A program made the position numbers and the translations under genes. This document shows, in pieces, positions 1-64,000 of a stretch of 64,000 bases of DNA. The DNA is taken from assembly GCA_000004985.1 (NCBI GenBank), contig GG738874.1. One strand, given 5' to 3'. Numbering within the stretch: the stretch's first letter is position 1; each line of letters starts with the position of its first letter. The notes below the pieces were generated by a model. That model did not search any database and was not told the origin of the DNA. It was given only the letters and a program-made list of their open reading frames with translations. Source of the DNA: Naegleria gruberi. Lineage: Eukaryota.

Positions 1-29
1 AAATTCAAATTTATATTTGTCAGCTCAAT

Positions 30-1988
30 GTGGACAAAATTCAAGACACAACAATACCATTACATTTATTTATGGAATATCCAGTCAATAGTGAAGAATT
101 AGAATTCCAAGATTTATCGTTTACTTACCAACCAAATCTCTCCAACGCAAGATCTCTCTATTTTTTGAGATTTGTCCTTTTGGAAACTGTGGATAAGGTT
201 GATAAGGTTGTAAATTTCTGTGACAGCTGTAATTTTATGATAGTATCTCCAAGTAACAAGAAGAAGAAGAGTACTTCTTCACAACCAACACCTACAATTC
301 AGCACAATACTACTATACCGCCTGCTACTTCGACAACACCAACACTTCCTTCTCTCCCTCAAAATAATGTTTCATCCTTAACAAAACCCCCATCTAAGGG
401 AGGTGAGGCCCCAACTGTAGAATTCTTGAAGCGATTAATTTCCACAGCGCCTAAAAAAGAACATTTGAGCCATTGGAATAATTTCATGGTTACTCTTGAT
501 CAATTGAATGTGTATGATGGAAACTTTTTAAAGAAAGCTGAGGACATTTCTGACAGCATCAAGAGGGGAGGAAGATTCTCTGTATATCCTTGCATTGAGC
601 AATGCTGCCCTTCTTTTGGACCAATCAGAGGAGGAATACAAGTTAGCATTAACGTGAAAGATTTAGATGTTTATGATGAAGATGATTTATCAATTTTTAT
701 TGATGATATCAAGATTTCAAAGAAGGATATCACTTCTATACGACCAACTAAAATAGAATTTTATTTACCTGCACTGAAAGGATCACGTATTCCAGGCCAA
801 GTAGATGTTTCTATTTCTGTAGATAATGGATTTGAATGCTATTCTCATGTATTGTACAATTCTTTTGAATACGTCCTTGATGAGGAATTTGAAAAGAGGA
901 AGGGTACTATTCCTATGAAGGAAAGATCAGCTACTGGTCTTGTACAAGTTGTTACTATCAAGCCAATCAATGGTACAGCAGAAACTAATGAAGAAGAATA
1001 CGGAGATATCAACGAAAAAATGGATATCTATAATGGAGAATCTTGTCAATACAGTTCATGTATCCACTTTGAACGTGGATATTTGGATAGCTCAAAGTTA
1101 GATCCAAAACAAAGGTTCATGTGGGTTCTTCGCAGAGCTGATTCTGAGAGTCTCTATGGTTCTCAAGTTGCTAATGAAGATCACGCAGGTGTAATATTGA
1201 GAGGTGAAGCGATACTTAACAAGACAAAGATGGCAGACATTTTGGAAATGTGTTTTGAAATTGATAGAAGAATATCAAGTGAAAAGCTTGGAGTTGCAAT
1301 GAGTTTGCAACTTTTTGATAGAGAGACAAAGAAATACCTGTATACATCTAAGGCACTTCACATTCTTACCAGACCACCAAAGCCAGTCCAATACAGCAGT
1401 TTCAATGAAGACGAACGTGTTCTTCAACTTTTAGATAAGATCAAAACAAGAAAGAGAAGACGTGGCAGAAATGCTATTGCCTTTGATCCTAACTTGAACT
1501 CCCTAGGCCAGCCAATGACACATGCACTCTGCCTTTCAGATAATGAAGTTGAAATTCAAAAATCATTCCAACAATTCCATTTGGAAGTGAATGACCAATT
1601 TTCCAGAAGTCCTTTCCACTTGGCTTTTGCTGCAGGAAATTTGAATGCTGTAAAATTCTTTATGGAAAAGATTGCAGTCTCTCCTCACATTTATTTATTC
1701 CAGAGAGATTGTTATAATCAAACACCTTTCCATCTTGCGTTCAAGTTTTACAGGACTAAATTCCTGGTTGAGTGTTGCGCATTCCTTAAAGAAAAACTTG
1801 ATAAGTCAACAAATAGGAATGAAAATTCTCAAAATGTTGATATCTCTCCAACTGTCCAACAGAAACAAGATAAAAAGAGAAAAACACCTTCATCATCCAA
1901 TGAAACAACCAAACGAACCAAAGTTGAAGTCATCAGTTCCTCTGACGATGAGGAAGAAACCAGTCTCCACCTGCAAGATGATGAATAA
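30..1988 (+). CDS. IPT/TIG-domain plus ankyrin-repeat protein (possible transcription factor). The reading frame is open to the window edge, so the 5' end may lie upstream.
   Basis: Single 652-aa ORF. A TIG-like beta-sandwich segment (SVYPCIEQCCPSFGPIRGGIQVSINVKDLDV...) is followed by ANK-like repeats (FHLAFAAGNLNAVKFF; TPFHLAFKFY) and an acidic/Ser-rich tail. There is no stop codon in frame between position 3 and the ATG at 30. Confidence 0.5.
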   Translation: MDKIQDTTIPLHLFMEYPVNSEELEFQDLSFTYQPNLSNARSLYFLRFVLLETVDKVDKVVNFCDSCNFMIVSPSNKKKKSTSSQPTPTIQHNTTIPPATSTTPTLPSLPQNNVSSLTKPPSKGGEAPTVEFLKRLISTAPKKEHLSHWNNFMVTLDQLNVYDGNFLKKAEDISDSIKRGGRFSVYPCIEQCCPSFGPIRGGIQVSINVKDLDVYDEDDLSIFIDDIKISKKDITSIRPTKIEFYLPALKGSRIPGQVDVSISVDNGFECYSHVLYNSFEYVLDEEFEKRKGTIPMKERSATGLVQVVTIKPINGTAETNEEEYGDINEKMDIYNGESCQYSSCIHFERGYLDSSKLDPKQRFMWVLRRADSESLYGSQVANEDHAGVILRGEAILNKTKMADILEMCFEIDRRISSEKLGVAMSLQLFDRETKKYLYTSKALHILTRPPKPVQYSSFNEDERVLQLLDKIKTRKRRRGRNAIAFDPNLNSLGQPMTHALCLSDNEVEIQKSFQQFHLEVNDQFSRSPFHLAFAAGNLNAVKFFMEKIAVSPHIYLFQRDCYNQTPFHLAFKFYRTKFLVECCAFLKEKLDKSTNRNENSQNVDISPTVQQKQDKKRKTPSSSNETTKRTKVEVISSSDDEEETSLHLQDDE

Positions 1989-2162
1989 ATCTTTAATTGT
2001 TTTTTGAATAAACTAGTATTGATTCACATAAACATATTATTGTAGTAAAGAGTTCAAATATTTAGTGGAAAAAAATTGCGCCAACTCTCATTTTCGTTCC
2101 CAAAAAAATTGATTTCTTTTTGCTTGCGTTTTGTTGAAGAGGAAAAGAATTTTTCTTCGGAG

Positions 2163-3452
2163 ATGATCAATCAACCAAACGCTATTGAAAATTTAATGGT
2201 AATTCGAAAGGATGATGATGACGCCAGTCTCCTGTACAATAACAATAAGGAAAATAATTTATTTCATTCATCAAAGAATAGAGAAATATTACCCACTACG
2301 AGTACGAGTACTTTTAATTCAACAACAAATTCAATAATTGTGAAGCGAAGTGATGAAGCGTGCAATGTTGTGAGTAAGAACGGAGAGGAAAGAATTCCAC
2401 TCTCTGAATTAAATGTAAATACACTGAAGAGATTAAATAGTACTATCGAGTCTTCAAGTCAATTGCCTTTGGAAAAGAAGAAGAAATGTCAGCATGTTAA
2501 AGATGATATAGATTCTACAAGAAGAAAGGCCGAATCGATATGTGGTACTTCCTCTTCTTCAATAGAGATTACTAAATTATCGGAATTTAGTTTCCTATTG
2601 GAAAGAGAGAAAAAGCAAAATAATGTTTATTATTTCAACTCGAATGACAATACCCAAAACTCAATTCTCACAACCATGTACGAGAGTATCGTTCATAGCA
2701 TGTGTGAATTTCACCAAAATTGTAAATACATACATTTGAGATATTGTACAGAACAAAACTCTGATATTTGTAGATATTGTTACACAAACGAACATGTTTT
2801 TAGTATGGTATGTAGTAGTTTTAATTGTTTTGAAATTAATTTCGAATTGTAGAGCTATATGTTTGCGAGAAGACTTTGTTTTAGTTGTAGCTCATCCTCG
2901 AAAATTGCCCAGACTGTAACCAAAGTTAAGGGCGAGAATCAAACAAAACAATTTTTTAAATTAATGGCCTCCTCCTTATATAGAATTGCACTCAAAGTAG
3001 CAGATCTATGTTTTCCTCTTCCAACTCAAAATACCTTTTCGAAATACATCTCAAAAGAAAGTTATGCTGCAACAGCACTTCCAAATATGGAACTACAAAT
3101 TCTTAATTTATTTAATTATGATCATTTACTTGCAACAACTCCTGTGAGTTTTTTGTCTGTATTGATGAATGGTTCAATGTGTTGCGATGATGCATTGACA
3201 AATATGTTATTCAGAATGAAAATAGAGGAAAGAGTTATTGAGCTCTTTACAAAGTTTGAATTTCTTACAAAACTGGAAGCATTTAATATCCCACCTTCAA
3301 AATTATGTTGTGGCGCATTGTCTCTCGCAAGAAAGGAGCTCGACTTACCTTCTTGGTCGGAACCCTTACAACAATTAACGACCTATCAATTGAGTGATTT
3401 TGAAGATGTCATTTCCTTCTTTTCCAAATATTCAAACACCTCCAATAATTAA
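2163..3452 (+). CDS. Cyclin-like protein in two exons (2163-2807 and 2853-3452), separated by a 45-nt intron at 2808-2852 (GTATGT...TTGTAG).
   Basis: The join ...NEHVFSM|SYMFARRL... is in frame. The C-terminal part matches the cyclin-box core (ESYAATALPNMELQILNLFNYDHLLATTPVSFL compared with cyclin A ...RMEHLVLKVLTFDLAAPTVNQFL). The N-terminal half of the box is weak. Confidence 0.45.
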
Positions 3453-3487
3453 AACAAATCATTCTAATATTTTACAATTGAATTTAT

Positions 3488-4210
3488 TTAGAAAAGAATG
3501 TAACGCAACAAAATTAAGAAAATCAAGATACCAAGAATGATAAGTGGTATCTTGTACTTTTTCCATAAAGTTAATTTGGCCAGTTCTGTTGCACCAGTTT
3601 TGAACTTTTTAGCTCCATCCAGTATTTCATTACTCATATTACTCATTTGATTTAATTCTTCTCCTCTTCCAATAACATCCGAAAGATTCTTCTTAATAAT
3701 TTGGTGTACATCATTTAATTCATCTTTAAGAGTTTGAATATTTCTCTTTGTACGAGAATCAGTATAGATTCTTCTTGTTTTTTGAATAAAGGTATCAAAT
3801 TTCATAAAGGCATATGGTCTTTCCACTTTGTGCACTTCAGAACTATAAAGTTGTTCAAATTCCTTCTTTAATTCTTCCAAGAAATTGTAAGCCATTTGTG
3901 AACTGTACGATTTTTCACAAAGAGTCATATATATTACACCCATACTTGTTAAACTATGGAAAACCATTGAACCACTATCAATACTAATCTTTTCATTTGA
4001 ATTTGATCCAAAAAGTGATAACTGTTCCATAATTTTTTTACGTTGATTCTTGTATTGTTCAAAAGCATCAGGTTGATTCTTCTTATTTGCATTATTAGCA
4101 CCACTTGGATTTACTTTTACATTAATTTCATCATCACCTTCCTTTTCATCAATAGATTCAGCCAACGGAAGTGAATCAGAAATACGAGCAATATAGGTAA
4201 GCTTGAGCAT
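3488..4210 (-). CDS. sec22: Sec22-type longin-domain R-SNARE
   Basis: 240-aa ORF. It aligns along its whole length with Sec22b: N-terminal MLKLTYIARISDSLPLAES, the motif RPYAFMKFDTFIQKTRRIYTDSRTKRN, a SNARE heptad region and a C-terminal transmembrane anchor. Confidence 0.85.
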   Translation of the reverse strand: MLKLTYIARISDSLPLAESIDEKEGDDEINVKVNPSGANNANKKNQPDAFEQYKNQRKKIMEQLSLFGSNSNEKISIDSGSMVFHSLTSMGVIYMTLCEKSYSSQMAYNFLEELKKEFEQLYSSEVHKVERPYAFMKFDTFIQKTRRIYTDSRTKRNIQTLKDELNDVHQIIKKNLSDVIGRGEELNQMSNMSNEILDGAKKFKTGATELAKLTLWKKYKIPLIILGILIFLILLRYILF

Positions 4211-4454
4211 CTCTAGAGTTTCGGATTTGTATTAAACAGAAAAAAAGTCCTCCGTATAATGATGAGGTATTTTTTTTAATAGATTTTGTGATGACGTCGT
4301 TTGTTTTTTCTACCGCTCATCATCTTCGTCATCACCCGATATTTAATTTTAATTCGTAGGATGATGATGAAAAGGAGTTCAACGTATGCGGTGAGTCATC
4401 ACATGATTTCAACAGAGTTCATTTATCTGTATATTTCAAAGAAGATTGGGAGAG

Positions 4455-5081
4455 TTAAAGTAAATGAGGATTTTGTTGAAGTTTTTCGAATAGAATGTCT
4501 GCAATTCGATCATAACCATCTGGAGTGAAATGAATTGGATCATCCCAATATTTGGATTGTTCCTCTTCTGTGCATTTACAAAAATTCAATTCTTCCATTA
4601 AATCAATGAACAATAGTTTCGGATTTTTAGATTTTTCAACAAATTCTCTAAGGGCATTGTTGATTTTTGATTTCTTATTGAGATATTCAGATTTTACATC
4701 AAATGCACTTGATGGAATGGAGCAAGCTACCACGAATCTGAAATGATTATATTGTAAACATCTTTCATACATTTCAATCAAGTTTCCAATAGTATCATCC
4801 GATTCACAAGATATTAAATCATTTGTTCCTGCAATGATAATGACACCGTCAAAGGATTCAGGTGGATAATAATTGAATATTTGATCAAGACGAATTTTCA
4901 TCCTATCAGTCCTTTCACCACTCAATCCGAAAGGTTCAACATGATATGGAATATTCTTTAAATTTGAAAGTAATTTAGAAAGTCTAGTTGAGTATGGATG
5001 AAATTTGAGACCATTACAGTAGAAACCTGCAGTGATTGAAGCTCCAAGTGCCATGATATTGATGGGTTCCATTTCTTGCAT
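4455..5081 (-). CDS. SGNH/GDSL-family hydrolase (Iah1-like esterase)
   Basis: 208-aa ORF with an N-terminal G-x-S-x block (IMALGASITAG), a GTNDL block (IIIAGTNDL) and a C-terminal DxxH catalytic block (DPIHFTPDGY). Confidence 0.55.
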   Translation of the reverse strand: MQEMEPINIMALGASITAGFYCNGLKFHPYSTRLSKLLSNLKNIPYHVEPFGLSGERTDRMKIRLDQIFNYYPPESFDGVIIIAGTNDLISCESDDTIGNLIEMYERCLQYNHFRFVVACSIPSSAFDVKSEYLNKKSKINNALREFVEKSKNPKLLFIDLMEELNFCKCTEEEQSKYWDDPIHFTPDGYDRIADILFEKLQQNPHLL

Positions 5082-5297
5082 TTTTATTTAAATTGTGTTA
5101 GAATCATTACAAAGTTTTATCCAGTTCCAAAACATTTGATTTTTATCAATTCCACATCAAGATTTTAACTTTATTGCTGGTTTGGGTTATTGTTATGAAT
5201 TTAATAATGGTATGTCTACATTCGCATTCGTTAGGAGTTGCATTATATTAAATATTTAATAAATTATTTAAAAACCCATGACAAACCCACCTTCTGG

Positions 5298-6035
5298 TTA
5301 ATCTTTGGACTTTTTATATTCAAAAGGAATAATCCAATCCTGTATATCATAATCACCTTGCTTCCAAATTCCTCTTTTAACAAAAGTAAATCCACATTCT
5401 TCATCCTCAATATCATATAGAACTTTCTGCTTTCCATCTTTTTTCAAATCGGGAACCACAAAGTAATAATAAGGTTGCTCATTGATAACGTAAGACACGC
5501 CACAATTACAAAAGTAAAGCTTATGCTGTCTATTATTGACATAAATTTTTCTTTCTGCAAATACATGCTTGTCAACTTGAGTGACAGCATGCTTTGGACA
5601 GTCGATTGGTCTCACAATTTCAAAGTATTCCTCAAAGTAAACATCCGTATCTTCCTCATCCTCCTCTTCTTCTTCCAGCAATACTTTCGGTAACATTATT
5701 CTATCCAGTCTTTCCCCTAAGAAAAACAATCTGTTTTCTTCATCAGTCAATTTGCATTCCAAGATTCTTGTCATGATTCCTTTAAGTTGTGTGAACATAT
5801 TTTGAAATGATTTCTTAATGCCATTTAACTCTTGAGGAGAGAGATTAACATCATCAGAACGAGCGTCCTTTTTCGATAATTTCATAACCTTTACCTTAGT
5901 ATTCACCAATTTTGAAAGACATCTCTTGTAATCGTATTGGGCCAGAATTTTCTTGACCATATATTTTGGAACAATATCATATTCAATAATGTCTCTAATC
6001 AATATGTGAGCACATGTATGAGGTGAATGAATCAA
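5298..6035 (-). CDS. Hypothetical protein (acidic stretch, Cys/His pairs). The ORF is bounded upstream by a stop codon with no ATG, so at least one further 5' exon is expected.
   Basis: 245-aa ORF. No family was recognised. The in-frame upstream sequence (...LDKYHHELIHSP) runs back to a TAA without a methionine. Confidence 0.35.
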   Translation of the reverse strand: MIHSPHTCAHILIRDIIEYDIVPKYMVKKILAQYDYKRCLSKLVNTKVKVMKLSKKDARSDDVNLSPQELNGIKKSFQNMFTQLKGIMTRILECKLTDEENRLFFLGERLDRIMLPKVLLEEEEEDEEDTDVYFEEYFEIVRPIDCPKHAVTQVDKHVFAERKIYVNNRQHKLYFCNCGVSYVINEQPYYYFVVPDLKKDGKQKVLYDIEDEECGFTFVKRGIWKQGDYDIQDWIIPFEYKKSKD

Positions 6036-6420
6036 TTCGTGATGATATTTATCCAGAACAGCAAAGGTACGGGAGTTTTAGTGGACAGGTTAGCAGCATT
6101 CTTATTCTTCATGTATAACACCGATTCACGAGAAGATGATAGTAGTTTGTATTTTTTAAAATATGCCAGGTTTTGAGATAATGGTGGGCTTAGAATTTAA
6201 CGAAAATGGTTTGCCTGTTGTTTGCCTTCTTGATGTGTTTTGAAGCACTACAATTTCCTTTTTGCTTAATTTTATCTCAAAACGCGGCATTAATAAGCTT
6301 GTTCAAATGAACTTGTCGGGCTATAAAGGATAATAAATACTATGAGATGTGTTTACTGTGTGAGGTGAGGTTAATTCTATTTACATGACTATAATTGTGC
6401 GTGCCTAGGATGATGAAGTT

Positions 6421-7930
6421 TTAATTCTTAGTTTTCTTTTTTGATGAGGATTGTTGGTCTTTAGTGGATGGCTTTTTCCTCTTTTTTGGATCGTTCTCTC
6501 CTTGTACTGCTTGTTGTTGGGAGGAACTTTGTTGAGGTGGAATTGAGGATTGTTGCTGCGGAGGGACTGTAGGTTGATGCTGGTGTGAATGATGATGTGT
6601 TCGTTGGTGTGTATTGTTTGGATTATTTGGAGGAATTGGTTGCTGAGCATTAATGGGAGCCTGATTTTGAACTGGACGATCTGCATGAATGGTTTGATCA
6701 GGATAATTGTATTGTCTTTTTTCAAAACAGCTATTCCAATAATTATTTTTCATTTTCTTTTTAAAATATACTTACTAGGAATAATTCTTATTCTGTTCAA
6801 AGAGTCGATGTTTAAGGGCTTCAGATGCTGTTATTCTTTTTGATGGATCATAACACAATAGTTGTTTCAATAAATCCATCTCTGGTGAGTCAGGTGGTAG
6901 CTCTGTATGATTTTCCAAATTTGGTGTATATTTTGGTATAGTTCCAATCATTTGATAAAAATCCAAATCCTTAATTGTTGGCCAGTCTGCCTCTGTTGGA
7001 GTTCCAAGAACTGAAAATATTTTCTCCAATTGATCTCTTTGAAATTGTTCCTTATTGTTCTCTCTGCCTTCAAATATTGGTTTGGTAGTAATGAGCTCAT
7101 TAAAAATACATCCCAAACTCCAAATATCCACAGCTGGAGTGTAATGCTTAGCTCCAAGTAATAATTCAGGAGCTCTAATACATAGAATATTAATATTAAT
7201 ATCGAGTATCACATGAACACATACCTATACCAAATGGTGACAACAGGTCCATCATCTGCCAATTTCCTGAGTGGATCTTTAAATACACGAGCCAATCCAA
7301 AGTCAGCAATTTTTATAACACCTCTGTCATTACCTTCATCATGTATCAATATGTTTGCAGGTTTCTTTTCAAAATAAGTGTAAACTTCATTAATATAACT
7401 TACCAAATCTCTGTGTATCACCTAATTGAGATTAATAGAATATTCCACATTCTAACTTACCCATGCTTTGTGTAAATAATCCAATCCACATAGCATTTGA
7501 TACAATATTGACCTCACAACTCCTTTATCCAATTTAGGGTGTAGTCGTTTGTTATTCATATCCGTAATTTGTTTCTTATGATAATGCAATAATTTCTCCA
7601 AATCCAATTTACAATAAGGTGTTACCATGTAGAACAACCCATCAGATTTATCCAAAACAATATCTTTAACTTTTAGAATGTTGGGATGATCCAATTCCTT
7701 CAATAACTATAAAATTTAATCCAAATTGCCAACAACTGTTTTAACACTTACATTGATTTCTCTACAGATCGAGAAGGGAATACCTTCACTCTCTCTTGCC
7801 AATTTTAATTTGAATGATTTGATGGCCACTCTGTGACTTGTTGGAATTTCTTTTATATTTGATTAGTAACGAGATCCGATCGGAAATACCTACCTCTGGC
7901 CAATTTTACAATCTAACCCCATCATTAATA
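6421..7930 (-). CDS. cdk8: Cyclin-dependent kinase 8 homologue, multi-exon. The last 45-nt intron (6731-6775) overlaps the apparent stop codon and adds a Q/P/H-rich C-terminal tail.
   Basis: Strong matches to CDK8: KQIEG.P.S.CREI.LL+EL.HPN; an HRDL|KPANIL split by an intron; [32 protein letters not shown]; [34 protein letters not shown]; [24 protein letters not shown]. The start ATG-ATG is at 7930. Exons were joined by hand through GTAAGT/GTATGT donors. Confidence 0.8.
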
Positions 7931-8198
7931 TATTAAACATTTAACTGATTTTACGTACACCATCTGTTAGCAAAAATTATTACAACAATAACATCGGAAC
8001 ACTCTACTTACAAGCTCCTTCACCGATTCTATATCACAATAAAATTATCAATTTAATTATCAAAACACATACTTTCCAACCAACTCATAACGTTGATCCA
8101 ATGTTTTATACTTTTTAAATGTTTTGTCTTTCAACCGACTTGTCATTTTTTTTTGATTAAATGTAACGGAAATTTTGTTGTTTTGACAAAATTGGTTT

Positions 8199-10364
8199 TT
8201 AATATTTGACAACAACCTTTTGTTGGTTGGCTGGGTTGATTGAATCCTTTTGCTGTTTCATTTGTTCGGATTTGAAAGTTGTCTTTAAGGTCTTCTTCAT
8301 TTCTCTCTTTTGTTGTTTTAATTCTTTCATCTTTTGCTTTCTTTCCTTCTTTTCTTCTTTGGTTTCTCCCTTCTTTCTTGCTTCACCAAGGTTTTGAACT
8401 TCTTCAAAATCATCTTCATCAATTTCTTCTTCATTAAGGTCAACCTGTTGTTTACCAACAACGCCAATTGGCATACCTGACTTTTCTGAGAGAACAATCT
8501 TTTTCTTTCTTCCAGGTCTGTCATCAATAATTGAAGGATGGTTATAAATGTTCGAATAGCTTGTTAAAATAGTTTCACAATCCCATCTATTATCTTTTTC
8601 AGGTATCGTTATTACTTCAGTTTCACCCTTTGATTCGTCCTTTTCTTGTCTATCGAGTTGTCTAAGAGCCATCTTTAATCGTTCTTCCTTTGGCAATTCA
8701 TTCAATTTTTCTAAATCTTCTCTACGATAAACCTTCATATCTGATGGGAGATTAGCTTCAATTTCTCTTAATTCTTCATCTGTTATTTCATTACTTCTCT
8801 TGAATTCACCAGCTCCAAACTTTCTTCTTTGTTCTGTAAAGAAATCTTCCAATAAATCATTCATCTTCTTTGGATCGTATTCAGTTCCTTCCCTAAGTTT
8901 TTGATTATCATCGTCGAGTTCACCAATTTGATCGTCAGAATAAGCATTCTTATAGAATGATTCAAAATCTTGATCGAATTGTTTTCTATTTTCTGATACA
9001 GTATATGCATGATCTTCTTTGTCATCCTCTTCTTCTTCGTCACCTTCCTCATCTACATCTTCCCAATCTCCACCATCTTCGCCATCATCATCTTCCCAGT
9101 CTTCATCATCGTCATCTCCTTCTTCATCCACAAAAGTAACCTTCTTTTGTGAAGTTGTTTTTGATGATTTTGTTGTGGCAGGTGTAGCTTTCGATTTTGT
9201 TGTTGGTGCTGATGGTTTTGTGGCAACAGCAGTTTTACCTCCCTTCTTCTTTTTAGCTTCCTCTTCCTCAATTAATAATAATTCCTCACGTGGTAAGAAC
9301 TTCTTTAATAAATCCAATGGAAGTTCTGCATCGTTATCAAATTGATAAACTTTAGCTCCATCCACATCCTCATACATATCATCATCTTCTTCGGCTTGTT
9401 CCTTCAAATCTTGAACAAGTTCTCCAAAGAAATCATCATAATCATCACCATACTTTTCCAAAGGATCATCCTTTTTACCTTCTGTTTCATCCTCTTCTGG
9501 TTTATCTTCTTCTTCCAACAATGTTTCAATTTCTCTATCAAGTTTACCAGAACCATACTTATCTAAACCGTAGGCTTTAAAATCGGTTTTCAATTTAAAT
9601 GGTTCATCCATAGCTTTCTTCTTTTGTTCCTCTTCTTCTTCAAGATCAATTTCTTCAGCATCTGCACCTTTACGAGAAATAAGTTCTTCCAATGTTGGTT
9701 TTTGTTTTTCTGATGATTTTGTTGTTGTTGTTTGAGATGTTACTACAGGTTTAGTTGGCTTCTTAACTGGTTCTTCCTCTTCCCCATCATCATCTTCATA
9801 ATCCTCATCATCATCAACATCTTCATAGTCTCCGTCATCGTCTTCATCAGAAAAAACAGGTTCTTCTGCTTGACTTTCAGAATAAAGAAGTGTGGATGGT
9901 TGTAACGAATTTTGGCCAAAAGCACTCATATAAGTACCACCACCAATATTTCGGATATGTTTTGAATAATCGTAGCCATCATCAGGGAAGAGAAAACCAA
10001 CAGTTTTACGTTGCTTTTCCTTTTTCATGTCTTCGGTTTCTTCATCACCAATTTCATCTTCATCTTCGTCGTCATAGTCACCATCTTCATCATCTTCGTC
10101 ATCTTCATCATTCATATCAATCATTTGTTGAAGACCGTACATAACTTTTGGTTCCTCTTCATCTTCTTCCTCCTCTTCAATAGCATCTCCAAGTGTTTGT
10201 TTAATTTGTTCATATGTTTCCTTTGCTTTTTCACTTTGTTCTTCCAAGTTAGTTGGTACCCAGACTGTGGTTTTACCATCGTTACCTCCTTGGAACAATC
10301 TGAAGGTGATACTATTCTTCTTGTCGATCTTTTTAGACTTTGGTGGCATTTTTTTGAAGTTCAA
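8199..10364 (-). CDS. ltv1: LTV1 ribosome-biogenesis factor homologue
   Basis: 721-aa single exon. The N-terminus is PPKSKKIDKKNSITFRLF (human LTV1 has KKKPFIEKKKAVSFHLVHR). The C-terminal block KDNRWDCETILTSYSNIYNHP matches the LTV1 block KEKWDCESICSTYSNLYNHP. The middle is long and acidic, with a basic tail. Confidence 0.75.
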   Translation of the reverse strand: MNFKKMPPKSKKIDKKNSITFRLFQGGNDGKTTVWVPTNLEEQSEKAKETYEQIKQTLGDAIEEEEEDEEEPKVMYGLQQMIDMNDEDDEDDEDGDYDDEDEDEIGDEETEDMKKEKQRKTVGFLFPDDGYDYSKHIRNIGGGTYMSAFGQNSLQPSTLLYSESQAEEPVFSDEDDDGDYEDVDDDEDYEDDDGEEEEPVKKPTKPVVTSQTTTTKSSEKQKPTLEELISRKGADAEEIDLEEEEEQKKKAMDEPFKLKTDFKAYGLDKYGSGKLDREIETLLEEEDKPEEDETEGKKDDPLEKYGDDYDDFFGELVQDLKEQAEEDDDMYEDVDGAKVYQFDNDAELPLDLLKKFLPREELLLIEEEEAKKKKGGKTAVATKPSAPTTKSKATPATTKSSKTTSQKKVTFVDEEGDDDDEDWEDDDGEDGGDWEDVDEEGDEEEEDDKEDHAYTVSENRKQFDQDFESFYKNAYSDDQIGELDDDNQKLREGTEYDPKKMNDLLEDFFTEQRRKFGAGEFKRSNEITDEELREIEANLPSDMKVYRREDLEKLNELPKEERLKMALRQLDRQEKDESKGETEVITIPEKDNRWDCETILTSYSNIYNHPSIIDDRPGRKKKIVLSEKSGMPIGVVGKQQVDLNEEEIDEDDFEEVQNLGEARKKGETKEEKKERKQKMKELKQQKREMKKTLKTTFKSEQMKQQKDSINPANQQKVVVKY

Positions 10365-10485
10365 TTTTTAAATGTAAAATTAACTCACATAAGAGAATTG
10401 ACTATTGCATTTCTCAATTATTAAACAAAAAGAAAATGTTTAAAGTATTATTATTAATAAACAAATAAATAAGAGATTGGTTTTT

Positions 10486-13400
10486 TTACTTTTCTTCTGT
10501 CATGACAGTTTCATCTTGCTTGGAATCTTCAGAGGATGATTGTTGGTTCTTTTCCTTATTGAGATTTGGTCGTCTGAATCTTGATGATTTAGATTGATTG
10601 GCTGATTCCTCTTCCCTATCATTCGATTCCTCTTCATCAGTTTTAACTTTCTTATTTGGCCTTTCAATATCTGTACTCGATGGTGTAACAGCTTGATTAT
10701 CTTCGGAATTTTCGTTTTCATCATTCTTAAATTCGTCAATTGAACGTTTTCCTGTGAATTTTTCATCTTCTTGAGAACTTGATTGAGCAGGAGTAGTATT
10801 TACATTAGAAGTGGTAGCAGTAGGATTTACAGTTGTTGATTCAGAGGTAGAAGGTGAGGCTGAGGATGAAGCAACAGGTGGAGTTACAACAGGTTTGATT
10901 TGAAGTAAGAGTTGTGCACGAAGACTTTCCTTCACCTTTTCAGCAGCACTCTTCTTTTCTTCATCCTTTTTACGAAGCTCTTCCTTCTTTCGTTCCTCTT
11001 CTTTCTTACGAGCCTCTTCTTCTCTCTTTCGTTCTTCCTCCTTCTTTCGTTCTTCTTCCCTTCTTGTGGCTTCCTCCTTCTTTCGTTCTTCCTCCTTTTT
11101 ACGCTCCTCTTCTTTCTTTCTTTCTTCTTCCTTCTTTCGTTCTTCTTCTTTCTTTCTTTCTTCCTCTTTCTTTTTTTCTTCTTCATCATCTTGTTTTATG
11201 GATTCTTCCTTAGGTGGTTCATCTCTAGTGCTTGGAGAAACACTTTGCTCACCAACAGATTCAGTATTCTTAAGTTTTTCTTCCAATGCCGATTTTTCAT
11301 TCTTTAATGTTTCAATCTTGGCCTTTTGATTACGAAGAATATCCATCATCTTGTCTTTCTTTTCCAATAATTGAGTCTTTTCCTTTTCTAGCTCTGAATG
11401 TTCGGATGACAATTTTGAAAATTTAGACTCTGACTCAGAGTTCTTAGTTTCCAAAGAATTAATCTTTGTCTTGAAAGTGGAAATTTGAATGTTGAGATTT
11501 TGAATATCAATCTTAAGCTGTTTAACCTTTTGAACTTCTGTATTGTACAACTCTTCCTTTTCTTTGACAGATTCTTCAAGAGATGACTTTTCTTTCACCA
11601 ATCTATCATGAACCTCTGGGTCAATTTGCTTGAATTTTTCAACCAAGTGTTGAGCCTTATTTTGATACTTGATAACATCTTCTCTAAGAGTAGATATTTC
11701 CTCTTCCCTCATTTCCTTTTCCTTCCTAAGTTCAATGATAGTTTGATTCATTGGAGCCATTTGCTTTCTAACATCAGTGAGATCTTCTCTTGTTTGATTC
11801 AACATTCTGTTGAGTTGATCATTTTGCTGTCTTAATGAAATATTACTTTCCTTAAAGACTTGGACTTGCTCTTGAAGATCGGCAATTTGTTGTCCAGTAC
11901 GATCTTGCTCTTTGGTATGATTTTGGGCCTTTTCTCTTTCAGTTGATAGCTCTGCTTGGGCATTTGCAAGTTCCTTATAGGCATGCTCTAACTTTTGTTT
12001 AGTATTTTTGAGCTCTTGTTCTGAAATAGCGAGTTTAGATCTTAACATTTCCTTCTCCCTTCTTATGAAAGAAATTGTTTCTTGGAGGCCTAGTACTTCT
12101 TGTGCATTCTCGTGAGAAACATTGTCAGATGAAGATGGAATTGTATTATCTTGCACCTTCTTGAGTTGAATATTTAAAGTTTCAACTCTAGAGAAGGAAA
12201 TTTCCAATTGTCTTTCTAAGTCCTTAACTCTTTGCTCAATTTCGTCTTTTTGTTTGATCAAATCTTCGTTTTGAGTTGTGAGAAGTCCAACTTTTCTCTC
12301 TGTTTCAGTTTCTTGATTTTTAACTGTGTGGTTAGCAGTTTCGAGTGATGCTTGAAGATTTTTAATCTCCTCTTTCTTCTCTTTCAATACTTCGACAGTG
12401 GCAGCATGTCTCATGAGTTCTTGTTCATAATTTTCTTGGGAATCTTTCCAGAGTTGAGTGTGTCTTCTCAAATCTTCTTTCAAAACTTCGATTCTCTTTT
12501 CATAAGTTTCAGCATTAGTCTTATTTTCGTGACCAGTATTTTCGAGAAGTTGCTTTTCCTTCTTATTTTGTTCAATAGATTCATTAAGATCGTGCTTCAA
12601 CTTTTCAATATCATCTTCTCTTTGTTTGAGAGTATGTCTAAGTGAGTCGATTTCTTGCTTGAGATTGGAAATTTCTGATATAAGAGTTTGAGCCTTGGAT
12701 TCAGTTGAATGCTTGAATTTGTCATAAGTTTCTGTCATCTCCTTCAGAGATTGTTCGTTGCTTTCAGCAAGTTCCTTCATTGTTTGAACTTTGGATTTTT
12801 CGTTTTCAAGAGAATCCTTGAGATACTCGTTTTCGTTTTGAAGCTTTGTGAATTGTAATTGAAGCTCAGAAATATCTGTAGAGGCAGTTTCAACGGTAGA
12901 TAAACCTATCATCTTCTTTTCCAAAATCTTGTTTAATCTATCTTCAGCTGCATTCAACTTTTGTTGAAGATTAGTACACTTTTCCATTTCGAATTCATAA
13001 TTAGTTCTCAATCTAGTGACTTCATCCTTCAGCTTTTGTAATTCAGAAATCTTCTTTTCTAACTTTTCATTGCTTTCTTGCTCTTGCAATTCAAGTTGAA
13101 CTCTGAGTTCTTTAGAAAGTACTCTTTCATCATCAAGAGTATGTTTAAGTTGGCTAATTTCTGATTTAGCTGATTCAAGCTCTTGTTGAGTTCTCTTTCT
13201 ATCATTGTCGTCCTTTTGCTCAAGACCTACTTGGATCTTTTGTAAACTAGAATAGAATTCATCGCTTCTTTGCAGTTGTACTTTCAATCCTTCAATTTCA
13301 GAATTCAATCTCTCGGTTCTTTGCTCGTGATATAATTTTTCAGATCTAAGTTGGATAATTTCTCTTTCCAAGTTTCTTATTTGATCATCCTTTGCTTCAT

Positions 13401-15591
13401 ACAAAACTCTTTGCTTATCCATACTATTTTGAAGTGAAGAAATTGTTTTTGTCAGAGAATCATTAATATCTCTAACTCTATTCAACTCTTTCATACTATA
13501 ATCCCTTTCCATAGAAGTGCTTTGATTACTTTCCTTTAAAAATTCAACTTCAGAAGTTAAACGAGCAACACTAGAGTGGAGAGTTGTGATCTTATCATTC
13601 TTGAAAGCAATTTCATCTTGGAGAGCCTTCTTCTCTCTAGCAACTTCTTGTTGAAGCTCTCTAAAGTCTTTCAAGTTCATGAATTCTCTGTTTACATCTT
13701 GTGAAGCATTGGAAGATTTTTGGACAGGTTCTGGAGTTGAAGAGGATGTTGCACTCTTTTCTTCCAACAGTGATTTAAGAATATCTCTTTGTTTGATAAG
13801 AGCTTGAGTTTTTTCTTCTTGGCGTTTGCTTTCTCGTTTTAATTCCTCAACCTGTTTGAGAGCTTCAAGAATCTTTTCTTGGAAGTCTGCTGCCAATAGT
13901 TCTTGGGCATTCTTGGCTTCTTCTTCTTTTCTTGTGGCAAGATCTCTTATTGTGCCAAGGAGTTCTACATTTCTCTTTTGCAATTCATCAATATTATCAA
14001 AAGGTACTAATCTTTGAGTAATTACAGCATTAGCATCCATGTGAGAAGCAGATTCAACACTATAGTGATTTTCTCTCAATAAAGTTCTTACTTGTACAGA
14101 TAAATCTTCAGTAACTTTTTGAGCAGTAGTGAGAGACTTTTTAAGTTTATCCCTTTCGTTTCTAATGTCTATTAATTCGTCCTTCATAGATTGACATGTT
14201 TGAATGAGTTCTTGCTTTTGTTTTGTTAAAATAGTATATGAAGATCTAAGTTGTTCGTATTCCTCTCTCTGAGCTTGCATTATTGGAGCCTTTTCTTCTA
14301 AATCCTTTAATATTCCAGAAAGCACTTCATTTAATCTCTTGTTTTCATTTCTGGACTTTAGTAATTCATCACTAGTTTTTACAAACTTGGTGTAAATATC
14401 ACTAGGGCTAATACCTTGGTTAACTAGGGTTGATGCACGAAGTTGGGCATTTTGCTCCAAGTCGCGATTATGCTTGTTAATTTGTTCTTCCAATTGACGG
14501 ATTTTATCCTTTGATTGTCTTAGTTCTTGAGATATTTCTTCTCTTTCAGTTTCAAAGGTTTGATCCATTCTTTGTTTAGAATCCTTAAGTGTGGAAAGTT
14601 GTTTTTCAAGCTCTTTGATTTTATCTTCCAAATCCTCATGTCTATTTTTGTATAAATCGGATAACCTCTTTTCATTAGAAAGTTCCTCTTTTAACCTATC
14701 AATTTCTTCAAGGTGATTATTCTTACACTCTCTAATCTCGGTTATCTTTTGTTGGTACTTTTGTTGATATTCCTTGTTTGATTGTTCCAAAGAATTCAAT
14801 TTCTCAGTTAAACTAGTTATAGTTTCACTGTCTTTTGTTGCTTGTATTTGGAGGTCATTCAATTGAAGGATGTAATCCGATTTAAGCTTTGTATTTTGTT
14901 CTTGTTTTGATGAAAGCTCCGAGTTAAACCATTGATTTTGCTTTTCTAATGATTCCTTCTCTTGTTGTAGCTTCTCAATAGTAAACTTGAGAGGTAACAA
15001 AGATGAAGAAGTTTCTTGAAGCTTTTCCTCTAGTTCCTTTTTAGATTTAAAATGTTCAGTAATTTTTTGGTTAAGTGACTCGATATGTGCTGTATAGAAT
15101 ATACCAATCAATTAACTATTTAACATACAATTTAGATCATCAACTTCTTTAGTTTTCTTTTCTAATAGTGATGTTAATCTAGATTTTTCAATCTTTAGAT
15201 CTTCATTCTGGGTATTAGCTTGGTCCAACTCCATCCTTTGCTCGTGCCACCTCTTTTCCGCATCTTTAATTTGTTTTGTAAGATGGTCCAATTGTTCCTG
15301 GTAACTTTTGTTTTCGCTCTTGAAATGTTCAATCCTTTCCTTGAGAAGCTGACTATCTTCAAGTTTAGAATTTTCTTGTTGCTCAAATTTGTTCATCAGA
15401 GACTCGTTGGCGAGTCTGATTGTTTTAATTTCCTCTCTACATTCCAAAAGTTCATCGTCCTTTTTAGAAATATATTCTTGGGCCTTTTTAATAATTTCAA
15501 GAGGATTATTGCCGATTTGCTCTAGCTCCTCAGCTGTGAGAAAAGAAAGTTTGGATACTTCATCAGCAAGCGAGCGATCAACTATCGACAT
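10486..15591 (-). CDS. tpr: Nuclear-pore basket coiled-coil protein TPR/Mlp homologue. A 39-nt intron at 15080-15118 contains the apparent stop between the two listed ORFs.
   Basis: About 1700 aa of continuous coiled coil. TPR-specific blocks are present: EKAPIMQAQREEYEQL (TPR has EAKAPILKRQREEYERA) and ISFIRREKEMLRSK (TPR has LRFIRREKEIAETR). The start is MSIVDRSLADE at 15591. The spliced join ...DDLNS|HIESLNQKITEH is in frame. Confidence 0.75.
10965..11195. repeat. 18-nt tandem repeat (about 12 units) encoding (ERKKEE)n inside the TPR coding sequence
   Basis: Near-perfect repeats of ttctttcgttcttcctcc on the + strand. The translation is EERKKEEERKKEEERKKEE... Confidence 0.7.
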
Positions 15592-16427
15592 TTTTTTAAT
15601 GTGTTGTAAGATGATGAAGAATATTCTCATACAAGCATGGTACAAGTAATACAATCACATTGGATTGCCTATTATCATCAAATTGATTCTATCATTTTCA
15701 TTATTGAAGACGAAGGAAGTATTCATAACTGCCAGGAGGTCAAAGTTTTGCAACAACAACAACAAGACGAAACAGTCATGCTGATGTTAAAAATAACAAG
15801 ACAAACAAAAACAATCCGATTTTATTTAAAAAAATTTAGAAATAATTTTTCAATTTTTAATCAAATTTGGCTTTTCCGATATCATATTCCTTTCTCGTCC
15901 TCAATAAATTCAAGTCTTACCAGCAAGGAAAACTAGATTTTTCTTAAAAATCCAACCAAGAACCCAACTTTACTCAACAGTCATACTCGTTTGTTCATTT
16001 CAAGTTTATAATCTCTCCTGCAATTTGGTAGCAAAAACTCATTTTTGAAAAAAGCAGTTTACGCTCAAGCAAAACAACTATCATCAAGATTTAGCTTGAA
16101 AGCGTTCAAACAGCAAGCAAAACAATCATCTTCACCAAACAAACGGAAGAACCAGATTCCGCAACGCACCAAGTAGTAGATTATCAACCATTCTATTTGG
16201 ACTGTATTATAGTAGTAATAATAGTAGTAGTGGTGATTAATCATTGTTTTTCAAGTCTGTCTTGCTTTTTGAAATAATTTAAAGAGAATATTGTTAGCAG
16301 AAGGAATTTAAATATTGGGGAATCTGTATATACAAGATAATTGTACAATTAATTGATGAATCATCATTAGCCTTTGTAAATCTTCCAAACAATTTGTTTG
16401 TAAATTAATAATTATTAATCAATCATC
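15592..16427. promoter_or_regulatory. Divergent intergenic region between tpr (- strand) and the kinase gene (+ strand); a putative shared promoter
   Basis: About 840 bp of AT-rich, ORF-poor sequence with a (tagtag)n microsatellite near 16200-16240. It lies between two start codons that face away from each other. Confidence 0.3.
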
Positions 16428-18908
16428 ATGAAATCACAAAAAACCATTAGTATTCCCACTCCAACTCCAAAACGATCATCAAGAAATACCTCATCCGATG
16501 ATGACGATGATGATGATTCGGATTCATTGACTTTTAGTAGAAATCGTAATTATGGACCAACATCATCCTCACTCAACTCTTCCCTTTTCAAAAACACCTT
16601 ACTCAATAATAGAGAAGCCTATCAAAAACACAAATTACCTTCCCTTACCACCACAACAGCTCCCTCTCTTCCCAAAACACAACAAAAAACCACCAGATCT
16701 GCCTCAATAACAACCAACAATAGAAAACCATCTCCTTCCCTTCTTCAACCTCCTATTTCTTCGAGTTTGCTCACTCCAAACTTTCTAAGCAATACCAATA
16801 ATTTAAAAGACAGCGAGAAGTTATTACTTGATTTTGTTCAAGTATATGAAAAACAACAATCTCTCAAAAGTGCAAGTAGTGCCTCTAATTCATCAGATAA
16901 ATTGAGTGATGATGAAGATCCTTATTTAATTCTTTCTTCATCATTCAATCAAGGTGGATGGGAACACAGCTATTCAAAATTAGAAGAAGAAATATTAGAA
17001 AGTCCAACAATTACTGATCCAGGAAATTATAGTCAGAGCTTTCATTCAATTTCTGAAATTTCTAAAAACAAGCAAAATAAGAGAAATTGGTTCAGATTCA
17101 TGAAAATGGAAGGTGATTCACTTGAAGATTGTTCTGATGATGAATCATCTGCTCCACAAGTTGACAAAAAGGAGATTCTTCTTTTATTCTTGCTTCAACA
17201 TGCTGCCAATCAGTTAAATCCTGATATGGGATTCTTTGTATCATTATGTAAACATTTGACACATCTAGGATACTTTTCAAATAGAATGACAGACGAATCA
17301 TTCATCAAAACTCTATGTAAAGATTTCATGGAAGATATTACAAACATTTTCCCAGTATCAGCACTTGAGGTAGAAGAAACTAATAGAGGCATAGTTAGAT
17401 CAGAAAGTTATTCTTCCTATCTATCTGATATTCCTCATTCTCCAGGTGCAAATAGAGAGTTCTTTGGAGCTCTTGAAAGCTCACCAGTTATTGATTCCAT
17501 GTTTTATAATGCAAAGAGATTAGAATCTGATTATCATCATTTTCAAAAACTTGGAAAGGAGAAACCATACTCTTCTGTAATTAAAGCCATCCATAAGATA
17601 GATGGAAGAGCCTATGCCATCAAGAAGGTTAAATTTCACTTTTCAAATACTTTTGAGCTGGAACATGTGTATTCATATGTTGTAAATGAGATCAAAAATC
17701 TTGCTAAATTAGATAACGAGAATATTATTAGATATAACTCTGCTTGGTTCGAACCTTATAGAGACAACTCTTTACCATCACCCAGTGAGAAGAATTTATC
17801 ATGTTCTCATCCAGAATGTGGTTCTCCAATATGGAGTGATTCATATGTAAATAGTCTTAATATAGAAAATGACTTGAAAAATGAAAGTTTGGAATCCAAG
17901 GGTAAGAAGACGGATGTCGAGTTTGAGTTTACTCCAAAGAGAAAACCAGATATACCACCATCTCCTCCTCCTTCAATGTCCTACTTTGAATTTGCTCTCA
18001 AGAGAGGAAAAGAAACCTCAAAAAGAAAGAGTGAAAGTATTGATAGTACTACACGAGATATAACATCTAATGTAAAGTCAATGCTTCACGAAATGTTCAA
18101 TGTGAATAATCACTTTGAAATGGTACTTTATATTGTTATGCAACTTTGTGAAGGAACAACTCTTGAGAATTGGCTATTGCAGTCAGAAAAGAAAAAGAAT
18201 AGAAAGACCAACCTTATTGACATTTTGAAAATATTCAAAAGAATTGTCAAGGGAGTCTGTCACATTCACGAAAGAGGTCTTGTTCATAATAATTTGAAAC
18301 CAAACAATATCTTTGTAGCTTCAAATCATAGAATCAAAATTGCTGACTTTGGTGTTGCCAAATACTTACAGGAATGCTTGCTTAACCACAAGAAATGTAA
18401 GAACAAAGAATCTTCACCAAATAGAAAGAGATCTCATACATTTAGCGAGCAAGGATCTCTTTATGCCAGTCCAGAACAAATCTTCAATCAAAAATTTGAT
18501 CAAAAGGGAGATATTTATTCATTGGGAGTTATACTTTTTGAGTTGATATCTCCTCCATTTGTAACTACTACAGAGCGAGTTCATGTTCTTTCACAACTTA
18601 GAAAACGAGAAATATCAGAAGAAATGCTCAAATCTTTCCCAAGAGAAATTGAGATAATTAAGCAATGTTTAGACAAACCTAACAATAGGCCAACTGCTCC
18701 TGAACTCCTTCAGAAGGTAACAAGATTGATCAAAGCTTACAAGATTGAAGGTAGATTCTCCTCCTCGGGAGTATTTAAACACACAAATTCTAGCAGTAAT
18801 TTGCACTTTCCTTCTTTTGATACCATACGAGAAAAGAACAAAATTATTGAAGAGCAACAACGACAAATTGAGTTACTGAAAGAACAATTAAGAAAACAAC
18901 AACAATAA
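16428..18908 (+). CDS. eIF2-alpha-kinase-like protein kinase with a large kinase insert. The catalytic-loop motif is HNN instead of HRD, so it may be a pseudokinase.
   Basis: 826-aa ORF. It carries a VAIK-like block (YAIKKVKF), an alphaC glutamate, a long insert between subdomains IV and V (the eIF2AK hallmark), then LVHNNLKPNNIFV, IADFGVAK and LYASPEQI. The N-terminus is Ser/Asp-rich. Confidence 0.7.
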   Translation: MKSQKTISIPTPTPKRSSRNTSSDDDDDDDSDSLTFSRNRNYGPTSSSLNSSLFKNTLLNNREAYQKHKLPSLTTTTAPSLPKTQQKTTRSASITTNNRKPSPSLLQPPISSSLLTPNFLSNTNNLKDSEKLLLDFVQVYEKQQSLKSASSASNSSDKLSDDEDPYLILSSSFNQGGWEHSYSKLEEEILESPTITDPGNYSQSFHSISEISKNKQNKRNWFRFMKMEGDSLEDCSDDESSAPQVDKKEILLLFLLQHAANQLNPDMGFFVSLCKHLTHLGYFSNRMTDESFIKTLCKDFMEDITNIFPVSALEVEETNRGIVRSESYSSYLSDIPHSPGANREFFGALESSPVIDSMFYNAKRLESDYHHFQKLGKEKPYSSVIKAIHKIDGRAYAIKKVKFHFSNTFELEHVYSYVVNEIKNLAKLDNENIIRYNSAWFEPYRDNSLPSPSEKNLSCSHPECGSPIWSDSYVNSLNIENDLKNESLESKGKKTDVEFEFTPKRKPDIPPSPPPSMSYFEFALKRGKETSKRKSESIDSTTRDITSNVKSMLHEMFNVNNHFEMVLYIVMQLCEGTTLENWLLQSEKKKNRKTNLIDILKIFKRIVKGVCHIHERGLVHNNLKPNNIFVASNHRIKIADFGVAKYLQECLLNHKKCKNKESSPNRKRSHTFSEQGSLYASPEQIFNQKFDQKGDIYSLGVILFELISPPFVTTTERVHVLSQLRKREISEEMLKSFPREIEIIKQCLDKPNNRPTAPELLQKVTRLIKAYKIEGRFSSSGVFKHTNSSSNLHFPSFDTIREKNKIIEEQQRQIELLKEQLRKQQQ

Positions 18909-18941
18909 TAATACAGGTCATTATTTTAATGGTAAACAAGT

Positions 18942-20011
18942 TTAATCTTTCTTTTCTTTTCTTTCAATAAATTCACAACACAAAATGAACTTTAAAATTC
19001 TGAGAACGAATACTAAAATTACAATAGCAATCCACAAACCAAGTGATGCCAAATATCCAACAATATACTTGGTTGGATAGTATTCACAATCTTTGTAACT
19101 GTAATTGAATCCATCAGCAGACTTTTCAATTTCAAACAAACCAACATTACCACCAAAATCACCTTGAATTGATTTAACTGTAAATTCTTGAGCTCCTTCC
19201 TTGTGTGTATATTTACAACCAAAGTGATCATGACCATTGAAAATATATTTTGGTTTGAGTTGAGTAAGGATAACTTGTGATGTCTTTGGAGTTAAAAAGT
19301 TTTGCTCAATTGNNNNNNNNNNNNNNNNNNNNNNNNNNNNNNNNNNNNNNNNNNNNNNNNNNCCATACTGTTAATGGTTACAGCCAAAACCTTCCTATTT
19401 CCATTTTCATAAATGATATCTTTTCTATTTTGAACTCCAAAACTAGCAATAAATCTTTGAATTCTAAAGAAATTAGCTTCAAAACCATAACCAATATCAT
19501 GATTACCAGTTAAATTAACCAAATATGGGAAGTTTAAATTACGTAAATCAGAAGAACCTCTCTCTTTTACCATTCTTTGTTCTTCATGTAAATCTCCACT
19601 TCTCATCTTGAATATTCTATTCACAAAACCAAACATTCCAGAAAAGATTGAATTAAATCTATCAACTCTCAAATAAAATTCCTGATTAGAAACGTGTTGA
19701 GATGAGAATAAATCACCCAACATGTAAATTGCATCCGGTCTCAACAAGTAATGAATATTTTGGAATACCAATTTAAAATAATAATCGTTAAAGTAATTAT
19801 TGAGCAATCCATAATTTCCCTGATGATAAACTTTTGTATCTCCTTCCATTTGTGGATCCGCAATCATGGCAATTCTTCTTGAATTACTTTTTGACCAATG
19901 ACAACTCAATGGTGAAAAAGCCATATAACTTGTCATGTACATTAGAGACAAGCAATAAATTAAAGAAACAATCAGGATAAATTTAAAGCATCCCGAAGTT
20001 GTTGTTGACAT
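18942..20011 (-). CDS. Metallophosphoesterase of the MPPE1/CDC1 (PGAP5-like) type, interrupted by a 50-N assembly gap
   Basis: Blocks IAMIADPQMEGD, YMLGDLFS, LTGNHDIGYG and, past the gap, YIFNGHDHFGCKY followed by a C-terminal transmembrane segment. The reading frame differs on the two sides of the N run, which is expected if the gap length is arbitrary. Confidence 0.6.
19313..19362. other. Assembly gap (50 N)
   Basis: A literal run of n in the sequence. Confidence 0.95.
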
Positions 20012-20287
20012 TTTTTTTTCTTGATTGTTTAAAGTTGCTTGATGATCAAGTGATGAATCAGAGAGTCAAGTTCGGAAGTGAAATCAATCTGTCAACACAG
20101 ATCGGAATGATTTTTAACACGTGTGTTTCAATATTGAGTATTTCATTGTTGTGAAATTCGAAAGGATGTTATTATTAATGGAATATTGATTTTAATAAAT
20201 TATTTTGTTGTGAAATATAAATTACAGGTTTGATGCTAGAAGAATTCAGTGTGAGTTTTTAACATCTTGTGAAAAAATGTTTACAAA

Positions 20288-22266
20288 ACTATTGTTGTTT
20301 GGAGTGTGTGGATTCTTCAGTTGGATCGGTAAGACATGGATTATTAACAATCTTTCTTCCATTCTTAACCAACAAGAAATAAATAATAACAGTAAGAGCA
20401 ATGTAAATTAAGAGATTAAGAAGACCACCTAAAAATTATAAATTTCGTTTCATTAATATATAGTGCACAACTATGGAAATTTACATACCCGATGTAGTTG
20501 CCTTTGAAGCACTGGCAGCAACCATGAATAAGGAAACAAAGAATCCATATTTAAGAACTGAGAAGAAGACATTGGATTGATTTTCTTGTTCAAATGGAGA
20601 CTTGGCATTGGATTTAACAGCATATTTACCCAAAAGCAAGTTGACAGAGTCTTGCTTGATACCATCCTTAAAGTTATTCAAATAATATCTAGTAGCAGAG
20701 TTGATACCATCGTTCAAGAGACCGTTGAGTGTTCTCTTTCCTGTTCTGGTAAAATCTGCCTTAATAGCTCCAGTACCAGCATAAATGAAACTGATTCTAT
20801 CACCATTATCAGCCCAAACTATTAATCAAATATATATCTGGGTTAATTTTAACTAGAAAACTTACTGTTTTGGAATGTATAGTTCAATGACTTTTGATCA
20901 GCAACTTTTTGACTAGATGGCATAACATTCAAACTAGTCAATTGAGTAGCCAAAACAATCTTGGCAAAAATGCTTTGACAAACGTTGGTTCTATCCAAAC
21001 AGTCAATACAATTAGAACGAATAATACCAGTTTGTTCTGAGAGAATTTGACCAGTTGAAACGTTCATTTGGAAATATCCATGTTGCTTCAAAGATGGTTC
21101 TACTTGATCAGTCAATTCAGAAATAGCAGAATAGTTCATTGATTTACACTTATTGTGGAAATCAAAAGCAATATACTTGAGGTCAGAGTTCTTTGGATAT
21201 GACTTGTATTGAACTTCGTATTCATCAGCCAAAACCTTTTCAGATCCCTTTTGATTGATCAAGTTGACAATAGCAATATTTTGATAACGTGGCAAAACTC
21301 CATCAAAGTGCTTTTCGAATGACTTTCCTTCCTTCTTCAAATAAGTTGGTGGCTTGTATTGAATGTTGGCCTTTTGAGTCCAAAGCAATGGAATACTACC
21401 ACGAAGTTGCATGAATGAAATAAAGTTATTGTTATATTCAATGATTTGTTCAGTTTCAACAAAGTTAGCAACGTTACCCAAGAAATCAGCACCTCTCATA
21501 TTGTATCTGGTACCAACTCTCTTGCATCCCAATCTAGACAAAATAGTCAAATTGAAAGATTTATCTTCAACTTTAGCTTCCTTGGTTTCAACAACTAAAG
21601 ATCAAAATTATAAATCCACACACACAAAATTTCACAACTTACATCCACGAATAGTTGGAACAAACCATCCTTGAGCAGCTTCCTTTCCAGTGAAATCTCT
21701 AGTTAAGAAACCATTCCACAAGAAATGATCATCGGACTTATATTATATTAAAATCCTCTAATAATTCCTTCAGAGAAACCTACCTTTTCACCAACAACAT
21801 TCAAAGTTGAAGCTTGTTTAAACCAATTTTGAGTGGAAACAGTAGCATCATAAGAGTAAGAGAAATAGAAAGTTCCATCATTCAAAATTGTTGTCAAGAG
21901 TTCCAAATATCTACTTTCATCGGCTTGGTGTTGAGTAGGAACAGGCTTTTGATAATATGGAATGATCTTAACTTCGCCAATAGAATTAATTGTATGAACC
22001 TTATCAATAGTGGCAACAGGAGTACTTGATTTAACAACAACCAAATAAAAACCAGCCAACAATTCAATAGATCCCAAAACTGCACTCAATTTTTGAGAAG
22101 AAATCTTCTTTACTGATGATGCATCAAAATCAGCTCCGAGTGATTTAATTGAATTATTTGAACGATTAATCTCAAGTGATGATGCTTCACCTTCCCTATT
22201 CTTTCCTTGGAGAATAAAACTTTCAGCAGTTTCGATCAATTCAATTTGTTGGTAACAAGTTTTCAT
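20288..22266 (-). CDS. sac1: Sac1-type phosphoinositide phosphatase, multi-exon (5 or more exons)
   Basis: The catalytic CX5R(T) motif is present ([16 protein letters not shown]), with an N-terminal Sac-domain exon (22266-about 21790) and a C-terminal block [30 protein letters not shown]. The last exon encodes a transmembrane segment and ends at a TAG at 20288-20290. Confidence 0.8.
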
Positions 22267-22588
22267 TTTTTTTAATAATAATTTTTTTTAAAAATTGAAA
22301 AGATCAAAGTCCAATTTCCCGTCTCGGTTTTTCGGATTTTTCAAAGCCTTGATGTTGATGATAATATCTTAATGTTTTTAAAAGAAGTGAAAGAACTTTT
22401 TTGTACTATGGATATTAAGACTTAGAATGAAAAATTACTGTGATCATGTGATAAACATTAGAAGATATTCAAAGAAGAAGAAGAAAATTGAAGAAGGAAC
22501 AACACGTGTTTAATTCCGAACAAGATTGAGTTAATTTCAAAAACCTACATCATAGAATAACTCCAAAGCATTTAATTATTATCAGAAC

Positions 22589-24265
22589 ATGATAGAAAAT
22601 TACAAAAAAATGTTACAATCAAAAGGCAGTGATTATAGAAGAGGCCATGATGAGCCACCCTTCTCCGATGATGTTTGTTTTCTCATATTAGAATATTTGG
22701 ATTGGAGAGAAATTATCAAAACTTGCTCTTTGATATCTTTGCAGTTTTATACGATTTGTGGAAGAATGAAATATCGAGTTTCTCTGCCTAGATTTAAACT
22801 CACAAGTGATGAGGTAATTAATATGGGAACGTGTAGAACAATTCAAAATGCTACATTTTTGGACATTTCTGGTAACAGTGGTGCCAATGATGAAGCAATT
22901 TCAAAAATCAAATTGGAAGAATTGAAAATATTGAATTTATCATTCAATCCTATTCAAAATCCAGGAATTATATTTGAAAAATTCAAAAACTTGGTTGATT
23001 TGGATATGAGAGGAATAGCACTCGATAGGGAATGTGTCGAAATTATTTCAAAATGTGATGAGTTAAAACTCTCTACATTTAGCTTTCAAAAATGTGATAA
23101 TGTTGATGATATTAATCTTTTGTCAAGCAAGGCAATGAAAAATATTACGAGTATCTATTGTGGACCCATTTCAAACGAAGCAATAACTGCCATGTGTCAA
23201 AATATGCGTCTAAAAAAGCTCAAAATATATGGAATCACCAATGCTTCCATTCAAATAATTTCAGAATCAGAAAATATGTCACTTCTTGAAACTTTAGTTT
23301 TATTGAATAATAGGATCGATGGAACAGGACTCCTTTCTATTGCAAACAGCAAATTTTTGAACAATTTAACTGAACTGAATATAGCTGCATGTAATCCAGT
23401 GTTGGATCCTTTCAAAGAATTAATGAAAAGTGAAAATCTGAAAAAATTGAAAACTCTGCAGATCAATAACACCCTTCTCACAAATGAACATGTTAAAGCC
23501 ATTGCACAAAATTTGAGTGAATTAACATGCTTGGAGGTGCATGGCTCAAAGATTAGACAGAATGATATTAAGACCATTTCACAAAGTCCTGCAATGAGAA
23601 ATCTTACTGAATTACGTGTTACCTCTAATAATATTGGTGATGAAGGACTGATATCACTAGCCAATAGCGATAATATAACTGAACTTAGAAGCTTACTATG
23701 TTTTGGAAGCATAATAACCACCGATGCAATTGCTACCATGTGCCTTAGTACTAATTTTGCCAACTTGACAGATATTAGCCTTTCAGAAGTTTCTAATGAT
23801 GGAGTACGATGTCTCACCCAATCCAAACATATTACCAAGCTAGAGAAGTTATATCTATGCAAAGGATCAATTGATGTAAATGGTTGTGAAATGTTATCCA
23901 TGTGTGAAAATTTGGTTAATTTAAAGTTCTTACTCATTGGAAGTAATCCTCTTGGAGATGAAGGTGTTTATGCACTTGTTAATAGCCCATATATTACCAA
24001 ACTCCTTGACTTGGACCTATTCTCTGTTGGTTTGACAGATGAAGGTGTTAAATCAATTGTTCAAAGCAATAATCTAATCCATCTCGAAAAGTTATTTCTT
24101 GCATCCAACAATATAACTGATATTGGTGCTGAGCTACTTGCTGTAGCCTCAAACTTGAAAAAATTGAAAGGACTACATTTCACAAACAATCCAATTACAC
24201 AAGTAGGAAAGGATGCCCTCACTAATAGTATTTCTCTCAAGAGGTGCAATATTAAAGTTCAGTAA
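22589..24265 (+). CDS. F-box plus leucine-rich-repeat (RNI-like) protein
   Basis: 558-aa ORF. An N-terminal F-box (FSDDVCFLILEYLDWREIIKTCSLISLQF) is followed by about 16 LRRs of the L..L.L..N.I.D.G type. Confidence 0.6.
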   Translation: MIENYKKMLQSKGSDYRRGHDEPPFSDDVCFLILEYLDWREIIKTCSLISLQFYTICGRMKYRVSLPRFKLTSDEVINMGTCRTIQNATFLDISGNSGANDEAISKIKLEELKILNLSFNPIQNPGIIFEKFKNLVDLDMRGIALDRECVEIISKCDELKLSTFSFQKCDNVDDINLLSSKAMKNITSIYCGPISNEAITAMCQNMRLKKLKIYGITNASIQIISESENMSLLETLVLLNNRIDGTGLLSIANSKFLNNLTELNIAACNPVLDPFKELMKSENLKKLKTLQINNTLLTNEHVKAIAQNLSELTCLEVHGSKIRQNDIKTISQSPAMRNLTELRVTSNNIGDEGLISLANSDNITELRSLLCFGSIITTDAIATMCLSTNFANLTDISLSEVSNDGVRCLTQSKHITKLEKLYLCKGSIDVNGCEMLSMCENLVNLKFLLIGSNPLGDEGVYALVNSPYITKLLDLDLFSVGLTDEGVKSIVQSNNLIHLEKLFLASNNITDIGAELLAVASNLKKLKGLHFTNNPITQVGKDALTNSISLKRCNIKVQ

Positions 24266-24342
24266 ACAACAAGATAACACTAAAATGACGGTTGACAGTT
24301 TTTTGATTCTTTTTTTAAAAGTCGAAAATCATCAATTAAAAA

Positions 24343-24849
24343 ATGGAGCCAAGTACTGTCATCCCTGAAATCAACGACAAGAATTTTAATGAAAGTTTAC
24401 TTGGACAAATTTCCGAGCCATCAATTTCTAACAATAATCTGGATATTGGAAATGTTTTACCAACATCTGTACCATCAAATTTTCCACAACAAGTTTCTTC
24501 AGCAGTTAACACTACTAATAATAACATCGAGCAAGCCCTAAGAAATCCAATAACACTATTAGTGAAATATATTGATTTGGTCAGTGGAAAGGAATTATAT
24601 TGTACTTTTATGAAAGTGGAAAAGACAACCAATAATATTGAAAATTTGCATGAAACTCTGTTACAGAGATGGAGTGTTAAAGTAGAAGGAAACAATGAGA
24701 GTTCAAATTTTGTCAAGAGAGAAAACATAAGGAAGGTACAACTTAAAGTTGCAGACCGATTCAATCAAGTAACAAACATTGACTTGGATAATCACTTTCT
24801 TAAAGATTATTCCCTTCAAGATTCCGACATGATTCTAGTGCACTTGTAA
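24343..24849 (+). CDS. Hypothetical small protein (N-rich); possible beta-grasp-like C-terminus
   Basis: 168-aa ORF with no recognisable family. Confidence 0.3.
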   Translation: MEPSTVIPEINDKNFNESLLGQISEPSISNNNLDIGNVLPTSVPSNFPQQVSSAVNTTNNNIEQALRNPITLLVKYIDLVSGKELYCTFMKVEKTTNNIENLHETLLQRWSVKVEGNNESSNFVKRENIRKVQLKVADRFNQVTNIDLDNHFLKDYSLQDSDMILVHL

Positions 24850-24901
24850 AATAAATAGTTATTGTTTGTTTTATGAATTTTTTTGTTTATAGGAAAGAAA
24901 T

Positions 24902-25462
24902 TTAAGCACTGATAATCAACTTTGGCTTAGTGGCAGTGAATCTGGTCTTTTGTTGCTTGGCAACCTTCTTCTTCTTCCAGATAGGTGGGAATTGAACATC
25001 AGGAGCAGAGAAAGTGACAATGTGTTCTCTCTTTGGTTCAACAACTTGTTCAGCCTTTCTAACGTGGATGGAGAAGAATCTAGCCATGTGTCTAGAAGCC
25101 ATTTCGTCGTACATTTGCTTGACAGCACCAGAGACGGTAACATCACGATATTCCTTGTACATGTTTCTAATGTTAGATCTGCTGTTATATCTGAGCCAGA
25201 CACCGAAGTTCTTAACCTTTTCTGGGTTGGTTTCCTTGACTTCCTTCATGGAGACGATTTCACCGTTAGCCTTCTTCAACTTGTTGATTCTGCTCATGAA
25301 ATACCAGAAACGAGATCTAGCAATGACCTTGTTTGGAGCAAAGATGTTCATTCTGAAGAGTGGTGGTTTTTCAGAAGAGTTGCTTGGGAGCTTTCTAGCG
25401 ATGATTTCAAAGTGTTGGATTTGAACCTTAGCACCAGAATTGACAACAGATGATTTAGCCAT
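24902..25462 (-). CDS. rpl18a: 60S ribosomal protein eL20 (L18a)
   Basis: Full-length match to eL20: IQHFEIIARKLP, FRMNIFAPNKVIARSRFWYFMSRINKLKKANGEIV, NFGVWLRYNSRS.IRNMYKEYRD, C-terminal RFTATKP. The likely start is MAKSS, with the ATG at 25462. Confidence 0.85.
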   Translation of the reverse strand: MAKSSVVNSGAKVQIQHFEIIARKLPSNSSEKPPLFRMNIFAPNKVIARSRFWYFMSRINKLKKANGEIVSMKEVKETNPEKVKNFGVWLRYNSRSNIRNMYKEYRDVTVSGAVKQMYDEMASRHMARFFSIHVRKAEQVVEPKREHIVTFSAPDVQFPPIWKKKKVAKQQKTRFTATKPKLIISA

Positions 25463-25739
25463 TGTTTTCGACGATTTTTTTTTCAACAAAATTTTTCAAG
25501 TTGTCCACCAAAATAGAATTTTTACAATGGAAATTTTTTACATCAACAATAAAGAAAATTCTTCATTTCTTCCTTTGAACACTTGTTACCGAACATTGCT
25601 ATTTTACATCTTCATCTCAAAATAATGATTACAGATTGTAGAATAAACCATCCAACAACAACAATACATCGGGATGGAAATAGTAGTTGAAAATTAATAG
25701 TAACAATTTATTAGCCCCAACAACAATAACAATTTTAAT

Positions 25740-26853
25740 TCTTCTTCTTTTGTTGAACATTGATGAAAGCATGATCTGGATGCTTCCAACCTAATAAGCC
25801 TCTCCAAATCCACTTGTACAAGTACGGCAACACAAGATATGGCTGATGACATCAATATGACAATTAAATATTAATAATAATTATCATCATACAGGAAGAA
25901 AGAATTTAAATATTAAATTATTGTTAATAATACACTTACCACAGAGATCAAGCACCAATAAGACCAAATCTCATGGAAAACACCAATACTAACCGAGACA
26001 ACCAAACTAATTAACCATCCACTCAAAACACCAATTCCTAACACTCTATTGGAGATGAACCAATCCTTATCATCATGAACTCTAAAGAAGTGAGGCAATA
26101 CTGTAATAAGCAACCAAGTTCCCCAGTGAGGCAAATAACCCCACAGTTGATGATATGGGAACATCCCTATTATCATTTCAATGATCCAAGAAGTAATAAG
26201 AAGTTATGATAAATTTGGAATCTTAGTAAAACCAATTAATTTGAATAATACTTACAGTACAAGTGATTTGGACCTTGATAGGAACACATTGATGATCCAA
26301 CATTTTGAATTGGAATATTATTCACCCTAGATTCAGTTCCATAACCATCGGAAGTAATTTCAACAGATTTTGGAGAGGTACCAAACTTTGTTAATAATTC
26401 ATTGGCACTCATATGATTAGTATTTGGGCCATGTCCCATCATTTGATTGTAACCCATATACAAGGCAATTGTAGAAATAATAAGACAAATCAGGGATGCA
26501 ACAATGGCAAATCTAAAGACCGATCTAGATTTTAAAGTATGGTTAAGACACCAATAGTTTTGAACCAATGGTTGAATCCAAACTAAAAAGTGAGCAACAA
26601 TGGTTAAATTCTTATTACTTTCACTATTACAGGAATCGACTAAACCATAGTAATATTGGAAAAATTGGAGTGCTTCCATGAGAGCATAAGTCAAGTAGAG
26701 GAACACTTGAGAAAGTTGAGCAACTTTCGATTTAGCAGAAGGCAATCTTCTCAACTGGTCCATGGTCATGATAAAACCAAGACATGAGAAGGTAAACGAG
26801 CTTTTCATAGACCAACACATTTTTTCTTTTATTGAAGTAATAAGCATAATCAT
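25740..26853 (-). CDS. Multi-pass membrane protein in 3 or more exons; family not recognised
   Basis: Hydrophobic ORF segments lie at 26853-26236 and 26176-25913, with a further in-frame piece near 25850-25740. They are separated by GT...AG intervals. Confidence 0.35.
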
Positions 26854-27337
26854 GCATCTTCATGAACCTTATCAAATAATCGTTTAGGAAAAGAATTGCT
26901 TATTTATAGATCTTGATTTTACGTTGCATAGCATTTTCATTACCATACTAGATGTTTTAACAGACCTTAAATGTACCATTCAAAATGTTAAAGTTGTCCA
27001 AATGTGATCTTTGTATTATACCGCAAAAAGATACGTTAGTTGCATGTTAACGAAACTGTTGGGAGAGCTTATTGAGGGTCTTAATTATCCAACTAATGCA
27101 AATTCGAAAAAGAACAAACCATTTCTTTGAACCATAATATTATCCTTATTACTAATACACTCTTTAATGAAGGAGGCCCAATAATATTTGGATAAGTGAC
27201 CTCCCAGCAATCAACCCTTGGTTTTCGAAAGTTCGATTCTTTCTCTTCGTTGGCTTGTGTCTGCAAAGATGCAAGTTAATGGAGAACATGGTTACTGTCT
27301 CAAATAATCTTTTTTTTGCATACAATAAATAGTTTAT

Positions 27338-28439
27338 TTAGTTTTTGAAACAATTGAATGAGGAAGCAAGAGCATCATTTCTTCCCAAATTTCCTAATTG
27401 GAAATTATCTTCAATGGTTCTCAAAAGAGAGAAATGGTTATAAGTATTCTTGTCAACTCCTCCAGGTTGAACCATATCACCAATAGCAACAGCATAGATA
27501 TGATTACGGAACATGTAGTCATCTTCATCGAATGTGATGAAAATAAGAGTGCCTTTCATGAATTTTGGATTATTCAATTTAGGTGGCAACCATTGAGCTA
27601 AGTAACTGTACAAATGTTAAATGATTGAACTAGCGGTTGTCAAACTTACTTGTTGGCATAATCGAGTCCAGTATTGTGAGCATCATTATCAATATTTGGA
27701 GTGTAATACATCAAGTTTGGTAAATTTCCAGAAGCAATATCCAAATCCAATTGATCAGAACTGACAATATTCTTACATCTATTTGGATTATTTCTAATAT
27801 TATCAAAGGTCATGAATGGATTGTGTTTTCTATAATACTTCTTATCAGTGCTATATTGAGCAATGAAGCAATTTCCAGTTCCAGAATTTTCCTTTGGATA
27901 ATTTTCTTGATATGATTTCCAAGTCAATCCCTTTAAATTATTTCAGAATGTGAAATATTCCACATCAAAACAACAACATTCGAATAAAAAACTTCAATCA
28001 ATATACAAACCTTTGCTTCCAACAAATCAACAATAGTTGTGGCATTAACATTGACATTACTGTCAGTATTATGTTTAAAATAATCACCAGCAATTTGTGA
28101 TAAATAATTTGGTTGAGAAGGATGAGTAACTCCATAATATTCAGACAACAAGGTTCCAATCTTGGTAGCCACTTGACGGAAATATTCATGCATCATGGTC
28201 AATTCTAATGGTTGATTTTCAAAATTAACAACAAGAATTCTTTCAAAAGTACCAGGCTTTGTTCCATTAGTAGCCTTCACTGATGATGATGATGAAGCAG
28301 CAGCAGAGGCTCCTCTCATCTGAACAGCTCCGTCCACTACCATCATCATCATCATTGCAACCATCAAACAACCAATGATCGCAAAAATAAGTGATTGACG
28401 CATTTTTGGGATGTTTTGCATTTTTTTTTGAATCTTCAT
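27338..28439 (-). CDS. Secreted protein of the phosphoesterase family (acid phosphatase / phospholipase C type, PF04185-like), in 3 exons
   Basis: Signal peptide, then THPSQPNYLSQIAGDYF, ...NDAHNTG... and ...ITFDEDD... blocks. Exon junctions are LLEAK|GLTWKSY (intron about 27928-28007) and DYANK|YLAQWLPP (intron about 27614-27645). Confidence 0.65.
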
Positions 28440-28854
28440 TTTTGTCCTACATTGATTGGATAATTGAGGTGTAGACTTGAAAATTGTTGATGAAGATATG
28501 ATAGTGGATTAGTTGAGGGTGTTTGATTGAAGAAAATGTTAATATTGTTGTTGGATGGAGGTGGAGGGAAGAGGATTGTTCAAATTTGATGATTTGAAAT
28601 TTGGAAGTATAGATTTTTATATTAATCATTTGCACATTTAGTCTTCAGTTATTGAACTATCGAATGTGAATATATTATTAAATTTTGTAAAGAATTGCAC
28701 TAAGGGTTACACATCATTGAAATGGAATACAAAGTCCGCCCTGATTTCACAAAATTGGTCAACAGTTTTAATTTGGAATTTGTTGACAATTTTTCAATCT
28801 CATTTGGTTTAAGTCTCACACGGGTTCACCATTCAAAAAAATATTCGAAACCCA

Positions 28855-29964
28855 ATGTTCAGGTTTTTGTTGATCTTGACTCTTTTCCTCGTCATCATCC
28901 AACAAGCTTTACTTGTTTCAGCTGATTCTTCTTCCATTTCGTCTATCAGTTTCGTCCCAACAAGAGAAGAAACTCTCAAAGAATACACCTTTCCAACACA
29001 ACAACAACCAACATCATCATCCAACACACCACCATTCTTCACTCTTTCACCAACTTCCCAACAACAATGCTCCTGTTCTCAATGTTATTGCAATAATGGT
29101 GGATCATGTCCAAAATCAATTCCAGCTCTTGGCTTTACAATTCTTGCAGCAGAGGAAAATTGTGGCAACAGAAATCAAGTTCCAAGTATTGGTCTCATCA
29201 ATATTCAATCTACATCCGATAGTAATGGATTTAAATACTATCTTGTCGATGAGAATAATAAGAATAAGGCAATGAATCTTCAATCATTTCAGTATTCATC
29301 TTATAAGAGTGAAGATAGAGCAATGACATGTGTTACTGATAATTTGGCACCTGTTAGATATCCTTCAACATTGCCAGGAAAAGCATATTTACTTGTATCG
29401 AGTACAAATTTAGTATTGAATACTGAAGTGAGATATAATATTCAAATGTCATGTGCAGTGCCAGAAGCCAAAACTGTTAAAGTTACTGCTGTGAGTCGTG
29501 ATGGTTCAAAGTATTATGTTGGTAAAAAGATGTCATTTAGATTTGAATTCAAAAATGTTTATGACAATATTGACACTTGGCAGAAAGGAACTTTGAGTTT
29601 TGGTGGATTTACTGGACAAGTCAATCAAGGAGTGGGTAATCTAGATTTTACACCATCTAGTGAGGGTTCTATTTCTCTATCAGTTCTTTATACTCCAGAT
29701 ACTTCTGTTTATGGAAGTGCAAATACCTATAATACTCCTACCATTCAAGTTTCTCAAGCTCCTGTTCCAGATGCAGTTTGGTCTTTATGGGATTGGATTA
29801 TTAGTAATCAGAGGAATGCAATTTTTGCAATTATCATTTTGTGTGGTATTGTAATTGGTGTCGTATTGACATGTTGCATTTGTACATGTATTATTTGTAG
29901 AAGAAGAAGAAATAGAGCTAATAGTGAGGAGAGAGGAATTAAATTGCAAGATGAGGAGGCATAA
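28855..29964 (+). CDS. Type I membrane glycoprotein, Ser/Thr/Cys-rich
   Basis: 369-aa ORF with a signal peptide, a mucin-like S/T/Q region, one C-terminal transmembrane segment (IFAIIILCGIVIGVVLTCCICTCII) and a short basic cytoplasmic tail. Confidence 0.5.
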   Translation: MFRFLLILTLFLVIIQQALLVSADSSSISSISFVPTREETLKEYTFPTQQQPTSSSNTPPFFTLSPTSQQQCSCSQCYCNNGGSCPKSIPALGFTILAAEENCGNRNQVPSIGLINIQSTSDSNGFKYYLVDENNKNKAMNLQSFQYSSYKSEDRAMTCVTDNLAPVRYPSTLPGKAYLLVSSTNLVLNTEVRYNIQMSCAVPEAKTVKVTAVSRDGSKYYVGKKMSFRFEFKNVYDNIDTWQKGTLSFGGFTGQVNQGVGNLDFTPSSEGSISLSVLYTPDTSVYGSANTYNTPTIQVSQAPVPDAVWSLWDWIISNQRNAIFAIIILCGIVIGVVLTCCICTCIICRRRRNRANSEERGIKLQDEEA

Positions 29965-30093
29965 TAATATGTAGGATGAAATAAAGATATCTATTCGAAT
30001 GTATCTTTGAGATTGTGTTGAACTATTAATAAGTTAAACTTTGACCAAGTTCAATAGTTCTTTACAAAGTTCAAAAAAAAAAACACAAAACGA

Positions 30094-30330
30094 ATGCCTC
30101 AACAATTATTTATTAAAACCTTGACCGGAAAGACACTCTCTGTTGTAGTTGAATCACATGATACAGTTGAGAATATGAAATTTCAACTTGAAGAAAATGA
30201 GGGAATTTGCTGGGATGCTCAACGATTAATTTGGTTAGGAAAGGAGTTGGAGCATGGAGTACCGGTTAGGGATATTAATTTTAGCAAAGAAACTACCTTG
30301 CATTTGGTTTTATCTCTGTGGGGTGGTTAA
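30094..30330 (+). CDS. Divergent ubiquitin-like protein of 78 aa ending LSLWGG-stop
   Basis: [78 protein letters not shown] aligns with ubiquitin from end to end. L8, the I44/G47/K48 context and H68 are kept. R72 and R74 are replaced by S and W. Confidence 0.7.
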
Positions 30331-30426
30331 AATGTTGGTGACAATTTTCTATTCGAAACCTTTCCTCCATGAACTTGTTCTTTGTTGTAAACCAATAAAA
30401 AAAATAGCAAACACATCCCATGGTAA

Positions 30427-30663
30427 ATGCCTCACCAATTGTTCATTAAAACTCTGACTGGCAAACTCATCACCATTGCTGTGGATATGAACGATACAGT
30501 GGAAAATGTCAAGTTACAAATTCAAGATCGGGAAGGAATTTATTGGGATCAGCAAAGGTTGATTTATGCTGGAAAGGATATGGAACATGGTACAACAATG
30601 GGACAATACTGTTTTTATAAAGAAATTTGTATTCATTTGGTGTTGAGATTGAGAGGAGGATAA
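30427..30663 (+). CDS. Divergent ubiquitin-like protein of 78 aa ending LRLRGG-stop
   Basis: [78 protein letters not shown]. About half the positions are identical to ubiquitin. K6, K11, K27, K48, K63, I44, H68 and the LRLRGG tail are conserved. Confidence 0.75.
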
Positions 30664-30786
30664 GTGTTTTCATCACGAATATGTGGAAGTGCATTAGTTT
30701 TCATTGTGTGAATATTTCAATCAAAGAATTTGGAGAACGAGTTGCTTTTCGAAAATGAAATCATTTGAAATAGTTCATGTTGTAAA

Positions 30787-31452
30787 ATGTTGAATTTGTA
30801 TAAAAAAATGAGTGAATTAGATACAGAGCCGGTAATGATGCCACTGCTCACTCCAATCGGGGAATGTGATTTTGTGATAGAGAAGAGTAAATTGGGGATG
30901 AAGATTATTAATTTATTAGCAGATTTTTCAGAGAGTTTTGTGTATGGAGGATTTGTGAGGGATTTTCTTGTTCGGAGGGAAAAGTTTAATGATTTGGATT
31001 TATTTATTAAAAATTCAAATATTGGTGATGGTGATGATATGGAAAATAATCATAGAGATTCGAAAATTCTAAAAATTAGAAATGAATTTGAGAATAGACT
31101 GAGAGATTGTGAAATGGAAATTGTTTCAATGAAGAATAATAGAGAAACAGTTGACTACTTAATTAAATTTGAAGGGGATTTATTGGAATTGAATGTAATT
31201 TATGAGGATATTGAGAATGATGTTCCAGATTTTGATGTAAATAATTTAAAATTTCAAAATGGAAACATTTCTCAAAGAATTCCTATGGAAAATTGTACAG
31301 TAAATGGAATAGTGGAAAATATTATGAAGAAACAGTGTATTTTATTGGATGAAACATTGGTGAAAGATGAAACTAATTACTACATTAGAAGGAGAATTAA
31401 AAAGATGCAAAAGAAGGGCTGGTTGGTAATGAACATTCCAAACACTAATTAG
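30787..31452 (+). CDS. Minimal class-II (CCA-adding / poly(A)-polymerase head-type) nucleotidyltransferase-like protein, 221 aa
   Basis: FVYGGFVRDFLVRREKFNDLDLFI matches the GGxVRDxLLG...KDxDxx catalytic motif. About 80 aa downstream, PDFDVNNLKF resembles the RDFTINAL motif B. The neck, body and tail domains are absent. Confidence 0.5.
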   Translation: MLNLYKKMSELDTEPVMMPLLTPIGECDFVIEKSKLGMKIINLLADFSESFVYGGFVRDFLVRREKFNDLDLFIKNSNIGDGDDMENNHRDSKILKIRNEFENRLRDCEMEIVSMKNNRETVDYLIKFEGDLLELNVIYEDIENDVPDFDVNNLKFQNGNISQRIPMENCTVNGIVENIMKKQCILLDETLVKDETNYYIRRRIKKMQKKGWLVMNIPNTN

Positions 31453-31867
31453 AGAGATTGGAAAGAGTGATCTCCTCAAACTAATGTGGTTAGCAATTTA
31501 TTCTTTGACAATTATTTACCATCAAATTGTGTCAAACCAAACAAAACACCTTCAATTTAAAAGCCTTCTAAAAGTACTGTGTCAATTCAATATTAATCAA
31601 CTCTATTTTCAATGAAAACAAATGGTATTTCTTGATGTAAAATTTTGTAATTGTTATTTGAATGGAAAGACAGCTTCCGATTTCCGTTGTTGTAACCAAA
31701 TCTTACTGCCACCTTATTAAAACACGTGTTTAAAACATTGTTAGGTGCAACATTGAGATGAACATTTATTCGATTACTTTGAAGAAATTCAAAAGTTCCC
31801 AAAACTAATTTAAAAATTCATTATTGACTAAAAAAAATAAACACCAAGTTCCCATTCTGAAAAAAAA

Positions 31868-32812
31868 ATGCCAGAAAATAGTATTGATAGCACTCGTCTT
31901 GTTACCCTTCTCTTGGATGACTTTAATGATGAGAACAAGAATAATTATTTATTTTCCAAATTGAAGGAAACAATGCAGAGAAAACTTTTATTGTCAACCG
32001 AGAAATGGCTCCACTCTGTTGTCATTGACATTAATGGAAATTTTGATCGTTTCATTACTGATATTCATCACCCGAATCATTCCTTGTTGTGTTTTAGTCC
32101 AAGAGCTCTCAAATTTCACACTGAAAACAATGAAGCTGTTATCAAAAGATATCATCACAAGACAGGAGATCAATGGATTCATCCACAGCATGGTGTTTTA
32201 TTCGAAGGAGGGTATTTAAGTAATTCTTCAGTTCTGTATCCTCCAGTTGAGTTATTTAATCCAACTGGATTTACTGTATTATTGAGGGCATTTGCTGAGT
32301 CAACTGATAGAGGAGTAATAATCATGTTTGGACGAGGATACAGATGGTTTGGTATTGATCCATTTGGAATTAGTTTGAGCAATGGTGAAAAACATTTCGA
32401 GTTTGCAAATCAATTGAAATTAAGACAGTGGAATGATGTGTGGGTTTCGTATAATAATGTACAATCTCCTGGCACATTTAATGAATCATGTCGTGTCTTT
32501 ACTCACAAGAATTCGAATACAAAGAAGGAAATATTTTGCATTGTGAATGGAAATGAATACCAATTTGAAGTTCCAATCGATAATAGGGTTCTTTCTCTAA
32601 CAGATAATTATTATATAGAAGATGAAATGGGAATGGAATTTATTGATTATTCATGTGCTAATTGCTTTACAGGGTTTTTCTCCAGTTTAGTTTTATTCAA
32701 TCAAAGTTGTAATAGTTTTGATGACTTGAAATTGGTTGCCTCAAACTTTTTGGAAAATCATTCCAAACCAACTGAAACCTATCAAGAAGTATTAAAAGAT
32801 AAATCCAACTAA
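31868..32812 (+). CDS. Hypothetical protein; possible concanavalin-A-like / LamG beta-sandwich
   Basis: 314-aa ORF. The pattern FTVLLRAFAESTDRGVIIMFG...WNDVWVSYNN resembles LamG/pentraxin strands. This is weak. Confidence 0.35.
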   Translation: MPENSIDSTRLVTLLLDDFNDENKNNYLFSKLKETMQRKLLLSTEKWLHSVVIDINGNFDRFITDIHHPNHSLLCFSPRALKFHTENNEAVIKRYHHKTGDQWIHPQHGVLFEGGYLSNSSVLYPPVELFNPTGFTVLLRAFAESTDRGVIIMFGRGYRWFGIDPFGISLSNGEKHFEFANQLKLRQWNDVWVSYNNVQSPGTFNESCRVFTHKNSNTKKEIFCIVNGNEYQFEVPIDNRVLSLTDNYYIEDEMGMEFIDYSCANCFTGFFSSLVLFNQSCNSFDDLKLVASNFLENHSKPTETYQEVLKDKSN

Positions 32813-32863
32813 TCTTCCATTTTTATTTTAATAAAGACATTGAATTCATTGAAAGTAGATGAT

Positions 32864-33352
32864 TTACCAAAGTCCTTCCGAGTGGAATACCAGTAAAAAC
32901 ACTCCACCAATTCCGTATGCATTAATTTCATATTCAGAACCTCCAATATGACATTCGTAATATCTATGATATCTGAAAGCTTGTAATCTTCCAACCTTTT
33001 CACATAATTTCTCTAATTTCTTCATCATTGGCTTATGTTCTTCCGGATAATTAAGTGCTTGACGGTCACTCATTGGTTTATCTTTTTTCATTCCTTCCAT
33101 CCGTGCAATTGTTTCAGTATTCAAAAGTTGTGGAACTTGATGCTGGGGATGACAATAAAGTCGAGTCTCAAGTTTTGACATGTAATCAACTGTTCGATAG
33201 CATGGATTCATCTGTTGAATACTCCACAAATAATTCATTAATTCATTGATTCGTATTGTGTGTAGTTGATGGGCTTGTTGTTGTCGGAATTTTCTAATCA
33301 AAAGTGGAGAAGATTGTAAATCATTGAAAATCAGAACAACACATGATGACAT
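32864..33352 (-). CDS. Hypothetical protein
   Basis: 162-aa ORF with no recognisable family. Confidence 0.3.
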   Translation of the reverse strand: MSSCVVLIFNDLQSSPLLIRKFRQQQAHQLHTIRINELMNYLWSIQQMNPCYRTVDYMSKLETRLYCHPQHQVPQLLNTETIARMEGMKKDKPMSDRQALNYPEEHKPMMKKLEKLCEKVGRLQAFRYHRYYECHIGGSEYEINAYGIGGVFLLVFHSEGLW

Positions 33353-33442
33353 TTTTATGATCTTGTTTTAACTCTTTCGAAAACACAAAACGTTCAATTT
33401 TGACGCTTAAGAAAACAATTTCTTGAGAATCTTTATTTTTTA

Positions 33443-36400
33443 TTAAAGAATGAAAGAAATAAACAATAAGGCAATAGCCAAGATTAAATTGAAAAGAGGA
33501 GTAGTTAAAGGAGAGTTGTTAATTCTTGCTGATTGTTGGGGAATGGTGATTGAACTGGATACTGAAATCAGTTTTTCACAATTGGTTCCAATGAAACCAA
33601 TTGAACATTTGCATGTATCTGTTGAAATGCATTGACCATTTCCTGAACAAACATTTGAAGTATCATTTGACAATTTTCCATAACATTGAATGAGTTTACA
33701 TTCAGGCCCATACCAATCCTTATCACATTTGCACAAGTTAAAATCCATACATTGCCCATGTCCAGAACAAACATTTGGCGTGTCATTTGACAATTTTCCA
33801 AAACATTGAATGAGTTCACAATCAGGGCCATACCAATCCTTATTGCATTGACATGTATCTGTTGAAATACATTGACCATGTCCAGAACAAACATTTGAGG
33901 TATCTGACAATTTTCCAAAACATTGAATAAGTTTACAATCAGGGCCATACCAATCCTTATTGCATTGACATGTATCTGTTGAAATACATTGCCCATTTCC
34001 TGAACAAACATTTGACGTATCATTTGACAATTTTCCAAAACATTGAAATAGCTTACAATCAGGCCCATACCAATCCTTATCACATTTACACAAGTTAAAA
34101 TCCATACATTGCCCATGTCCAGAACAACCCGATGAATTAGAGATACCAAAGCAGATAGGAGTATTGCATGAAGAACCAACCCAAGTCGAATTACATTCAC
34201 ACAAATCTTTTCCGATACATTGACCATGAGAATTGCAAGTGAGTGGATCATTACTTTGAATTCCAAAACAAGAGAAGTATTCACAATTGGCTCCACTAAA
34301 ACCATTATCACAAGTACACTTTTCATAATCTAAACATTTACCCCTCGATTGACAAACAGCAGAATCATTACTTAACAAACCATTACATGTGGTAATGTTG
34401 CAAGTTTCTCCAATCCAACCAATTTCACATTCACACAAATTGACATCAACACAAGCACCTTGGGATGGTCCACCACAAGAATTATTACCAAACTTTCCAT
34501 AACAGATTGGTGTGCATATTAAGGAATTTTCACTCAGACGAAAACCATCTTCTTCACAGTATGGAACTGCCACCCTAACCAAGCCATTACGAAAGATACC
34601 AGTATCTGAATATATTAAATTTCCTTGTTCATCAATGAAGATAGAGTCTGGGCATGAAACAATAGTTTCATTTCCTTTCACATTGTCTCTCATCTCAAAA
34701 CCTGTCTGTCCATTACCAATAATTGTTGAGATATTTCCATCCAATGCTGAAATCTTTCTTATAGCATGGGCATCACAATCAGGAAAAATTACATCACCAA
34801 CTTTGGTTGTAATAACAGATGCAGGATTAATAATAGATGCCAAAAGAGCAGAACCACCATCTCCAGTTGATAGCACAATTCCATTTCCTGTAACAGCATG
34901 AATGATACCGTCTTTGCTTATTCTTCTAATTCTGTTATTTCCTATATCAGTGAAATAAATATCTCCATCCACACTCACTGTAATACCATATGGATTATTG
35001 AGTTTTGCCTTAATTGCCTCAATTTCATCATTGTTATAACCAGCATATATACCACCAGCAATAGTAGAAATAATTCCTGTATCATAAGAAATCTTTCTAA
35101 TATTATTAGCATAACAAGAATCTGTAAAATAAATGTCACCTCTCCATGATACTACCAATCTGTTTGGACATAAATAGGCTTCAGATGCCAATCCACCATC
35201 GCCCAAACCACCAGCTAGAGTACTAATAATTCCATTGGTAGATACTGTTCTGATATAAGCTCTGTCAATTATATATAAATCTCCATTTGGTCCAACCTTT
35301 GAGAATGATGGAACTACACTAGTCATGTTGGCAAGAACATCATTTTCGATATCAGTAGTATTTCCGTTTCCAGCAATAGTTGAAATAACACCATTAGAAA
35401 TCTTTCTTAATCTAGAATTATCTGAAATGTAAATGTCACCATTTTGATCTACTGAAACACTTGTTGGCTTATTGAGTTGTGCATCAGTTGCAAGAATATC
35501 ATCTCCATTGTAACCTTCAACTCCAGTACCACAAATAATTGAATTTTGTAAAGTGGAAAGTGTAATATTGTTCAAAGTGGAATCTGATAGTAATACTAAA
35601 AGATACAATCCATCATTTGTAAGTGCAACATCTAAAGGAGATGCTACATTTTGTACAATGTCAATTATGCCACTTGTCAAATTAACAACTCTAATTGCAT
35701 TATTACCATTACAAGCAACATATAACAATTCTTCATCAGAAGAGAAAGCCATACCATTAGGATTTGAAATTGCTGCCTCGATAGCATTACCTCCATCTCC
35801 ACTATAATCATCAACCCCAGTTCCACAAATTGTTGTGATATTTCCATTGAGTGATATCTTTTGAACTCGATGAGTATTTGTGGAAAAGTAAATTTCACCC
35901 ATCTTGCTAACAAGAACTCTAACTGGATTACCTATCATTGAATCAATAGCTCTTACGTTTTCTCCACTGTATCCTGCAACACCAGGTTTACCAGCAATGG
36001 TTGTTATAATTCCCAAAGTTGAAATCTTTCTAATACATGAGTTTAAACTGTCAGCAATAATCATTTCACTAGTGCTTGGTAAAAAGTCAATTCCAGTTGC
36101 TCTACTGATAACTGAATATTTGGCATTGTATCCATCACCTCCAAATTGACCATTGGTTCCAGCAACTCTTATCAATGTGCCATTCCAAAATAGTTTGTAA
36201 ATTGAATTACTGAATGAAACAAATAACTCTTTTGTAATTGGTGAAACGGAAAGTCCAATAATGCTCTGGATTGATTCGAGCGGATTAATAACGTTAGGGA
36301 CAATAGTAGAGTCATCTAGACGGTTACCGTTACCTGCAATAGTTGAAACAATTTGATTCTTGTCAACCTTTCTAATTCTGCAATCATGTGAAATATATGT

Positions 36401-37618
36401 AATGCCATCAATTGAAACAACTTGACTAATATAGCCCAAAGCTGCTTTTGATGCTGGCAACCCATCTCCTCCATATACATTTGTATTACCAATTACTGTT
36501 TCAATAATTCCAGTTTGTTTTGAAATTTTACGTATCTTCAAATTTCCAGTGTCAGTAACATAAACATCTCCATTTTTAGAAACTGAGATTCCTGTTGGAT
36601 AAGCAAATTTGGCATTGATTGCGGGACCACCATCACCATAATTACCACTATCCATACTTCCACCAATTGTAGAAATGTAACCGCTGCTATTGACCATTCT
36701 AATAACGTTATTATTATCAATAATGTATAATGTACCATCAGGAGTGGAAACGACACCAGTTGGAAAATTCAATGCTGCATTGGTTGCCAAGCCTCCATCA
36801 CCAGAGTATCCTACATCTCCATTACCTGCGATTGTTGAAATAATTGCAGTGCTGCCATCAATCTTTCTAATTCTATGATTAAGTGAATCACAAAAGTAAA
36901 TGTCACCATTAGTGGAATTGACAAATAATCCTGTTGGTGTGTTTATCCTGGCAGTGAGTGCTGGTCTATTATCACCTCCAAAATTATTGATACCATTACC
37001 ACAGATTGTTACAACTGCACCATTTGAGATCTTTCTAATTCTGTGATTATTCCTATCAGCAAAGATTACATCAGAATTTATCAAACCAATACCAAAAGGA
37101 CGTGAAACTTTTGATAACTTAGCTTGTCCATCATTAAATCCTGAAGAACCAGGAATGCCAGCAATTACACTTATCTTTCCACTCTTCATGTCAATTTTTC
37201 TCACCAAATCATTGTAATAATCTGAAAAGTAAATATCACCAGTTTCTTTTGATACTACAATGCCTCTAGGTTCATTAATTTGAGCAAGCAGAGCCAATTG
37301 ATTTGCGCCACCATCACTATAACTACCTGGTAATTCACCTGTACCAGCAATCGCTTTTATCACATTACCAGATGTTGCTTTAATGGTATTAGCATCTGTG
37401 AAAACTAGTTCATCTTGTTCATTGAAGAATAATGCCAAGGGACTGTCGAGGGAAAGAGATGTCAAGTTATAACCATCACCCAGTAAGTTTCCACCTGCAA
37501 ATGTACTGGTTGTGTATTTCACAGGTTTCAAGTTGACCGTTGTCTTGCACAACACCATGTTGTTGGTTAACAACAACAATATTAAACAAACAAAGACATT
37601 GAACCAGAGTGCTGTCAT
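33443..37618 (-). CDS. Large secreted or surface protein: signal peptide, many NHL-type beta-propeller repeats, a block of EGF / Dicty-type cysteine-rich repeats and a C-terminal hydrophobic anchor
   Basis: 1391-aa ORF. N-terminal signal MTALWFNVFVCLILLLL. NHL repeats recur (GDIYFSD, RIRKI, NGIAV). The cysteine module is C.G.G.C.....C.C...W.G..C. The C-terminal hydrophobic tail is LILAIALLFISFIL. Confidence 0.8.
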   Translation of the reverse strand: MTALWFNVFVCLILLLLTNNMVLCKTTVNLKPVKYTTSTFAGGNLLGDGYNLTSLSLDSPLALFFNEQDELVFTDANTIKATSGNVIKAIAGTGELPGSYSDGGANQLALLAQINEPRGIVVSKETGDIYFSDYYNDLVRKIDMKSGKISVIAGIPGSSGFNDGQAKLSKVSRPFGIGLINSDVIFADRNNHRIRKISNGAVVTICGNGINNFGGDNRPALTARINTPTGLFVNSTNGDIYFCDSLNHRIRKIDGSTAIISTIAGNGDVGYSGDGGLATNAALNFPTGVVSTPDGTLYIIDNNNVIRMVNSSGYISTIGGSMDSGNYGDGGPAINAKFAYPTGISVSKNGDVYVTDTGNLKIRKISKQTGIIETVIGNTNVYGGDGLPASKAALGYISQVVSIDGITYISHDCRIRKVDKNQIVSTIAGNGNRLDDSTIVPNVINPLESIQSIIGLSVSPITKELFVSFSNSIYKLFWNGTLIRVAGTNGQFGGDGYNAKYSVISRATGIDFLPSTSEMIIADSLNSCIRKISTLGIITTIAGKPGVAGYSGENVRAIDSMIGNPVRVLVSKMGEIYFSTNTHRVQKISLNGNITTICGTGVDDYSGDGGNAIEAAISNPNGMAFSSDEELLYVACNGNNAIRVVNLTSGIIDIVQNVASPLDVALTNDGLYLLVLLSDSTLNNITLSTLQNSIICGTGVEGYNGDDILATDAQLNKPTSVSVDQNGDIYISDNSRLRKISNGVISTIAGNGNTTDIENDVLANMTSVVPSFSKVGPNGDLYIIDRAYIRTVSTNGIISTLAGGLGDGGLASEAYLCPNRLVVSWRGDIYFTDSCYANNIRKISYDTGIISTIAGGIYAGYNNDEIEAIKAKLNNPYGITVSVDGDIYFTDIGNNRIRRISKDGIIHAVTGNGIVLSTGDGGSALLASIINPASVITTKVGDVIFPDCDAHAIRKISALDGNISTIIGNGQTGFEMRDNVKGNETIVSCPDSIFIDEQGNLIYSDTGIFRNGLVRVAVPYCEEDGFRLSENSLICTPICYGKFGNNSCGGPSQGACVDVNLCECEIGWIGETCNITTCNGLLSNDSAVCQSRGKCLDYEKCTCDNGFSGANCEYFSCFGIQSNDPLTCNSHGQCIGKDLCECNSTWVGSSCNTPICFGISNSSGCSGHGQCMDFNLCKCDKDWYGPDCKLFQCFGKLSNDTSNVCSGNGQCISTDTCQCNKDWYGPDCKLIQCFGKLSDTSNVCSGHGQCISTDTCQCNKDWYGPDCELIQCFGKLSNDTPNVCSGHGQCMDFNLCKCDKDWYGPECKLIQCYGKLSNDTSNVCSGNGQCISTDTCKCSIGFIGTNCEKLISVSSSITIPQQSARINNSPLTTPLFNLILAIALLFISFIL
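33630..34130. repeat. Tandem repeats of about 120 nt, near-identical at the nucleotide level, encoding EGF-like modules (CFGKLSNDTSNVCSGHGQCISTDTCQCNKDWYGPDCKLIQ)
   Basis: 4-5 consecutive copies of ...ccaaaacattgaat.agtt.acaatcagggccataccaatccttattgcattgacatgtatctgttgaaatacattg... are visible by eye. Confidence 0.7.
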
Positions 37619-37846
37619 TTTTTTGTTTAGTGAATTTGTCTTTTCGGCTCTTTAGTGCTTGACATTAATACGAAATACTCAACTTTCGGTTTTACGGTGA
37701 ACTCTGTTTATGCGACCAATGAGAAACATTGTAAAGTGAGATTTGGCATCGTTTTATCCCAATTAAATCAACACTTTAGTAAGTGAATCTGCTAATGCTA
37801 CTGTAGAAGGACTTTGTATAAACTACTGTTCAAGAAAAATGTCATT

Positions 37847-39329
37847 CTAATAAAAGGGTGGAGGAAGAATTAAGAATAGCCACTGAATGAATTTTGAGTT
37901 TGAGATATTCCACGGATGATGGTGGTTCTTGTTCAATAAATGCAAGATATTCACATTGGGAAAAAGTAGTGACATTTTTGAATAGGTTTCCTTTCCATCT
38001 TGAAGTATGATCAATTCTGACACATTTGGATTGGAATTAGGATTGTCTGGTATTTCTATTTCCGACATCCAGAATACAGTCTTTAAATTTTTACATGATG
38101 GTAAGGTTGCAATATTATTTGAATTGACATCAATGGCTTCCACAGAGTTGACAAAGTGTTTAACAATATTCCTTGGGGGATCGGTATTTTTTTCTCCAAG
38201 ATCTCCCCAATCTTTAAGATTTGGGGCAAGAGTTTGTAAAGAATTAATTAATTTTTCAAATTGTTCATCAGTGAATTCATATGATGGACCAATATCAACA
38301 AATTCCAAGTTAGGATTTGGTTTTCCTCCAAAATAGATATCTTCTTCTTGTCTTGAATATTCCCCTTCATACCACATTCTTCGAGCTGTGAAACTTTTCA
38401 ATTTTGGAAAGTCTCCCAGTCTTTTCAATATCGCACCAGAGATAAATGAAACAGGTTGTACATCTATTTCTTCAATGTTTGATTGTTTTTCCAAGAATTT
38501 TCCAAGGCCTTCATCAGTAATATCCAATTCTAATTGACCTAAACTATTATCACTATTGATAGAAAGTGTTTTCATTCCACTACCTCCTCCCACTGGAATG
38601 AAAACTTCTTGTTTCAAATTGAGAACCAGTGTTTCTAATTTTCTAGTCTTGGTTAAAATTTTGAAAAGCTTATTCTTTGTGAGAGGTATGTCGTCAAGTT
38701 CCAATTCTTTCAAGTTATAACCCAAAGGTTCATCTTTAATTGTTTTAATTATTCTTGTGGAAGTATCTGAGCTAGTATATGAATTGAATAAATCATCATC
38801 TGTAATTTTAATAGGAAGAGTCTCTACTTGCATTTCAAGTATATATTCTTCATCACTCCTAATATCCAAAAATCCATACACTATTCTAAAATCCATTCTT
38901 TCAAATTTGAGACTGTTTGTTATATCAGTAATTGTAAAAGAGAGCTCTGTTTTCCTTTTCAATTTCCTTCAATAAAACCTCAAGCTGACTCTTCTATCCA
39001 AATACCAGAAAACTTTTGTCTATTTTCATATAAGTTTTAATATTCTAGAAAACAAACCTCAACATATTCACCAGTGATTTTTTCTCAACTCTTGGGTTAT
39101 TCAATGTTGGTTTCTTGGAAAACCCTACACACAGCTGTGTATTTACATGCTCGACTATCCATTCATAATTTGCCTTTGATGTCATGGCAAGCATTAAAAC
39201 ACCTCCGACTGGCAAATATTGTATAATCACAGACCATTCATCTCTTGAAAGATTGGTTATTGAGTAATTTGTTTTACATGATTCGGAAAGTTGTTGTTGA
39301 TCATCAGATTTGATTTTCCCGCTCATCAA
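37847..39329 (-). CDS. F-box-like plus LRR-like protein in 2 exons (39329-about 39053 and about 38971-37847)
   Basis: The N-terminal exon carries an F-box-like LSRDEWSVIIQYLPVGGVLMLAMTSK. A GTTTGT...TTGAAG interval of about 80 nt joins in frame to ...RKLKRKTELSFTITD... The ORF-track start at 38962 is a TTG. Confidence 0.45.
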
Positions 39330-39672
39330 TTTCCTCTTGGATTACCTTTTCATTTTTTTAAAATTATGAGAAAATATTTTGAAATAATTTTCATGGGTAG
39401 GTTTACACTCTTGAAGATTGAATTCACAACATAGTCAATTAAGATCTCCATTCTTCAAATTTTTCATATGAATTTGGAAGAATCCCAAAGTTGGAAATTG
39501 GTAAAAATTGTTGCGCACTTTTATTGCAATTAAAAACTTGCCTTGCACATTCTAATAATACGCACTCACCGCACCTCCTTAGAAAAAAATCATACGAGGT
39601 GAGAATATTTCAAATAAATAGTCTGTATGAAATATTCATCTCATTCTCCAATTCAAAACAAAACACAAAAAC

Positions 39673-40440
39673 ATGTCCTCAAACAATAATCAATCTAAAC
39701 TCGTCGTTATTACTGGAGCTAGCAGTGGAATTGGTGCTACAACTGCTGTCGAATTTGCTGCCAAAGGTTACAAACTTTTATTGTTGGCCAGAAGATTGGA
39801 CAGATTAGAGCAATTGGTAAAAGATTCAAGCAATAGTTTGTCATTTGAAAATACTGTTATTCATCAATGTGATATCATTCAAGTTGACCAAATTAAGGAA
39901 GGTATTGAAAAGGCCAAAAAGCAATTCAACATTTCTTCTGTTGATTGTTTAATTAACAATGCAGGTGTCATGTTGTTGCAACCACTCCTCACTCAACCAT
40001 TATCCGATCAAAATCAAATGTTTGACACAAATGTAAAAGGTCTCTTGAATGCATCACACGCTGTCCTCAAGGAAATGGTTGAAAACAAACAAGGCACCAT
40101 TATCAACATTAGTAGCATTGCGGGAACTAAATCTTTCCCTTCAGCAGCTGCCTACTGTGGTACCAAACATGCTGTTCATGCAATTTCTGAAACTTTGAGA
40201 AGTGAAGTTGCTGGTTCAAAAGTTAGAGTTGTGATTGTTTCTCCTGGCTTTACAGAGAGTGAATTGTTAGGTCACAATGAAAAGGAAAACTCAGAAGGAT
40301 TTGAAGCAATGGTCAACTCATGGGAGATGGGAGCTCTCAAATCCAAAGATATTGCTGATGCCATTCTTTATGCCTATGAAGCACCAAAGCATGTTTGCGT
40401 AAGAGAAATTAAATTAGCCCCAACAGAACAAACTGTTTAA
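39673..40440 (+). CDS. Classical short-chain dehydrogenase/reductase (SDR), intronless
   Basis: TGASSGIG cofactor motif, NNAG, catalytic S...YCGTKHAV (YxxxK). The length is 255 aa. Confidence 0.8.
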   Translation: MSSNNNQSKLVVITGASSGIGATTAVEFAAKGYKLLLLARRLDRLEQLVKDSSNSLSFENTVIHQCDIIQVDQIKEGIEKAKKQFNISSVDCLINNAGVMLLQPLLTQPLSDQNQMFDTNVKGLLNASHAVLKEMVENKQGTIINISSIAGTKSFPSAAAYCGTKHAVHAISETLRSEVAGSKVRVVIVSPGFTESELLGHNEKENSEGFEAMVNSWEMGALKSKDIADAILYAYEAPKHVCVREIKLAPTEQTV

Positions 40441-40830
40441 ACAATAAACCTTATTTAAATTCTCAAATAACAGTTACTTCTCCCAACAGCAAGTGAACTG
40501 ATCATGCGACGAGGAATTAATATTTTCCAATTTATTCAAGTCACCAACCTTCAACTGTATGTCAACATTGTTAATTCATTCCCTATCGCATTTCCATCAT
40601 CCAAAAAACCGTAATTCCTTTCCATACTGATATGGTTATGAGGGAAATTTATCATCCCAAAAAAAAGCGCCTCTGTTCACCCTTGATGGCTACGTAGCTC
40701 TTTTGTTTTCGGAAGGTGAACGAGACATCATACCACCATACCATGTATTCAACAGCCATAATTGTATGCACTTTCAACAATGGTGGTGGTCTTGTGGCGT
40801 TCACAGTTGCAATCTTCATTCAAAAGAAAA

Positions 40831-42632
40831 ATGTTTAGAAATCTAGATAGATTCTCTGTTAAATTAATTGCTTCGATATTATTCTTGTTGACTATCACTT
40901 CATTGGTTGTGAATGTTTCAGCTGATACTACCATCACAGAATTAGCTTCGGATGTAGATGCTGGTTGGACTTTGATAAATGGTGCTCTCGTAATGTGTAA
41001 GTATATATTTCAATTGACCCAAAGTCTAACCTTCCATTAAATTGAATTAATAGTTATGCAGGCTGGGTATGTTAAATATTGGAAATGTAATTTCTGAAAT
41101 AATCTAGTTTCGCATTCCTGGAAGCTGGTGGTGTTCGTTCTAAAAACGTTGCCAATATCTTATTGAAAATTGTCATGTCTGTTGCCATTTCAACAATGGC
41201 TTGGTTCTGTATTGGTTATGGAATTGCTTTTGGTGACCAACTTACAGAAACCAGAAATGGGTTCTTTGGAAATTCTGGATTTTTCATGCTTGGAGGAGGA
41301 GAGTCAAACTCACAATTCTTTTTCCAATGGAGTTTTGCTGCCGTTGCCAGTTCGAGTAAGTGTTTCTTGTGAATTTTGATCTGACATGTGCTGTTCCAAT
41401 TAACATCTGTAGTTGTAAGTGGTGCCGTGGCTGAAAGAATGAATTTATCTGCATTCTTCATGTGTTCATTCTTAATGACTGCCTTCATTTATGCACCTGT
41501 TGTCCATTGGATTTGGTCCTCGACAGGTTGGTTGTCAGGATTCAATAAGGTATTTTTCAGAGTGGGAAATGTTGGTGTGGCTGACTTTGCTGGTGGTGTC
41601 GTTGTTCACGTAAGTATTTAGAATTTTGCTGCTTTCTTAATTGTTATAGTTGACTGGAGGAATTTGTGGCCTCGTTGGAGCTGTAATGGTTGGTCCAAGA
41701 ATTGGAAGATTCGTCAATGGAAAAGCTGTCAAGATCGAAGGACACAACAAGACATTAGTTTTGTTGGGTGGCTTGATTTTGTGGTTTGGTTGGGTAAGTA
41801 TTCTCTTCAGTATTTTGATGGCTTACTCTTTAAGTATGGATTTAACGCTGGATCATCCACTCTTAGTGGTGGTTTATCTAAAATTGCTGGTTTTGCCAGT
41901 ACCAACACAACTATTGCTGGTGCTGCTGGAGCCATGATGTGCATGTTGTGGTCTTGTCTCCAAAGTGGACAATATGACCTTACTGAAAGTTTGAACGGTT
42001 GCTTGGCAGGTTGTGTCGCAATCACACCAATATGTGCCTTTGTTGAGCCATGGGCTGCTGTTTTGATTGGTGCCACAGGTGCTATGGTTTATATTGGTGG
42101 AGCCTGGTTATTAGAGGTTTTGCATGTTGATGATCCAGTGAGCGCCGTTCCTGTTCATGCATTCTGTGGTGCTTGGGGATTGTTCTTGGGTGGATTATTC
42201 TCCACAAAATCAAGGTAAGTAAGCTAGTTCATTAATTCCTTAATATCTTCTAGTATTGCTCTCTATTTTGGTCTTGATTCCTCTTCGACATACTATGGTT
42301 TGTTCTACAGTATGAATTGGGAATTGTTGGGTGTGAATCTTTTTGCTATTGCTGTTGTAACTGTTTGGGTAACCTTCGCTTCAGTAATCATGTTCTTCTT
42401 CATTGATATCACCATTGGTTTGAGAGTTCCTCCACAAGATGAATTAGTTGGTTTGGATCACAAGTATGGTGGTGTTGCCTACACCAATGAAGATATTCAT
42501 CATAGTTATGGTTTTGGAGGTGAGTCTGGAACTGAACATTCCTTAACACGTTCAGCCTACAAGACTGCCCGATCCGTCAAGACTAGCAATACTACCTCTC
42601 AACGTTCAAATGGTTCTTCCTCTCGCAAATAG
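40831..42632 (+). CDS. amt: Ammonium transporter (Amt/MEP family), paralogue 1, in 8 exons including a 13-nt micro-exon at 41054-41066
   Basis: Spliced product ...DAGWTLINGALVMFMQAGFAFLEAGGVRSKNVANILLKIVMSVAISTMAWFCIGYGIAFGD...VSGAVAERMNLSAFFMCSF...LTGGICGLVGAVMVGPRIGRF...HAFCGAWGLFLGGLFS... Donors are GTAAGT/GTATGT. Exon ends were mapped at 40996, 41066, 41355, 41609, 41793 and 42214; the last exon is 42254-42632. Confidence 0.85.
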
Positions 42633-43066
42633 AGTAGCAATATTATATCCTCTCTAATATTCGTCATCAATTTCCTTCTCCCTTACTACCTATCCTTTTA
42701 CTTCCCAAGTTTTTGTATTTTTAATAGTAAGTTACAAAGCCTCTCATATTTCATCATGTACAAATACTTTGCAACTTTGTAGAATTGCCTTACATCATTT
42801 CTAACATTTCTTTTATCAGCCTTGATATTAGCCTTTCAGTGATTCGCTGTGTTTGCGTACTTTGTCATTTACCGCTTTTTTCTTTAAGAAAGACTTCCAA
42901 TCTTATTATGGCTGTGCGCGCAAATTAATCCAAAAGAAAAAATGTCTCACGTAACTTGGTGTCTCTACGTGGGAGAAGCAACATTACAACATTCTTTCAG
43001 TCTTCATCAAAACAATAATGCTAATGGATTGTCATTTCCGAGTATAAAATTTAGAAAGGACACTAT

Positions 43067-45022
43067 ATGGTTTTGTATGATAATAATGATGATGATTTTG
43101 GAATGAAAATTGTGGAATGTTCGGGACAGACTGAAGGATCATCGACAACTATAACAACAACAGAATTGGCTAGTAGTGTGGATGCTGGTTGGACTTTGAT
43201 GAATGGCGCATTAGTGATGTGTAAGTATGGGTGGTTATTGATTTTAGTTGATGGTTTTGATAGTTATGCAGGCTGGGTAAGTTTAGGAAATTATATCGGA
43301 TTCGAATAATGTCATGATGATAGTTTTGCATTTCTTGAAGCTGGTGGTGTTAGGTCGAAAAATGTGGCCAATATTTTGCTGAAAATTGTAATGTCAGTTT
43401 CCATCTCGACAATGGCTTGGTTCTGTATTGGTTATGGAATTGCTTTTGGTGACCAAAAGACTGAGACGAGAAATGGCTTCTTTGGAAATGCATCCTTCTT
43501 CTTATTGGGTGGAAATGAAGATAATAATTATTTTTTCTTTCATTGGAGTTTTGCTGCAGTGACCAGTTCAAGTAAGTATGAGAGTTCAATAGCAAGTTAA
43601 TGACCTATTTGAAAAGTTGTGAGTGGTGCTGTTGCTGAAAGAATGAATTTGTCTGCATTCTTCATGTGTTCATTCTTAATGACAGGATTCATTTATGCAC
43701 CAGTTGCTCACTGGATTTGGTCTACAACTGGTTGGTTGTCAGGATTCAATGAAACCATGTTCAGACTCGGCTATGTTGGAGTTTCAGATTATGCTGGTGG
43801 TGTTGTTGTCCATGTAAGTATCTGTTATAGCTCAATAACAATTCACAATTCAAGTTGACTGGTGGTATTTGTGGCCTCGTTGGAGCCATTATGGTTGGTC
43901 CAAGAATTGGAAGGTTTGTTAATGGTAAAACTATGAAAATTGAAGGTCACAACAAGACTCTTGTCTTGTTGGGCGGTTTGATTTTGTGGTTTGGTTGGGT
44001 AAGTATTATTTCACTAATTATCATTACAATAATCAATAACAAGTATGGATTCAATTCGGGCTCAGTATTAAAATTGAGTGGTGGAATGTCAAAGATTGCC
44101 AGCTTTGCAAGTACCAATACAACACTTGCAGGTGCAGCAGGTGCCCTTATGTGTATGTTGTGGTCTTGTTTCCAAAATGGGCAGTAAGTAGTTCAATAAG
44201 GTTTACCCTCTCTAATATATCACAAAACTCTACTAAGGTATGACCTTACTGAGAGCTTGAATGGTTGCTTGGCTGGCTGCGTTTCAATCACGCCTATTTG
44301 TGCCCTCATTGAACCATGGGCCTCTGTGATTGTAGGATCAAGTGGAGCAATTGTTTACATTATAGGAACATGGTTGCTTGAATTCTTTCATGTTGATGAC
44401 CCAGTGAATGCAGTACCAGTGCACGCATTTTGTGGAGCTTGGGGATTATTGATGGGAGGATTATTTGCCACTAAGCAACAGTAAGTGTTTCAATTTATCC
44501 AAATCTCCTAACAATGTCCGAACAAATAATTTCCAATTAATTGTTTTCAATAATTAATGTGATTATGAAAGAATGATTCTCCTATATTCTCTTCCAGCCG
44601 ATAACCCATACTATGGAGTATTTTATAGTTATAATTGGGAATTGTTAGGAATTAATTTGTTTGCCATAATTATTGTAACCATTTGGGTTACTTTCTCATC
44701 CGTAATCATGTTCTTTTTAATTGATATCACAATTGGTTTGAGAGTTCTTCCACAAGATGAACTAGTTGGTTTGGATCACAAGTATGGTGGAATGGCCTAT
44801 AACAATGAAGACAATGTCCACATTTTCAGTGCTTCCTCATCAGAAAATACTCTAGCCAAACAAGCTTACAAAACAGTTCAATTCGTCCAACAACAAAAGA
44901 AATACTCAAACACGACTACAGAACTATCAGAACAATTAGATTCCCAACACTCTGTCGGATCATTTAATAGCAAACCTCATCGTCCTTACCAACATCAACA
45001 ACAACAACAACAGTGGAGGTAA
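43067..45022 (+). CDS. amt: Ammonium transporter (Amt/MEP family), paralogue 2; same exon plan, with the micro-exon at 43264-43276
   Basis: Same motifs and intron positions as paralogue 1 (GALVM|FMQAG|FAFLEAGGVRSKNVANILLKIVMSVSISTMAWFCIGYGIAFGD...). The C-terminus is Q-rich. Confidence 0.85.
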
Positions 45023-45344
45023 ATTTTTGTCGTTGGTTCTTTCGTGCTGATTGAAGTTTAGATTGTTCAGTTTAGCAAAGTTTCTACACAAAGAAGGCCA
45101 CAAAAGAACTTGTTTATGTTGAAAATTGAAAGATAGCACCAATCGGTCAAGAAGAATTCGTTCCCGCACATTTTTGCAAAGTGTGAACTGAACATTGGAA
45201 ACCAAAAACAAACAACTTGCCAACAATCGATTGGTTCACCCTTGCCCACCACCACCAACAACAATAATGGATGATGTTGAGTGCCACAATCTTCATTATT
45301 TCGCTTTTTATCATACAACAACAAAAAGAAATAATTAACAACAA

Positions 45345-47232
45345 ATGATAGAGAGAACGAGAAGAAATAATTATTTGGCTGTTGGACTTACTGTGGTAGT
45401 ACTGTTGCTGACGTGCTTTGAGCAGCAAGTAAAAGCACAAACATTATCGGCAGCAGATGTAGATATTGGTTGGACATTGTTGAACGGAGCCTTGGTTATG
45501 TGTAAGTTTTGCTCATCCACACATTGATTGTTGACACATTTATTGTGGCCATTATTGAATTCTCGGTGATTGTTCTTGTAACATTTTAAATCATTTGATG
45601 AAATCAAATCCTAAATAATTAATTAATTTGGACTTGAATAGTTATGCAAGCAGGGTGAGTGATATAATTTAATCCATTATTTCTAATTTGAGCTGTTATA
45701 AAGATTTGCATTTCTTGAAGCTGGTGGTGTTCGTTCTAAAAACGTTGCCAACATCTTATTGAAGATTGTCATGTCTGTTGCCATTTCAACAATGGCTTGG
45801 TTCTGTATTGGTTATGGAATTGCTTTTGGAGATAATGCAATGAGTGAAACTAGAAATGGATTCTTTGGCGTTTCGTCCTTCTTTTTATTGGGAGCTAATG
45901 AATCTCATCATATTTTCTTCTTTCAATGGAGTTTTGCTGCTGTTGCCAGTTCAAGTAAGTTTAGGCTTTTTGAATAATTTTTGACCTATTCGAATAGTTG
46001 TGAGTGGTGCCGTCGCTGAAAGAATGAATTTATCTGCATTCTTCATGTGTTCATTCTTAATGACTGCCTTTATCTATTCTCCAGTTGCTCACTGGATTTG
46101 GTCTACAACTGGTTGGTTATCAGGATTCAATAAGACTTTATTCAGAATTGGTACTGTCGGTGTCACTGATTATGCTGGTGGTGTAGTTGTTCACGTAAGT
46201 ATTTCGATATTCCATGAACATTCCAACATAATTGTGTAAATAGTTGACTGGCGGAATTTGTGGCCTTGTTGGAGCCATTATGGTTGGTCCAAGAATTGGA
46301 AGATTCGTCAATGGAAAAGCTGTCAAGATTGAAGGACACAACAAGACTCTTGTCTTGCTAGGAAGTTTCATTTTGTGGTTTGGTTGGGTAAGTATTATTT
46401 CAATAACTTGTAAATTCTAATTATGGAATAGTATGGTTTCAATGGTGGTTCAACTACTGCATTGAGTGGTGGCTTGTCCAAGATTACAAGTTACGCCAAT
46501 ACTAACACAACCATTGCTGGTGCTGCAGGTGCTCTCATGTGTATGTTTTGGTCTTGTCTTCAAAGTGGACAATATGACCTTACTGAAAGTTTGAACGGTT
46601 GTTTGGCAGGTTGTGTCTCAATTACACCAATTTGTGCCTTTGTTGAGCCATGGGCTGCTGTTCTGGTTGGTGCCACAGGTGCTATGGTTTATATTGGAGG
46701 TACTTTATTATTGGAATATTTACATATTGATGACCCTGTAAGTGCTGTTCCTGTTCATGCATTCTGTGGTGGATGGGGATTGTTCTTGGGAGGTTTCTTT
46801 GCCACAAAGGATTTGTAAGTACTTGTTCTCAAATATTAATACTGACCTAATGTTTCTCAAAATAGACTCATACTCTTCTATGGATTGGACAGTACCGATT
46901 TTGTGACCTATGGTGTCTTGTACAGTTTGAATTGGGAAATTTTGGGTGTTAACATGCTCGGTATTGCAGTTACCACCATTTGGGTTGCATTCTCTTCAGT
47001 AATCATGTTCTTCTTCATTGACATTACCATTGGTCTGAGAGTTCCTCCACAAGATGAATTAGTTGGCTTGGATCACAAGTATGGTGGTGTTGCCTACAAT
47101 AACGAAGATGTTCACCACTATGGTTTCTCAAACAGTGCCTCAGAGAGTACACTCGCTAACTCTGCCTATAAATCAGCCAGAAGTGCTGGTAGTAAAAGAT
47201 CTCACAGAAGAAAATCAGTTGCTAAACCATAA
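45345..47232 (+). CDS. amt: Ammonium transporter (Amt/MEP family), paralogue 3; same exon plan, with the micro-exon at 45642-45654
   Basis: Same motifs and intron positions. The micro-exon reads ttatgcaagcagg, which differs from the other two copies only by synonymous changes. Confidence 0.85.
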
Positions 47233-47901
47233 TTGTCATTGTGACAATACGAAACAATTCGATTTATCTGATTATGTATTATAAACTAATCATTCTTAAT
47301 ACTCAATATCGATTAATAGTCAATTACCATATGCAATTTTACAACAATACTTTACAATATCAATATGAAACTCTTTACTAGTAACTTAATCTTTTTGGAT
47401 TGACCTCATGGTCAGCACAAACTCCATAAACAATTTCAACAAATTATTGATCGCATAACATTGATTTCAACTCTTGATTATTTAAATTGTCAACTCTCCA
47501 TATTTTTTAGGAACTTTCTTAACCAATTGCTTTCAATAATCATCTTCCTCAATCGGACGAAAGTCAGAAAAAGAGTTTTACAAAAAATGAGCATTTTCAC
47601 CCAGAGCGAAGATGGCTATTATTATCAATCTCTTTATTTTGTATTGAGTTTCGAGTATTTAATCTGAAACAGTTTTTCAAAGTAAAGAAGAAAAAAAACG
47701 AAACTCTGGTGAAACTATTTTGTGGATTAGTGACCATCATTCTTTTGAGTACTATTAACGCAGTAATTGAACAATAACTTTCTAATACCTCTCCGAAACA
47801 CCGTTCATTTTAAAAGGAACATTGTTAACGAACTCATTTTTCAAACAATTAGAACATTAAGTTAAGAATCTAGACGAAACTATCAAAAAAAAGGAGAAAC
47901 A

Positions 47902-49199
47902 ATGCCCAATAATCAGCAGTTTAGAGCAATTCCTTCATCTTCATCACGAGCACTCGACATTTCTTCATCTACAGATCAAATACTTAACGGAGATTCGAAT
48001 AACAAGTTTCCAACAAGAGATTGTACCTCCTCAAACAGTACATCCACAACAACTGAAGATTATTCAGGGGAAGATGGTGCTGACTATCAATATGAAGATG
48101 GAGCTCTTCAAGAAGAAACAGAAGAAACTAATGGAGACGAAACTTATTCTAATCTTGATTTGAATACTGTCAAGTTATTTGTTGGACAAATTCCATACTC
48201 TTATGGTGAAGATAATTTATATCCATTATTTTCACAATTTGGTCCAGTTGCTGAAATTGTTGTGATTAGAGACAGATTTACATTCAAGTCAAGAGGATGT
48301 GCTTTCGTCTCATTTCGTAGTAAGCAAGATGCGGACACATGCATTAGAGAACTCAATCAAAGATTGAAACTGCCACCTGTAAGTATATTTGATATGTGAT
48401 AATTTTAACTTATTCGAATGGTTTCAATTGAACACCTTTTTTATTCGAAACTTAGTTAAATACCCCTCTCAGAGTTAAATATGCCTACACTGAGCAACAA
48501 TTAGATATTGTTAATGATAATTTTGTAAATAATGCTCCAAATCTAACTACTTCATCCTCGCCTAATGATTCCAATAGTGAAAAATCTCAAGATTTGACAA
48601 TTGCCTCAAATTTCCTCTCCTGTCTCAATATAGATAAGTATGAAATTGGCGTGCCTCATCCAGAAAACAAGCTCTTTATCAGAAATATTCCAAAGAATGT
48701 TACTGAAGATGAGCTCTCAACTCTATTCGAAAGTTTTGGCGAAATTCTTGACGTTGTCGTATTGAGAACGACCATTCATACTTCAAAGGGATGTGGTTTT
48801 ATCAAATTTACCAATTCAGAATCAGCTGATATGGTCATTAACACCTTCAAGAGAGAAATCATTTCACCAATTCAAGAATATCAACAAGGAGCTCAACAAG
48901 AAGGAACAACTATTGGTGGACCTTCTAATCAAAGATTGGTCGAGTTGACTAACAAGCTCCTAGAGAGTAGTTTCCTTATGAAGGGAGCTATCACTCCTCT
49001 ATTGGTTAGATATGCTGATAAGGATTATGTACCAAGTCAATCAACACAAGATGAACATGTCTATAATTCAACAACTACTGGTGGTCATGATTATCACTCT
49101 ACAAATGGAAATCATGGAGGTCATTACAATCCAAGAAGAAGGAAATCTTATCCATTGTCTTATCATAATAATAATAATAATAGAAGAGGATCCTATCAT
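47902..49199 (+). CDS. CELF/Bruno-like RNA-binding protein with two RRMs. Exon 1 is 47902-48378, the intron is 48379-48455, and exon 2 runs from 48456. The 3' end is lost in the assembly gap.
   Basis: RRM1 is LFVGQIPYSYGEDNLYPLFSQFGPVAEIVVIRDRFTFKSRGCAFVSF. RRM2 is KLFIRNIPKNVTEDELSTLFESFGEILDVVVLRTTIHTSKGCGFIKF. The in-frame join is ...LKLPP|LNTPLRVKYA... Confidence 0.6.
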
Positions 49200-49991
49200 N
49201 NNNNNNNNNNNNNNNNNNNNNNNNNNNNNNNNNNNNNNNNNNNNNNNNNNNNNNNNNNNNNNNNNNNNNNNNNNNNNNNNNNNNNNNNNNNNNNNNNNNN
49301 NNNNNNNNNNNNNNNNNNNNNNNNNNNNNNNNNNNNNNNNNNNNNNNNNNNNNNNNNNNNNNNNNNNNNNNNNNNNNNNNNNNNNNNNNNNNNNNNNNNN
49401 NNNNNNNNNNNNNNNNNNNNNNNNNNNNNNNNNNNNNNNNNNNNNNNNNNNNNNNNNNNNNNNNNNNNNNNNNNNNNNNNNNNNNNNNNNNNNNNNNNNN
49501 NNNNNNNNNNNNNNNNNNNNNNNNNNNNNNNNNNNNNNNNNNNNNNNNNNNNNNNNNNNNNNNNNNNNNNNNNNNNNNNNNNNNNNNNNNNNNNNNNNNN
49601 NNNNNNNNNNNNNNNNNNNNNNNNNNNNNNNNNNNNNNNNNNNNNNNNNNNNNNNNNNNNNNNNNNNNNNNNNNNNNNNNNNNNNNNNNNNNNNNNNNNN
49701 NNNNNNNNNNNNNNNNNNNNNNNNNNNNNNNNNNNNNNNNNNNNNNNNNNNNNNNNNNNNNNNNNNNNNNNNNNNNNNNNNNNNNNNNNNNNNNNNNNNN
49801 NNNNNNNNNNNNNNNNNNNNNNNNNNNNNNNNNNNNNNNNNNNNNNNNNNNNNNNNNNNNNNNNNNNNNNNNNNNNNNNNNNNNNNNNNNNNNNNNNNNN
49901 NNNNNNNNNNNNNNNNNNNNNNNNNNNNNNNNNNNNNNNNNNNNNNNNNNNNNNNNNNNNNNNNNNNNNNNNNNNNNNNNNNNNNNNNNNN
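49200..49991. other. Assembly gap (792 N)
   Basis: A literal run of n. Two convergent genes both run into it. Confidence 0.95.
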
Positions 49992-50464
49992 ATTTCATTT
50001 TCCGATTTCTTCTTGTATACCTTTGATGGAAGACCAATGACAGTTTCCTTTTCCTTATTCCACACTCTGAATTTGCTAAATACTTCTGGATTGCACAAAT
50101 CAGGCATTTGAAGCCCAATTCCTGATGTATATAATGCTCGCAGTGATTCCTTTTGCAATCTCAAGTTTGGTGTAAGTTTTGGATGTTTTTTATCAAATTC
50201 TTTATCGGAATGTTCCAAATATTTATCAATCAATTCAATCATTTCCTCCTCAGTACAACAAGTTTTCTTTACTCTAATATCTGCACCGAAAATTTGTTCG
50301 TGAATATAAAGATATCTCTTGAATGTTGGCACAACTTTAGTATCTCTGATTTGTTTTTGTTCCTTCTTTTTAAAGTCGTGAATACCCTGCTTCTTCATAT
50401 CGATAGCCTTTCGGGATTTTGGATGAACTGGTTTGGTGGTTGTGGCGTTTGCTCCTTTGGTCAT
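49992..50464 (-). CDS. tma16: TMA16 (translation-machinery-associated protein 16) homologue. The C-terminus is lost in the gap.
   Basis: MTKGANATTTKPVHPKSRKAIDMKKQGIHDFKKKEQK matches the TMA16 N-terminus HPYSRKAAQI..HKQEKKEK. EEMIELIDKYLEH matches TMA16 ACELIERYLNR. GLQMPDLCNPEVFSKFRVWN matches TMA16 [20 protein letters not shown]. The ATG is at 50464. Confidence 0.55.
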
Positions 50465-50728
50465 TTTTTTTTTGAACTTCAAATAAAAAAATTTTCTTGT
50501 ATTTTTGATGATGAATTGTTATGCAAGCAAGAATTGCCTTCGGATTCGAGATGCTTTTCAATTTAGAGATGAATTTCTTTAATATTGGAGAGATGGATTG
50601 TTGTTGGAGGTGAGTGGAAGAGAAAATTATGCACTTGTCAATTTAATTTTGTTGTAAGAGGTTCAACAATGGAGAGAGTTAATAGCACTGTGTCGAGACA
50701 TTTTGTGATCAAAAAAGCTTTAAAAAAA
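50465..50728. promoter_or_regulatory. Divergent intergenic region between tma16 (- strand) and the Ubc7-like gene (+ strand); a putative bidirectional promoter
   Basis: About 260 bp with a T10 tract, lying between two start codons that face away from each other. Confidence 0.3.
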
Positions 50729-51405
50729 ATGTCAGGACAATCTGCTCTCCGTCTCGCAAAGGAATTGAAAGAATTGCAAAAGAATCCAGTCGAAGGTTTC
50801 AGTGCTGGTTTGAAAGAGGACTCAAATATGTATGAATGGGATATTTTAATTGGTAGGTGTTGTTTGGAGTAGAATTATTAGAATTTTTTCATCATTGTTA
50901 TTTGAATTTATTTAATATTATTAATTGTTGCGATTGATGATTTTATTATTTTACATAATAATAATACAATAACAACATCAGTCGGACCACCTGAAACACT
51001 CTATGAAGGAGGAATGGTAAGCTTCAAGATCTTTGTATATTTATTTAAATGTTTCTTTATAGTTCCGTGCTATTATGACCTTCCCAGAAGACTATCCAAA
51101 CAGTCCACCAAAGTTGCAATTCACTACTCCAATTTGGCATCCAAACATTTATTCAGATGGTAAAGTTTGTATTTCTATTCTCCATCCACCAGGTGAAGAC
51201 GTACGGATACGAAAAGGCCAGTGAACGTTGGTTGCCAATTCACTCTGTTGAATCTATTTTAATTTCAGTTATTTCCATGTTGTCTGTTCCAAATGATGAA
51301 TCACCTGCCAATTTGGATGCTGCTAAACAATGGAGAGAAGACAAGGAAGGATACAAGAAGAAAGTCAAGAGACTTGTTAATGACTCTATTGAAAACTTTT
51401 ATTAA
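50729..51405 (+). CDS. ubc7: Ubc7/UBE2G-type ubiquitin-conjugating enzyme E2 in 3 exons (50729-50852, 50983-51016, 51063-51405), with an apparent frameshift near 51201
   Basis: [41 protein letters not shown] | (V)[11 protein letters not shown] | [46 protein letters not shown] then a frame change then [47 protein letters not shown]... The HPN motif and the catalytic Cys are present. Confidence 0.7.
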
Positions 51406-53504
51406 GGGATATTATTGGCTCTCTAATGTCAGAAATGAACATATTTCGGGCTCGGGAGCATGAGTAATGCAAATGTCTGACTCAATAGCAAGTGCTGCAA
51501 TTGAGCTTGTAACACCACCTAAATTATAATTAATGTAAAAAAACAATTTCACACCATTAAAAACTTACATGCCCAAAAACATAGGAATCTCATCTTTATG
51601 TACTGTAGCTGAGTCTCCAAAGTCAACCTTACTCAAATCTCTTTAGGATCCGCAATGAATTGGTCCTCAGTGAGTTGTTGTGAATTGATCATTTGTCTGG
51701 AATTGATTGATTCAAATATTTCAAGTTTGGTTGTATCTTTCCAAGTTGTCGGCTGTTCCTGAAATTACTAATTTCTGTAGTTTGAAACGTCCTTGTTTGA
51801 GAGGACTCCAATACTGGACATGGCTAATGATTTAGCTTACAAAATTCTTCAAATTCTGTTACATACTGCAGGCAGAATGACTAAATCTTTACAAAATTAA
51901 AACTGCCCACAGCTCGGTTTTTACGCTGGTGTTTTTTCAATGTTGTTGGTGCATGAGAATCTGTGTGAAGAAGATTCAAGAATCCGTCAACCAGTGCGAT
52001 GACAGGTGCGAATGAAATTTGGCCTTTGAAACTTGGGGAAATAACTCGAAAATTAGTCCACAACATCAAAATCCAAAACATAGTAGTACTAACATACAAA
52101 AACCACCTCTTTAGGATGGTTTCATGTAGGTTTTGGAGAATATGAATTGGTGTTAGAATTACAGTACTTTAACCTATGGGTTAGAGTTGGCTTTCAACCA
52201 ACACTAATGTATGACAAATAAAAATTTAGCTTGTTGTTTGTAAAAATTCTTGTTTTATTTTTGTGGGTTGGAAGCAAGCTGGAAAGTGGGAAATAAATTT
52301 TTTCCTCAACTGATGGGTAAATGTTGAATCTAGTGAACGTAAACCACACAAGCAAACAAACCAGCTAGAAATTGCTAGCTGTGGGTTACCTTTAATTTTG
52401 TAAAGAAATTGGCCTGAATAAAGCCTTTAATCATTACAAAATAAATAATAAAATTCTCAATAAAATTCATATCCTGATGATACAATGCTCAAACTGTCCA
52501 TTCCGAATCAATCGACGAAATTGATAATAGGAGAATATCTTTTGCATTTTTTTTGTAAATTAAAATTGATTCGGCCAATCAAATTGAATTCACATCTACA
52601 GTAACAAGTTCATCAAAATGTTTGCAATTTTCCTTAATATGCCAAATTTCTGAAAAATAAAACTGTAATTGATAAATGTTACAAGTAACTTGAGAAACTC
52701 AAAGACTGTTCTTTCACTACCATTTTCGAATACAAGACAAGCATTTCTGGAAACCGTCTTACTGCTCATTACTGCCAATAATTCCTTCGTTCACAAATTT
52801 TCTAAAGTATCAACTTGCATTTCTTGTCGCATTCACAACTTACCTAAATAATTTATAATTACACGCCATCTTCAATAACTTTCGAATATTGTCATTAGCA
52901 ACACCCTATTTAGCAAGAAAGTTTTTATACAACCAGATATTCATGTTGGTACCCACTACCTCTAAATATTCATTTGTTGATGATAATTTGAGCATACCCG
53001 GGTACAAAGCAAAATCCCTTAAACCTCATCTTCACACAAACAATGAAGAGTATTGAGCACTTGCCTGATGAATCATTTCTCTAACAAAGCATTCCCGCTA
53101 TCAATTCTGACAATTGGTTAATAAAATTGTGCATCAGTCCAAAAAGAATTTCACGCCGGTATCTAATTTGAAACCGCTTACCATTTCCATGTTCATGCTT
53201 TCCTTTTCCATGTCGCAACATTTCTTCAATTTTCCCAAATCAACTTTTCCCTCCAAAACTGAATGGAAAAGAAAAAGTAAATTCATGTCGTGAAATTTAT
53301 TGTTTGAGGTACGTGAAGAAGAATCTTAAGCTTCTGTCTGTATTTGACTTTTATAATTGTTTTTGTTGAGGTGCATGAAGCAACTGTTTCATCATCTGCA
53401 ACGAAATCTTATTGTGAAAAAAACAACTCAAAATCCCCCTCTATTTCAAACACTACTCATTGCGAGTTTTGAAATTCAAATTTACCTCAACATACAACTA
53501 CAGA

Positions 53505-54503
53505 ATGACCCTATTAGATTCCGCCAATTTATTCTCCTCCTTTTCCATTCATACATTCAATACCACTGCCGCCAATGATTCCTCATCTGCTGCCTACTCA
53601 CCAACTCCCGCCAATTCTCGTGCTTGTTTAGCTTGTCGAATGGCCCATAAATCATGTGATAGAGCCAAACCTGCATGTTCGAGATGTATTTCGAGAGGCA
53701 TTGCTCATCTGTGCTGTGAACCATCGACTAAGAAGAGAGGACGACCAAGAAAATGGAAAGATTCTGAAAAACAAGACTCACCTCAAGAACAATATGAAGA
53801 AGAAATTAATTTCAATGCTAATAGTTCACCTCAACCTTCAAATAATGAATCATCATTGAGTCATAGTGAATCTGGAGTTTCGTCTCCAAGTGAGTTGAGT
53901 GCTCAATTGGGAGGTAATTCATCTCCACTCGTTTATAATGTTATTCCATCAAGTACATGCAAGTCACCTGTCGAAGAAGCCTTACTGACAGAAACTTTGA
54001 AAAAGACACAATCTAAAAAACTCAAGTTTATCAAGATTATGAACTATAACCCAAATCATAGAGAAACTTTCTCACCAAGATTTACAATTACTTCCTCAGA
54101 AAAGAAACATACTCTTTCCACACCTCAAGATAATCAACCTTCTCAAAAGAAGAGAAAGACCAAGTCAACTAATCCAATTCTTTCCTCTACTAACTACCAA
54201 ACCTCAACTGTCAGCCAACCAAGTCAACCACTTGTTGAAATTAATGTGAAATCTGTTCAATCCTCTCCTGTAACATCACCAAGTTCAGTTCCTACCCAAT
54301 TTTCTCCAATTCCTTCACCAACAGTTATATATTCGCAAACACCTTTCACTCAACCAACATTTATCCCAAACAATTCTCAATTTTACTATCCTACTGCCAT
54401 TTCTACTAACCAACCTCGTCATTGTGATGAGGGGCGAATTGTCAACAACAATCAAGTGAAATTACCTTCAATTTATAGCTTGCTTTCATCGCTCCAAGAA
54501 TAA
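53505..54503 (+). CDS. Zn(II)2Cys6 binuclear-cluster (GAL4-type) transcription factor
   Basis: ACLACRMAHKSCDRAKPACSRCISRGIAHLC fits C-x2-C-x6-C-x6-C-x2-C-x8-C. A basic linker (KKRGRPRKWK) follows, then a long S/T/P/Q-rich tail. The ORF-track start at 53460 is a TTG; the first ATG is at 53505. Confidence 0.6.
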   Translation: MTLLDSANLFSSFSIHTFNTTAANDSSSAAYSPTPANSRACLACRMAHKSCDRAKPACSRCISRGIAHLCCEPSTKKRGRPRKWKDSEKQDSPQEQYEEEINFNANSSPQPSNNESSLSHSESGVSSPSELSAQLGGNSSPLVYNVIPSSTCKSPVEEALLTETLKKTQSKKLKFIKIMNYNPNHRETFSPRFTITSSEKKHTLSTPQDNQPSQKKRKTKSTNPILSSTNYQTSTVSQPSQPLVEINVKSVQSSPVTSPSSVPTQFSPIPSPTVIYSQTPFTQPTFIPNNSQFYYPTAISTNQPRHCDEGRIVNNNQVKLPSIYSLLSSLQE

Positions 54504-54658
54504 ACCATGGTTTTTTTCTCAACTTATTTTACAACTTTATTTTCATTATAACATAGACAACTGTAGTTGTTTATTGTTGTGAGATTTGGATTCTCCATTG
54601 TTCATGATCATCATGAGATCTTCTTTATCTATCTTCCTTGTTAAAAACAATTCTAAGG

Positions 54659-56674
54659 TCACTTCTTTGGTATTCCCAAAACCCTTCCTAGCTTCTTGTA
54701 GAAATCTTTGAAATGATCCAAACTGAAAAGAACATAGGTAGCCATCCAAATAACAATTCCAATAACGTAAGATCCAATTCTATGCTTCCAACAAACAGAC
54801 CACATTGATTCCCAATCCACAGAAAATGTAATAAATCCAATCTCAGTCACTGCTTCGTAAATCAAATAAATCATTGCAAATGAAATAACTAAGAGATATT
54901 GGGAGAATTTGAATTGAAGAAAGAAAACATTTTTCTTCTTTTTCAACATGATATAAATCTTGATGGAATAGCTCAATATAATGGCCCAAGAAATTGCAAA
55001 AAACAAAAGGGAGAACCCAATAATTAACACTCTAATGATGCCCCCAGTTACTCTATTAAAGAAAGCAGCTATTACACAGGCCAGGATGAAGATTATTAAA
55101 ATTATGGACACAGCAGAAGCAATTATTCTTCAATAAAGTTAATGCAATAACTCCCAATAACACTTACAATCCATGAATAGAAACTTTCTTATTATTTCCA
55201 GAAAGTTTGAGCAAAACTTCAACAAACAATCCAGCCAGTGGGATATTTGCAACACACAAGAATGCTACTGAGGCAACAATAAGAGTTGGTGTGGGATAAA
55301 CAGCACCTCCTTTTGATTCGGCTGTGTGTTGGATTGCTGAGCCAAGTAAGCAAAGAATTGAGAATTCTAAACTGATACCTGCCAACAATTTCAAATCACA
55401 AATAACTCTCACCAATTCATGGCTCAATTGTTCTTTCATTGAGTTACGATTTGATTCTTTCTTATTACTTCTATTACTGGTGCACAGTTGAGACTGGGTA
55501 TTATCTATTACTACATCTATTTTGACTTGGTTGGGATTTGTATTTTGCTCATTATTGGAAATAGTATTCTTTTCCTTCTCAGATGGTTCTTGTTGTCGTG
55601 GAGTTTTCATCCCCTTTTCAATCGTGTTTAAGGTTCCTCGTGATTTCATGTGATCTTTCCATTTGATTCCTGATCGAAAAATTATTGGAAACAAGCACAA
55701 GATTGGTAAGGTGATAGATTGAATAAAATAGAAAACTATTTCAATGACTTTCAAGGACAAATGGTTTGCTGCTGGAACCCAGAATAATTCCATTGATCCA
55801 GCACATTTATCGCCCATCATTGAACGAAATGTAATCGAATCATTGCTGGAAGTACTATAATCACTACAAAGGCAAAGAAGAGTTCTGTTGTAAAATGTCA
55901 ATTCTGTCTTTCCACAAAATTGAACAATATTCATTCCAAATAAAACGTCCAAGGTTTGTACTCGTTCATATTTTGAGAATTGAGCCATGAAAGGAAGAGA
56001 AACACTCCTAAACTCATAAAAATGTGGATTATTCTCTTTGCAAAACAAAAAGTAATTGAAATAATTAATCCACATATCAAGTGTTATCTTGACATCTTCC
56101 ATTGAAATTTCAACATCAAATCCTGTGTAGTAATATCTCATTGGGTTTGTGTAATTCTTCTCCACCAATAATCCATCCAAATAGGTTGTCAAATATTTCC
56201 TCACCAAAGTTTCATTGCTAAATAATTTAAAACTATTGATTGCCTGCTCATAAAATACAGAATTGCCATTAGTATAATTGCAAAACAGCTTGTCATTGTT
56301 AAATTCCAATAGTCCAGTATATTTGTTAAATGACATAATAACGCCTAAACACATGAGCATTCAATTGAACGGAAATATCTCATACCTTGTATTCTATTGT
56401 AATCCTTATAGAACATGTTTGGCATTGATTCACACCAATAAAAGTCTGGATTCGAAATGACATCTTGAGTGTAATTGAAAGAAGAGATACCATCTGTTGT
56501 TGCGGGTAGTACAGTAAGCATCCTAGTGTGGAGTGGGCAGTTTTGAATTGATACAGTCAAAGCTGTAACCGAAACAAAGCTCATCTCCATTACTATTATC
56601 ATGATGCCAAACAACATGATTGTTATGTTGTTATCATAGCTCTTTAACAAACTGTTGATGCTTGCAGTTGCCAT
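54659..56674 (-). CDS. Membrane protein with a large N-terminal luminal domain followed by about 7 transmembrane helices (GPR107 / lung-7TM-receptor-like topology), in 3 exons
   Basis: Exons are about 56674-56371, 56329-55173 and 55133-54659. The junctions YNRIQ|G... and ...SIHG(L)|IIASAV... restore the reading frame. There is a signal or transmembrane segment at the N-terminus, an N-glycosylation-rich luminal domain, and 7 hydrophobic helices in the C-terminal half. Confidence 0.45.
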
Positions 56675-57236
56675 CTTTTTTTAAAATGTTTGAGAATAAC
56701 CTGAATGTCATGATGGAAAACCGATGACATTTCTGATGCAGTATCAATTCATAGATGATATTAATTAGATATTATTTCCTTTTCAAAGCAACAACACTTC
56801 GATTGTAATCACTCGTTTAGACAAGGTGAATCTGGACCATTCGGGTTCGAATACAATTTGTGTAAACGTTACTCGATGAGTGTGTATTCAATTAAACACA
56901 AATCATCTTTCGATAATTGATTTGCTTAGTGTCGTTGAATTTTTCAAAAGAAAGGCTGTAGATAACGTTTGTTGTTTTTTTAGTAAATTTTGGCGCCAAC
57001 TTTTTGGCTAAAGCTATCTCAGTCAATGAACAAGGAACTTGATGGTCAAAATTATTGGTCAAATGAAAGACCAATCTTTCAACATTCAAATTTCAATACT
57101 AAACTGTAAATGGTTCCAATTTCATTGAAGCAGTTTGTGAGGTAACTTGAAGATTCTTTACAAAGTATTGATTTTCAATTGAAAAACACTTTAAAAAAAA
57201 TACCTCAACTGCGACAAGCCAAATTCTATCACCAAC

Positions 57237-58619
57237 ATGCTGAGTCAGAGTAATACAGTTGATCATCACGAGGATCGATCGGAACATGATCATCATTCTA
57301 ATAATAATAATGGCACCAGTTTATCCATTGATTGCATTGAACACATCTTGTCATGCATGAGATTGAAGGACAGAATATCAATTTCGTTAATTAATCACGA
57401 TTGGAATAGAGGTTTTGAAAAGAGCGTCAAGACACTCATGATTACAAAAACCAAAAGTAAGGCTTGGTTACAAGATTTTAAAAAGTTTAGAGGTTTTATT
57501 AAGAGATTCCCAGAAATTCAAAACTTTACTTTAGAATCACCTATTGAAGTTTCGAGGGCTAAGGATGAGACGACTATGTGGTTCTCGATGAATGTTGTTC
57601 AAACATTATTGGATGAGTTGCCTTCATCACTGAAGAGTTTTACATTGTCACATTTTGCTTTGGGATTGTCATCGAAAACATTCGAATTGGTAATTCCTGA
57701 ATCGAAACAATTGAGAGAGTTGACTTTTATTAATTGTAAACGAGCACACGGTTTGACTGTTTCAAATTGTGGAAATTTGAGAAGTTTGTCAGTTTCATGG
57801 GGAAGCTTCTTTATCAAGAACTCTGGGTTTGAAGAATTGAAGAATTTGAGATATTTGAACTTGTCTAATAATAAGGTGGTCACTGATGAATTGTTGGATA
57901 ATATTGTAAAGAACTGTCCTTCTTTGGAAAAACTAGTGTTGGTTGGCTGTCTTAACATTCAGTCTCCGTTCAAAGATGTCAATTTGAATTGTTTGAAATA
58001 TTTAGATCTCTCAGCTACCAATATTAGAGATTCATGTATTGAGAATATTTGTTCTGGAACAGCACTCAATTTGGAAGAGTTGAGATTGAGAACTTGTATG
58101 GGCTTGGTCTCTCCATCATTTAAAGACATCCCTTCCATTAAAATTATTGGCTCACAATTCAATGCAGGAATTCAAACAGCAAGTTTCCACAAATTAAGAA
58201 GATTGGAAAAGATTGATTTGGACGGAAATATTTGCCTTAAAAAGATTTATATTTCTCAATGTAAAAGTATCATATATTTGGATGTGAGTAAGACTTTGAT
58301 TAATGATGAGGCGCTCGAAGAAATATTTTCAGAATGTCCAGAATTGAAACAATTCTTTGCTATCAAATGCTACAAATTGAAGAGTCCTAAACTTGTCCAC
58401 TCCAAATTGGAGGAAATTAGATGTACAAACTCGTGTTATCTCACTAAGAATACTGTCTTTGATTGTCCAAACATTATTTCTCAACATTTCATTGGTACTA
58501 TTCTCGGTCCAGGAGAGTTTACAGTTCCTCTTGTGTTGAGAGAAGATGTGGCAGAGGCCGCAGAACTTGCAAAAGCTGGCATGGTAAAGAATCATGTTAA
58601 TCGGTTAAATAAGTTCTAG
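57237..58619 (+). CDS. F-box plus LRR (FBXL-like) protein
   Basis: N-terminal F-box IDCIEHILSCMRLKDRISISLINHDWN, then about 12 LRRs of the CxxLxxLxLxxCxxITD type. Confidence 0.6.
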   Translation: MLSQSNTVDHHEDRSEHDHHSNNNNGTSLSIDCIEHILSCMRLKDRISISLINHDWNRGFEKSVKTLMITKTKSKAWLQDFKKFRGFIKRFPEIQNFTLESPIEVSRAKDETTMWFSMNVVQTLLDELPSSLKSFTLSHFALGLSSKTFELVIPESKQLRELTFINCKRAHGLTVSNCGNLRSLSVSWGSFFIKNSGFEELKNLRYLNLSNNKVVTDELLDNIVKNCPSLEKLVLVGCLNIQSPFKDVNLNCLKYLDLSATNIRDSCIENICSGTALNLEELRLRTCMGLVSPSFKDIPSIKIIGSQFNAGIQTASFHKLRRLEKIDLDGNICLKKIYISQCKSIIYLDVSKTLINDEALEEIFSECPELKQFFAIKCYKLKSPKLVHSKLEEIRCTNSCYLTKNTVFDCPNIISQHFIGTILGPGEFTVPLVLREDVAEAAELAKAGMVKNHVNRLNKF

Positions 58620-58660
58620 AATAATCTTAATAAATATGTACAGATTGACTAGTGTCAATA

Positions 58661-59728
58661 TTAAACAAAAATCAAAGCTTGTTGTGAATCAGGTGAGCCT
58701 TTTGTAATAGATGCAATAAAAGCATCACTCTTTGAACTCAAAAATTGTTTAAAAGTTGGCCAATTATAAACAAATCTTGGAAATGAATCAGTTTTCAAGT
58801 GAAGTTTCACTGCATTGGTAGCTGGTTGAAGAACTGACTCAAGTTGACCATTCCACATGACCAAATCTGTTTGTGTAGACAATGTATTCTTTAAATCTTC
58901 CCAATCCTTCAACAGTTTACTTCTCGTTCTATTATCAATATTAATTTCTCTACTCGATCCATGTTCAACAAATTCCTGTATTACCAATCTATCAAATTCC
59001 TCAATAAGAATTGATCCTTGTTTCTGAATTTGAAAACACGACTCCAAAAATTCGAATGGTTCAATATTATGTTCCTCGATAAGAAATTGTTTAAAGGTAT
59101 ATTTCATTTCCTCATTTTTCAATACACTGGAGAATTTAAACTTGACACTCGATGGAATATCCTTATGTTTTGATGGTGGAACAAGGTGAGTCTGAGCTGG
59201 TATTGAAAGAAATAACTTTAAATTCTGATTATTCAACAATACTGGATTATCAACAAATTCCAAAAGTAAATGTTGAAAGGCCTCTTTACGTTCAGCAATT
59301 AATTTCTCATTAAATTCTTTAAATTTATGAAATATGGTCCATATTTAAATATTATCAACTCTCTTACTTACTTTTGAAACTCTTTGGTGGAAAGATTGTT
59401 TTAAAATCTGAACTGGTCAACTTTCTACATTCATCGTGTAATAATTTAAAATCACTATAACGTTTTCTCGAGTTGTACACAATTCTAGTCTCTGGAAACC
59501 CCGATTTGACAACTTCTGTCTGTATTAAATAGGTAGTCTTGGCACCTAATCCCTTTCCTTTGACATTCGAATAATTTTAACATTATATTCGAATCATCAA
59601 AAATTAAAACAATAACTAACCTTCTTTCATAGGATCGCCAACTACAAGCGAGAAAATTCTGCAAACGCCCGAAGATGAATTTTTGGATGAAAAAGCCTCC
59701 ACGGGCTGTTGCTCTTTCATCATTTTTT
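58661..59728 (-). CDS. PX-domain plus RGS-like-domain protein in 3 exons
   Basis: Hand-spliced product MMKEQQPVEAF...LVVGDPMKEG|KGLGAKTTYLIQTEVVKSGFPETRIVYNSRKRYSDFKLLHDECRKL...FPPKSFK|EFNEKLIAERKEAFQHLLLEFVDNP (PX domain with RRYSDF and the +xxLxxYL motif). An RGS-like FKQFLIEEHNIEPFEFLESCFQI follows. Both donors are GTAAGT. Confidence 0.55.
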
Positions 59729-60008
59729 TTTATTGTTCGAATCAAAATAAATGTCACTTTGATTTTCACATTAAGAACTCTTCAAAATGTGTGATTATAA
59801 TAGGTTGTTTCTGAATAGGATTTGCATTCCTTCTTTAGAATCATCATTCTTTTACAAAAAAACTGTAAATGCCAAATAACCACTGAATGTACTGTAATAT
59901 AACAACTTTGGTACTGAGTAGCCCAGTGGTCGAATGTTCAATTCCTTCCTAACCACATCCTAATTTTTATCACCGCCAAAATGACTTCGAATAAACACTG
60001 GAAAAAAA
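59729..60008. promoter_or_regulatory. Divergent intergenic region between the PX-RGS gene (- strand) and the SNF2 helicase gene (+ strand)
   Basis: About 280 bp lying between two start codons that face away from each other. It contains a tRNA-like fragment, which is listed under rejected items. Confidence 0.25.
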
Positions 60009-63000
60009 ATGGTTCAATGTGATTGTGGAGAGGAGGCTGCAAGTTTGATTGTTCGGAAAGAAGGACCAAACAAGGGACGTTCTTTTCATTCATGTGCTTC
60101 GAGAAGTTGTCAGTTTTTCAAGTGGGGTTCTGCAGAAAGTCAGCAACAGCAACAACCTTCATCATCAATCGGAAGAGTTTCATCTGCAAGTAATAATAAT
60201 AATAACAATGGAAAATCAACAACAATTAATAGGAATAATACAAGTAATCATACTCGTAATACAAACAGTATTGATGGCGATAATGATGATGATTTTGCAA
60301 CAGTGGATTTTTCTGCACCACCTTCTAGGAGAATTGTTGTCTCTAATAATTCATCAGCCAACAAAACAACAACAACAAATACAACAACAACCTCCAAATC
60401 AACCAATAATAGGCAAGCAGGGACATCATCCTCAACAAGTACTAATTCTTCATCACAAAAATCAAGTCGAGTAGATGATGTTTCGAGTGATGGGAAAACC
60501 ATTCCGAAATGTAAACATGGATTGGATACAATTCTGTTAAAGGTGAAGAAAGAAGGACCAAACCAAGGAAAGTTGTTTTGGTCTTGTACTGAGAAGGAAG
60601 ACTCTTGTCAATTCTTTGAATGGTTGAAAGGAAACGAAAATGATTATCTTCATCTATTGAATGTAAATCCAAACAAGAAGAAGAAGACAAAAGAATCCAG
60701 TAGTGATGAAGGTAGTAGCTCATCTGGCTCTGGAGAAAAGAAAAAATCATCCAACCATATTGAATTTGAAATTTGTACATTAGAGGTAAATGGTGACCAT
60801 GAATTGACAGTGAGAGAATTTGAAGATGATAATGCTCCAAACTCAGAAGGAATTACAGAAGATTATTCAAGGATGATGCAAAATTCTCTCGCTCTTAGAG
60901 TGTTAGTCTCTAAACGAATTGCTTCAAAAGTTGCTGAAGCTTTGAATGAATTCAATTGTTTGAATAAGCTTAAGGAAACAGAAAATGAAGACTCTGAGGA
61001 CGAAAAAAAGAAAGTTGATCTCTATTTTGAATATAAGAACTATTCAGCTATTTTGAAAAAAATCAAAAAACATGAACTTGCCTCCAAATGTAATATTGTG
61101 GAACTTCCTGATTTTGTTATTCGATTGTTAAAGAATTACTCTGAATTGACAGATAAGAATAGCAATATTGACCCTTGGAAACGTATTCCAAAACAATTAC
61201 AAAACTCATTCCTTCCCTTCCAAAAAATTGGTGTCGAGTTTGGAATTAAAAAAGAAGGCCGTGTTTTGATATCAGATGAAATGGGTCTTGGTAAAACCAT
61301 TCAATGCATTGCCATTGCTACACATTTCTCAAATGATTGGCCATTGTGGATTGTATGTCCAGGATCTTTAAAAGCTAATTGGAAAAAGGAAATTTTAAAG
61401 TGGATGGGAGGGCAAACTGTTAAAGTGGATGGTTCTGATGAATTTATAACTTCCATGCAAATTAATGTCATTGACAATAGCAGTCAAGTCAATAAGGGGT
61501 TTTCCCTTATCAATATTATTTCCTATGATTTGTTAGCGAAGGACAATATTATTTCATTGGTTGAAAAGGAATTTGAAAAGAAAAAGAAAGGTGTCATGGT
61601 TTGTGATGAGTCTCACTTGTTAAAGAGTTTATCTAGCAAGAGATCACAATCATTGGTACCACTTTTAGAGCAAGCTACTAGAACTATCCTTGCAAGTGGT
61701 ACAAGTTGCATGTCGAGACCAATTGAGCTTTTTTCTCAAATTAAGGCCATCATTGGAAAGAACAGTATCAAGAAGCTTGAATTTGGCTATAGATATTGTG
61801 GTCTTACTCAAAAACCAAAATATGACTCGGATTACAAAGGATCTAGTAGATTATCTGAGCTATATTGCCTACTTTCCAATACAATAATGATAAGAAGATT
61901 GAAAAGAGATGTTTTAACAGAGTTACCACCTAAAAGGAGGTCCAAGTACTATTTACATGTAAAGGAAGAAGATCTCAAACAAATTAATGGCATTGGAGGT
62001 GATTCTAAGAAAAAGTTCTACCAAAAAGATTGGGGTAAACTCCAGAAAGATAAGGATGTTATTGCTAAATATGTGAAAACTGCTGAGGCTAAAATAGATG
62101 GAATCAGGTCTTACCTCAGAAAAATTATTCCCAAGAAGGAGAAGTTTCTCATATTTGCTCACCATAGGCGTGTGATGGATGCAATAGAAGAAACTGTGAA
62201 ACAAGAGCTGTCATATTTAACAAAATATAGTCACTCAAGTGTTAGTGATGATATTCTGGAGGAGGATATTTTCACTACTAAGGGCTCTACACATGACGAC
62301 ATTGAGGAATTTGAGGATGATGATGTAAAAACTTACGAGTATATTAGAATAGATGGCGAGACAAAGGACAGAGAGGGATTAGCTCATCACTTCAGATCAA
62401 CTGAGAATTGTCTCGTTGCCATCCTATCTATGAATGTAGCAGGTTGTGGTCTTAACTTTGTGCCATGCTCTACTGTTGTATTTGCAGAACTGTGTTGGAA
62501 TCCAGCCTTACTCAATCAATGTGAAGATCGTTGTCACAGAATTGGACAAAAAGGAGCTTTTGTGGATATCACGTACTTATTGGCAAAGAAAACCTTGGAC
62601 GATTTCATGTGGGATTTATTAACCAAGAAGGCTGACATTACAGACCTTGCATTAAATGGTCAAAAAGAAGAGAAGTCATCTCACTTAACAAGAAGTGTGC
62701 AGGACATTACAACACCCAAAAAGAAGTCACTCTCCTTGGGGGGTAGTAGCTCAATAGAAAAGTATTTGAAACCCTCACCAACCACTTCAACAACCACAGT
62801 TACTGAATCCACAAGTTCATCACCTCCTAAGCTAGACGATTCTGTCATTATGTTAGATGATGACGATGATGATATTTCACTTAATTCAAATACAATCCAT
62901 TCCAAAAAGACAGATTCAAAAGAAGACAAATCATCATCCAGTAAGAAACGATCTTCCTCAACCATAACACCTCCTAACAATACCAAGAAGAAGCTTCTCT

Positions 63001-63047
63001 TCCCTACACAAAAGAACACCCTCTTCTCCTATTGTACAAAGAAGTAA
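60009..63047 (+). CDS. SNF2-family annealing-helicase-like ATPase (SMARCAL1/ZRANB3-like motor) with two N-terminal GRF-type zinc fingers
   Basis: The GRF fingers are C.[24 protein letters not shown]....CQFFKWG and [26 protein letters not shown].....CQFFEWL. The motor starts [39 protein letters not shown]...[19 protein letters not shown] (SMARCAL1 has [34 protein letters not shown]...WPLLVVVPSS). DESH and helicase-C motifs follow. Confidence 0.8.
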   Translation: [1012 protein letters not shown]

Positions 63048-63163
63048 TTTCTTTAATCAATAAACTTTACCTGCACTGTATGAGAATGCTGATAATTGTG
63101 TTCAAATGTTTACAATTGAGTTCATGATCAAATCACCATCAAAAAAAATATCATCACAGTTAG

Positions 63164-64000
63164 ATGTCTTTTCTTCCACCACCACCAGTTACTTCAGCAG
63201 CTTTACCGTTTGGATCTGCTGCAATAGTGCCAACAATGCCTCCTCCTCACCCTCTTGTATCAGCAACAATAACAGCAACAGCAACAACAACAACAACAAA
63301 TTCTGTTGATGTTTCGGCAGAAGTAAAACCAATTGATACAACAAAGAGATATCAACAAGATAATCGGGTGGATATTAATACAAAGGATGCTTTTGCGAAT
63401 GGATTTTCAAAATACTTTTTAAACGATTTATTTTCTGATATTTCGATCAATCACATTCCAACAAATAGGAGTTATAGATGCCATCGTATTATTTTAGCTC
63501 ATCAATCCCAATTCTTTGAAAGTTTATTCACTTGTGCTTTTAGAGATTCGAGTGGATCTGTTGAAGTTCATTTTGAGGATACGGAAAGTGTTTTTGAAAA
63601 GGTTTTGGAATATTTGTATACAGGAAAAGTTAATATTCCAGTGACTTCAATTGTTGCACTTCATGTTGCTGCTGATCAGTTGATTTGTCCCGATCTTTCA
63701 AATAGTGTGATGAATTTGTTGGATCAATTTATTTCCAACGAGAATGTATTTTCATTCTTGGATGATTCTTTGAAATTGTATGATGATGGAATTTTAGAGA
63801 AGGCATGTGGATATATTGCTCTCAATTTTGTACAATTAATTGATGAGTTTAATTTAATTTTTCTTGATCTTCCTCCTCAAGTATTTTTCGGAATAATTGC
63901 TCATGAAAACATTGGAAAGGGGCCAGGAGCCAAGACCAAGAAGTGTGCTCTTATTACTGAATGTGTAAATGAATTTTGTAAGAAGAATAATGTTTTGGAA
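63164..64000 (+). CDS. BTB/POZ-domain protein; the 3' end is truncated by the window edge
   Basis: ATG at 63164, with an open frame to position 64000. The BTB core is DISINHIPTNRSYRCHRIILAHQSQFFESLFTCAFRDSSGSVEVHFEDTESVFEKVLEYLYTGKVNIP. Confidence 0.55.
   Translation, partial: MSFLPPPPVTSAALPFGSAAIVPTMPPPHPLVSATITATATTTTTNSVDVSAEVKPIDTTKRYQQDNRVDINTKDAFANGFSKYFLNDLFSDISINHIPTNRSYRCHRIILAHQSQFFESLFTCAFRDSSGSVEVHFEDTESVFEKVLEYLYTGKVNIPVTSIVALHVAADQLICPDLSNSVMNLLDQFISNENVFSFLDDSLKLYDDGILEKACGYIALNFVQLIDEFNLIFLDLPPQVFFGIIAHENIGKGPGAKTKKCALITECVNEFCKKNNVLE

What the first reader, a model, noticed from the sequence alone, without database searches (positions are those of the whole stretch)
6421..6776. 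The apparent cdk8 stop codon is split by a 45-nt intron that adds a Q/P/H-rich C-terminal tail
The kinase domain ORF ends ...EQNKNYS-TAG. The stop overlaps a perfect GTAAGT donor (TCCTA|GTAAGT on the - strand). A 45-nt intron at 6731-6775 ends in AATAG. The next exon, at 6421-6730, is the separately listed 110-aa low-complexity ORF. The join is in frame: ...NKNYSY|[12 protein letters not shown]...[34 protein letters not shown].... Metazoan CDK8 also carries a Q/S/P-rich C-terminal extension, so this tail is probably real. A stop-codon-only model would truncate the protein.
Basis: partly seen in the sequence, partly recalled or inferred. Interest (0 to 1): 0.5.

Follow-up and report, generated by a model that had tools for sequence, protein, structure and literature searches.

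The report
Short intron hides CDK8 kinase tail
The apparent stop codon of this Naegleria gruberi CDK8 kinase gene lies on the start of an ordinary 45-base intron, and splicing adds a conserved 103-residue tail; this is a correct but routine gene-model refinement.

Summary
On the minus strand the kinase ORF ends ...NKNYS-TAG. The TAG overlaps a GTAAGT donor (exon ends at 6776). A 45-nt intron (6775-6731) ends in AATAG. Exon 10 (6730-6421) continues in frame as Y|[12 protein letters not shown]... to a TAA stop.

- The same phase-2 intron, 40-46 nt, sits at the same codon in N. lovaniensis, N. fowleri, an unidentified relative and Willaertia magna.
- The reference annotations of those three named species splice across it.
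- The tail is under purifying selection (dN/dS 0.13-0.16 where measurable). Intron interiors are about 50% identical while flanking exons are 88-92% identical.
- Heterolobosean CDK8 genes without this intron encode the tail contiguously with the kinase.
- A Tyr that is at least 90% conserved across 32 CDK8 homologues lies in exon 10.
- Window residues 338-348 align with human CDK8 343-353.

One correction: the window is Naegleria gruberi, not a dictyostelid.

ORF-only callers do truncate here (P0126, 100% identical, ends ...NKNYS). I retrieved no N. gruberi reference model for this gene. No transcript data were available. Biologically this is ordinary: a conserved GT-AG intron in a conserved kinase.

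The parts
6421..8146 (-). Whole CDK8-like gene: 10 exons and 9 introns of 39-50 nt, encoding 441 aa
   Evidence: Spliced model is in frame. Best matches are CDK8 proteins.
6776..7174 (-). Exon 9: kinase C-lobe, ending ...[14 protein letters not shown] plus the first two bases (TA) of the Tyr339 codon
   Evidence: It is 100% identical to the ORF-style call P0126, which stops at this point.
6775..6777 (-). Apparent in-frame stop TAG: T and A are the last two exon bases, G is the first intron base
   Evidence: The same TA|G occurs in N. lovaniensis, N. fowleri and L007. Willaertia has CA|G followed by TAA.
6731..6775 (-). Intron 9: 45 nt, phase 2, GTAAGT...AATAG, GC 0.16
   Evidence: Position and phase are conserved in 5 genomes. 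The interior is about 50% identical between species while flanking exons reach 88-92%.
6424..6730 (-). Exon 10 coding part: third base of Tyr339 plus residues 340-441, GC 0.40
6655..6730 (-). Conserved segment Y339-P364 ([16 protein letters not shown]...). It contains F341 and the near-invariant Y348-P349, and aligns with human CDK8 residues about 344-356
   Evidence: HMMER alignment to PDB CDK8 chains. Y348 is at least 90% conserved in 32 CDK8 homologues. In the AF2 model of the Willaertia orthologue, the equivalent 346-373 has pLDDT 75-88.
6577..6597 (-). His-rich run HHHSHQH inside the Q/P/H-rich low-complexity region
   Evidence: Present in the aligned tails of all five genomes compared and in the Willaertia paralogue P0003. 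Coordinates.
6427..6486 (-). C-terminal bipartite basic cluster [21 protein letters not shown] nuclear-localisation role is inferred, not shown
   Evidence: Conserved at the C-terminus of the Naegleria, Willaertia and Acrasis-type homologues. A simpler KR-rich cluster is found in most other CDK8 homologues.
6421..6423 (-). True stop codon TAA

Best explanation
This is the last intron of a Naegleria gruberi CDK8 (Mediator kinase) gene. It is a canonical 45-nt GT-AG spliceosomal intron in phase 2 that interrupts a Tyr codon (TA|C). Because the exon ends in TA and the intron starts with G, the unspliced DNA reads TAG, which looks like the end of the kinase ORF. Splicing joins the kinase core (exon 9) to a 103-residue C-terminal region (exon 10). 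That region has three parts. (i) A conserved segment of about 25 residues (CF...Y-x-YP) corresponds to the C-terminal tail segment of human CDK8 (residues 343-353); the review PMC6170502 describes the C-terminal tails of transcriptional CDKs as shaping the ATP-binding site. (ii) A Q/P/H-rich disordered linker with a His run. (iii) A terminal bipartite basic cluster that probably acts as a nuclear localisation signal. Shown here: the sequence anatomy, conservation of intron position and phase, selection on the tail, and homology to the CDK8 tail. Inferred: that the intron is constitutively removed in N. gruberi mRNA, that the first segment packs on the kinase, and that the basic cluster directs nuclear import.
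For: 1. Anatomy: the GTAAGT donor, TAG acceptor and 45-nt length fall inside the range of the gene's eight other introns (39-50 nt, GTAAGT/GTATGT/GTACGT/GTAGGT donors) and of four other junctions in the window (39-51 nt).
2. The same phase-2 intron lies immediately before the conserved CF motif in N. lovaniensis (46 nt, L001 5676-5721), N. fowleri (45 nt, L006 3489-3533 and L008 3364-3408), metagenome relative L007 (40 nt) and Willaertia magna L003 (43 nt).
3. Public reference models splice it. These are N. lovaniensis P0001, annotated with BRAKER1 plus RNA-seq (PMC6125883); N. fowleri, 464 aa, ending at the tail's stop; and W. magna P0002.
4. Relatives without the intron encode the tail contiguously with the kinase: W. 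magna P0003, N. fowleri paralogue P0006 and Acrasis P0005.
5. Purifying selection on the tail: pN 0.29-0.35 against pS 0.73-0.88 for the window versus the three other Naegleria-type genomes; dN/dS 0.13 for N. lovaniensis versus N. fowleri and 0.16 for the window versus L007.
6. For N. lovaniensis versus N. fowleri, the exons are 92% and 88% identical while the intron interior is 50% identical. Intron GC is 0.16 and tail GC is 0.40.
7. Y348 in exon 10 is at least 90% conserved across 32 CDK8 homologues from several eukaryotic groups. The HMMER alignment to human CDK8 runs through the junction.
8. The AF2 model of the Willaertia orthologue gives pLDDT 75-88 for about 28 residues after the junction and below 50 thereafter.
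9. The in-frame ATG at 6753 inside the intron, which makes the tail look like a separate 110-aa ORF, is absent from all four other genomes.
Against: No transcript evidence (EST or RNA-seq junction reads) for N. gruberi was available, so splicing in this species rests on comparative inference. No clear branch-point consensus was identified in the very AT-rich intron. The middle of the tail is low-complexity and aligns poorly, and synonymous sites are saturated in most comparisons with N. gruberi. The structural inference comes from a predicted model of an orthologue (59% identical), because the spliced window protein could not be submitted.
Confidence: 0.93

Rival explanations
1. The TAG is the genuine stop. 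The kinase ends at ...NKNYS (338 aa), and the downstream 110-aa Q/P/H-rich ORF (ATG at 6753) is either a separate small gene or non-coding.
For: The ORF list shows two separate ORFs. An ATG lies in frame at 6753. ORF-style callers produce exactly this truncated product (P0126).
Against: The truncated protein would lack the family-wide F...YP motif, including Y348, which is at least 90% conserved. The in-frame ATG is absent from all four orthologous loci, so the tail cannot be translated on its own there, yet it evolves under purifying selection. The tail is fused to the kinase in intron-less relatives. The chance of such an in-frame continuation is about 1e-3.
Confidence: 0.02
2. The intron is real but regulated. 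Intron retention produces a second, tail-less isoform ending at the TAG, lacking the ATP-site tail segment and the basic cluster, so the splice site acts as a switch for activity or localisation.
For: A stop appears at or one codon after the donor in all five genomes, so retention would give a clean truncation rather than a long aberrant extension.
Against: That stop follows automatically from a phase-2 GTAAGT donor (NNG TAA) and from splitting a conserved Tyr codon (TA|Y), so no selection for it needs to be invoked. The donor matches the strongest consensus seen in this gene. No expression data support retention. Paralogues and orthologues that lost the intron have no such option.
Confidence: 0.05
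3. The locus is a decaying pseudogene copy of CDK8, and the apparent intron is an accidental interruption.
For: No N. gruberi reference protein for this gene was retrieved. A second CDK8 paralogue exists (P0007).
Against: All 10 exons stay in frame with intact catalytic motifs: HRDLKPAN, DFG and APE. The protein is 71-76% identical to the N. lovaniensis orthologue. The tail is under purifying selection. The interruption sits at the same position in five genomes.
Confidence: 0.01

Closest known systems
Naegleria lovaniensis C9374_013333 (P0001) and the N. fowleri 464-aa kinase model between FDP41_013506 and FDP41_013508 (L008 2016-3781)
   Same: These are orthologues, 71-76% identical. They have the same phase-2 intron (46 and 45 nt) splitting a Tyr codon as TA|GTAAGT. 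Their tails share the CF...Y.YPDQ motif, the His run and the KKRKK...KKK(T)K end. The 19-nt micro-exon and the ICREIN|LL intron are also shared.
   Different: N. gruberi has two extra N-terminal introns (17-nt and 5-nt exons instead of one 11-nt exon). It also has introns around VIHRDL and before APELL that N. lovaniensis lacks. The N. lovaniensis model is wrongly fused to an upstream ubiquitin-like gene.
Human CDK8 (UniProt P49336; PDB 3RGF, 4F7S, 8TQ2)
   Same: It is the best-scoring solved relative (E 1.5e-79, against 1e-67 to 1e-68 for CDK1/2/3). Shared features are the SMSACRE-type helix (PFSICRE here), Asp at the T-loop phospho-site position, an N-terminal extension, and a long C-terminal tail rich in Q, S and P. 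Human tail residues 343-353 align with window residues 338-348. The review PMC6170502 describes the transcriptional-CDK C-terminal tails as shaping the ATP site.
   Different: Only about 40% identical. Human CDK8 has DMG where this protein has DFG. The distal tails share composition but not alignable sequence. Whether the intron position is shared with animals was not examined.
   Same: Same CDK8 family. The NAF...IPYP motif and a short KKKR basic patch follow the kinase domain.
   Different: About 43-45% identical, so this is not the source lineage. The tail is only about 25 residues with no Q/P/H-rich region, and the N-terminus is G/N-rich. The window is N. gruberi.
N. gruberi CDK8 paralogue model P0007 (340 aa) and N. 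fowleri FDP41_003847 (P0006, 444 aa)
   Same: These form a second CDK8 clade in Naegleria, 51-55% identical to the window protein. P0006 has the same tail design: CFEHHRYIYPE...KRKKK...KKKKQ.
   Different: N. fowleri P0006 has no intron at this site. The N. gruberi model P0007 stops at ...KPSNK, exactly the equivalent position.

Membership tests
CDK8/CDK19 (Srb10/Ssn3, plant CDKE) Mediator kinase | Protein kinase catalytic core with intact HRDLKPAN, DFG/DMG and APE motifs | tested here: met
   HRDLKPAN at 156-163, DFG at 180-182 and WYRAPE are present. These positions are invariant columns in the 32-sequence alignment.
CDK8/CDK19 (Srb10/Ssn3, plant CDKE) Mediator kinase | Closer to CDK8 than to any other CDK subfamily | tested here: met
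   In the PDB search, all 11 top sequences are CDK8 (261-271 bits), against 234 bits or less for CDK1/2/3. Named database hits are CDK8 or CDKE-1. No explicit phylogeny was built.
CDK8/CDK19 (Srb10/Ssn3, plant CDKE) Mediator kinase | S-x-S-A-C-R-E type alpha-C motif in place of PSTAIRE | tested here: met
   PFSICRE at 63-69 aligns with human SMSACRE.
CDK8/CDK19 (Srb10/Ssn3, plant CDKE) Mediator kinase | No activating T-loop threonine; an acidic residue at the position of CDK2 Thr160 | tested here: met
   D197 lies 7 residues before the WYRAPE Trp, where human CDK8 also has Asp counting back from that Trp (alignment text). The correspondence to CDK2 Thr160 is from my own knowledge. PMC6170502 states that CDK8 is active without activation-loop phosphorylation.
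CDK8/CDK19 (Srb10/Ssn3, plant CDKE) Mediator kinase | N-terminal helix preceding the kinase domain (the cyclin C recognition helix) | tested here: inconclusive
   The AF2 model of the Willaertia orthologue predicts helix 2-19. The window protein has a homologous 24-residue N-terminal extension, but it was not modelled directly.
CDK8/CDK19 (Srb10/Ssn3, plant CDKE) Mediator kinase | [quoted passage not shown] | tested here: met
   This is met only when the 45-nt intron is removed: F341 and Y348-P349 lie in exon 10.
CDK8/CDK19 (Srb10/Ssn3, plant CDKE) Mediator kinase | Binds cyclin C and assembles with Med12/Med13 in the Mediator kinase module | not testable with these tools
   Indirect only: Med13 is reported in N. 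gruberi (PMC3702460).
Canonical U2-type GT-AG spliceosomal intron | GT at the 5' end within a consensus donor, and AG at the 3' end | tested here: met
   GTAAGT at 6775-6770 and AATAG at 6735-6731. GTAAGT is the commonest donor in this gene, in 5 of 9 introns including this one.
Canonical U2-type GT-AG spliceosomal intron | Length typical for the genome | tested here: met
   45 nt, against 39-50 nt for the other 8 introns of the gene and 39-51 nt for four other junctions in the window.
Canonical U2-type GT-AG spliceosomal intron | Removal restores an open frame that encodes conserved protein | tested here: met
Canonical U2-type GT-AG spliceosomal intron | Position and phase conserved in orthologues, with the intron interior diverging faster than the exons | tested here: met
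   Five genomes have a phase-2 intron at the same codon. Intron interiors are about 50% identical against 88-92% for exons in the closest pair.
Canonical U2-type GT-AG spliceosomal intron | Recognisable branch point upstream of the acceptor | not tested
   No Naegleria branch-point model was available. CTGAC is visible in the N. lovaniensis intron, but nothing clear in the N. gruberi intron.
Canonical U2-type GT-AG spliceosomal intron | Spliced junction observed in RNA | not testable with these tools
   No N. gruberi transcript data were accessible. The N. lovaniensis model came from an RNA-seq-guided pipeline, but the junction reads themselves were not seen.

The most novel reading that the evidence does not exclude
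Retention of this intron could be a conserved regulatory switch. In all five genomes, read-through stops at once (TAG at the junction, or TAA one codon later). That would yield a CDK8 lacking the ATP-site tail segment and the terminal basic, NLS-like cluster. Naegleria could then toggle between a nuclear full-length Mediator kinase and a tail-less form, for example during amoeba-to-flagellate differentiation.
Probability: 0.04. Interest if true: 0.35.

Novelty: already known. Interest (0 to 1): 0.15.

Why it matters
The value is practical. Without this splice the N. gruberi CDK8 model loses a family-conserved tail segment and its probable nuclear localisation signal. ORF-based gene calls in public collections make exactly this error (P0126, P0127, P0128). 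I retrieved no N. gruberi reference protein covering exon 9 or the tail, so this CDK8 paralogue may be missing or badly modelled in the reference proteome, perhaps because of its 5- to 19-nt micro-exons. That would affect inventories of Mediator kinase-module components in Discoba. The biology itself (a conserved short GT-AG intron, and a disordered CDK8 tail) is already described in sister species and in other eukaryotes.

Tried and rejected
Five window ORFs are exact matches to N. gruberi NAEGRDRAFT proteins, and dictyostelid Cdk8 proteins are only about 43-45% identical.
- A separate 110-aa gene starting at ATG 6753 is rejected, because that ATG is not conserved in any orthologous locus.
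- Alternative acceptors 20-200 nt downstream give an immediate stop, or frames that are not the conserved one.
- Selection for the junction stop codon is not needed. It follows from the phase-2 GTAAGT donor and the split Tyr codon.
- Looking up the N. gruberi annotation at this locus failed: the genome is not in the gene-position index.
- A literature search for Naegleria CDK8 found only a mention of Med13. A search for Naegleria micro-exons found nothing relevant.

Full report
**Observation.** On the minus strand the sequence reads ...AAT TAT TCC TA|GTAAGTATATTTTAAAAAGAAAATGAAAAATAATTATTGGAATAG|C TGT TTT GAA.... ORF 6775..7212 ends ...EQNKNYS, followed by TAG at 6777-6775. The 110-aa ORF 6421..6753 lies downstream. 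With the donor G at 6775 and the acceptor G at 6731, the intron is 45 nt and in phase 2. The join TA+C restores Tyr339 and continues as [12 protein letters not shown]... for 103 residues to TAA at 6423-6421.

**Gene context.** Using homology to CDK8 as a guide, I assembled a 10-exon, 441-aa model at 8146-6421 on the minus strand. Its nine introns are 39-50 nt long, with GTAAGT, GTATGT, GTACGT or GTAGGT donors and TAG, CAG or AAG acceptors. The proposed intron is typical of this set.

**Chance.** I scanned both strands of the window for GTAAGT donors with at least 100 open codons upstream. Five such donors exist, and each has an AG 37-52 nt downstream that continues in frame for at least 100 codons. 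In 60 simulated windows with the same dinucleotide composition there were none, and the per-combination probability of such a continuation was 1.2e-3. Only the AG at 6731 yields the conserved continuation.

**Source organism.** Five ORFs in the window are exact matches to Naegleria gruberi proteins (NAEGRDRAFT_68692 and others) on a 401,612-bp scaffold. The closest homologues of the kinase are heterolobosean: N. lovaniensis (76%), Willaertia magna, Acrasis kona, N. fowleri and N. gruberi. Dictyostelid Cdk8 proteins are about 43-45% identical and have only a short tail.

**Is it CDK8?** The 11 best solved-structure matches are all human CDK8 (E 1.5e-79, 271 bits). CDK1/2/3 score 234 bits or less. 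CDK8 hallmarks are present:
- PFSICRE, matching human SMSACRE.
- Asp197 at the T-loop position, which I take from my own knowledge to correspond to CDK2 Thr160.
- An N-terminal extension.
- A C-terminal F...YP motif.

**Comparative test of the intron.** I mapped exon-intron structures by exact protein-to-genome threading and by reading the loci directly. A phase-2 intron lies immediately before the conserved CF motif in five genomes:

| Genome | Locus | Intron length | Junction |
|---|---|---|---|
| N. gruberi | window | 45 nt | TA\|GTAAGT |
| N. lovaniensis | L001 | 46 nt | TA\|GTAAGT |
| N. fowleri | L006/L008 (identified through exact neighbours FDP41_013506 and FDP41_013508) | 45 nt | TA\|GTAAGT |
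| Unidentified metagenome relative | L007 | 40 nt | TA\|GTAAGT |
| Willaertia magna | L003 | 43 nt | CA\|GTAAGT |

- The reference annotations of N. lovaniensis, N. fowleri (464 aa, ending at the tail's stop codon) and W. magna all splice this intron. The N. lovaniensis annotation used BRAKER1 with RNA-seq (PMC6125883).
- The W. magna paralogue P0003, the N. fowleri paralogue P0006 and Acrasis P0005 lack the intron. They encode the tail in one continuous ORF with the kinase, which shows directly that the tail belongs to the kinase polypeptide.

**Selection.**
- In codon alignments of the tail, third-position differences exceed first- and second-position differences in every comparison among the four Naegleria-type genomes. 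In the window-Willaertia comparison, first-position differences are about equal to third-position ones.
- pN is 0.29-0.35 and pS is 0.73-0.88 for N. gruberi against the three other Naegleria-type genomes.
- dN/dS is 0.13 for N. lovaniensis versus N. fowleri and 0.16 for N. gruberi versus L007.
- For the closest pair, N. lovaniensis and N. fowleri, the upstream exon is 92% identical, the first 60 nt of the last exon 88%, and the intron interior 50%.
- Intron GC is 0.16 and tail GC is 0.40.
- The in-frame ATG at 6753, which makes the tail look like an independent ORF, is absent from all four other genomes.

**What the tail is.** In a 32-sequence alignment of CDK8 homologues from Discoba, Amoebozoa, plants, algae and fungi, every full-length protein continues past the junction with an N/C-x-F...Y-P-x-R motif. 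Tyr348, in exon 10, is at least 90% conserved.
- In the HMMER alignment, window residues 338-348 align with human CDK8 residues 343-353. The review PMC6170502 highlights that segment of human CDK8. It describes the C-terminal tails of transcriptional CDKs as shaping the ATP-binding site, and notes that inhibitor binding orders the CDK8 tail.
- The distal tail is Q/P/H-rich (40% Q+P+H) with a His run in all five genomes compared.
- The tail ends in a bipartite basic cluster, KKRKK-x10-KKKTK, shared by the Naegleria, Willaertia and Acrasis-type homologues. I infer a nuclear localisation signal. This was not tested.

**The split stop codon is not special.** With a phase-2 GTAAGT donor, read-through always meets TAA (NNG TAA GT). 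Here the conserved Tyr codon split as TA|Y makes the junction itself read TAG. Three of the four other long-ORF junctions in the window are also phase 2. ORF-style gene callers therefore truncate at such sites. P0126 (100% identical), P0127 (N. fowleri) and P0128 (L007) all end exactly at this junction. No N. gruberi NCBI or UniProt model covering exon 9 or the tail was retrieved. The search index is word-based and lists are capped, so absence is not proven.

**Verdict.** The feature is an ordinary, conserved spliceosomal intron in a conserved kinase gene, already modelled correctly in sister species. It is a sound gene-model correction of low novelty. Direct transcript evidence for N. gruberi is the one missing piece.

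Noticed in passing
window 7959-7963 (5 nt), 8012-8028 (17 nt), 7894-7912 (19 nt), 7404-7421 (18 nt), minus strand: The CDK8 gene model needs four micro-exons, including a 5-nt exon (ATGGT, completing the Tyr codon and encoding the final Gly of GEGAYG) flanked by 48- and 46-nt introns. The 19-nt exon is conserved in N. lovaniensis, N. fowleri and L007. Where N. gruberi has 17 + 5 nt, N. lovaniensis and N. fowleri have one 11-nt exon, and L007 has no intron upstream of it. These micro-exons may explain why no reference model was retrieved.
   Followed up: partly
P0007 (N. gruberi CDK8 paralogue, on another scaffold; not in the window): This 340-aa reference model ends ...KPSNK, exactly where the N. 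fowleri paralogue continues ...KPSSNCFEHHRYIYPE... It lacks the family-conserved tail. It is probably truncated by read-through into an AA|GTAAGT donor.
   Followed up: no
L001 4001-4366 (N. lovaniensis): The N. lovaniensis model C9374_013333 fuses an upstream ubiquitin-like ORF to CDK8 through a 145-nt intron. N. gruberi, N. fowleri and L007 each have their own ATG (MTSRLK[DE]K...), and N. fowleri shows a separate 78-aa ubiquitin ORF. This looks like a gene-merging annotation error.
   Followed up: partly
window donors at 42215 (+), 46815 (+), 55167 (-), 20865 (-): Four more junctions have a long ORF, then GTAAGT, then a 39-51-nt intron, then a long in-frame ORF. Three are in phase 2, so their ORFs also appear to end at a stop inside the donor. 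The ORF 55167-56360 is not an exact database protein, which is consistent with a spliced true product.
   Followed up: no
window 7175-7224 (intron 8, minus strand): The ENA-derived ORF call P0126 is 100% identical in exon 9 but reads MILDINILC where the window reads [11 protein letters not shown]. This is a 6-nt indel in an ATTAAT repeat inside intron 8, so it comes from a different N. gruberi strain or a very close relative.
   Followed up: no
window 8147-8198: Only about 50 nt separate the stop of the upstream LTV1-like ORF (8199-10364, same strand) from the CDK8 ATG at 8146. The promoter and 5' UTR space is therefore extremely small.
   Followed up: no
L003 and L004 (Willaertia magna): W. 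magna has two copies, 67% identical to each other and about equally similar to the window protein (59% and 57%). P0002 keeps the tail intron and P0003 has lost it.
   Followed up: partly

What the first reader, a model, noticed from the sequence alone, without database searches (positions are those of the whole stretch)
16428..18908. eIF2-alpha-kinase-like gene with HRD replaced by HNN in the catalytic loop (candidate pseudokinase)
The domain has the eIF2AK hallmark: a long insert between subdomains IV and V, and YASPEQI in place of APE. The beta3 lysine, the alphaC glutamate and DFG are intact. The catalytic loop reads LVHNNLKPNNIF, so both the Arg and the catalytic Asp of HRD are replaced by Asn. 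That predicts loss or strong reduction of phosphotransfer while ATP binding is kept. A dead GCN2/PERK-like kinase could act as a decoy or scaffold in integrated-stress-response signalling.
Basis: partly seen in the sequence, partly recalled or inferred. Interest (0 to 1): 0.5.

Follow-up and report, generated by a model that had tools for sequence, protein, structure and literature searches.

The report
Conserved dead HRI-like kinase in Naegleria
This Naegleria gruberi gene encodes a stress-kinase look-alike that lost its catalytic residue long ago yet has been kept by selection next to a working sister copy, so it most likely regulates that kinase or its target rather than phosphorylating anything itself.

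Summary
ORF 16428-18908 (+) is N. gruberi XP_002676012, annotated as an eIF2-alpha kinase. Its catalytic loop reads LVHNNLKPNNIF (HNN = 18285-18293).

It is not a sequencing error. N. lovaniensis, N. fowleri and a metagenomic relative carry HKN, HKN and HRN at syntenic loci. dN/dS is 0.07 overall and 0.005 in the N-lobe.

"ATP binding kept" is therefore unsupported.

The protein is HRI-like, not GCN2- or PERK-like. It has a divergent HRI2_3H helical domain, a split kinase and a C-terminal coiled coil.

It arose by duplication in the Naegleria and Willaertia ancestor. The sister copy (N. gruberi XP_002673550) keeps every catalytic motif. The Willaertia orthologue shares the degraded glycine loop and keeps HRD, but has DFG changed to GFE. 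Catalysis is therefore not the conserved function.

Three things are retained: the back-to-back dimer residues (PKR R262/D266/D289/Y293/Y323 equivalents), the alphaG eIF2-alpha-docking residues, and the coiled coil.

Best reading: a non-catalytic partner or competitor of the active paralogue. Whether it activates or inhibits is unknown. I found no paper on it in the library searched. It is a new member of a known kind, of moderate interest.

The parts
16428..18908 (+). Whole gene: an 826-aa HRI-like eIF2-alpha-kinase-family pseudokinase (N. gruberi XP_002676012.1). Single exon, stop codon included.
16428..17027 (+). Low-complexity Ser/Thr/Asp-rich N-terminal region (aa 1-200). Poorly conserved between orthologues.
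   Evidence: (pN 0.52 N. gruberi vs N. lovaniensis)
17034..17123 (+). Conserved 'QSFH...KRNWFRFMK' motif followed by an acidic stretch (aa 203-232). It is shared with the active paralogues. Function unknown.
17163..17357 (+). Three-helix N-terminal domain (aa 246-310), a divergent relative of Pfam PF22949 HRI2_3H (haem-regulated eIF2-alpha kinase helical domain).
   Evidence: The Pfam HMM gives no hit. An iterated HMM seeded with Pfam-positive domains reaches aa 249-295 at E 2.8e-5 in round 2. hhalign gives probability 92.9%, E 3.7e-7. AF2 predicts helices at aa 247-263, 267-279 and 285-307, with 10-residue-block pLDDT 72-93.
17391..17444 (+). Conserved 'IVRSESYSSYLSDIPHSP' linker motif (aa 322-339). 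It is shared by both paralogue clades. Function unknown; possibly a phospho-site cluster.
17490..17756 (+). Kinase N-lobe (aa 355-443). It contains the dimer-interface residues R364, D368, D392, Y396 and Y436 (equivalents of PKR R262, D266, D289, Y293 and Y323), plus K399 (beta3 Lys) and E421 (alphaC Glu).
   Evidence: dN/dS 0.005
17553..17579 (+). Degenerate glycine-rich loop GKEKPYSSV (aa 376-384). The second Gly is replaced by Glu and the third by Ser, and one residue is inserted. The decay is shared by all five clade members.
17757..18107 (+). Kinase insert between the lobes (aa 444-560). It is mostly variable and predicted disordered.
17943..18005 (+). Conserved island in the insert, 'PPSPPPSMSYFEFALKR' (aa 506-526). 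It is present in both active and inactive heterolobosean members.
18108..18752 (+). Kinase C-lobe (aa 561-775).
18279..18314 (+). Catalytic loop LVHNNLKPNNIF (aa 618-629). H620, K624 and N627 are kept. R621 is replaced by Asn.
18291..18293 (+). Codon AAT = N622, replacing the catalytic Asp of HRD. Asn is invariant in the four Naegleria-clade orthologues.
18345..18479 (+). Activation segment from DFG (aa 640-642, intact) to SPEQ (aa 681-684). The PKR T451-equivalent Thr is lost. The PKR T446 / HRI T488-equivalent Thr is T671 here, but it is not conserved in the other orthologues.
18558..18602 (+). alphaG region FVTTTERVHVLSQLR (aa 711-725). T713 and E716 correspond to PKR T487 and E490, which are eIF2-alpha contact positions. 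Both are conserved in all members.
18816..18902 (+). C-terminal coiled-coil helix FDTIREKNKIIEEQQRQIELLKEQLRKQQ (aa 797-825). The 'KEKNRIIEEQQ' core is shared with the active paralogue clade.
   Evidence: block pLDDT 90-97

Best explanation
The gene encodes a genuine pseudokinase that selection has maintained. It is the inactive paralogue of an HRI-type eIF2-alpha kinase.

History. A duplication in the common ancestor of Naegleria and Willaertia gave two copies.
- One copy keeps every catalytic motif: N. gruberi XP_002673550, N. fowleri FDP41_008538 and Willaertia KAL9648782.
- The other copy first lost its glycine-rich loop. It then lost a different essential acidic residue in each lineage: the HRD Asp became Asn in Naegleria, and the DFG Asp became Gly in Willaertia.

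What is shown and what is inferred. The motif losses are shown. Abolition or near-abolition of phosphotransfer to eIF2-alpha is inferred from them. What selection preserves is the non-catalytic equipment of an eIF2-alpha kinase:
- the back-to-back N-lobe dimer interface, including the Arg-Asp salt bridge
- the Lys-Glu pair that holds an active-like alphaC
- the alphaG helix that docks eIF2-alpha
- the N-terminal HRI-type helical domain
- the C-terminal coiled coil, which it shares almost motif-for-motif with the active paralogue

Proposed mechanism (inferred). The protein pairs with, or competes with, the active paralogue through the dimer interface and coiled coil. It thereby tunes eIF2-alpha phosphorylation. 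It could act as an allosteric partner, as HER3 does for EGFR. It could instead act as a natural dominant-negative. The sequence does not tell which.
For: Real, not an error:
- Asn codons are present in four independent assemblies.
- Synteny with the TPR/Mlp, metallophosphoesterase and Syja_N neighbours is conserved. In Willaertia, TPR/Mlp is a neighbour.

Under selection:
- NG86 dN/dS for N. lovaniensis vs N. fowleri is 0.074 overall, 0.005 in the N-lobe and 0.052 in the C-lobe.

Inactivation:
- HRD Asp is replaced by Asn, and the glycine loop has lost two of its three Gly and gained an insertion.
- Yeast GCN2 D835N carries the same change (IIHRNLKPMNIF) and is deposited as an 'inactivating mutant'.
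- The Willaertia orthologue has GGFES in place of GDFG, inside a continuous 466-aa ORF.
- The activation-loop Thr residues equivalent to PKR T446 / HRI T488 and to PKR T451 are conserved in all 7 active-looking relatives. They are lost in most members of the inactive clade.
- Pfam Pkinase scores fall from 154-164 bits in active relatives to 99-134 bits.

Duplication history:
- In an NJ tree of 498 columns with 200 bootstraps, support is 100% for the inactive clade including Willaertia, 100% for the active clade, and 100% for the two as sisters. Acrasis kona and metagenomic sequences, all active-looking, lie outside.
- Since the Naegleria-Willaertia split the inactive copy has kept less identity than the active copy: N-lobe 53% vs 76%, C-lobe 50% vs 70%.

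Retained non-catalytic surfaces:
- Equivalents of PKR R262, D266, D289, Y293 and Y323 (Tyr or Phe at the last), K296, E308, K416, N419, E480, T487 and E490 are all kept.
- The coiled coil is 52-69% identical between paralogues but only 24% identical to the outgroup.

HRI-type architecture.

Precedents:
- HER3 and JAK2 JH2 carry HRN in place of HRD.
- The GCN2 pseudokinase domain is needed for GCN2 activation.
- Viral PK2 inhibits an HRI-like kinase.
Against: - No experiment or expression data exist for any member. No paper naming these genes was found.
- HER3, which also carries HRN, is reported competent to autophosphorylate (paper title seen). Zero activity cannot be claimed from sequence.
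- K399, E421, K624, N627 and, in Naegleria, DFG are conserved. This could mean nucleotide binding or weak catalysis is still selected.
- Heterodimerisation with the paralogue is inferred only from conserved residues. No co-evolution test or complex model was run.
- The NJ grouping of two long branches could be inflated by long-branch attraction. Shared derived motifs and the TPR/Mlp neighbour argue against this.
- The HRI2_3H assignment rests on profile methods. The Pfam HMM itself gives no hit.
Confidence: 0.6

Rival explanations
1. eIF2-alpha decoy. The protein acts mainly by binding eIF2-alpha through its intact alphaG surface without phosphorylating it. It shields Ser51 from the active kinases and damps the stress response. 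Pairing with the paralogue would not be required.
For: - The alphaG contact positions equivalent to PKR T487, E490 and E480 are invariant.
- The SPEQ/P+1 region is kept.
- The catalytic residues are gone.
Against: - The dimer interface and coiled coil are conserved as strongly as alphaG, and a pure substrate trap would not need them.
- In PKR, substrate docking depends on an ordered P+1 loop stabilised by phospho-T446. That Thr is not conserved in this clade.
- eIF2-alpha is abundant, so stoichiometric sequestration would need high expression. This point rests on general knowledge.
Confidence: 0.2
2. Atypical but active kinase. Asn622 and the altered glycine loop still allow slow or unconventional phosphotransfer, as reported for HER3 and JAK2 JH2. 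Under this reading the protein is a low-activity eIF2-alpha kinase or a kinase with other substrates.
For: - K399, E421, K624, N627 and DFG are conserved in Naegleria.
- HER3 and JAK2 JH2, both with HRN, bind ATP and Mg2+ and have been reported to autophosphorylate.
- N. gruberi retains the HT threonine, T671.
Against: - The same D-to-N change inactivates GCN2.
- The glycine loop is degraded in all members.
- The Willaertia orthologue lacks the Mg-binding DFG Asp instead. No single catalytic mechanism is therefore conserved across the clade.
- The activation-loop phospho-acceptors are not conserved.
- There is no acidic residue nearby in the catalytic loop that could substitute.
Confidence: 0.12
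3. Repurposed scaffold unrelated to eIF2-alpha. After duplication the fold was recruited to another pathway. The eIF2-alpha-kinase surfaces are conserved only for structural reasons.
For: - The clade evolves faster than its active sister.
- It has clade-specific invariant motifs: YLQECLL, GVCHIH and IVMQLC.
Against: - Surface-exposed, function-specific positions are kept, although they are not needed for folding. These are the inter-protomer salt bridge and alphaG T713/E716.
- The regulatory N-terminal domain, the insert motif and the coiled coil are all co-retained with the active paralogue.
Confidence: 0.07
4. Artefact or decaying pseudogene. The HNN would be a sequencing or assembly error, or the gene would be drifting.
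For: The assembly around it contains gaps: N runs at 19313-19362 and 49200-49991.
Against: - The reading frame is intact at 826-877 aa in four species, plus Willaertia.
- Asn codons appear in four independent assemblies.
- dN/dS is 0.07.
- There are no Ns inside the gene.
Confidence: 0.01

Closest known systems
HRI / EIF2AK1 (haem-regulated eIF2-alpha kinase), including fungal Hri-type kinases that carry Pfam HRI2_3H
   Same: - The best PDB sequence match is the HRI kinase domain, 9rhh, at E 6.5e-37.
- The order of parts is the same: an N-terminal helical domain, an N-lobe, a long disordered insert, a C-lobe and a C-terminal coiled coil.
- The N-terminal domain matches HRI2_3H-bearing proteins by hhalign at 92.9% probability. 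That set includes an annelid EIF2AK1.
- The YASPEQ and T..ER alphaG motifs are shared.
   Different: - The catalytic Asp is Asn and the glycine loop is degenerate.
- The T488-equivalent autophosphorylation site is not conserved in the clade.
- The Pfam HRI2_3H HMM does not score it.
- Haem-binding residues were not examined.
- It has a long low-complexity N-terminal extension.
Yeast GCN2 D835N (engineered kinase-dead mutant, PDB 1zxe)
   Same: It carries the identical substitution at the identical position in the same kinase family: IIHRNLKPMNIF against LVH[NKR]NLKPNNIF. It still folds as an eIF2-alpha-kinase domain.
   Different: It is a laboratory point mutant of an otherwise intact enzyme. 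The Naegleria protein is a natural, conserved gene that also has glycine-loop and activation-loop changes.
GCN2 pseudokinase domain
   Same: It is a non-catalytic kinase-like module in the eIF2-alpha kinase system. It lacks the HRD Asp (HKV) and has a poor P-loop. It is needed for activation of the adjacent kinase and is proposed to form back-to-back dimers.
   Different: - It sits in cis inside GCN2 and lacks the VAIK Lys.
- It is reported to be most related to MAP3K kinases.
- The Naegleria protein is a free-standing full-length paralogue with its own regulatory domains, an intact VAIK Lys and an intact alphaG.
HER3/ErbB3 and JAK2 JH2 (HRN pseudokinases)
   Same: Both have HRD changed to HRN while other nucleotide-binding residues are retained. 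Both act by allosteric regulation of an active relative through dimerisation.
   Different: They are tyrosine-kinase-group proteins from unrelated families. HER3 forms head-to-tail dimers, not back-to-back N-lobe dimers. Their glycine loops are largely intact (my own knowledge).
Baculovirus PK2
   Same: It is an eIF2-alpha-kinase-derived non-catalytic protein that binds an HRI-like kinase and inhibits it.
   Different: PK2 is viral and truncated to a C-lobe mimic plus an N-terminal extension. It works by pulling out subdomains III-IV. The Naegleria protein is cellular, has both lobes and keeps the normal dimer interface.

Membership tests
eIF2-alpha kinase (PEK) family | A kinase domain closest in sequence and fold to HRI, GCN2, PERK and PKR | tested here: met
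   PDB phmmer gives eIF2-alpha kinases at 6.5e-37 to 1.8e-27 and the next family at 3.8e-16. The top 34 Foldseek PDB hits are all GCN2 or PERK, with TM-score normalised to the target of 0.79-0.86.
eIF2-alpha kinase (PEK) family | A large insert between the N-lobe (beta4) and beta5 | tested here: met
   A 117-aa insert at aa 444-560. It is disordered in the AF2 model apart from one conserved island.
eIF2-alpha kinase (PEK) family | The back-to-back N-lobe dimer interface, with the conserved Arg-Asp salt bridge (PKR R262-D266) | tested here: met
   R364, D368, D392, Y396 and Y436 align to PKR R262, D266, D289, Y293 and Y323. They are conserved in all five clade members, with Tyr or Phe at the last position. 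Actual dimerisation was not tested.
eIF2-alpha kinase (PEK) family | An alphaG helix with the substrate-docking residues (PKR T487, E490; E480) | tested here: met
   T713, E716 and E705 are invariant across the inactive and active clades.
eIF2-alpha kinase (PEK) family | A complete catalytic apparatus: GxGxxG, VAIK Lys, HRD Asp and DFG Asp | tested here: not met
   The HRD Asp is Asn. The second and third Gly of the glycine loop are lost. The VAIK Lys and DFG are present.
eIF2-alpha kinase (PEK) family | Activation-loop autophosphorylation Thr (PKR T446 / HRI T488; PKR T451) | tested here: not met
   The T451 equivalent is G/S/S/A/F in the clade. The T446 equivalent is kept only in N. gruberi (T671). 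Both are Thr in all 7 active-looking relatives.
eIF2-alpha kinase (PEK) family | Phosphorylates eIF2-alpha Ser51 | not testable with these tools
   Needs an in vitro kinase assay or a yeast gcn2-delta assay.
HRI (EIF2AK1) subfamily | An N-terminal helical (haem-binding / HRI2_3H) domain directly upstream of the kinase | tested here: inconclusive
   The Pfam PF22949 HMM gives no hit. A shallow hhalign gives probability 9.7%, E 0.0033. A deeper hhalign gives probability 92.9%, E 3.7e-7 over 61 columns. An iterated HMM reaches it in round 2. AF2 predicts three helices. Homology is likely, but the domain is divergent.
HRI (EIF2AK1) subfamily | A C-terminal coiled coil after the C-lobe | tested here: met
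   AF2 predicts a helix at aa 797-825 with block pLDDT 90-97. HRI is described with a likely coiled coil at residues 586-630.
HRI (EIF2AK1) subfamily | Haem-binding His residues and Cys-Pro motifs; regulation by haem | not tested
   Positional equivalents of human H119/H120, C411-P412 and C553-P554 were not mapped.
Pseudokinase (sequence definition) | Lacks at least one of the VAIK Lys, the HRD Asp and the DFG Asp | tested here: met
   N622 replaces the HRD Asp. The definition is as given (PMC13519141).
Pseudokinase (sequence definition) | Maintained by selection, so not a decaying gene | tested here: met
   dN/dS is 0.074. Five orthologues have intact ORFs.
Pseudokinase (sequence definition) | Lack of phosphotransfer activity; nucleotide-binding class | not testable with these tools
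   Needs a kinase assay and a thermal-shift or TNP-ATP binding assay.
GCN2 (EIF2AK4) | RWD, pseudokinase, HisRS-like and C-terminal domains flanking the kinase | tested here: not met
   Pfam finds only kinase-type models: Pkinase, PK_Tyr_Ser-Thr and a weak sub-threshold ABC1 hit. At 826 aa there is no room for a HisRS-like domain.
PERK (EIF2AK3) | A luminal beta-propeller (PQQ_2-type) domain and a transmembrane segment N-terminal to the kinase | tested here: not met
   There is no such Pfam hit. Distant hits P0005 and P0013 do carry PF13360, so the method can detect it.

The most novel reading that the evidence does not exclude
Naegleria and Willaertia may run their HRI-type stress response through an obligate kinase-pseudokinase pair. 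In this reading the dead paralogue is the allosteric 'activator' protomer of a back-to-back heterodimer. The live paralogue would then cis-autophosphorylate and phosphorylate eIF2-alpha. This would be the eIF2-alpha-kinase equivalent of HER3-EGFR or KSR-RAF. It would also be a natural experiment on whether eIF2-alpha kinase dimers need one catalytic protomer or two.
Probability: 0.25. Interest if true: 0.6.

Novelty: new member of a known kind. Interest (0 to 1): 0.42.

Why it matters
Pseudokinase paralogues that control active kinases are well known. Examples are HER3, KSR, STRAD and the JAK JH2 domains. Inside the eIF2-alpha kinase family, the non-catalytic relatives that surfaced in my searches are the in-cis pseudokinase domain of GCN2 and the truncated viral PK2.

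A free-standing, full-length cellular eIF2-alpha-kinase pseudokinase would add a new regulatory layer to the integrated stress response of an early-branching eukaryote lineage. This one keeps the sensor domain, the dimer interface, the substrate-docking helix and the coiled coil.

The lineage includes the lethal pathogen N. fowleri. Its orthologue is FDP41_013503 and its active paralogue is FDP41_008538.

The pair of lineages with alternative lesions gives an unusually clean evolutionary argument that the conserved function is non-catalytic. Naegleria has HRD changed to HxN, and Willaertia has DFG changed to GFE.

The system could also serve as a natural heterodimer for the cis-versus-trans autophosphorylation question in this kinase family.

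It also shows that the current database name, 'eIF2-alpha kinase', is probably wrong as a statement of activity.

Tried and rejected
- AlphaFold2 on the full-length protein with the 4-sequence alignment gave pLDDT 35.7 and was discarded. A 53-sequence alignment of aa 240-826 gave a usable model with pLDDT 75.4.
- The Pfam scan of the N-terminal region found no HRI2_3H hit. It gave only a sub-threshold ENTH hit (E 0.021, 15.3 bits against a cut-off of 24), which I rejected as noise.
- The first hhalign of the N-terminal domain used 4 vs 3 sequences and was weak (probability 9.7%, E 0.0033). It was superseded by the deeper comparison.
- The Foldseek search against afdb50 could not be run because the library was not available. 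The 3H domain therefore has no independent fold-level match.
- dN/dS between N. gruberi and the other species could not be computed for most regions because synonymous sites are saturated (pS about 0.8). Only the N. lovaniensis vs N. fowleri pair is informative.
- Literature searches found nothing on this gene. I searched for Naegleria with eIF2, kinome, pseudokinase and ISR, and for the accession numbers. The Naegleria pangenome paper mentions only eIF2 gamma.
- Sequencing error and pseudogene were considered and rejected.
- GCN2- or PERK-type architecture was considered and rejected.
- A compensating acidic residue in the catalytic loop was looked for. None is present in H-[NKR]-N-L-K-P-N-N-I-F.
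- I did not inventory GCN2- or PERK-type kinases or eIF2-alpha itself in N. gruberi. The remaining database searches would not have surfaced them reliably.


Full report
**What is in the sequence**

The finding lies in a single uninterrupted ORF, window 16428-18908 on the + strand. It has 826 codons. [quoted passage not shown] The window is therefore Naegleria gruberi nuclear DNA at about 33% GC.

The catalytic loop reads LVHNNLKPNNIF at aa 618-629, nt 18279-18314. The codons cat-aat-aat at 18285-18293 encode H620-N621-N622.

- beta3 Lys K399
- alphaC Glu E421
- DFG at aa 640-642
- SLYASPEQIF
- a 117-aa insert between the lobes (aa 444-560)

**Family assignment**

Pfam scores the protein as Pkinase at 4.6e-36. 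Against all PDB sequences the best hits are HRI (9rhh, 6.5e-37), then GCN2, PERK and PKR down to 1.8e-27. The next kinase family appears only at 3.8e-16.

An AlphaFold2 model of aa 240-826 was built on a 53-sequence alignment. It has mean pLDDT 75.4, with both lobes above 90. By Foldseek it matches only GCN2 and PERK structures in the top 34 ranks, with TM-scores normalised to the target of about 0.8. The protein clearly belongs to the eIF2-alpha kinase family by descent.

The glycine-rich loop is also degraded. Active relatives have GKGAFGxV. This protein has GKEKPYSSV: the second Gly is Glu, the third Gly is Ser, and one residue is inserted. The prediction that 'ATP binding is kept' is therefore not safe.

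**Not an error and not a dying gene**

A search of 5.8 billion proteins found three close homologues of 845-877 aa:
- N. lovaniensis C9374_013328
- a cluster that contains N. fowleri FDP41_013503
- a metagenomic sequence

Their catalytic loops read HKN, HKN and HRN. The Asn that replaces the catalytic Asp is invariant, while the Arg position drifts. The Asn codons are AAT, AAT, AAT and AAC.

All three loci have the same neighbours as the window: a TPR/Mlp nucleoporin-like gene upstream on the opposite strand, and a metallophosphoesterase and a Syja_N gene downstream. These are true orthologues.

Nei-Gojobori dN/dS for N. lovaniensis vs N. fowleri (dS 0.77) is as follows:

| Region | dN/dS |
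|---|---|
| Overall | 0.074 |
| N-lobe | 0.005 |
| C-lobe | 0.052 |
| N-terminal domain | 0.076 |
| Insert | 0.139 |

The kinase-like domain is the most constrained part of the protein.

**How unusual it is among its relatives**

An exhaustive HMMER search of 1.84 billion cluster representatives with the kinase region gave 393 hits at or below 1e-30. I scanned the top 150 for motifs. Every close relative outside the Naegleria cluster has HRD (a few insect HRIs have HHD), and nearly all have a canonical GxGxFGxV. The only other HRN loops are in secondary kinase-like domains of two arthropod proteins.

**A duplication with one live and one dead copy**

The nearest relatives were named by cluster look-up:
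- N. gruberi NAEGRDRAFT_58976 / XP_002673550 (931 aa)
- N. fowleri FDP41_008538
- two Willaertia magna proteins, KAL9648782 (1124 aa) and KAL9653862 (843 aa)
- Acrasis kona KAL0486766

All share one architecture with the query:
- a KRNWF motif followed by an acidic stretch
- a helical domain 'DKKE.L.LFLLQH..NPD..FF..LC..L..GY'
- an RSES motif
- the N-lobe
- an insert with a conserved 'SPPxNMSYLEFALE' island
- the C-lobe
- a coiled coil 'KEKNRIIEEQQ'

I built a neighbour-joining tree on 498 trimmed columns with 200 bootstraps. Support is 100% for each of three groupings: the four HxN sequences plus Willaertia KAL9653862; the three active-looking Naegleria and Willaertia proteins; and these two clades as sisters. 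Acrasis and the metagenomic sequences, all active-looking, fall outside.

The duplication therefore predates the Naegleria-Willaertia split. Long-branch attraction is a caveat. The Willaertia 843-aa protein nevertheless shares derived motifs with the Naegleria HxN proteins: IVMQLC, GVCHIH, SLYASPEQxF, TERVHVLxQLR and the degraded glycine loop. Its gene also lies next to a TPR/Mlp gene.

**The strongest argument that catalysis is not the conserved function**

The Willaertia orthologue keeps HRD. Its glycine loop is more degraded still (INPSKQVPLHPSSCV). Its DFG reads GFE ('KIGGFESIFIKY'), so it lacks the Mg-binding Asp. That motif lies in the middle of a continuous 466-aa ORF, encoded by GGA GGC TTT GAA. 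It is not an intron-annotation artefact.

The two sister lineages share the glycine-loop decay. Each then lost a different essential acidic residue.

The activation-loop threonines add to this. [quoted passage not shown] In the dead clade, the T446 equivalent survives only in N. gruberi (T671). The T451 equivalent is G/S/S/A/F.

Pfam Pkinase scores are 154-164 bits in the active relatives and 99-134 bits in the dead clade. Since the Naegleria-Willaertia split, the dead copy has kept 53% identity in the N-lobe and 50% in the C-lobe. The live copy has kept 76% and 70%.

**A family-specific precedent for the substitution**

PDB entry 1zxe is titled 'eIF2alpha Protein Kinase GCN2: D835N Inactivating Mutant'. 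Its sequence reads IIHRNLKPMNIF where the wild type has IIHRDLKPMNIF, and residue 835 is the HRD Asp. The natural Naegleria change is the same substitution at the same position in the same family.

A recent review notes that HER3 and JAK2 JH2 also carry HRN and still bind ATP and Mg2+. A residual activity cannot be excluded from sequence alone.

**What is kept**

I verified the human PKR kinase-domain sequence against PDB 6d3k and aligned it to the family. The positions below are conserved in all five members of the dead clade, with Tyr or Phe at the Y323 equivalent.

- Back-to-back dimer interface: PKR R262, D266, D289, Y293 and Y323 correspond to R364, D368, D392, Y396 and Y436. [quoted passage not shown]
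- Other catalytic-cleft residues: the equivalents of K296, E308, H412, K416 and N419 are kept.
- Substrate-docking alphaG: the equivalents of E480, T487 and E490 are E705, T713 and E716. PKR positions 486-493 are listed among the predicted eIF2-alpha contacts.
- Coiled coil: it is 52-69% identical between the dead and live paralogues but only 24% identical to the Acrasis outgroup.

**HRI-type, not GCN2- or PERK-type**

No RWD, HisRS-like or luminal domain is detected. Human HRI is described as a haem-binding N-terminal domain, a split kinase with an insert of about 130 aa, and a C-terminal coiled coil. It forms an obligate back-to-back dimer.

Distant hits from fungi and other organisms carry Pfam PF22949 (HRI2_3H) directly upstream of the kinase. 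The Pfam HMM does not score the Naegleria protein.

Three lines of profile evidence point the same way:
- An HMM seeded with three Pfam-positive domains picks up Acrasis in round 1 and the N. gruberi protein (aa 249-295) in round 2 at E 2.8e-5.
- A profile-profile comparison of 11 heterolobosean sequences against 21 HRI2_3H-bearing sequences gives 92.9% probability and E 3.7e-7 over 61 columns. The 21 include an annelid EIF2AK1.
- AlphaFold2 predicts three helices at aa 247-263, 267-279 and 285-307, and a confident terminal helix at aa 797-825.

I regard the HRI-type assignment as likely. The domain is divergent, and haem binding was not examined.

**Mechanism**

Shown:
- The catalytic Asp and the glycine loop are lost.
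- The gene is under purifying selection.
- It arose by duplication of an active-looking HRI-type kinase.
- The dimer-interface, alphaG, sensor-domain and coiled-coil residues are retained.

Inferred:
- Phosphotransfer is abolished or nearly so.
- The protein acts through protein-protein contacts that a normal eIF2-alpha kinase uses. The most economical route is pairing with, or competing with, the co-retained live paralogue through the N-lobe interface and coiled coil. Binding of eIF2-alpha through alphaG is a second possibility.

Not determinable here:
- The direction of the effect is unknown. It depends on whether activation-loop phosphorylation in these dimers occurs in cis or in trans. That question is still debated for PKR.

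**Comparison with known systems and novelty**

The closest functional analogues are these:
- The GCN2 pseudokinase domain. It acts in cis, lacks the VAIK Lys and the HRD Asp, and is needed for activation.
- HER3 and JAK2 JH2, which are HRN pseudokinases that regulate active relatives.
- Baculovirus PK2, a truncated eIF2-alpha-kinase mimic that inhibits an HRI-like kinase.

None of these is a free-standing, full-length cellular eIF2-alpha-kinase paralogue with its regulatory domains intact. I found no paper that mentions this gene, its orthologues or Naegleria eIF2-alpha kinases. That library lacks most subscription-journal papers, including the large 2019 pseudokinase census, so prior cataloguing cannot be excluded.

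I classify it as a new member of a known kind: a pseudokinase paralogue of an active kinase, in a family where that arrangement has not been described. Interest is moderate. It would not astonish a kinase specialist. It is well supported, it sits in the lineage of a lethal pathogen, and it is directly testable.

Noticed in passing
L004:6061-6096 (Willaertia magna JBEGDK010000047.1; protein KAL9653862.1, aa 652-663): The Willaertia orthologue of this gene keeps HRD but reads KIGGFESIFIKY where DFG should be. Its glycine loop carries a 6-residue insertion. This is an independent, different catalytic lesion in the same orthologous clade.
   Followed up: yes
window 17943-18005 (aa 506-526): There is a strongly conserved island, 'SPPxNMSYLEFALE', inside the otherwise variable and disordered kinase insert. 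It is present in both the active and inactive heterolobosean family members. AF2 predicts a short helix there. Its function is unknown.
   Followed up: partly
window 17034-17123 and 17391-17444: Two short conserved motifs flank the helical domain: 'KRNWFRF' followed by an acidic run, and 'IVRSESYSSYLS'. Both paralogue clades share them. They may be docking or phosphorylation sites.
   Followed up: no
window 10486-15654 (- strand): A very long coiled-coil ORF (1541 aa, plus an adjoining 180-aa ORF that is probably an upstream exon) is the divergently transcribed neighbour. The N. lovaniensis counterpart carries the Pfam Nucleoprot-TPR / TPR_MLP1_2 domains. This neighbour relationship is conserved in N. 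lovaniensis, N. fowleri, the metagenomic relative and, rearranged, in Willaertia.
   Followed up: partly
window 19292-20011 (- strand), N run 19313-19362: A metallophosphoesterase-like ORF (motifs ...IADPQ..., GNHD) lies downstream on the opposite strand. A 50-N assembly gap interrupts it. The N. lovaniensis syntenic gene has a weak Metallophos hit.
   Followed up: partly
window 49200-49991: A 792-base run of N (an assembly gap) explains the apparent GC dip to 0.21 in the 48-50 kb composition bin. It is not a real AT-rich feature.
   Followed up: yes
P0028 (Halotydeus destructor KAI1278057.1) and P0062 (Glossina brevipalpis A0A1A9WNU6): Two arthropod proteins among the top 150 relatives contain more than one eIF2-alpha-kinase-like domain. 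One domain in each reads HRN (IIHRNLKPSNIF and LIHRNLKAKNIF). These could be tandem pseudokinase domains or fused gene models.
   Followed up: no
P0055, P0066, P0094, P0154 (Panstrongylus, Kerria and Anabrus EIF2AK1, plus an unnamed Logan sequence): These proteins read IVHHDIKPSNIF, with HHD in place of HRD. My regular expression found no canonical GxGxxG loop in them. The three named ones are insect proteins, and one is annotated EIF2AK1. P0055, P0066 and P0094 are strong, full-length HRI2_3H matches in my HMM. P0154 gives only a late, partial match.
   Followed up: no

What the first reader, a model, noticed from the sequence alone, without database searches (positions are those of the whole stretch)
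30094..30663. Tandem pair of divergent ubiquitin-like genes, each ending exactly in Gly-Gly followed by a stop codon
Two intronless 78-aa ORFs lie 96 bp apart on the same strand. Both align to ubiquitin over their full length and share an MP(Q/H)[11 protein letters not shown]-terminus. Ubl-2 keeps K6, K11, K27, K48, K63, I44, H68 and the LRLRGG tail. Ubl-1 keeps the hydrophobic patch and K48 but ends LSLWGG, so the R72/R74 positions that ubiquitin E1 normally reads are lost. Canonical ubiquitin is invariant across eukaryotes and is encoded as fusions or polymers that need processing. These are free-standing, divergent genes that would be translated as already-mature GG-terminated proteins. They look like a lineage-specific ubiquitin-like modifier family, or interfering ubiquitin variants, rather than ubiquitin or NEDD8. 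The Ubl-1 tail suggests it would use a different E1 or none at all.
Basis: partly seen in the sequence, partly recalled or inferred. Interest (0 to 1): 0.75.

Follow-up and report, generated by a model that had tools for sequence, protein, structure and literature searches.

The report
Two divergent ubiquitin genes in Naegleria
Two neighbouring small genes of the amoeba Naegleria gruberi encode strongly diverged copies of ubiquitin that selection has kept intact and that still end in the Gly-Gly needed for attachment to other proteins. They are real and have no counterpart in the databases searched, but they belong to a well-known kind of protein.

Summary
Two 78-codon ORFs (30094-30330 and 30427-30663, + strand, 96 bp apart) each encode a full-length ubiquitin-fold protein that ends Gly-Gly-stop. 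The organism is Naegleria gruberi, not a dictyostelid. Ubl-2 is already deposited as an unnamed 'predicted protein' (XP_002676015/D2VII4). The exact Ubl-1 sequence is in no database searched.

They are an old tandem duplicate of a ubiquitin-derived gene. They share W38, H52, F61, Q29 and an MP- extension. Synonymous sites are saturated (pS 0.78) while pN is 0.27. All 14 core positions, both hydrophobic patches, K6/11/27/48/63, R42 and GG-stop are kept in both. Codon usage is host-like. AlphaFold gives a beta-grasp fold for both (pLDDT 88-89).

No orthologue was found in 5.8 billion proteins, viral contigs or metagenomes. Nothing in the window suggests a viral island.

Ubl-2 (LRLRGG) should be a Uba1 substrate. 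Ubl-1 (LSLWGG) lacks R72, which Uba1 strictly requires. Published phage display on human enzymes shows the NEDD8 E1 accepts Ser72 and aromatic residues at 74 on a ubiquitin scaffold.

Expression and conjugation are untested. Verdict: genuine lineage-restricted ubiquitin variants, a new member of a known kind, of moderate interest.

The parts
30094..30330 (+). Ubl-1 coding sequence: 78 aa plus TAA, ubiquitin fold, tail LSLWGG. This exact sequence is absent from the protein collection, so it is probably unannotated.
   Evidence: ORF. Pfam PF00240 at 57.6 bits. 56% identity to Ub. AF2 pLDDT 89 with a beta-grasp fold. Foldseek top hits are ubiquitin, TM 0.85-0.89. Not in the collection.
30331..30426 (+). 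96-nt A/T-rich spacer between the two genes. It holds the presumed 3' end of Ubl-1 and the promoter/5' UTR of Ubl-2. It is not homologous to the sequence upstream of Ubl-1.
   Evidence: Sequence. Flank alignments show no meaningful similarity. Length.
30420..30449 (+). Out-of-frame upstream ATG 7 nt before the Ubl-2 start. It opens a 9-codon uORF (MVNASPIVH*) that overlaps the start codon. It could lower Ubl-2 translation if it lies within the transcript.
   Evidence: Read from the sequence. Its relevance is inferred.
30427..30663 (+). Ubl-2 coding sequence: 78 aa plus TAA, ubiquitin fold, tail LRLRGG. Equals XP_002676015.1 / EFC43271.1 / NAEGRDRAFT_34389 / UniProt D2VII4, 'predicted protein'.
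   Evidence: ORF. Exact database match. Pfam PF00240 at 66.6 bits. 63% identity to Ub. AF2 pLDDT 88 with a beta-grasp fold.

Best explanation
These are two real protein-coding genes of Naegleria gruberi, produced by an old tandem duplication of a gene that had already diverged from ubiquitin. Each is translated directly as a mature ubiquitin-fold protein with a free C-terminal Gly-Gly, so no precursor processing is needed. Both most likely act as conjugatable ubiquitin variants. Ubl-2 (R42, R72, R74, LRLRGG, intact L8-I44-V70 patch, five of the seven lysines) should be adenylated by the ubiquitin E1 (Uba1) and enter the ordinary ubiquitin cascade. There it would give conjugates whose altered surface (Y37-W38, H52, loss of R54, K29Q, K33R, changed 54-66 region) is read differently by receptors and deubiquitinases. 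Ubl-1 (S72, W74) should be rejected by Uba1. It most plausibly enters through the NEDD8 E1, or binds it and acts as a competitor. What is shown: gene integrity, ubiquitin ancestry, purifying selection, predicted fold, and retention of the conjugation-relevant residues. What is inferred: transcription, E1 choice, conjugation and biological role.
For: Integrity and selection. The two copies differ at 28/15/45 first/second/third codon positions. pS = 0.78 (saturated), pN = 0.27, and pN/pS = 0.35 with a bootstrap CI of 0.24-0.50. The chance of 78 stop-free codons at local base composition is 0.0015. Codon-usage log-likelihood is 0.37-0.38 per codon in frame, like nine host ORFs of the window (0.28-0.48), and no higher than 0.08 in the other frames. 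The Gly-Gly-stop is kept in both although the Gly codons differ (GGT GGT against GGA GGA).

Common origin after divergence from ubiquitin. Both share L3, I5, V23, Q29, W38, H52, F61 and the MP- extension. W38, H52 and F61 occur in none of the 55 nearest database ubiquitin variants.

Fold and function surface. All 14 core positions are hydrophobic in both. L8/I44/H68/V70, I36/L71/L73, K6/11/27/48/63, R42 and G75-G76 are kept in both. AF2 gives pLDDT 89 and 88 with beta-grasp topology. The Ubl-1 model matches ubiquitin structures at TM 0.85-0.89.

E1 logic. Phage display on human enzymes shows that UAE retains Arg72 in every selected clone. NAE accepts Ala/Leu/Val and, less often, Ser or Gln at 72, and both E1s favour aromatic residues at 71, 73 and 74 (PMC3731359). 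R72 and R74 are 55/55 in the nearest ubiquitin variants, so the Ubl-1 tail is a real departure.

Precedent. Human UBBP4 encodes ubiquitin variants that are conjugated to specific targets (PMC7066184).
Against: There is no evidence of transcription or protein. No paper or searchable supplement mentions the locus. Ubl-1 is absent from the deposited gene set. No orthologue was found in any searched collection, so selection is inferred from a single paralogue comparison and could have lapsed recently in one copy. An out-of-frame ATG lies 7 nt upstream of the Ubl-2 start. Non-native residues at position 74 blocked E2-to-E3 transfer in the human ubiquitin cascade (PMC3731359), so Ubl-1 may be activated without ever reaching substrates. 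The E1 data come from human enzymes, not Naegleria enzymes.
Confidence: 0.55

Rival explanations
1. They are expressed ubiquitin-fold proteins that are not conjugated to substrates and act as interfering or decoy variants. Examples are occupying an E1 or E2 (Ubl-1 on the NEDD8 E1/Ubc12), capping chains, or titrating ubiquitin-binding domains or deubiquitinases.
For: Peptides and Ub variants with non-native C-terminal tails load onto NAE and Ubc12 and block NEDD8 transfer. Non-native residue 74 blocks E2-to-E3 transfer of Ub (PMC3731359). The Ubl-1 tail is S72/W74, whereas R72/R74 are invariant in the 55 nearest Ub variants.
Against: GG-stop is strictly maintained in both copies despite synonymous turnover, and the acceptor lysines and recognition patches are retained. 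This is what selection for full passage through a cascade would produce. Ubl-2 has a fully canonical LRLRGG tail.
Confidence: 0.2
2. One or both ORFs are silent relics: duplicated monoubiquitin genes that are no longer expressed, with an open reading frame that merely survives.
For: Ubl-1 is not in the deposited N. gruberi protein set. There are no orthologues and no expression record was found. There is an out-of-frame upstream ATG at Ubl-2. Ubiquitin pseudogenes are abundant in many genomes (PMC7066184).
Against: Synonymous sites are saturated while amino-acid change is restrained and conservative. All 14 core residues are hydrophobic in both. The stop-free probability is 0.0015 per ORF under neutrality. 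Codon usage is host-like in frame only. Models are confident. There is no poly(A) tail, target-site repeat or other retrocopy mark in the flanks.
Confidence: 0.15
3. The pair was acquired from a giant virus (many encode ubiquitin) and sits in a remnant of an endogenised viral element.
For: The only word-index hit of Ubl-1 was a Marseillevirus ubiquitin at 63% identity. ORF 26236..26853 matches Pfam DUF5765 above threshold, and the downstream ORF weakly matches DUF5769. From memory, these families were built on giant-virus proteins.
Against: Viral ubiquitins in IMG/VR are no closer (56-60% to Ubl-1, about 63% to Ubl-2) than cellular ubiquitin. The family signature is absent from viral contigs. 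The two neighbouring ORFs have no relatives in viral contigs. Codon usage is host-like. The rest of the window is ordinary eukaryotic housekeeping DNA: eIF2-alpha kinase, RPL18A, TPR/Mlp, SNF2, ammonium transporter, RRM, cyclin, SacI.
Confidence: 0.05

Closest known systems
Ubiquitin (canonical, PF00240)
   Same: Beta-grasp fold, length, hydrophobic core, L8-I44-V70 and I36 patches, K6/K11/K27/K48/K63, R42, C-terminal GG. Ubl-2 also has the LRLRGG tail.
   Different: Only 56-63% identical, where ubiquitin is almost invariant. Two-residue MP- N-terminal extension. P37-P38 replaced by (C/Y)W, D52H, R54 lost, K29Q, and Cys and Trp present. Encoded as stand-alone genes ending at GG rather than as ribosomal-protein fusions or polymers. 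No concerted evolution between the copies (62% nucleotide identity).
NEDD8 / Rub1
   Same: A ubiquitin paralogue about 55-60% identical to Ub with a GG end. A small uncharged residue at position 72 (Ala in NEDD8, Ser in Ubl-1) is what lets a protein avoid Uba1 and fit the NEDD8 E1 (PMC3731359).
   Different: Only 39-46% identical to human NEDD8 and yeast Rub1, which is less than to ubiquitin. Ubl-2 has R72. Ubl-1 has W74 where NEDD8 has R74. The shared derived residues show descent from a ubiquitin-like ancestor, not from NEDD8.
Human ubiquitin variants from UBB pseudogene 4 (UbKEKS)
   Same: A ubiquitin-derived gene copy outside the canonical loci that encodes a variant with intact GG, is conjugated to a distinct target set, and has non-degradative consequences (PMC7066184). 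This is the closest functional analogy for Ubl-2.
   Different: UbKEKS differs from ubiquitin at 4 positions. The Naegleria proteins differ at 28-33 of 76 and have been separate long enough to saturate synonymous sites. UbKEKS is supported by RNA and protein data, and these genes are not.
Divergent ubiquitins of protists (e.g. RPS27a- and RPL40-fused ubiquitin in Plasmodium and other protists)
   Same: They show that ubiquitin copies can escape extreme conservation in particular lineages (PMC10457151).
   Different: Those are the ubiquitin moieties of ribosomal-protein fusion genes and are cleaved from a precursor. The Naegleria genes are unfused and need no cleavage.
Engineered ubiquitin C-terminal variants selected on the NEDD8 E1 (phage display)
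   Same: A ubiquitin scaffold with non-Arg residue 72 (including Ser), aromatic residues at 71/73/74, and retained GG. The Ubl-1 tail LSLWGG fits this profile.
   Different: Those variants are artificial, carry wild-type ubiquitin bodies and were tested on human NAE. Ubl-1 is natural, with a much-changed body, and is untested.

Membership tests
Ubiquitin family (Pfam PF00240, beta-grasp ubiquitin-like modifiers) | Sequence match to the family profile above the curated threshold | tested here: met
   57.6 bits (Ubl-1) and 66.6 bits (Ubl-2) against a cut-off of 25.4, covering profile positions 1-70 and 1-72 of 72.
Ubiquitin family (Pfam PF00240, beta-grasp ubiquitin-like modifiers) | Beta-grasp fold | tested here: met
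   AF2 models have pLDDT 89.0 and 88.1 with beta-beta-alpha-beta-beta topology. For Ubl-1, the Foldseek top 50 are all ubiquitin chains or ubiquitin variants, typically at TM 0.8-0.89. The fold is predicted, not solved.
Ubiquitin family (Pfam PF00240, beta-grasp ubiquitin-like modifiers) | Exposed C-terminal Gly-Gly available for adenylation | tested here: met
   Both ORFs end GG followed directly by TAA.
Ubiquitin family (Pfam PF00240, beta-grasp ubiquitin-like modifiers) | ATP-dependent activation by an E1 and covalent attachment to substrates | not testable with these tools
   This needs biochemistry. Only the residue logic could be assessed.
Ubiquitin proper | Near-invariant 76-residue sequence (a few substitutions at most across eukaryotes) | tested here: not met
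   43/76 and 48/76 identical to human ubiquitin, plus a 2-residue N-terminal extension.
Ubiquitin proper | Encoded as head-to-tail polymer or as fusion to ribosomal protein eL40/eS31 | tested here: not met
   Each ORF has its own ATG and its own stop directly after GG. The 96-nt spacer is not coding and I found no plausible GT-AG splice that joins the ORFs in frame (and reading of the sequence).
Ubiquitin proper | Arg72 (with R42) for recognition by Uba1 | tested here: inconclusive
   Ubl-2 has R42, R72 and R74. Ubl-1 has R42 but S72 and W74. So the feature is met by Ubl-2 and not by Ubl-1.
NEDD8 / Rub1 | Closer in sequence to NEDD8 orthologues than to ubiquitin | tested here: not met
   42-46% identity to human NEDD8 and 39-45% to yeast Rub1, against 57-63% to ubiquitin.
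NEDD8 / Rub1 | Uncharged small residue at position 72 (Ala) that excludes Uba1 and fits UBA3 | tested here: inconclusive
   Ubl-1 has Ser72, which human NAE accepts on a Ub scaffold (PMC3731359). Ubl-2 has Arg72. This is a resemblance in one gate residue only.
Processed (retro)pseudogene of ubiquitin | Neutral evolution: dN/dS near 1, disabling mutations, poly(A) remnant or target-site duplications | tested here: not met
   pN/pS is 0.35 (CI 0.24-0.50) with saturated pS. Both ORFs are intact and substitutions are conservative. There is no downstream poly(A) tract or flanking repeat.

The most novel reading that the evidence does not exclude
Ubl-1 is a natural ubiquitin-scaffold protein that has switched E1. 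With S72/W74 it evades Uba1 and is charged by the NEDD8 E1. It would then serve either as a second, lineage-specific cullin/NEDD8-pathway modifier or as an endogenous competitive brake on neddylation. Its tandem partner Ubl-2 stays in the ubiquitin cascade. The pair would then be a snapshot of how a new Ubl pathway branches off ubiquitin by duplication plus a change at the residue-72 gate.
Probability: 0.15. Interest if true: 0.65.

Novelty: new member of a known kind. Interest (0 to 1): 0.35.

Why it matters
Ubiquitin is among the most conserved eukaryotic proteins, so copies that have drifted to about 60% identity while still under selection are natural experiments in which surfaces can change. 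This pair is compact, intronless and easy to express. One member has the canonical tail. The other has lost the Arg72 gate that assigns ubiquitin to its E1, so the two could show directly how E1 specificity shifts after duplication. In practical terms, Ubl-1 appears to be a missed gene in the N. gruberi annotation. Both proteins could also confound ubiquitin proteomics in this organism, because a di-Gly remnant does not identify the modifier. If they turn out to be unexpressed, the finding is only an annotation footnote.

Tried and rejected
1. A profile search of the pair against 1.84 billion cluster representatives was swamped by polyubiquitins, whose multi-repeat scores filled all 150 listed rows. 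It said nothing about orthologues.
2. The word-indexed search with Ubl-1 produced only 2 candidates and one hit, a Marseillevirus ubiquitin. I judged this an artefact of word sharing (DAQRLI), not evidence of viral origin, because viral ubiquitins are no closer than cellular ones.
3. The signature EGI[YC]WDxQRLI gave zero matches in metagenome and viral contigs. The looser GIxWDxQRLI gave 32 loci, of which a few carry unrelated divergent ubiquitin-like domains with IPWD (L015/L021/L036, L018, L033). None is close, and in L033 the GG is followed by further protein.
4. The look-up of encoding contigs could not retrieve any N. gruberi locus. The other divergent N. gruberi ubiquitin-like models (P0010, P0017) could therefore not be examined at the DNA level, and the absence of a gene call at Ubl-1 rests only on the exact-sequence look-up.
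5. Expression evidence was sought by identifier in full texts and in the supplements of three N. gruberi omics papers. Nothing was found or held.
6. I considered splicing the two ORFs into one di-ubiquitin-like product. The only plausible GT...AG pair I found in the spacer puts Ubl-2 out of frame, so I rejected this from reading the sequence.
7. The viral-island idea was checked through the neighbours and rejected.
8. The low-GC block at 48-50 kb proved to be a 792-nt run of N. It is not biology.

Full report
**What is there.** The region holds two ATG-initiated ORFs of 78 codons on the + strand, at 30094..30330 (Ubl-1) and 30427..30663 (Ubl-2), separated by 96 nt. Both end in Gly-Gly followed directly by TAA. 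Both exceed the Pfam gathering score for the ubiquitin family (57.6 and 66.6 bits against 25.4). Both align without gaps to ubiquitin residues 2-76 (56% and 63% identity) and are 56% identical to each other. A tblastn of ubiquitin and of both proteins against the whole window finds only these two places. One detail needs correcting: Ubl-1 keeps K6, K11, K27 and K63 as well as K48.

**Where it comes from.** Exact-sequence look-ups place the window in Naegleria gruberi (a heterolobosean), not a dictyostelid. Ubl-2 is XP_002676015.1 / EFC43271.1 / NAEGRDRAFT_34389 / UniProt D2VII4, named only 'predicted protein'. The upstream ORF is EFC43270 and the ORF starting at 31868 is EFC43273. The exact Ubl-1 sequence is not in the 15-billion-protein collection. 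Because the accessions on either side are consecutive, it was most probably never called as a gene. The rest of the window is ordinary gene-dense eukaryotic DNA: eIF2-alpha kinase, LRR proteins, a spliced RPL18A, a teneurin-like NHL/EGF protein, a short-chain dehydrogenase, TPR/Mlp, an SNF2 helicase, an ammonium transporter, an RRM protein, a cyclin and a SacI phosphatase.

**Are they genes or relics?** The two copies differ at 28, 15 and 45 first, second and third codon positions. The Nei-Gojobori proportions are pS = 0.78, which is saturated, and pN = 0.27. The uncorrected ratio is 0.35, with a bootstrap interval of 0.24-0.50. The duplication is therefore old, and amino-acid change has been restrained throughout most of the time since. 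At local base composition a neutral 78-codon frame would stay open with probability 0.0015. In-frame codon usage matches nine host ORFs of the window (0.37-0.38 against 0.28-0.48 bits per codon), while the other frames score 0.08 or less. The Gly-Gly-stop ending has been held in both copies while the Gly codons themselves changed (GGT GGT against GGA GGA). The flanks are unalignable and show no poly(A) remnant or repeats. This argues strongly against recent retro-pseudogenes. It does not prove present-day expression.

**Ancestry.** Each protein is closer to ubiquitin (57%, 63%) than to NEDD8 or Rub1 (39-46%). They share seven substitutions relative to ubiquitin (I3L, V5I, I23V, K29Q, P38W, D52H, I61F), the loss of P37 and R54, and the two-residue MP- extension. 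W38, H52 and F61 occur in none of the 55 nearest database ubiquitin variants. A single ubiquitin-derived ancestor had thus already diverged before it was duplicated in tandem. Since then the copies have evolved independently, at 62% nucleotide identity and with no concerted evolution.

**Fold and surfaces.** All 14 buried core positions of ubiquitin are hydrophobic in both proteins. The L8-I44-H68-V70 and I36-L71-L73 patches, R42, five lysines (6, 11, 27, 48, 63) and G75-G76 are intact in both. K29 is Q in both, and K33 is N in Ubl-1 and R in Ubl-2. AlphaFold2 with a 57-sequence alignment gives pLDDT 89.0 (Ubl-1) and 88.1 (Ubl-2) with the beta-grasp order of elements. The Ubl-1 model superposes on solved ubiquitin chains at TM 0.85-0.89. 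The changes concentrate in the 37-38 turn, the 52-66 region and the exposed face of the helix.

**Relatives elsewhere.** Searching Ubl-2 against 5.8 billion proteins returns itself and then generic ubiquitin variants at 51-68% identity. Two of these are other odd N. gruberi ubiquitin-like models (P0010, P0017), but no orthologue appears from any other Naegleria. Ubl-1 retrieved only a Marseillevirus ubiquitin at 63%. Giant-virus ubiquitins in IMG/VR are 56-60% identical to Ubl-1 and about 63% to Ubl-2, no closer than cellular ubiquitin. The signature EGI[YC]WDxQRLI is absent from the metagenome and viral collections. A looser pattern found only unrelated divergent ubiquitin-like domains. The exhaustive profile search was uninformative because polyubiquitins filled the list. 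Within what can be searched here, the pair is specific to N. gruberi. Unannotated genomes of other heteroloboseans could not be searched.

**How it most likely works.** Both proteins would be made with a free GG end and need no C-terminal hydrolase. Ubl-2 has every residue known to matter for Uba1 (R42, R72, L73, R74, GG), so it should be activated as ubiquitin is. Its altered surface would make its conjugates a distinguishable signal, as described for the human UBBP4-encoded variants (PMC7066184). Ubl-1 has S72 and W74. Phage display of ubiquitin C-terminal libraries on human enzymes showed three relevant things. Uba1 retained Arg72 in every selected clone. The NEDD8 E1 rejects basic residues at 72 but accepts Ala, Leu, Val and, less often, Ser or Gln. 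Both E1s readily take aromatic residues at 71, 73 and 74 (PMC3731359). On a ubiquitin scaffold, LSLWGG therefore lies within the NEDD8-E1 profile and outside the Uba1 profile. The same work found that non-native residue 74 blocked E2-to-E3 transfer in the ubiquitin cascade, and that such tails can jam the NEDD8 cascade. So Ubl-1 could be either a modifier or a brake. These steps are inference from human enzymes; nothing here tests Naegleria enzymes.

**Rivals.** A non-conjugated or interfering role is plausible mainly for Ubl-1 (0.2). Silent relics cannot be excluded without expression data (0.15). In favour of that reading are the missing annotation of Ubl-1, the lack of orthologues, and an out-of-frame ATG 7 nt upstream of the Ubl-2 start that opens a 9-codon uORF. 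Viral origin (0.05) was suggested by the Marseillevirus hit and by two neighbouring ORFs with DUF5765/DUF5769 matches. However, those ORFs have no relatives in viral contigs, and the downstream one is an orphan. Codon usage is host-like and the neighbourhood is cellular.

**Novelty and score.** These are members of the ubiquitin family by profile, predicted fold and C-terminus. They are not ubiquitin proper, because sequence invariance and gene organisation were tested and not met. They are not NEDD8, because sequence affinity was tested and not met. Divergent ubiquitin copies are known in protists (PMC10457151) and humans (PMC7066184). Database proteins of exactly 76 residues running from Met to GG suggest that stand-alone GG-terminated variants are not unique, although their completeness was not verified. 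One of the two genes is already deposited, though undescribed. No paper mentions it. The new elements are the unannotated partner, the evidence for long-term selection on both, and a natural Arg72-less tail on a ubiquitin scaffold. I rate it as a new member of a known kind with interest 0.35. It would rise to about 0.65 if Ubl-1 proves to be charged by the NEDD8 E1.

Noticed in passing
window 30787..31452 (+): This 221-aa ORF lies 124 bp downstream of Ubl-2 on the same strand. It equals NAEGRDRAFT_80093, whose deposited model starts 7 codons later. It carries a Pol-beta-type nucleotidyltransferase motif (YGGFVRDFL...DLDLF), with sub-threshold Pfam hits to the PolyA_pol head domain and DUF5769. 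No homologue was found among 5.8 billion proteins by the word-indexed search or in viral contigs. It is an orphan small NTase next to the ubiquitin variants, and any functional link is unknown.
   Followed up: partly
window 26236..26853 (-): This 205-aa ORF matches Pfam DUF5765 above threshold (42.6 bits against a cut-off of 25). From memory, that family was built on giant-virus proteins. No relative was found in IMG/VR with the close-relative scan. It could be a trace of virus-host gene exchange in Naegleria.
   Followed up: partly
window 49200..49991 and 19313..19362: These are runs of N, i.e. assembly gaps of 792 and 50 nt. The first explains the apparent GC dip to 0.207 at 48-50 kb and the cluster of overlapping spurious ORFs in several frames at 48594..50482.
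   Followed up: yes
window 28855..29964 (+): This 369-aa ORF (EFC43270, NAEGRDRAFT_68692) lies immediately upstream of Ubl-1. By eye it has a hydrophobic N-terminus that looks like a signal peptide, a Ser/Thr/Gln-rich stretch, and a C-terminal Cys-rich hydrophobic segment followed by RRRR. It has no Pfam match. It appears to be a lineage-specific membrane protein.
   Followed up: no
proteins P0010 and P0017 (N. gruberi, other scaffolds): These are two further N. gruberi 'predicted proteins' made of truncated and complete divergent ubiquitin repeats (MQLFVKTLTGR..., DTVENMK, LIYAGK). They share some of the pair's departures from ubiquitin (L3, V23, M26, Y45). N. gruberi may hold a wider set of ubiquitin variants or mis-modelled variant polyubiquitin genes. 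Their DNA could not be fetched.
   Followed up: partly
L033 73..297 and 1027..1248 (- strand), metagenome contig JACKZZ010022274.1: Two strongly divergent ubiquitin-like domains lie about 730 bp apart...EGIPWDQQRLIFAGK...LNLRGG and ...DVPMWQQRLLFRG...PRLRGG. In both, the reading frame continues past the GG. They are unrelated to the Naegleria pair. They show that clustered divergent ubiquitin-like sequences occur elsewhere.
   Followed up: partly
L015 6665..6949, L021 8419..8703, L036 11367..11651 (metagenome contigs): The same divergent ubiquitin-like gene was recovered three times. It is interrupted after 'TLTG' by an intron-like insert containing a stop, carries IPWD in place of IPPD and G53-Y54, and ends IRLRGG. 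It is probably from a eukaryote and was not identified.
   Followed up: no

Follow-up and report, generated by a model that had tools for sequence, protein, structure and literature searches.

The gene NAEGRDRAFT_80093, located in the 64-kb stretch of Naegleria gruberi DNA considered here (the window), is a real and complete gene for a stand-alone nucleotidyltransferase (NTase) domain of the Pol-beta superfamily. Its product consists of a head followed by a short C-terminal helical cap, without neck, body, or tail, and can be assigned with high confidence to the class-II type of NTase domain, the type found in CCA-adding enzymes and poly(A) polymerases (PAPs). On balance, and with modest confidence, we favor the view that this head-only protein is an RNA 3′-end nucleotidyltransferase, probably a weak one, and that its adjacency to two genes for ubiquitin-like (Ubl) proteins is coincidental. 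The three genes lie on one strand, within 1.4 kb:

30094..30330, + strand: Ubl1 (unannotated), ubiquitin family PF00240 (E 1e-15), 78 amino acids, ending in GG followed by the stop codon
30427..30663, + strand: Ubl2 (NAEGRDRAFT_34389), ubiquitin family PF00240 (E 2e-18), 78 amino acids, ending in GG followed by the stop codon
30787..31452, + strand: mini-NTase gene, single exon, 221 amino acids counted from the first ATG

An earlier note on this DNA, made from the letters alone, had described the 221-aa reading frame and its start 124 bp beyond the Ubl2 stop codon on the same strand, and both statements proved exact, the last base of that stop codon being 30663. The reading frame is 100% identical to N. 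gruberi NAEGRDRAFT_80093 (EFC43272 / XP_002676016). The GenBank model of this gene is likewise a single exon, begins at the second ATG (30808), and yields a protein of 214 aa, which UniProt (D2VII5) labels automatically as “Poly A polymerase head domain-containing protein”. Translation ends at a TAG codon, and a 415-bp spacer separates the gene from the next open reading frame (ORF; 31868–32812). A regular expression for the class-II motif A has a single match in the window translated in all six frames, compared with 0.005 per shuffle, and the longest stop-free stretch among 200 shuffles of the window was 202 codons, shorter than the 221 codons of the NTase ORF. These shuffle tests, together with the existence of real homologs (down to E 1e-14), exclude chance as the origin of the ORF and its motif A. 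No mention of NAEGRDRAFT_80093 was found in any paper.

The assignment of the protein to an NTase family begins with its motifs, which lie within the gene as follows:

30946..30999, + strand: motif A, G54 G55 x x R58 D59 ... D69 x D71, comprising the NTP-binding turn and two metal-binding aspartates of strand 2
31192..31194, + strand: codon AAT for N136 in strand 5, at the position of the third acid, one A-to-G transition from GAT (Asp)
31228..31248, + strand: motif B-like DFDVNNL (D148–L154), counterpart of DFTINA in the class-II RRDFTINA
31393..31422, + strand: C-terminal helix motif R203-x-x-K-M-x-x-K-G-W212, family-specific and the part that matches DUF5769

Residues 51–74 read FVYGGFVRDFLVRREKFNDLDLFI and fit the class-II signature GGxVRDxL-x7-DxD recognized in the earlier note, with G54, G55, R58, D59, D69, and D71 in the expected places; the motif-A segment proper, YGGFVRD...DLD, spans residues 53–71. 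Conservation was counted in an alignment of 64 family sequences, in which G54, G55, R58, D59, and D71 are invariant (64/64) and position 69 is occupied by 62 aspartates and two glutamates. Family-profile searches align this region with the GGxVRD...DiD of class-II enzymes in the PDB, so that the DxD on which the proposed assignment depended does align with the catalytic aspartates of these enzymes, D71 being invariant. In class-II enzymes, motif B has the sequence RRDFTINA. Its counterpart here, which had been noticed about 80 residues farther on, is PDFDVNNLKF at residues 147–156, 77 residues past D71. The D-F-x-V-N core is conserved in the family while the RR pair gives way to variable residues, and within the core D148 is invariant (64/64), N152 nearly so (59/64), and L154 is kept in 61 of the 64 sequences. 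The C-terminal motif is similarly constant, with R203 present in 63 of 63 sequences and W212 in 59 of 64; its helix takes the place of the motif-D helix of class-II enzymes but has no ED dyad. Absence of this dyad (EDxxR) and of the motif-B RR pair means that neither nucleotide specificity nor substrate can be read from the sequence. At the sequence level, the family can be defined by the combination of hGGxhRD-x8-10-DhD, an acid in strand 5, DFDVNNL, and the C-terminal RxxKMxxKGW helix.

Placement of the family in the class-II branch draws on profile matches to the PDB, on one member that is recognized by an established domain model, and on a predicted structure. When a core-only family profile was compared with all PDB sequences, 16 matches were obtained at E ≤ 1 and all 16 were class-II CCA/PAP chains, led by the Arabidopsis CCA-adding enzyme (9kma, E 9e-4); the full-length family profile also matched RING chains, by way of fused fingers. 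A single-sequence search of the PDB with NAEGRDRAFT_80093 returned nothing but chance TRPA1 matches. The PolyA_pol head model PF01743 scores the Naegleria protein at 17.0 bits (E 0.008), below its 23-bit gathering cutoff, and gives weak matches in 10 of 13 family members. The same model is passed, at 36.3 bits against the cutoff of 23, by a 164-aa stand-alone member encoded on a 215-kb low-GC metagenome contig (L019:5995-6489), which hhalign relates to the family profile with a probability of 98.9% (E 2e-17). An AlphaFold2 model of NAEGRDRAFT_80093, computed from an input alignment of only 24 sequences, reached a pLDDT of 82.3 and a pTM of 0.79. Its strands succeed one another as 1-2-3-4-5-6-7, consistent with the 3-4-5-2-1-6-7 sheet of a class-II head fold. 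That sheet, in which two extra strands are added to the Pol-beta core, distinguishes class-II heads (PMC11646218). Foldseek comparison of the model gave TM scores of 0.49–0.51 over ~200 columns with class-II enzymes, versus ~0.3 over ~120 columns with TUTases, Pol mu, OAS1, and CdnC. Profile, domain-model, and structural evidence thus agree with the CCA/PAP head geometry that had been proposed from the motifs.

The earlier note had left room for a match either to PF01743 or to the CD-NTase/Mab21 group. The first expectation did not hold as stated, PF01743 staying below threshold for this protein, and the second failed. NTases of the CD-NTase/cGAS/OAS type (Mab21-type) have the Pol-beta-fold core in common with NAEGRDRAFT_80093, but cGAS/OAS/CdnE-type folds fit the AlphaFold2 model clearly worse than class-II heads do. 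Neither the NTase nor either of the two ORFs downstream of it matched anything in NCBIfam or PADLOC. CD-NTase membership was rejected, since there was no Mab21, CD-NTase, or PADLOC match and the structural scores fell below those of class-II heads.

Canonical class-II CCA-adding enzymes and PAPs possess a neck, body, tail, and tRNA anchor, all of which NAEGRDRAFT_80093 lacks; they also carry the motif-B RR pair and an EDxxR motif D, whereas the Naegleria protein has neither and bears RxxKMxxKGW. A TRNT1-type enzyme combines motif D with neck, body, and tail, and the present protein ends at residue 221. Since head-type motifs alone are present, the gene could derive from the canonical CCA-adding enzyme of Naegleria, as a pseudogene or as a fragment whose other exons lie elsewhere, but several observations leave this with a practically negligible probability. 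Homologs on unrelated contigs stop 5–15 residues past the conserved RxxKMxxKGW, and because these independent homologs end at the same C-terminal motif that precedes the Naegleria stop codon, the protein is considered complete. Structural alignments with real CCA enzymes show an identity of only 10–18%. Neither the 415-bp spacer nor the next ORF (31868–32812, NAEGRDRAFT_68694) shows any resemblance to a neck or body domain; for the 314-aa product of that ORF, searches of Pfam and the PDB gave no relative, so it cannot be called a substitute neck or body, or a partner. With the single-exon GenBank model added to these points, the TRNT1-fragment reading is effectively refuted. The suggestion that the protein is unlikely to be TRNT1, made because neck, body, and tail are missing, holds on these independent grounds.

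Relatives of NAEGRDRAFT_80093 are few. When 1.84 billion representative proteins were searched exhaustively with phmmer, only 13 true relatives were recovered, the closest being P0002, a protein of 180 aa with 39% identity. Profile searches enlarge the family to about 60 members, and a profile scan of metagenomes yielded 10 loci. The family is sparse, and its members lie on protist-like and rotifer contigs. Giant viruses probably belong to its range as well, as judged from two virus-like contigs and from structural matches: the best matches in BFVD are proteins of Cedratvirus, Klosneuvirus, Hokovirus, Fadolivirus, Pithovirus, and Moumouvirus, several of which carry RING, F-box, or ankyrin annotation. 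BFVD also returned podophage proteins of ~200 aa annotated as “Poly A polymerase head domain.”

The domains to which the NTase is joined in its relatives fall into a small number of recurring types. Three proteins (P0024, P0027, and P0028) combine it with an OB_NTP_bind domain of the DEAH type and a KH domain. In a single protein of at least 1909 aa (L005), Macro, DEAD, Helicase_C, and NTase domains occur together; the eukaryote-like contig that encodes it carries a stand-alone NTase copy as well. On a 310-kb eukaryote-like contig (L027), a same-strand run comprises Ank, Helicase_C, OB_NTP_bind, and NTase+PARP. A large group of proteins, from metagenomes and from Adineta and Rotaria, both bdelloid rotifers, has the NTase fused to a PARP catalytic domain. 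Four members (P0010, P0012, P0014, and P0020) have a C-terminal RING finger, and the locus of P0010 is a gene-dense virus-like contig with genes for eIF-1a, cupredoxin, F-box, RING, and UFD1 proteins. CCA enzymes do not have such partners, and the links of the family to PARP, Macro, helicase, and RING domains are reminiscent of the antiviral gene sets of animals. The presence of PARP, Macro, and RING among the partners suggests a part in conflicts of the host-virus or RNA-surveillance kind.

Part of this family has been filed under DUF5769 (PF19073), an overlap that the earlier note overlooked. NAEGRDRAFT_80093 scores 20.4 bits with this model, short of the gathering cutoff of 26.1, with its best stretch at residues 194–221, while the closest homolog, P0002, passes (29.3 versus 26.1) in a region that runs from strand 5 through motif B to the helix after it. 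DUF5769 models the C-terminal half of the NTase domain, from strand 5 to the C-terminus. Because it begins after motif A, the model does not reveal that the domain is an NTase. No paper was found that mentions DUF5769.

A feature of the Naegleria copy that had also been overlooked is the residue at the third catalytic position. The family strand “vDvV” aligns to “diDiV” of S. pombe cca1, and the acid column in this strand corresponds to what we take to be E79 of the Bacillus structure, the third metal-binding carboxylate there. This strand-5 column holds 56 aspartates and six glutamates among the 64 sequences; the acid is absent only in NAEGRDRAFT_80093 (N136) and in P0026 (Q). The Naegleria protein accordingly departs from the class-II pattern of a third catalytic carboxylate on strand 5, and N136 aside it retains all of the family-invariant residues. 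Two residues before N136, and facing the same side of the strand, is a glutamate (E134), but the family does not conserve that position. Loss of the third carboxylate usually cripples catalysis in Pol-beta-type enzymes. Given this replacement, the protein is probably a weak enzyme, or one dependent on altered metal binding or on a partner; the N136 copy may have little activity, a different metal dependence, or no activity.

Complete loss of catalysis, with retention of the domain as a nucleotide- or RNA-end-binding module or adaptor, e.g., a regulator or decoy, is somewhat unlikely but has the asparagine itself to recommend it, as 62 of the 64 members keep D or E at the position. A binding role would also suffice for relatives and giant-virus proteins in which the domain is fused to RING, F-box, or ankyrin domains, although the fused relatives themselves retain the full acidic triad. 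Moreover, the GG, RD, and DxD elements, D148, N152, and R203 are all kept in the Naegleria protein, which is unexpected after a long period without catalysis, and asparagine is still able to ligate Mg2+, with E134 on the same strand face. That the protein is an RNA-end transferase with at least residual activity, the preferred reading, is a tentative proposal, to which we give slightly less than even credence.

In the proposed mechanism, the GG turn and D69/D71 would bind NTP-Mg2+, D148 and N152 would touch the ribose, and the NMP would be moved without a template onto the 3′-OH of an RNA, as in tailing or end repair. Lacking body and tail, NAEGRDRAFT_80093 has no known means of holding tRNA. 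RNA targeting would not be intrinsic to the protein and might be provided in trans or, in relatives, by the fused DEAH/DEAD helicase and KH modules. The choice of RNA as acceptor comes mainly from three independent helicase associations among relatives, and the fusion-based proposals draw on distant relatives with 20–30% identity to NAEGRDRAFT_80093 and not on that protein itself. An active NTase that modifies a protein or small molecule, as do LnuA, ANT(2″), and MNT, is quite unlikely: class-II RNA enzymes fit the model better and over more residues, the sequence motifs of the family are those of class II, and the recurrent helicase and KH fusions indicate nucleic acid.

The position of the gene directly downstream of Ubl1 and Ubl2, which are 56% identical to each other, had led to the speculation that the NTase and the GG-terminated Ubl proteins are functionally linked. 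They might form an immune-type module similar to CBASS or OAS/ISG15, for example a signaling-nucleotide synthase under the control of Ubl conjugation. Three same-strand genes within so short a distance would fit such a module, as would the RING fingers of some family members and the PARP, Macro, and helicase partners that recall animal antiviral proteins. However, Naegleria genes are densely packed, which makes adjacency alone weak evidence. The analogy is also loose from the outset, because conjugation in CBASS involves the CD-NTase as the attached moiety, without a separate Ubl, and because the relation between OAS and ISG15 is one of co-induction only. With Ubl1, Ubl2, and human ubiquitin as tblastn queries, no ubiquitin-like ORF was present at any of the 26 loci of NTase homologs that were fetched. 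Among them are that of the closest homolog on its eukaryote-like contig (L001) and the longer L002, L003, L005, L006, and L019, few of the 26 having long flanks. A CBASS-like module would show adjacent E1/E2 (Cap2-like) and JAB (Cap3-like) genes as well as conserved co-occurrence, and the 26 loci give no sign of the latter. A Pfam scan of essentially all window ORFs of at least 150 aa, a set from which intron-split genes could escape, detected no E1, E2, JAB, HORMA, or effector genes. The missing PADLOC and Mab21 matches and the lower scores of CD-NTase/OAS folds relative to class-II heads point the same way.

An upstream sequence element also bears on the relationship among these genes. The window has only three copies of an A-run followed by AAACAC, which immediately precede Ubl1, Ubl2, and the 314-aa ORF; none lies upstream of the NTase gene that is between them. 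This pattern was derived after the fact and can serve only as a hint; if anything, its distribution separates the NTase from its neighbors. With no Ubl ORF at the homologous loci, no conjugation genes among the scanned ORFs, and a common upstream element that skips the NTase, the speculated functional link found no support, and a dedicated immune-type module comprising the three genes is very unlikely. The position of the NTase beside the Ubl genes is most likely coincidental, as the favored reading holds. A loose tie to ubiquitination exists at the level of the family, in view of the RING fingers in relatives and the RING and F-box annotation of giant-virus structural matches.

The other ORFs covered by the Pfam scan of the window are ordinary chromosomal genes. 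Among their products are cyclin, longin-SNARE, GDSL lipase, TPR nucleoporin, kinase, Sac1, LRR, and ribosomal L18A proteins, along with a teneurin-like NHL/EGF protein, an SDR, an ammonium transporter, RRM and RGS proteins, and an SNF2-GRF helicase. A low-GC, ORF-rich region at 48–50 kb was rejected as a feature, as it is an assembly gap of 792 N.

Stand-alone class-II heads have precedents outside this family. S. pneumoniae NP_344798.1 (PDB 2la3) is a stand-alone “CCA-adding enzyme head domain” protein, and podophages (LKD16, phiAS7, Cd1, and others) encode stand-alone proteins of ~200 aa annotated as “Poly A polymerase head domain / nucleotidyltransferase.” These heads differ from the Naegleria protein in being bacterial or phage proteins with 10–15% identity to it, and they were missed by sequence searches from NAEGRDRAFT_80093. 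Compact stand-alone NTases that act on tRNA 3′ ends are known among the MenT toxins (PMC7450476, PMC10435456, PMC11162799). Toxins of the MenT/TglT type (DUF1814) are good structural matches to NAEGRDRAFT_80093 but constitute a different sequence family, without the GGxVRD or DFDVN motifs, and belong to bacterial toxin-antitoxin systems, whereas the Naegleria gene has no evident antitoxin-like partner.

Because public databases already list the gene as a “PolyA polymerase head” and stand-alone heads have these precedents, the Naegleria gene is not new as an object. For this gene, the analysis is mostly a clarification, establishing a real head-only class-II NTase whose catalytic triad is degenerate and for which no tie to the Ubl genes could be demonstrated. 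No description of a head-only class-II family with its own C-terminal motif and these fusion architectures was found in the literature. This uncharacterized family, half of which Pfam lists as DUF5769, emerges as a minimal NTase of the CCA/PAP type, which links DUF5769 with PF01743. If its members do tail or repair RNA ends in host-virus conflict, they would represent a new enzyme class for RNA-based defense and counter-defense in eukaryotes, and RNA-end tailing or repair by such proteins would offer a simple model for the minimal portion of a CCA-adding enzyme that suffices to transfer nucleotides. The most far-reaching version, in which the family is a new RNA-end-modifying conflict effector of eukaryotes and giant viruses, deployed in helicase-NTase-PARP, Macro-helicase-NTase, and NTase-RING proteins as a class-II-derived counterpart of OAS/cGAS, and the Naegleria copy with its Ubl pair a primitive antiviral module, is highly improbable. 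As a minor observation, a scan of IMG/VR gave just 34-residue motif-A matches, on contigs of 46–49% GC.

Relatives of the 221-aa stand-alone nucleotidyltransferase head (mini-NTase; 30787-31452, +) occur in varied contexts at the following fetched loci.

L005:10001-11188, P0013, a stand-alone mini-NTase on a eukaryote-like metagenome contig
L005:15700-21188, Macro-helicase-NTase protein on the same contig
L027:2952-9086, run of ORFs on one strand encoding Ank, coiled coil, Helicase_C, OB_NTP_bind (weak) and NTase+PARP
L021:1932-2204, +, divergent mini-NTase match
L021:2827-3297, -, divergent mini-NTase match

The L005 helicase protein, which lies about 4.5 kb downstream of P0013, combines Macro, DEAD and Helicase_C domains in at least 1909 aa, and its C-terminus is a second mini-NTase domain. 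Between the two, on the opposite strand, is a 1449-aa ORF with no match in a Pfam scan. The L027 ORF run, located on a eukaryote-like contig of 310 kb, is probably a single gene split by introns, and NTase+PARP proteins related to the one it encodes are found in Adineta vaga and Rotaria. The two matches of L021, a metagenome contig of 65% GC, are on opposite strands within 1.4 kb.

Features flanking the mini-NTase gene in the window are as follows.

30073-30086, +, A-run + AAACAC element upstream of the Ubl1 ATG
30094-30330, +, Ubl1, a 78-aa ubiquitin-family ORF, GG-terminated
30397-30414, +, A-run + AAACAC element upstream of the ATG of Ubl2, the second ubiquitin-family ORF
31830-31844, +, A-run + AAACAC element upstream of the 314-aa ORF ATG
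31868-32812, +, NAEGRDRAFT_68694, the 314-aa ORF, without a Pfam or PDB relative

An identity look-up did not find the exact Ubl1 sequence in the protein collection. The N. gruberi gene set thus appears to lack an annotation for it, since GenBank numbering passes directly from EFC43270 (369-aa ORF, 28855-29964) to EFC43271 (Ubl2), with no accession between them. The A-run + AAACAC element occurs just three times in the whole 64 kb, about 10-30 bp from each of the three ATGs, a statistic that is circular because the pattern was taken from these very sequences; the same 64-kb search found none upstream of the mini-NTase gene, which lies between Ubl2 and the 314-aa ORF. Pfam and PDB searches gave no relative of NAEGRDRAFT_68694, the middle of which (FTVLLRAF...GVIIMFG...WNDVWVSYN) resembles, by eye, a ConA/LamG-type beta-sandwich. 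At locus L002, an NTase-RING gene adjoins a 2991-aa Laminin_G_3 protein, a parallel to this LamG-like appearance that is probably coincidental.

Other features of the window are listed here.

19313-19362, assembly gap, run of 50 N
26236-26853, -, 205-aa ORF with Pfam DUF5765 (42.6 bits, passing the cutoff of 25)
33443-37618, -, teneurin-like protein of 1391 aa in a single ORF, with teneurin-type NHL + EGF domains
49200-49991, assembly gap, run of 792 N

The 792-N gap accounts for a local fall in GC to 0.21, and an overlapping ORF cluster at 48.6-50.5 kb was rejected as its artefact. Giant-virus proteomes may be the source of both the DUF5765 model and that of DUF5769, which overlaps the C-terminal half of the mini-NTase domain; if so, this would hint at virus-related genes dispersed across the region around 26236-26853. 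The Pfam accession numbers of the two families are close together. The 1391-aa protein matched TEN_NHL (E 3e-58) and EGF_Teneurin (E 1e-34) in a Pfam scan and is unusual for a heterolobosean, as this architecture is mostly discussed for animals and bacteria.

What the first reader, a model, noticed from the sequence alone, without database searches (positions are those of the whole stretch)
40831..47232. Three tandem Amt ammonium-transporter paralogues with identical intron positions, including a conserved 13-nt micro-exon
Three full Amt/MEP genes lie head to tail within 6.4 kb. Each has the same 8-exon plan. Exon 2 in each is a 13-nt micro-exon (TTATGCAGGCTGG, or TTATGCAAGCAGG in copy 3) that encodes the invariant FMQAG of the first Amt signature; its ends sit in phase 1. 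The ORF track misreads every copy because it reads through the introns. This is a lineage-specific tandem expansion of a transporter tied to ammonia sensing, the key morphogen of dictyostelid development. The micro-exon is an annotation trap that automated pipelines usually miss.
Basis: seen in the sequence. Interest (0 to 1): 0.55.

Follow-up and report, generated by a model that had tools for sequence, protein, structure and literature searches.

The report
Three tandem Naegleria ammonium-transporter genes
The window comes from the amoeboflagellate Naegleria gruberi, not a slime mould, and carries three intact, side-by-side ammonium-transporter genes that share a conserved 13-base micro-exon: a real feature, but an ordinary gene-family expansion.

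Summary
The core observation is confirmed. Three intact Amt-family genes lie head to tail at 40831-47232. Each has a 13-nt exon 2 at the stated coordinates, flanked by AG and GT, and it is needed to keep the reading frame and encode FMQAG.

Two details are wrong. Only copy 2 has 8 coding exons; copies 1 and 3 have 7. The micro-exon starts in phase 1 but ends in phase 2.

The biological context is also wrong. Five neighbouring ORFs are exact matches to Naegleria gruberi RefSeq proteins. The best homologues are single-copy genes of N. fowleri and N. lovaniensis (79% identity) and of Willaertia magna (67%). This is a heterolobosean, not a dictyostelid.

N. fowleri has the same 13-nt micro-exon and all six shared introns. 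Annotators there, and in N. lovaniensis, already included it in their models.

The three copies group together in trees, sit at the orthologous locus, keep every pore residue and evolve under purifying selection (omega about 0.12). Synonymous divergence is high (dS 0.7-1.1), so the triplication is old. Copies 1 and 3 share an intron loss inside a short probable gene-conversion tract.

Verdict: a real, correctly located, ordinary lineage-specific tandem expansion. Interest is low.

The parts
40831..42632 (+). Amt copy 1 (Ng1). It has 7 coding exons: 40831-40996, 41054-41066, 41108-41355, 41413-41609, 41650-41793, 41835-42214 and 42254-42632. The product is 508 aa with an N-terminal signal-like hydrophobic segment.
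   Evidence: Manual splicing gives an open frame, and all introns are GT..AG of 39-57 nt. PF00909 match E 1.5e-113. An alternative in-frame ATG lies at 40780.
41054..41066 (+). 13-nt micro-exon of copy 1, TTATGCAGGCTGG. It encodes (F)MQA(G), entering in phase 1 and leaving in phase 2.
43067..45022 (+). Amt copy 2 (Ng2). It has 8 coding exons: 43067-43220, 43264-43276, 43324-43571, 43617-43813, 43855-43998, 44044-44183, 44238-44480 and 44572-45022. The product is 529 aa, with no N-terminal hydrophobic segment and a Q-rich C-terminal tail.
   Evidence: PF00909 match E 4.4e-114. The extra intron 44184-44237 (GQ|YD, phase 2) is shared with N. fowleri.
43264..43276 (+). 13-nt micro-exon of copy 2, TTATGCAGGCTGG.
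45345..47232 (+). Amt copy 3 (Ng3). It has 7 coding exons: 45345-45501, 45642-45654, 45704-45954, 45998-46194, 46244-46387, 46432-46814 and 46866-47232. The product is 503 aa with an N-terminal signal-like segment.
   Evidence: PF00909 match E 1.9e-111.
45642..45654 (+). 13-nt micro-exon of copy 3, TTATGCAAGCAGG. It is identical in sequence to the N. fowleri micro-exon.
44184..44237 (+). Intron 6 of copy 2. It is absent from copies 1 and 3 and present at the same position and phase in N. fowleri.
41964..42098 (+). Approximate low-divergence tract between copy 1 and copy 3. The partner in copy 3 is about 46564-46698. It spans alignment codons 311-355 (my conversion from alignment columns, approximate) and covers the site of the lost GQ|YD intron. 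Probable gene-conversion tract.
   Evidence: There are 6 differences in 135 nt between copies 1 and 3. Over the narrower codon span 316-347, copies 1 and 3 differ at 6 sites and copies 1 and 2 at 23. Permutation test P = 0.001.

Best explanation
The region holds three functional paralogous genes of Naegleria gruberi that encode Amt-type ammonium channels or transporters.

Origin: they arose by tandem duplication of a single ancestral gene at its original locus. This most likely happened after the N. gruberi lineage split from the N. fowleri/N. lovaniensis lineage, but long ago. The branching order is probably ((copy 1, copy 3), copy 2).

Gene structure: the ancestral Naegleria gene was already intron-rich and already had exon 2 as a 13-nt micro-exon. 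That exon lies between a phase-1 intron (also present in Willaertia) and a phase-2 intron (seen only in Naegleria). It must be spliced in to keep the frame and to encode the FMQAG part of the first transmembrane helix. Copies 1 and 3 later lost the GQ|YD intron. A short gene-conversion tract over that site suggests the intron-less state passed from one copy to the other.

Function (inferred): each protein should form the usual trimeric 11-helix pore, which recruits NH4+ at the Trp/Ser site and conducts it past the Phe gate and twin histidines. Naegleria oxidises amino acids and lipids and lacks a complete urea cycle, so the likely physiological role is ammonium export or sequestration. The diverged N-termini, C-terminal tails and promoters suggest the three copies differ in regulation or location. 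Gene structure, orthology and residue conservation are shown; transport direction and sub-functionalisation are inferred.
For: Organism: five window ORFs are exact matches to N. gruberi proteins.

Family: PF00909 matches positions 2-399 of 399 with E about 1e-113. PDB hits are Af-Amt1 at 2e-54 and E. coli AmtB at 1e-49.

Pore residues: F103, F107, W148, D160, H168, W212, F215, S219, T273, D310 and H318 are conserved in all three copies. Hydropathy shows about 11 hydrophobic segments.

Selection: core-domain omega is 0.11-0.15.

Micro-exon:
- Exact coordinates and splice sites are confirmed.
- It is required for the frame.
- It is an island of identity within unalignable introns.
- The same 13-nt exon is present in N. 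fowleri.
- The FMQAG motif is general among homologues, including intron-less bacterial ones.

Orthology and copy number:
- N. fowleri has one gene at its locus, N. lovaniensis contributes one protein to the same 90% cluster, and W. magna has one gene per locus.
- Neighbouring genes of the N. fowleri and W. magna loci match window genes at 53.6, 57.2-58.1 and 58.7-59.1 kb.
- Monophyly of the three copies has 84% (protein) and 91% (nucleotide) bootstrap. Copy 1 + copy 3 has 93-99% on all or third codon positions, but only 20-22% on protein or first and second positions.

Introns and conversion: the intron presence matrix is and the conversion signal.

Physiology: ammonia transporters are upregulated in mouse-passaged N. 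fowleri and the urea cycle is incomplete (PMC8296547).
Against: - No transcript data were available, so the splice junctions and start codons are inferred from frame, homology and conservation only.
- dS between copy 2 and the other copies (1.09) is as large as dS to N. fowleri (1.08-1.26). The duplication could therefore predate the species split, and the grouping of the three copies could be partly a gene-conversion artefact.
- The trees are NJ trees with few taxa.
- The physical order 1-2-3 does not match the inferred ((1,3),2) relationship, so an extra rearrangement or conversion is needed.
- No N. gruberi Amt protein appeared in the protein searches, so the public models could not be compared.
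- Transport direction, substrate form and localisation are untested.
Confidence: 0.85

Rival explanations
1. One reading: a dictyostelid-specific tandem expansion of amtA/B/C-type genes, linked to ammonia sensing as a developmental morphogen.
For: Only general resemblance: AT-rich DNA (33.5% GC), short GTAAGT introns, Q-rich tails, and an Amt family that also exists in Dictyostelium.
Against: Flanking ORFs are 100% identical to Naegleria gruberi RefSeq proteins on a 401,612-bp scaffold. The top hits are Naegleria and Willaertia at 67-79% identity, and no dictyostelid protein is among the best 120 hits. Microsynteny is with N. fowleri and W. magna.
Confidence: 0.01
2. The three copies are ancient paralogues that predate the N. 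gruberi / N. fowleri split. N. fowleri and N. lovaniensis then lost two copies. The apparent grouping of the N. gruberi copies would result from intermittent gene conversion.
For: - dS between copy 2 and copies 1 and 3 (1.09) is no smaller than dS to N. fowleri (1.08-1.26).
- Conversion tracts are detectable.
- Introns and intergenic DNA are unalignable among the copies.
- Third-position bootstrap for monophyly is only 76%.
Against: - Monophyly has 84-91% bootstrap on protein and on all codon positions.
- All three copies lack the VH|AF intron (alignment column 375) that N. fowleri has. One loss before the triplication is the simplest explanation.
- Detected conversion tracts are short (about 135 nt or less), so they are unlikely to drive the whole-gene signal.
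- W. magna also has a single gene at the locus.
Confidence: 0.13
3. One or more copies are decaying or non-functional duplicates, or the micro-exon is skipped in some transcripts to give non-productive mRNAs.
For: - Copy 2 has the longest branch, lacks the N-terminal signal-like segment and has an unusual Q-rich tail.
- The donor sites after the micro-exon are weaker in copy 1 (GTATGT) and copy 3 (GTGAGT) than the usual GTAAGT.
Against: - All three copies have open frames after splicing.
- All eleven mapped pore and structural residues are kept.
- Omega is 0.11-0.15 for every pair.
- All splice sites are canonical.
Confidence: 0.04
4. The triplication is an assembly artefact: one gene, or allelic haplotypes, laid out in tandem.
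For: The scaffold contains assembly gaps elsewhere, at 19313-19362 and 49200-49991.
Against: - The copies are only 73-75% identical in coding DNA.
- Their introns, lengths and intergenic regions differ, and one intron differs in presence.
- There is no gap inside 40.4-47.3 kb.
Confidence: 0.01

Closest known systems
Naegleria fowleri FDP41_013479 (XP_044564978, UniProt A0A6A5C449, 'Ammonium transporter') and N. lovaniensis C9374_013302
   Same: These are orthologues, 79% identical to copy 1. N. fowleri has the same 13-nt micro-exon (TTATGCAAGCAGG) and all six shared intron positions and phases. The neighbourhood genes match, and all pore residues are the same.
   Different: Both are single-copy. 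N. fowleri has 9 exons: it keeps the GQ|YD intron (as copy 2 does) and has one more intron at VH|AF, and its introns are longer (64-206 nt). The orientation relative to the neighbouring genes is inverted.
Willaertia magna ABK040_012834 / ABK040_008638
   Same: This is a heterolobosean orthologue with 67% identity. It shares the phase-1 intron immediately before FMQAG and the phase-1 intron at SS|IV. The locus also matches window genes at 53.6 and 58.7-59.1 kb.
   Different: Exon 2 is 29 nt rather than 13 nt, because the downstream intron sits 16 nt further on in phase 0. The other six introns are at different positions. Two nearly identical copies lie on different contigs rather than in tandem.
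AMT1-type ammonium transporters of green algae and plants (e.g. Volvox carteri VOLCADRAFT_75428)
   Same: Identity is about 43-45% over the whole domain, with similar signature blocks: FMQAGFA.LE/CAG.VR.KN and LWFGWYGFN.
   Different: No intron position is shared with Volvox. Subfamily placement was not tested here with a reference AMT1/AMT2/MEP phylogeny.
Solved prokaryotic Amt proteins: Archaeoglobus fulgidus Amt-1 (2B2F) and E. coli AmtB (1XQE, 2NMR)
   Same: The fold family is the same by sequence (E 2e-54 and 1e-49). The twin-His, Phe gate, W148/S219 site and D160 are conserved.
   Different: The prokaryotic genes are intron-less. The Naegleria proteins have longer loops and 50-80 aa cytoplasmic C-terminal tails.
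Dictyostelium discoideum AmtA/AmtB/AmtC
   Same: Same protein superfamily, and three paralogues in an amoeboid protist (from general knowledge, not tested here).
   Different: It belongs to a different eukaryotic supergroup. No dictyostelid sequence was among the best 120 hits, and the window is N. gruberi. The developmental ammonia-sensing rationale does not transfer.

Membership tests
Amt/MEP/Rh ammonium transporter family (Pfam PF00909) | Full-length match to the family profile above the curated threshold | tested here: met
   All three spliced proteins score 373-382 bits against a cut-off of 23.2, covering profile positions 2-399 of 399.
Amt/MEP/Rh ammonium transporter family (Pfam PF00909) | Pore twin histidines (AmtB H168 and H318) | tested here: met
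   H208/H364 in copy 1, H204/H361 in copy 2 and H206/H363 in copy 3.
Amt/MEP/Rh ammonium transporter family (Pfam PF00909) | Phe gate (F107, F215), the periplasmic NH4+ site (W148, S219) and the structural D160 | tested here: met
   All are conserved in the three copies and in the N. fowleri and W. magna orthologues.
Amt/MEP/Rh ammonium transporter family (Pfam PF00909) | Eleven transmembrane helices forming a trimer | tested here: inconclusive
   A crude Kyte-Doolittle scan shows about 11 hydrophobic segments, plus an N-terminal signal-like one in copies 1 and 3. No structure prediction or oligomer test was run.
Amt/MEP/Rh ammonium transporter family (Pfam PF00909) | Ammonium or methylammonium transport activity | not testable with these tools
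   This needs yeast complementation or electrophysiology.
AMT1-like (electrogenic, plant/algal-type) subfamily rather than MEP/AMT2 | Groups with AMT1-type sequences in a phylogeny that includes MEP/AMT2 references | tested here: inconclusive
   The best non-heterolobosean hits are algal AMT and Chloroflexi Amt at 43-47% identity. Fungal MEP2 structures score lower (134 bits) than Af-Amt1 (188 bits). No reference-based subfamily tree was built.
Coding micro-exon | An internal exon of 30 nt or less, bounded by canonical AG and GT sites | tested here: met
   The exon is 13 nt in all three copies. Acceptors are TAG; donors are GTATGT, GTAAGT and GTGAGT.
Coding micro-exon | Inclusion is required for the reading frame and for conserved residues | tested here: met
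   Skipping it gives a stop at codon 71-75. It supplies FMQAG, which is conserved in most of the best 120 homologues, including bacterial ones.
Coding micro-exon | Conserved in orthologues while the flanking introns diverge | tested here: met
   N. fowleri has the same 13-nt exon, and the introns are unalignable.
Coding micro-exon | Junctions seen in transcripts | not testable with these tools
   No N. gruberi RNA-seq or EST resource was available. Support is indirect: published orthologue gene models contain the residues.
Lineage-specific tandem gene array | Adjacent copies on the same strand with no intervening genes, at the locus where relatives have one gene | tested here: met
   Searches show the arrangement. 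The relatives have a single gene per locus and microsynteny holds.
Lineage-specific tandem gene array | The copies are each other's closest relatives | tested here: met
   NJ bootstrap is 84% on protein and 91% on codon nucleotides. The support is moderate, with few taxa and no ML analysis.
Dictyostelid amtA/amtB/amtC genes | Encoded in a dictyostelid genome and orthologous to D. discoideum amt genes | tested here: not met
   The window is N. gruberi. The nearest homologues are heterolobosean, with no dictyostelid among the best 120.

The most novel reading that the evidence does not exclude
The most novel reading not excluded concerns intron loss. The GQ|YD intron would have been removed once and then copied between the non-adjacent copies 1 and 3 by a gene-conversion tract of about 135 nt. 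This would make the array a small natural example of conversion-mediated spread of intron loss. In addition, the 13-nt exon has been kept between introns of only 41-57 nt across the genus. That would imply that Naegleria's spliceosome reliably defines such an exon by intron definition alone. The three copies, with their unrelated promoters and tails, may also have divided the uptake, export and vacuolar roles that a single gene performs in the pathogen N. fowleri.
Probability: 0.3. Interest if true: 0.3.

Novelty: new member of a known kind. Interest (0 to 1): 0.2.

Why it matters
The finding matters mainly for annotation and comparative genomics.

- It gives clean gene models for three N. gruberi ammonium transporters.
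- It shows that the non-pathogenic laboratory species has three copies where the brain pathogen N. fowleri has one. That single N. fowleri gene belongs to a class reported as upregulated in mouse-passaged amoebae (PMC8296547).
- It documents a 13-nt coding micro-exon conserved across the genus, in a window where most other long genes read as uninterrupted ORFs.

It opens no long-standing question. A specialist would not be surprised by a tandem expansion of a nutrient or waste transporter, or by Amt-family membership.

Tried and rejected
1. Looking for the public N. gruberi Amt models.
- No N. gruberi protein was among the best 120 hits.
- My full-length models and N-terminally truncated variants are not in the 15-billion-protein collection.
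- The N. gruberi contig is not on record in the gene-position index.
- Accession order shows only that four + strand model slots (EFC43275-78, D2VIJ0-3) lie between the SDR gene (39673) and the gene at 53505. That fits three Amt genes plus the RRM gene. No paper cites those accessions.

2. A metagenome scan for Naegleria-like tandem loci, to date the triplication. It returned only bacterial-type, intron-less Amt genes of 41% identity or less.

3. Shared promoter motifs upstream of the three copies and the orthologues. Nothing longer than trivial A/T-rich 8-mers was shared.

4. Rfam scan of 38-50 kb. No RNA family was found.

5. Ancient-intron hypothesis. Volvox AMT shares no intron position, and a 47%-identical Logan homologue is intron-less.

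6. An upstream exon that would give copy 2 a signal peptide. I found no in-frame splice solution by eye and rejected the idea.

7. Literature. No paper describes the N. gruberi Amt array or its micro-exon.
Full report
**What is in the sequence**

Reading 40300-47800 and the mechanical ORF list shows three runs of Amt-like ORF fragments on the + strand. They are interrupted by short AT-rich segments that begin GTAAGT and end AG. I spliced each copy by hand and checked the frames by script.

- Copy 1: 40831-40996, 41054-41066, 41108-41355, 41413-41609, 41650-41793, 41835-42214, 42254-42632. 7 exons, 508 aa.
- Copy 2: 43067-43220, 43264-43276, 43324-43571, 43617-43813, 43855-43998, 44044-44183, 44238-44480, 44572-45022. 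8 exons, 529 aa.
- Copy 3: 45345-45501, 45642-45654, 45704-45954, 45998-46194, 46244-46387, 46432-46814, 46866-47232. 7 exons, 503 aa.

All 19 introns are GT..AG. They are 39-140 nt long with 20-35% GC, against 39-42% GC in the coding sequence. No further Amt sequence exists elsewhere in the window.

**The micro-exon**

The extended pattern AG-TTATGCARGCWGG-GT occurs three times in the window, against zero in 100 shuffles.

Exon 1 ends one base into a codon (phase 1). The 13 nt supply TT-ATG-CAG-GCT-GG, and exon 3 supplies the last base of the Gly codon (phase 2). The protein therefore reads ...GALVM-FMQAG-FAFLEAGGVRSKN.

- Leaving the exon out shifts the frame and gives a stop at codon 71-75 in every copy.
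- Retaining any intron gives a stop. The one exception is the 45-nt intron 5 of copy 2, which would insert 15 residues in the middle of LWFGW|YGFN.
- In an alignment of the exon 1 to exon 3 region, the micro-exon and its splice sites are an island of identity in otherwise unalignable intron sequence.
- The FMQAG motif is general in the best 120 homologues, including intron-less bacterial genes.

The exon is therefore real and obligatory, short of transcript proof.

Only copy 2 has eight coding exons. The micro-exon also does not end in phase 1.

**Which organism**

Exact look-ups of neighbouring intron-less ORFs return Naegleria gruberi proteins on a 401,612-bp scaffold:

| Window ORF | N. gruberi protein |
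|---|---|
| 28855-29961 | EFC43270 |
| 31868-32809 | EFC43273 |
| 39673-40437 | EFC43274 |
| 53505-54500 | EFC43279 |
| 57237-58616 | EFC43280 |

The best homologues of copy 1 are N. fowleri FDP41_013479 (79% identity) and Willaertia magna ABK040_012834 (67%). N. lovaniensis C9374_013302 is in the same 90% cluster as the N. fowleri protein. The next hits drop to 47% or less, from algae, other protists and Chloroflexi. No dictyostelid is among the best 120.

The window is therefore N. gruberi (Heterolobosea). The 'ammonia as dictyostelid morphogen' rationale does not apply.

**Family membership and likely function**

- All three proteins match Pfam PF00909 end to end with E about 1e-113.
- They match solved Amt structures: Af-Amt1 at 2e-54 and E. 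coli AmtB at 1e-49. Fungal MEP2 is weaker.
- Mapped onto AmtB numbering, F103, F107, W148, D160, H168, W212, F215, S219, T273, D310 and H318 are conserved in all three copies and in the N. fowleri and W. magna orthologues.
- A crude hydropathy scan gives about eleven hydrophobic segments. Copies 1 and 3 also have an N-terminal signal-like segment; copy 2 does not.
- Core-domain dN/dS is 0.11-0.15 for all pairs.

I infer three functional ammonium channels or transporters of the usual trimeric type.

The direction of transport is not shown. Naegleria has an incomplete urea cycle, and ammonia transporters were reported as upregulated in mouse-passaged N. fowleri (PMC8296547). Export or sequestration of metabolic ammonium is therefore the most plausible role.

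The N-termini, the C-terminal tails (Q-rich in copy 2) and the upstream regions are unrelated among the copies. This is compatible with divergent regulation or localisation, which is an inference.

**Origin of the array**

N. fowleri has one gene at its locus (L001), and W. magna has one per locus, on two contigs. Genes flanking the N. fowleri and W. magna loci match window genes at 53.6-54.1, 57.2-58.1 and 58.7-59.1 kb. The N. gruberi array therefore sits at the orthologous locus, with an inversion relative to N. fowleri.

- A protein NJ tree groups the three copies with 84% bootstrap, as sister to N. fowleri + N. lovaniensis.
- A codon-nucleotide NJ tree gives 91% for that grouping.
- Copy 1 + copy 3 has 93% support on all codon positions and 99% on third positions. 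Support is only 20-22% on protein or on first and second positions.

The duplication is old:

| Pair | dS (core domain) |
|---|---|
| copy 1 - copy 3 | 0.69 |
| copy 2 - copy 1 or 3 | 1.09 |
| any copy - N. fowleri | 1.08-1.26 |

Third-position identity over the full coding sequence is only 54-61%. Repeats are confined to exons.

An origin before the species split, followed by loss in the N. fowleri clade, cannot be excluded. I give it about 13%.

**Intron history**

I mapped the annotated N. fowleri and W. magna proteins onto their loci and placed all introns on one alignment.

- Six positions and phases are shared by the three N. gruberi copies and N. fowleri, including both introns that flank the micro-exon.
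- The GQ|YD intron (phase 2) is present in copy 2 and N. fowleri only.
- The VH|AF intron is present in N. fowleri only.
- W. magna shares just two positions: the phase-1 intron before FMQAG and the SS|IV intron. Its exon 2 is 29 nt, because the next intron lies 16 nt further downstream.
- Volvox AMT shares no position, and a 47%-identical homologue is intron-less.

So the 13-nt exon is a Naegleria-level feature, built on an older intron.

**Gene conversion**

There is no wholesale homogenisation, but copies 1 and 3 show patches of near identity:

- codons 76-105: 98% nucleotide identity, 93% at third positions
- codons 316-345: 94% nucleotide identity, 90% at third positions

A Sawyer-type permutation of polymorphic sites gives P = 0.001 for copies 1-3, P = 0.002 for copies 2-3 and no signal for copies 1-2.

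Between codons 311 and 355, copies 1 and 3 differ at 6 of 135 nt. Over the narrower span 316-347, copies 1 and 2 differ at 23 sites. This tract covers the site of the intron missing from copies 1 and 3. Either these two copies are true sisters that inherited one loss, or the intron-less state was copied from one to the other. The data do not separate the two.

**The 'annotation trap' claim**

Two independent N. fowleri annotations (KAF0980265, CAG4717415), the N. lovaniensis annotation and the W. magna annotation all contain LVM-FMQAG-FAFLEAG. Current pipelines did not miss it there.

For N. gruberi itself I could not see the public models. None appeared in the homology search. My spliced proteins and truncated variants are not in the collection, and the contig is not in the gene-position index. 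Accession order leaves exactly four + strand model slots between the SDR gene and the gene at 53505, consistent with three Amt models plus the RRM gene. This is indirect, so the correctness of the 2010 models remains open.

**Comparison with the known, and verdict**

These are new members of a well-known family. The orthologue is already labelled 'Ammonium transporter' in N. fowleri, with the micro-exon included. I found no paper that describes the N. gruberi triplication or the micro-exon.

The finding is real and its coordinates are accurate. It is ordinary biology, and the feature that gave it most of its claimed interest (dictyostelid ammonia signalling) is a misattribution. Interest 0.2.

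Noticed in passing
It would add MVVVLWRSQLQSSFKRK before MFRNLDRF. Which start is used is unknown.
   Followed up: partly
window 43067-43220 and 44860-45022: Copy 2 lacks the N-terminal signal-like hydrophobic segment seen in copies 1 and 3 and in the N. fowleri and W. magna orthologues. It also carries a longer, Q-rich C-terminal tail (…QHQQQQQQWR). I found no upstream exon that would supply a signal peptide.
   Followed up: partly
L002 10207-10235 (Willaertia magna): The W. magna orthologue has a 29-nt exon 2 (FMQAGFAFLE) instead of 13 nt. The downstream intron sits 16 nt further 3' and in phase 0. This could be intron sliding or an independent insertion.
   Followed up: partly
window 53.6-59.1 kb versus L001 1-4091 and L002 6377-9124: Microsynteny with the N. 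fowleri and W. magna Amt loci covers a Zn-cluster-like gene, an F-box/LRR gene and an RGS/PX gene. In N. fowleri the genes lie upstream on the opposite strand, which implies an inversion. The EMC6 gene next to Amt in both relatives is absent from this window.
   Followed up: partly
window 19313-19362 and 49200-49991: There are runs of N (50 and 792 nt), which are assembly gaps. The second interrupts the RRM-like gene at about 48594-50111 and an opposite-strand ORF.
   Followed up: no
window 33443-37618 (- strand): A 1391-aa intron-less ORF has NHL-like repeats and a C-terminal run of near-identical cysteine-rich units of about 40 aa (…CSGHGQCISTDTCQCNKDWYGPDCKLIQCFGKLS…). It is a recent internal tandem repeat within a surface-protein-like gene.
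   Followed up: no
window 10486-15111 (- strand): A 1541-aa coiled-coil ORF ends in a long (EERKKE)n-type low-complexity repeat.
   Followed up: no
whole window: Most long genes in the window are single uninterrupted ORFs of up to 1541 aa. The Amt genes carry 6-7 introns in about 1.5 kb of coding sequence, so they are unusually intron-dense for this neighbourhood.
   Followed up: no
P0002 / P0125 (Willaertia magna contigs of 356,900 and 1,292,540 bp): W. magna has two Amt proteins that differ at only a few residues (visibly C2F near the N-terminus). They lie on different contigs and could be haplotypes, homeologues or a dispersed recent duplicate.
   Followed up: no
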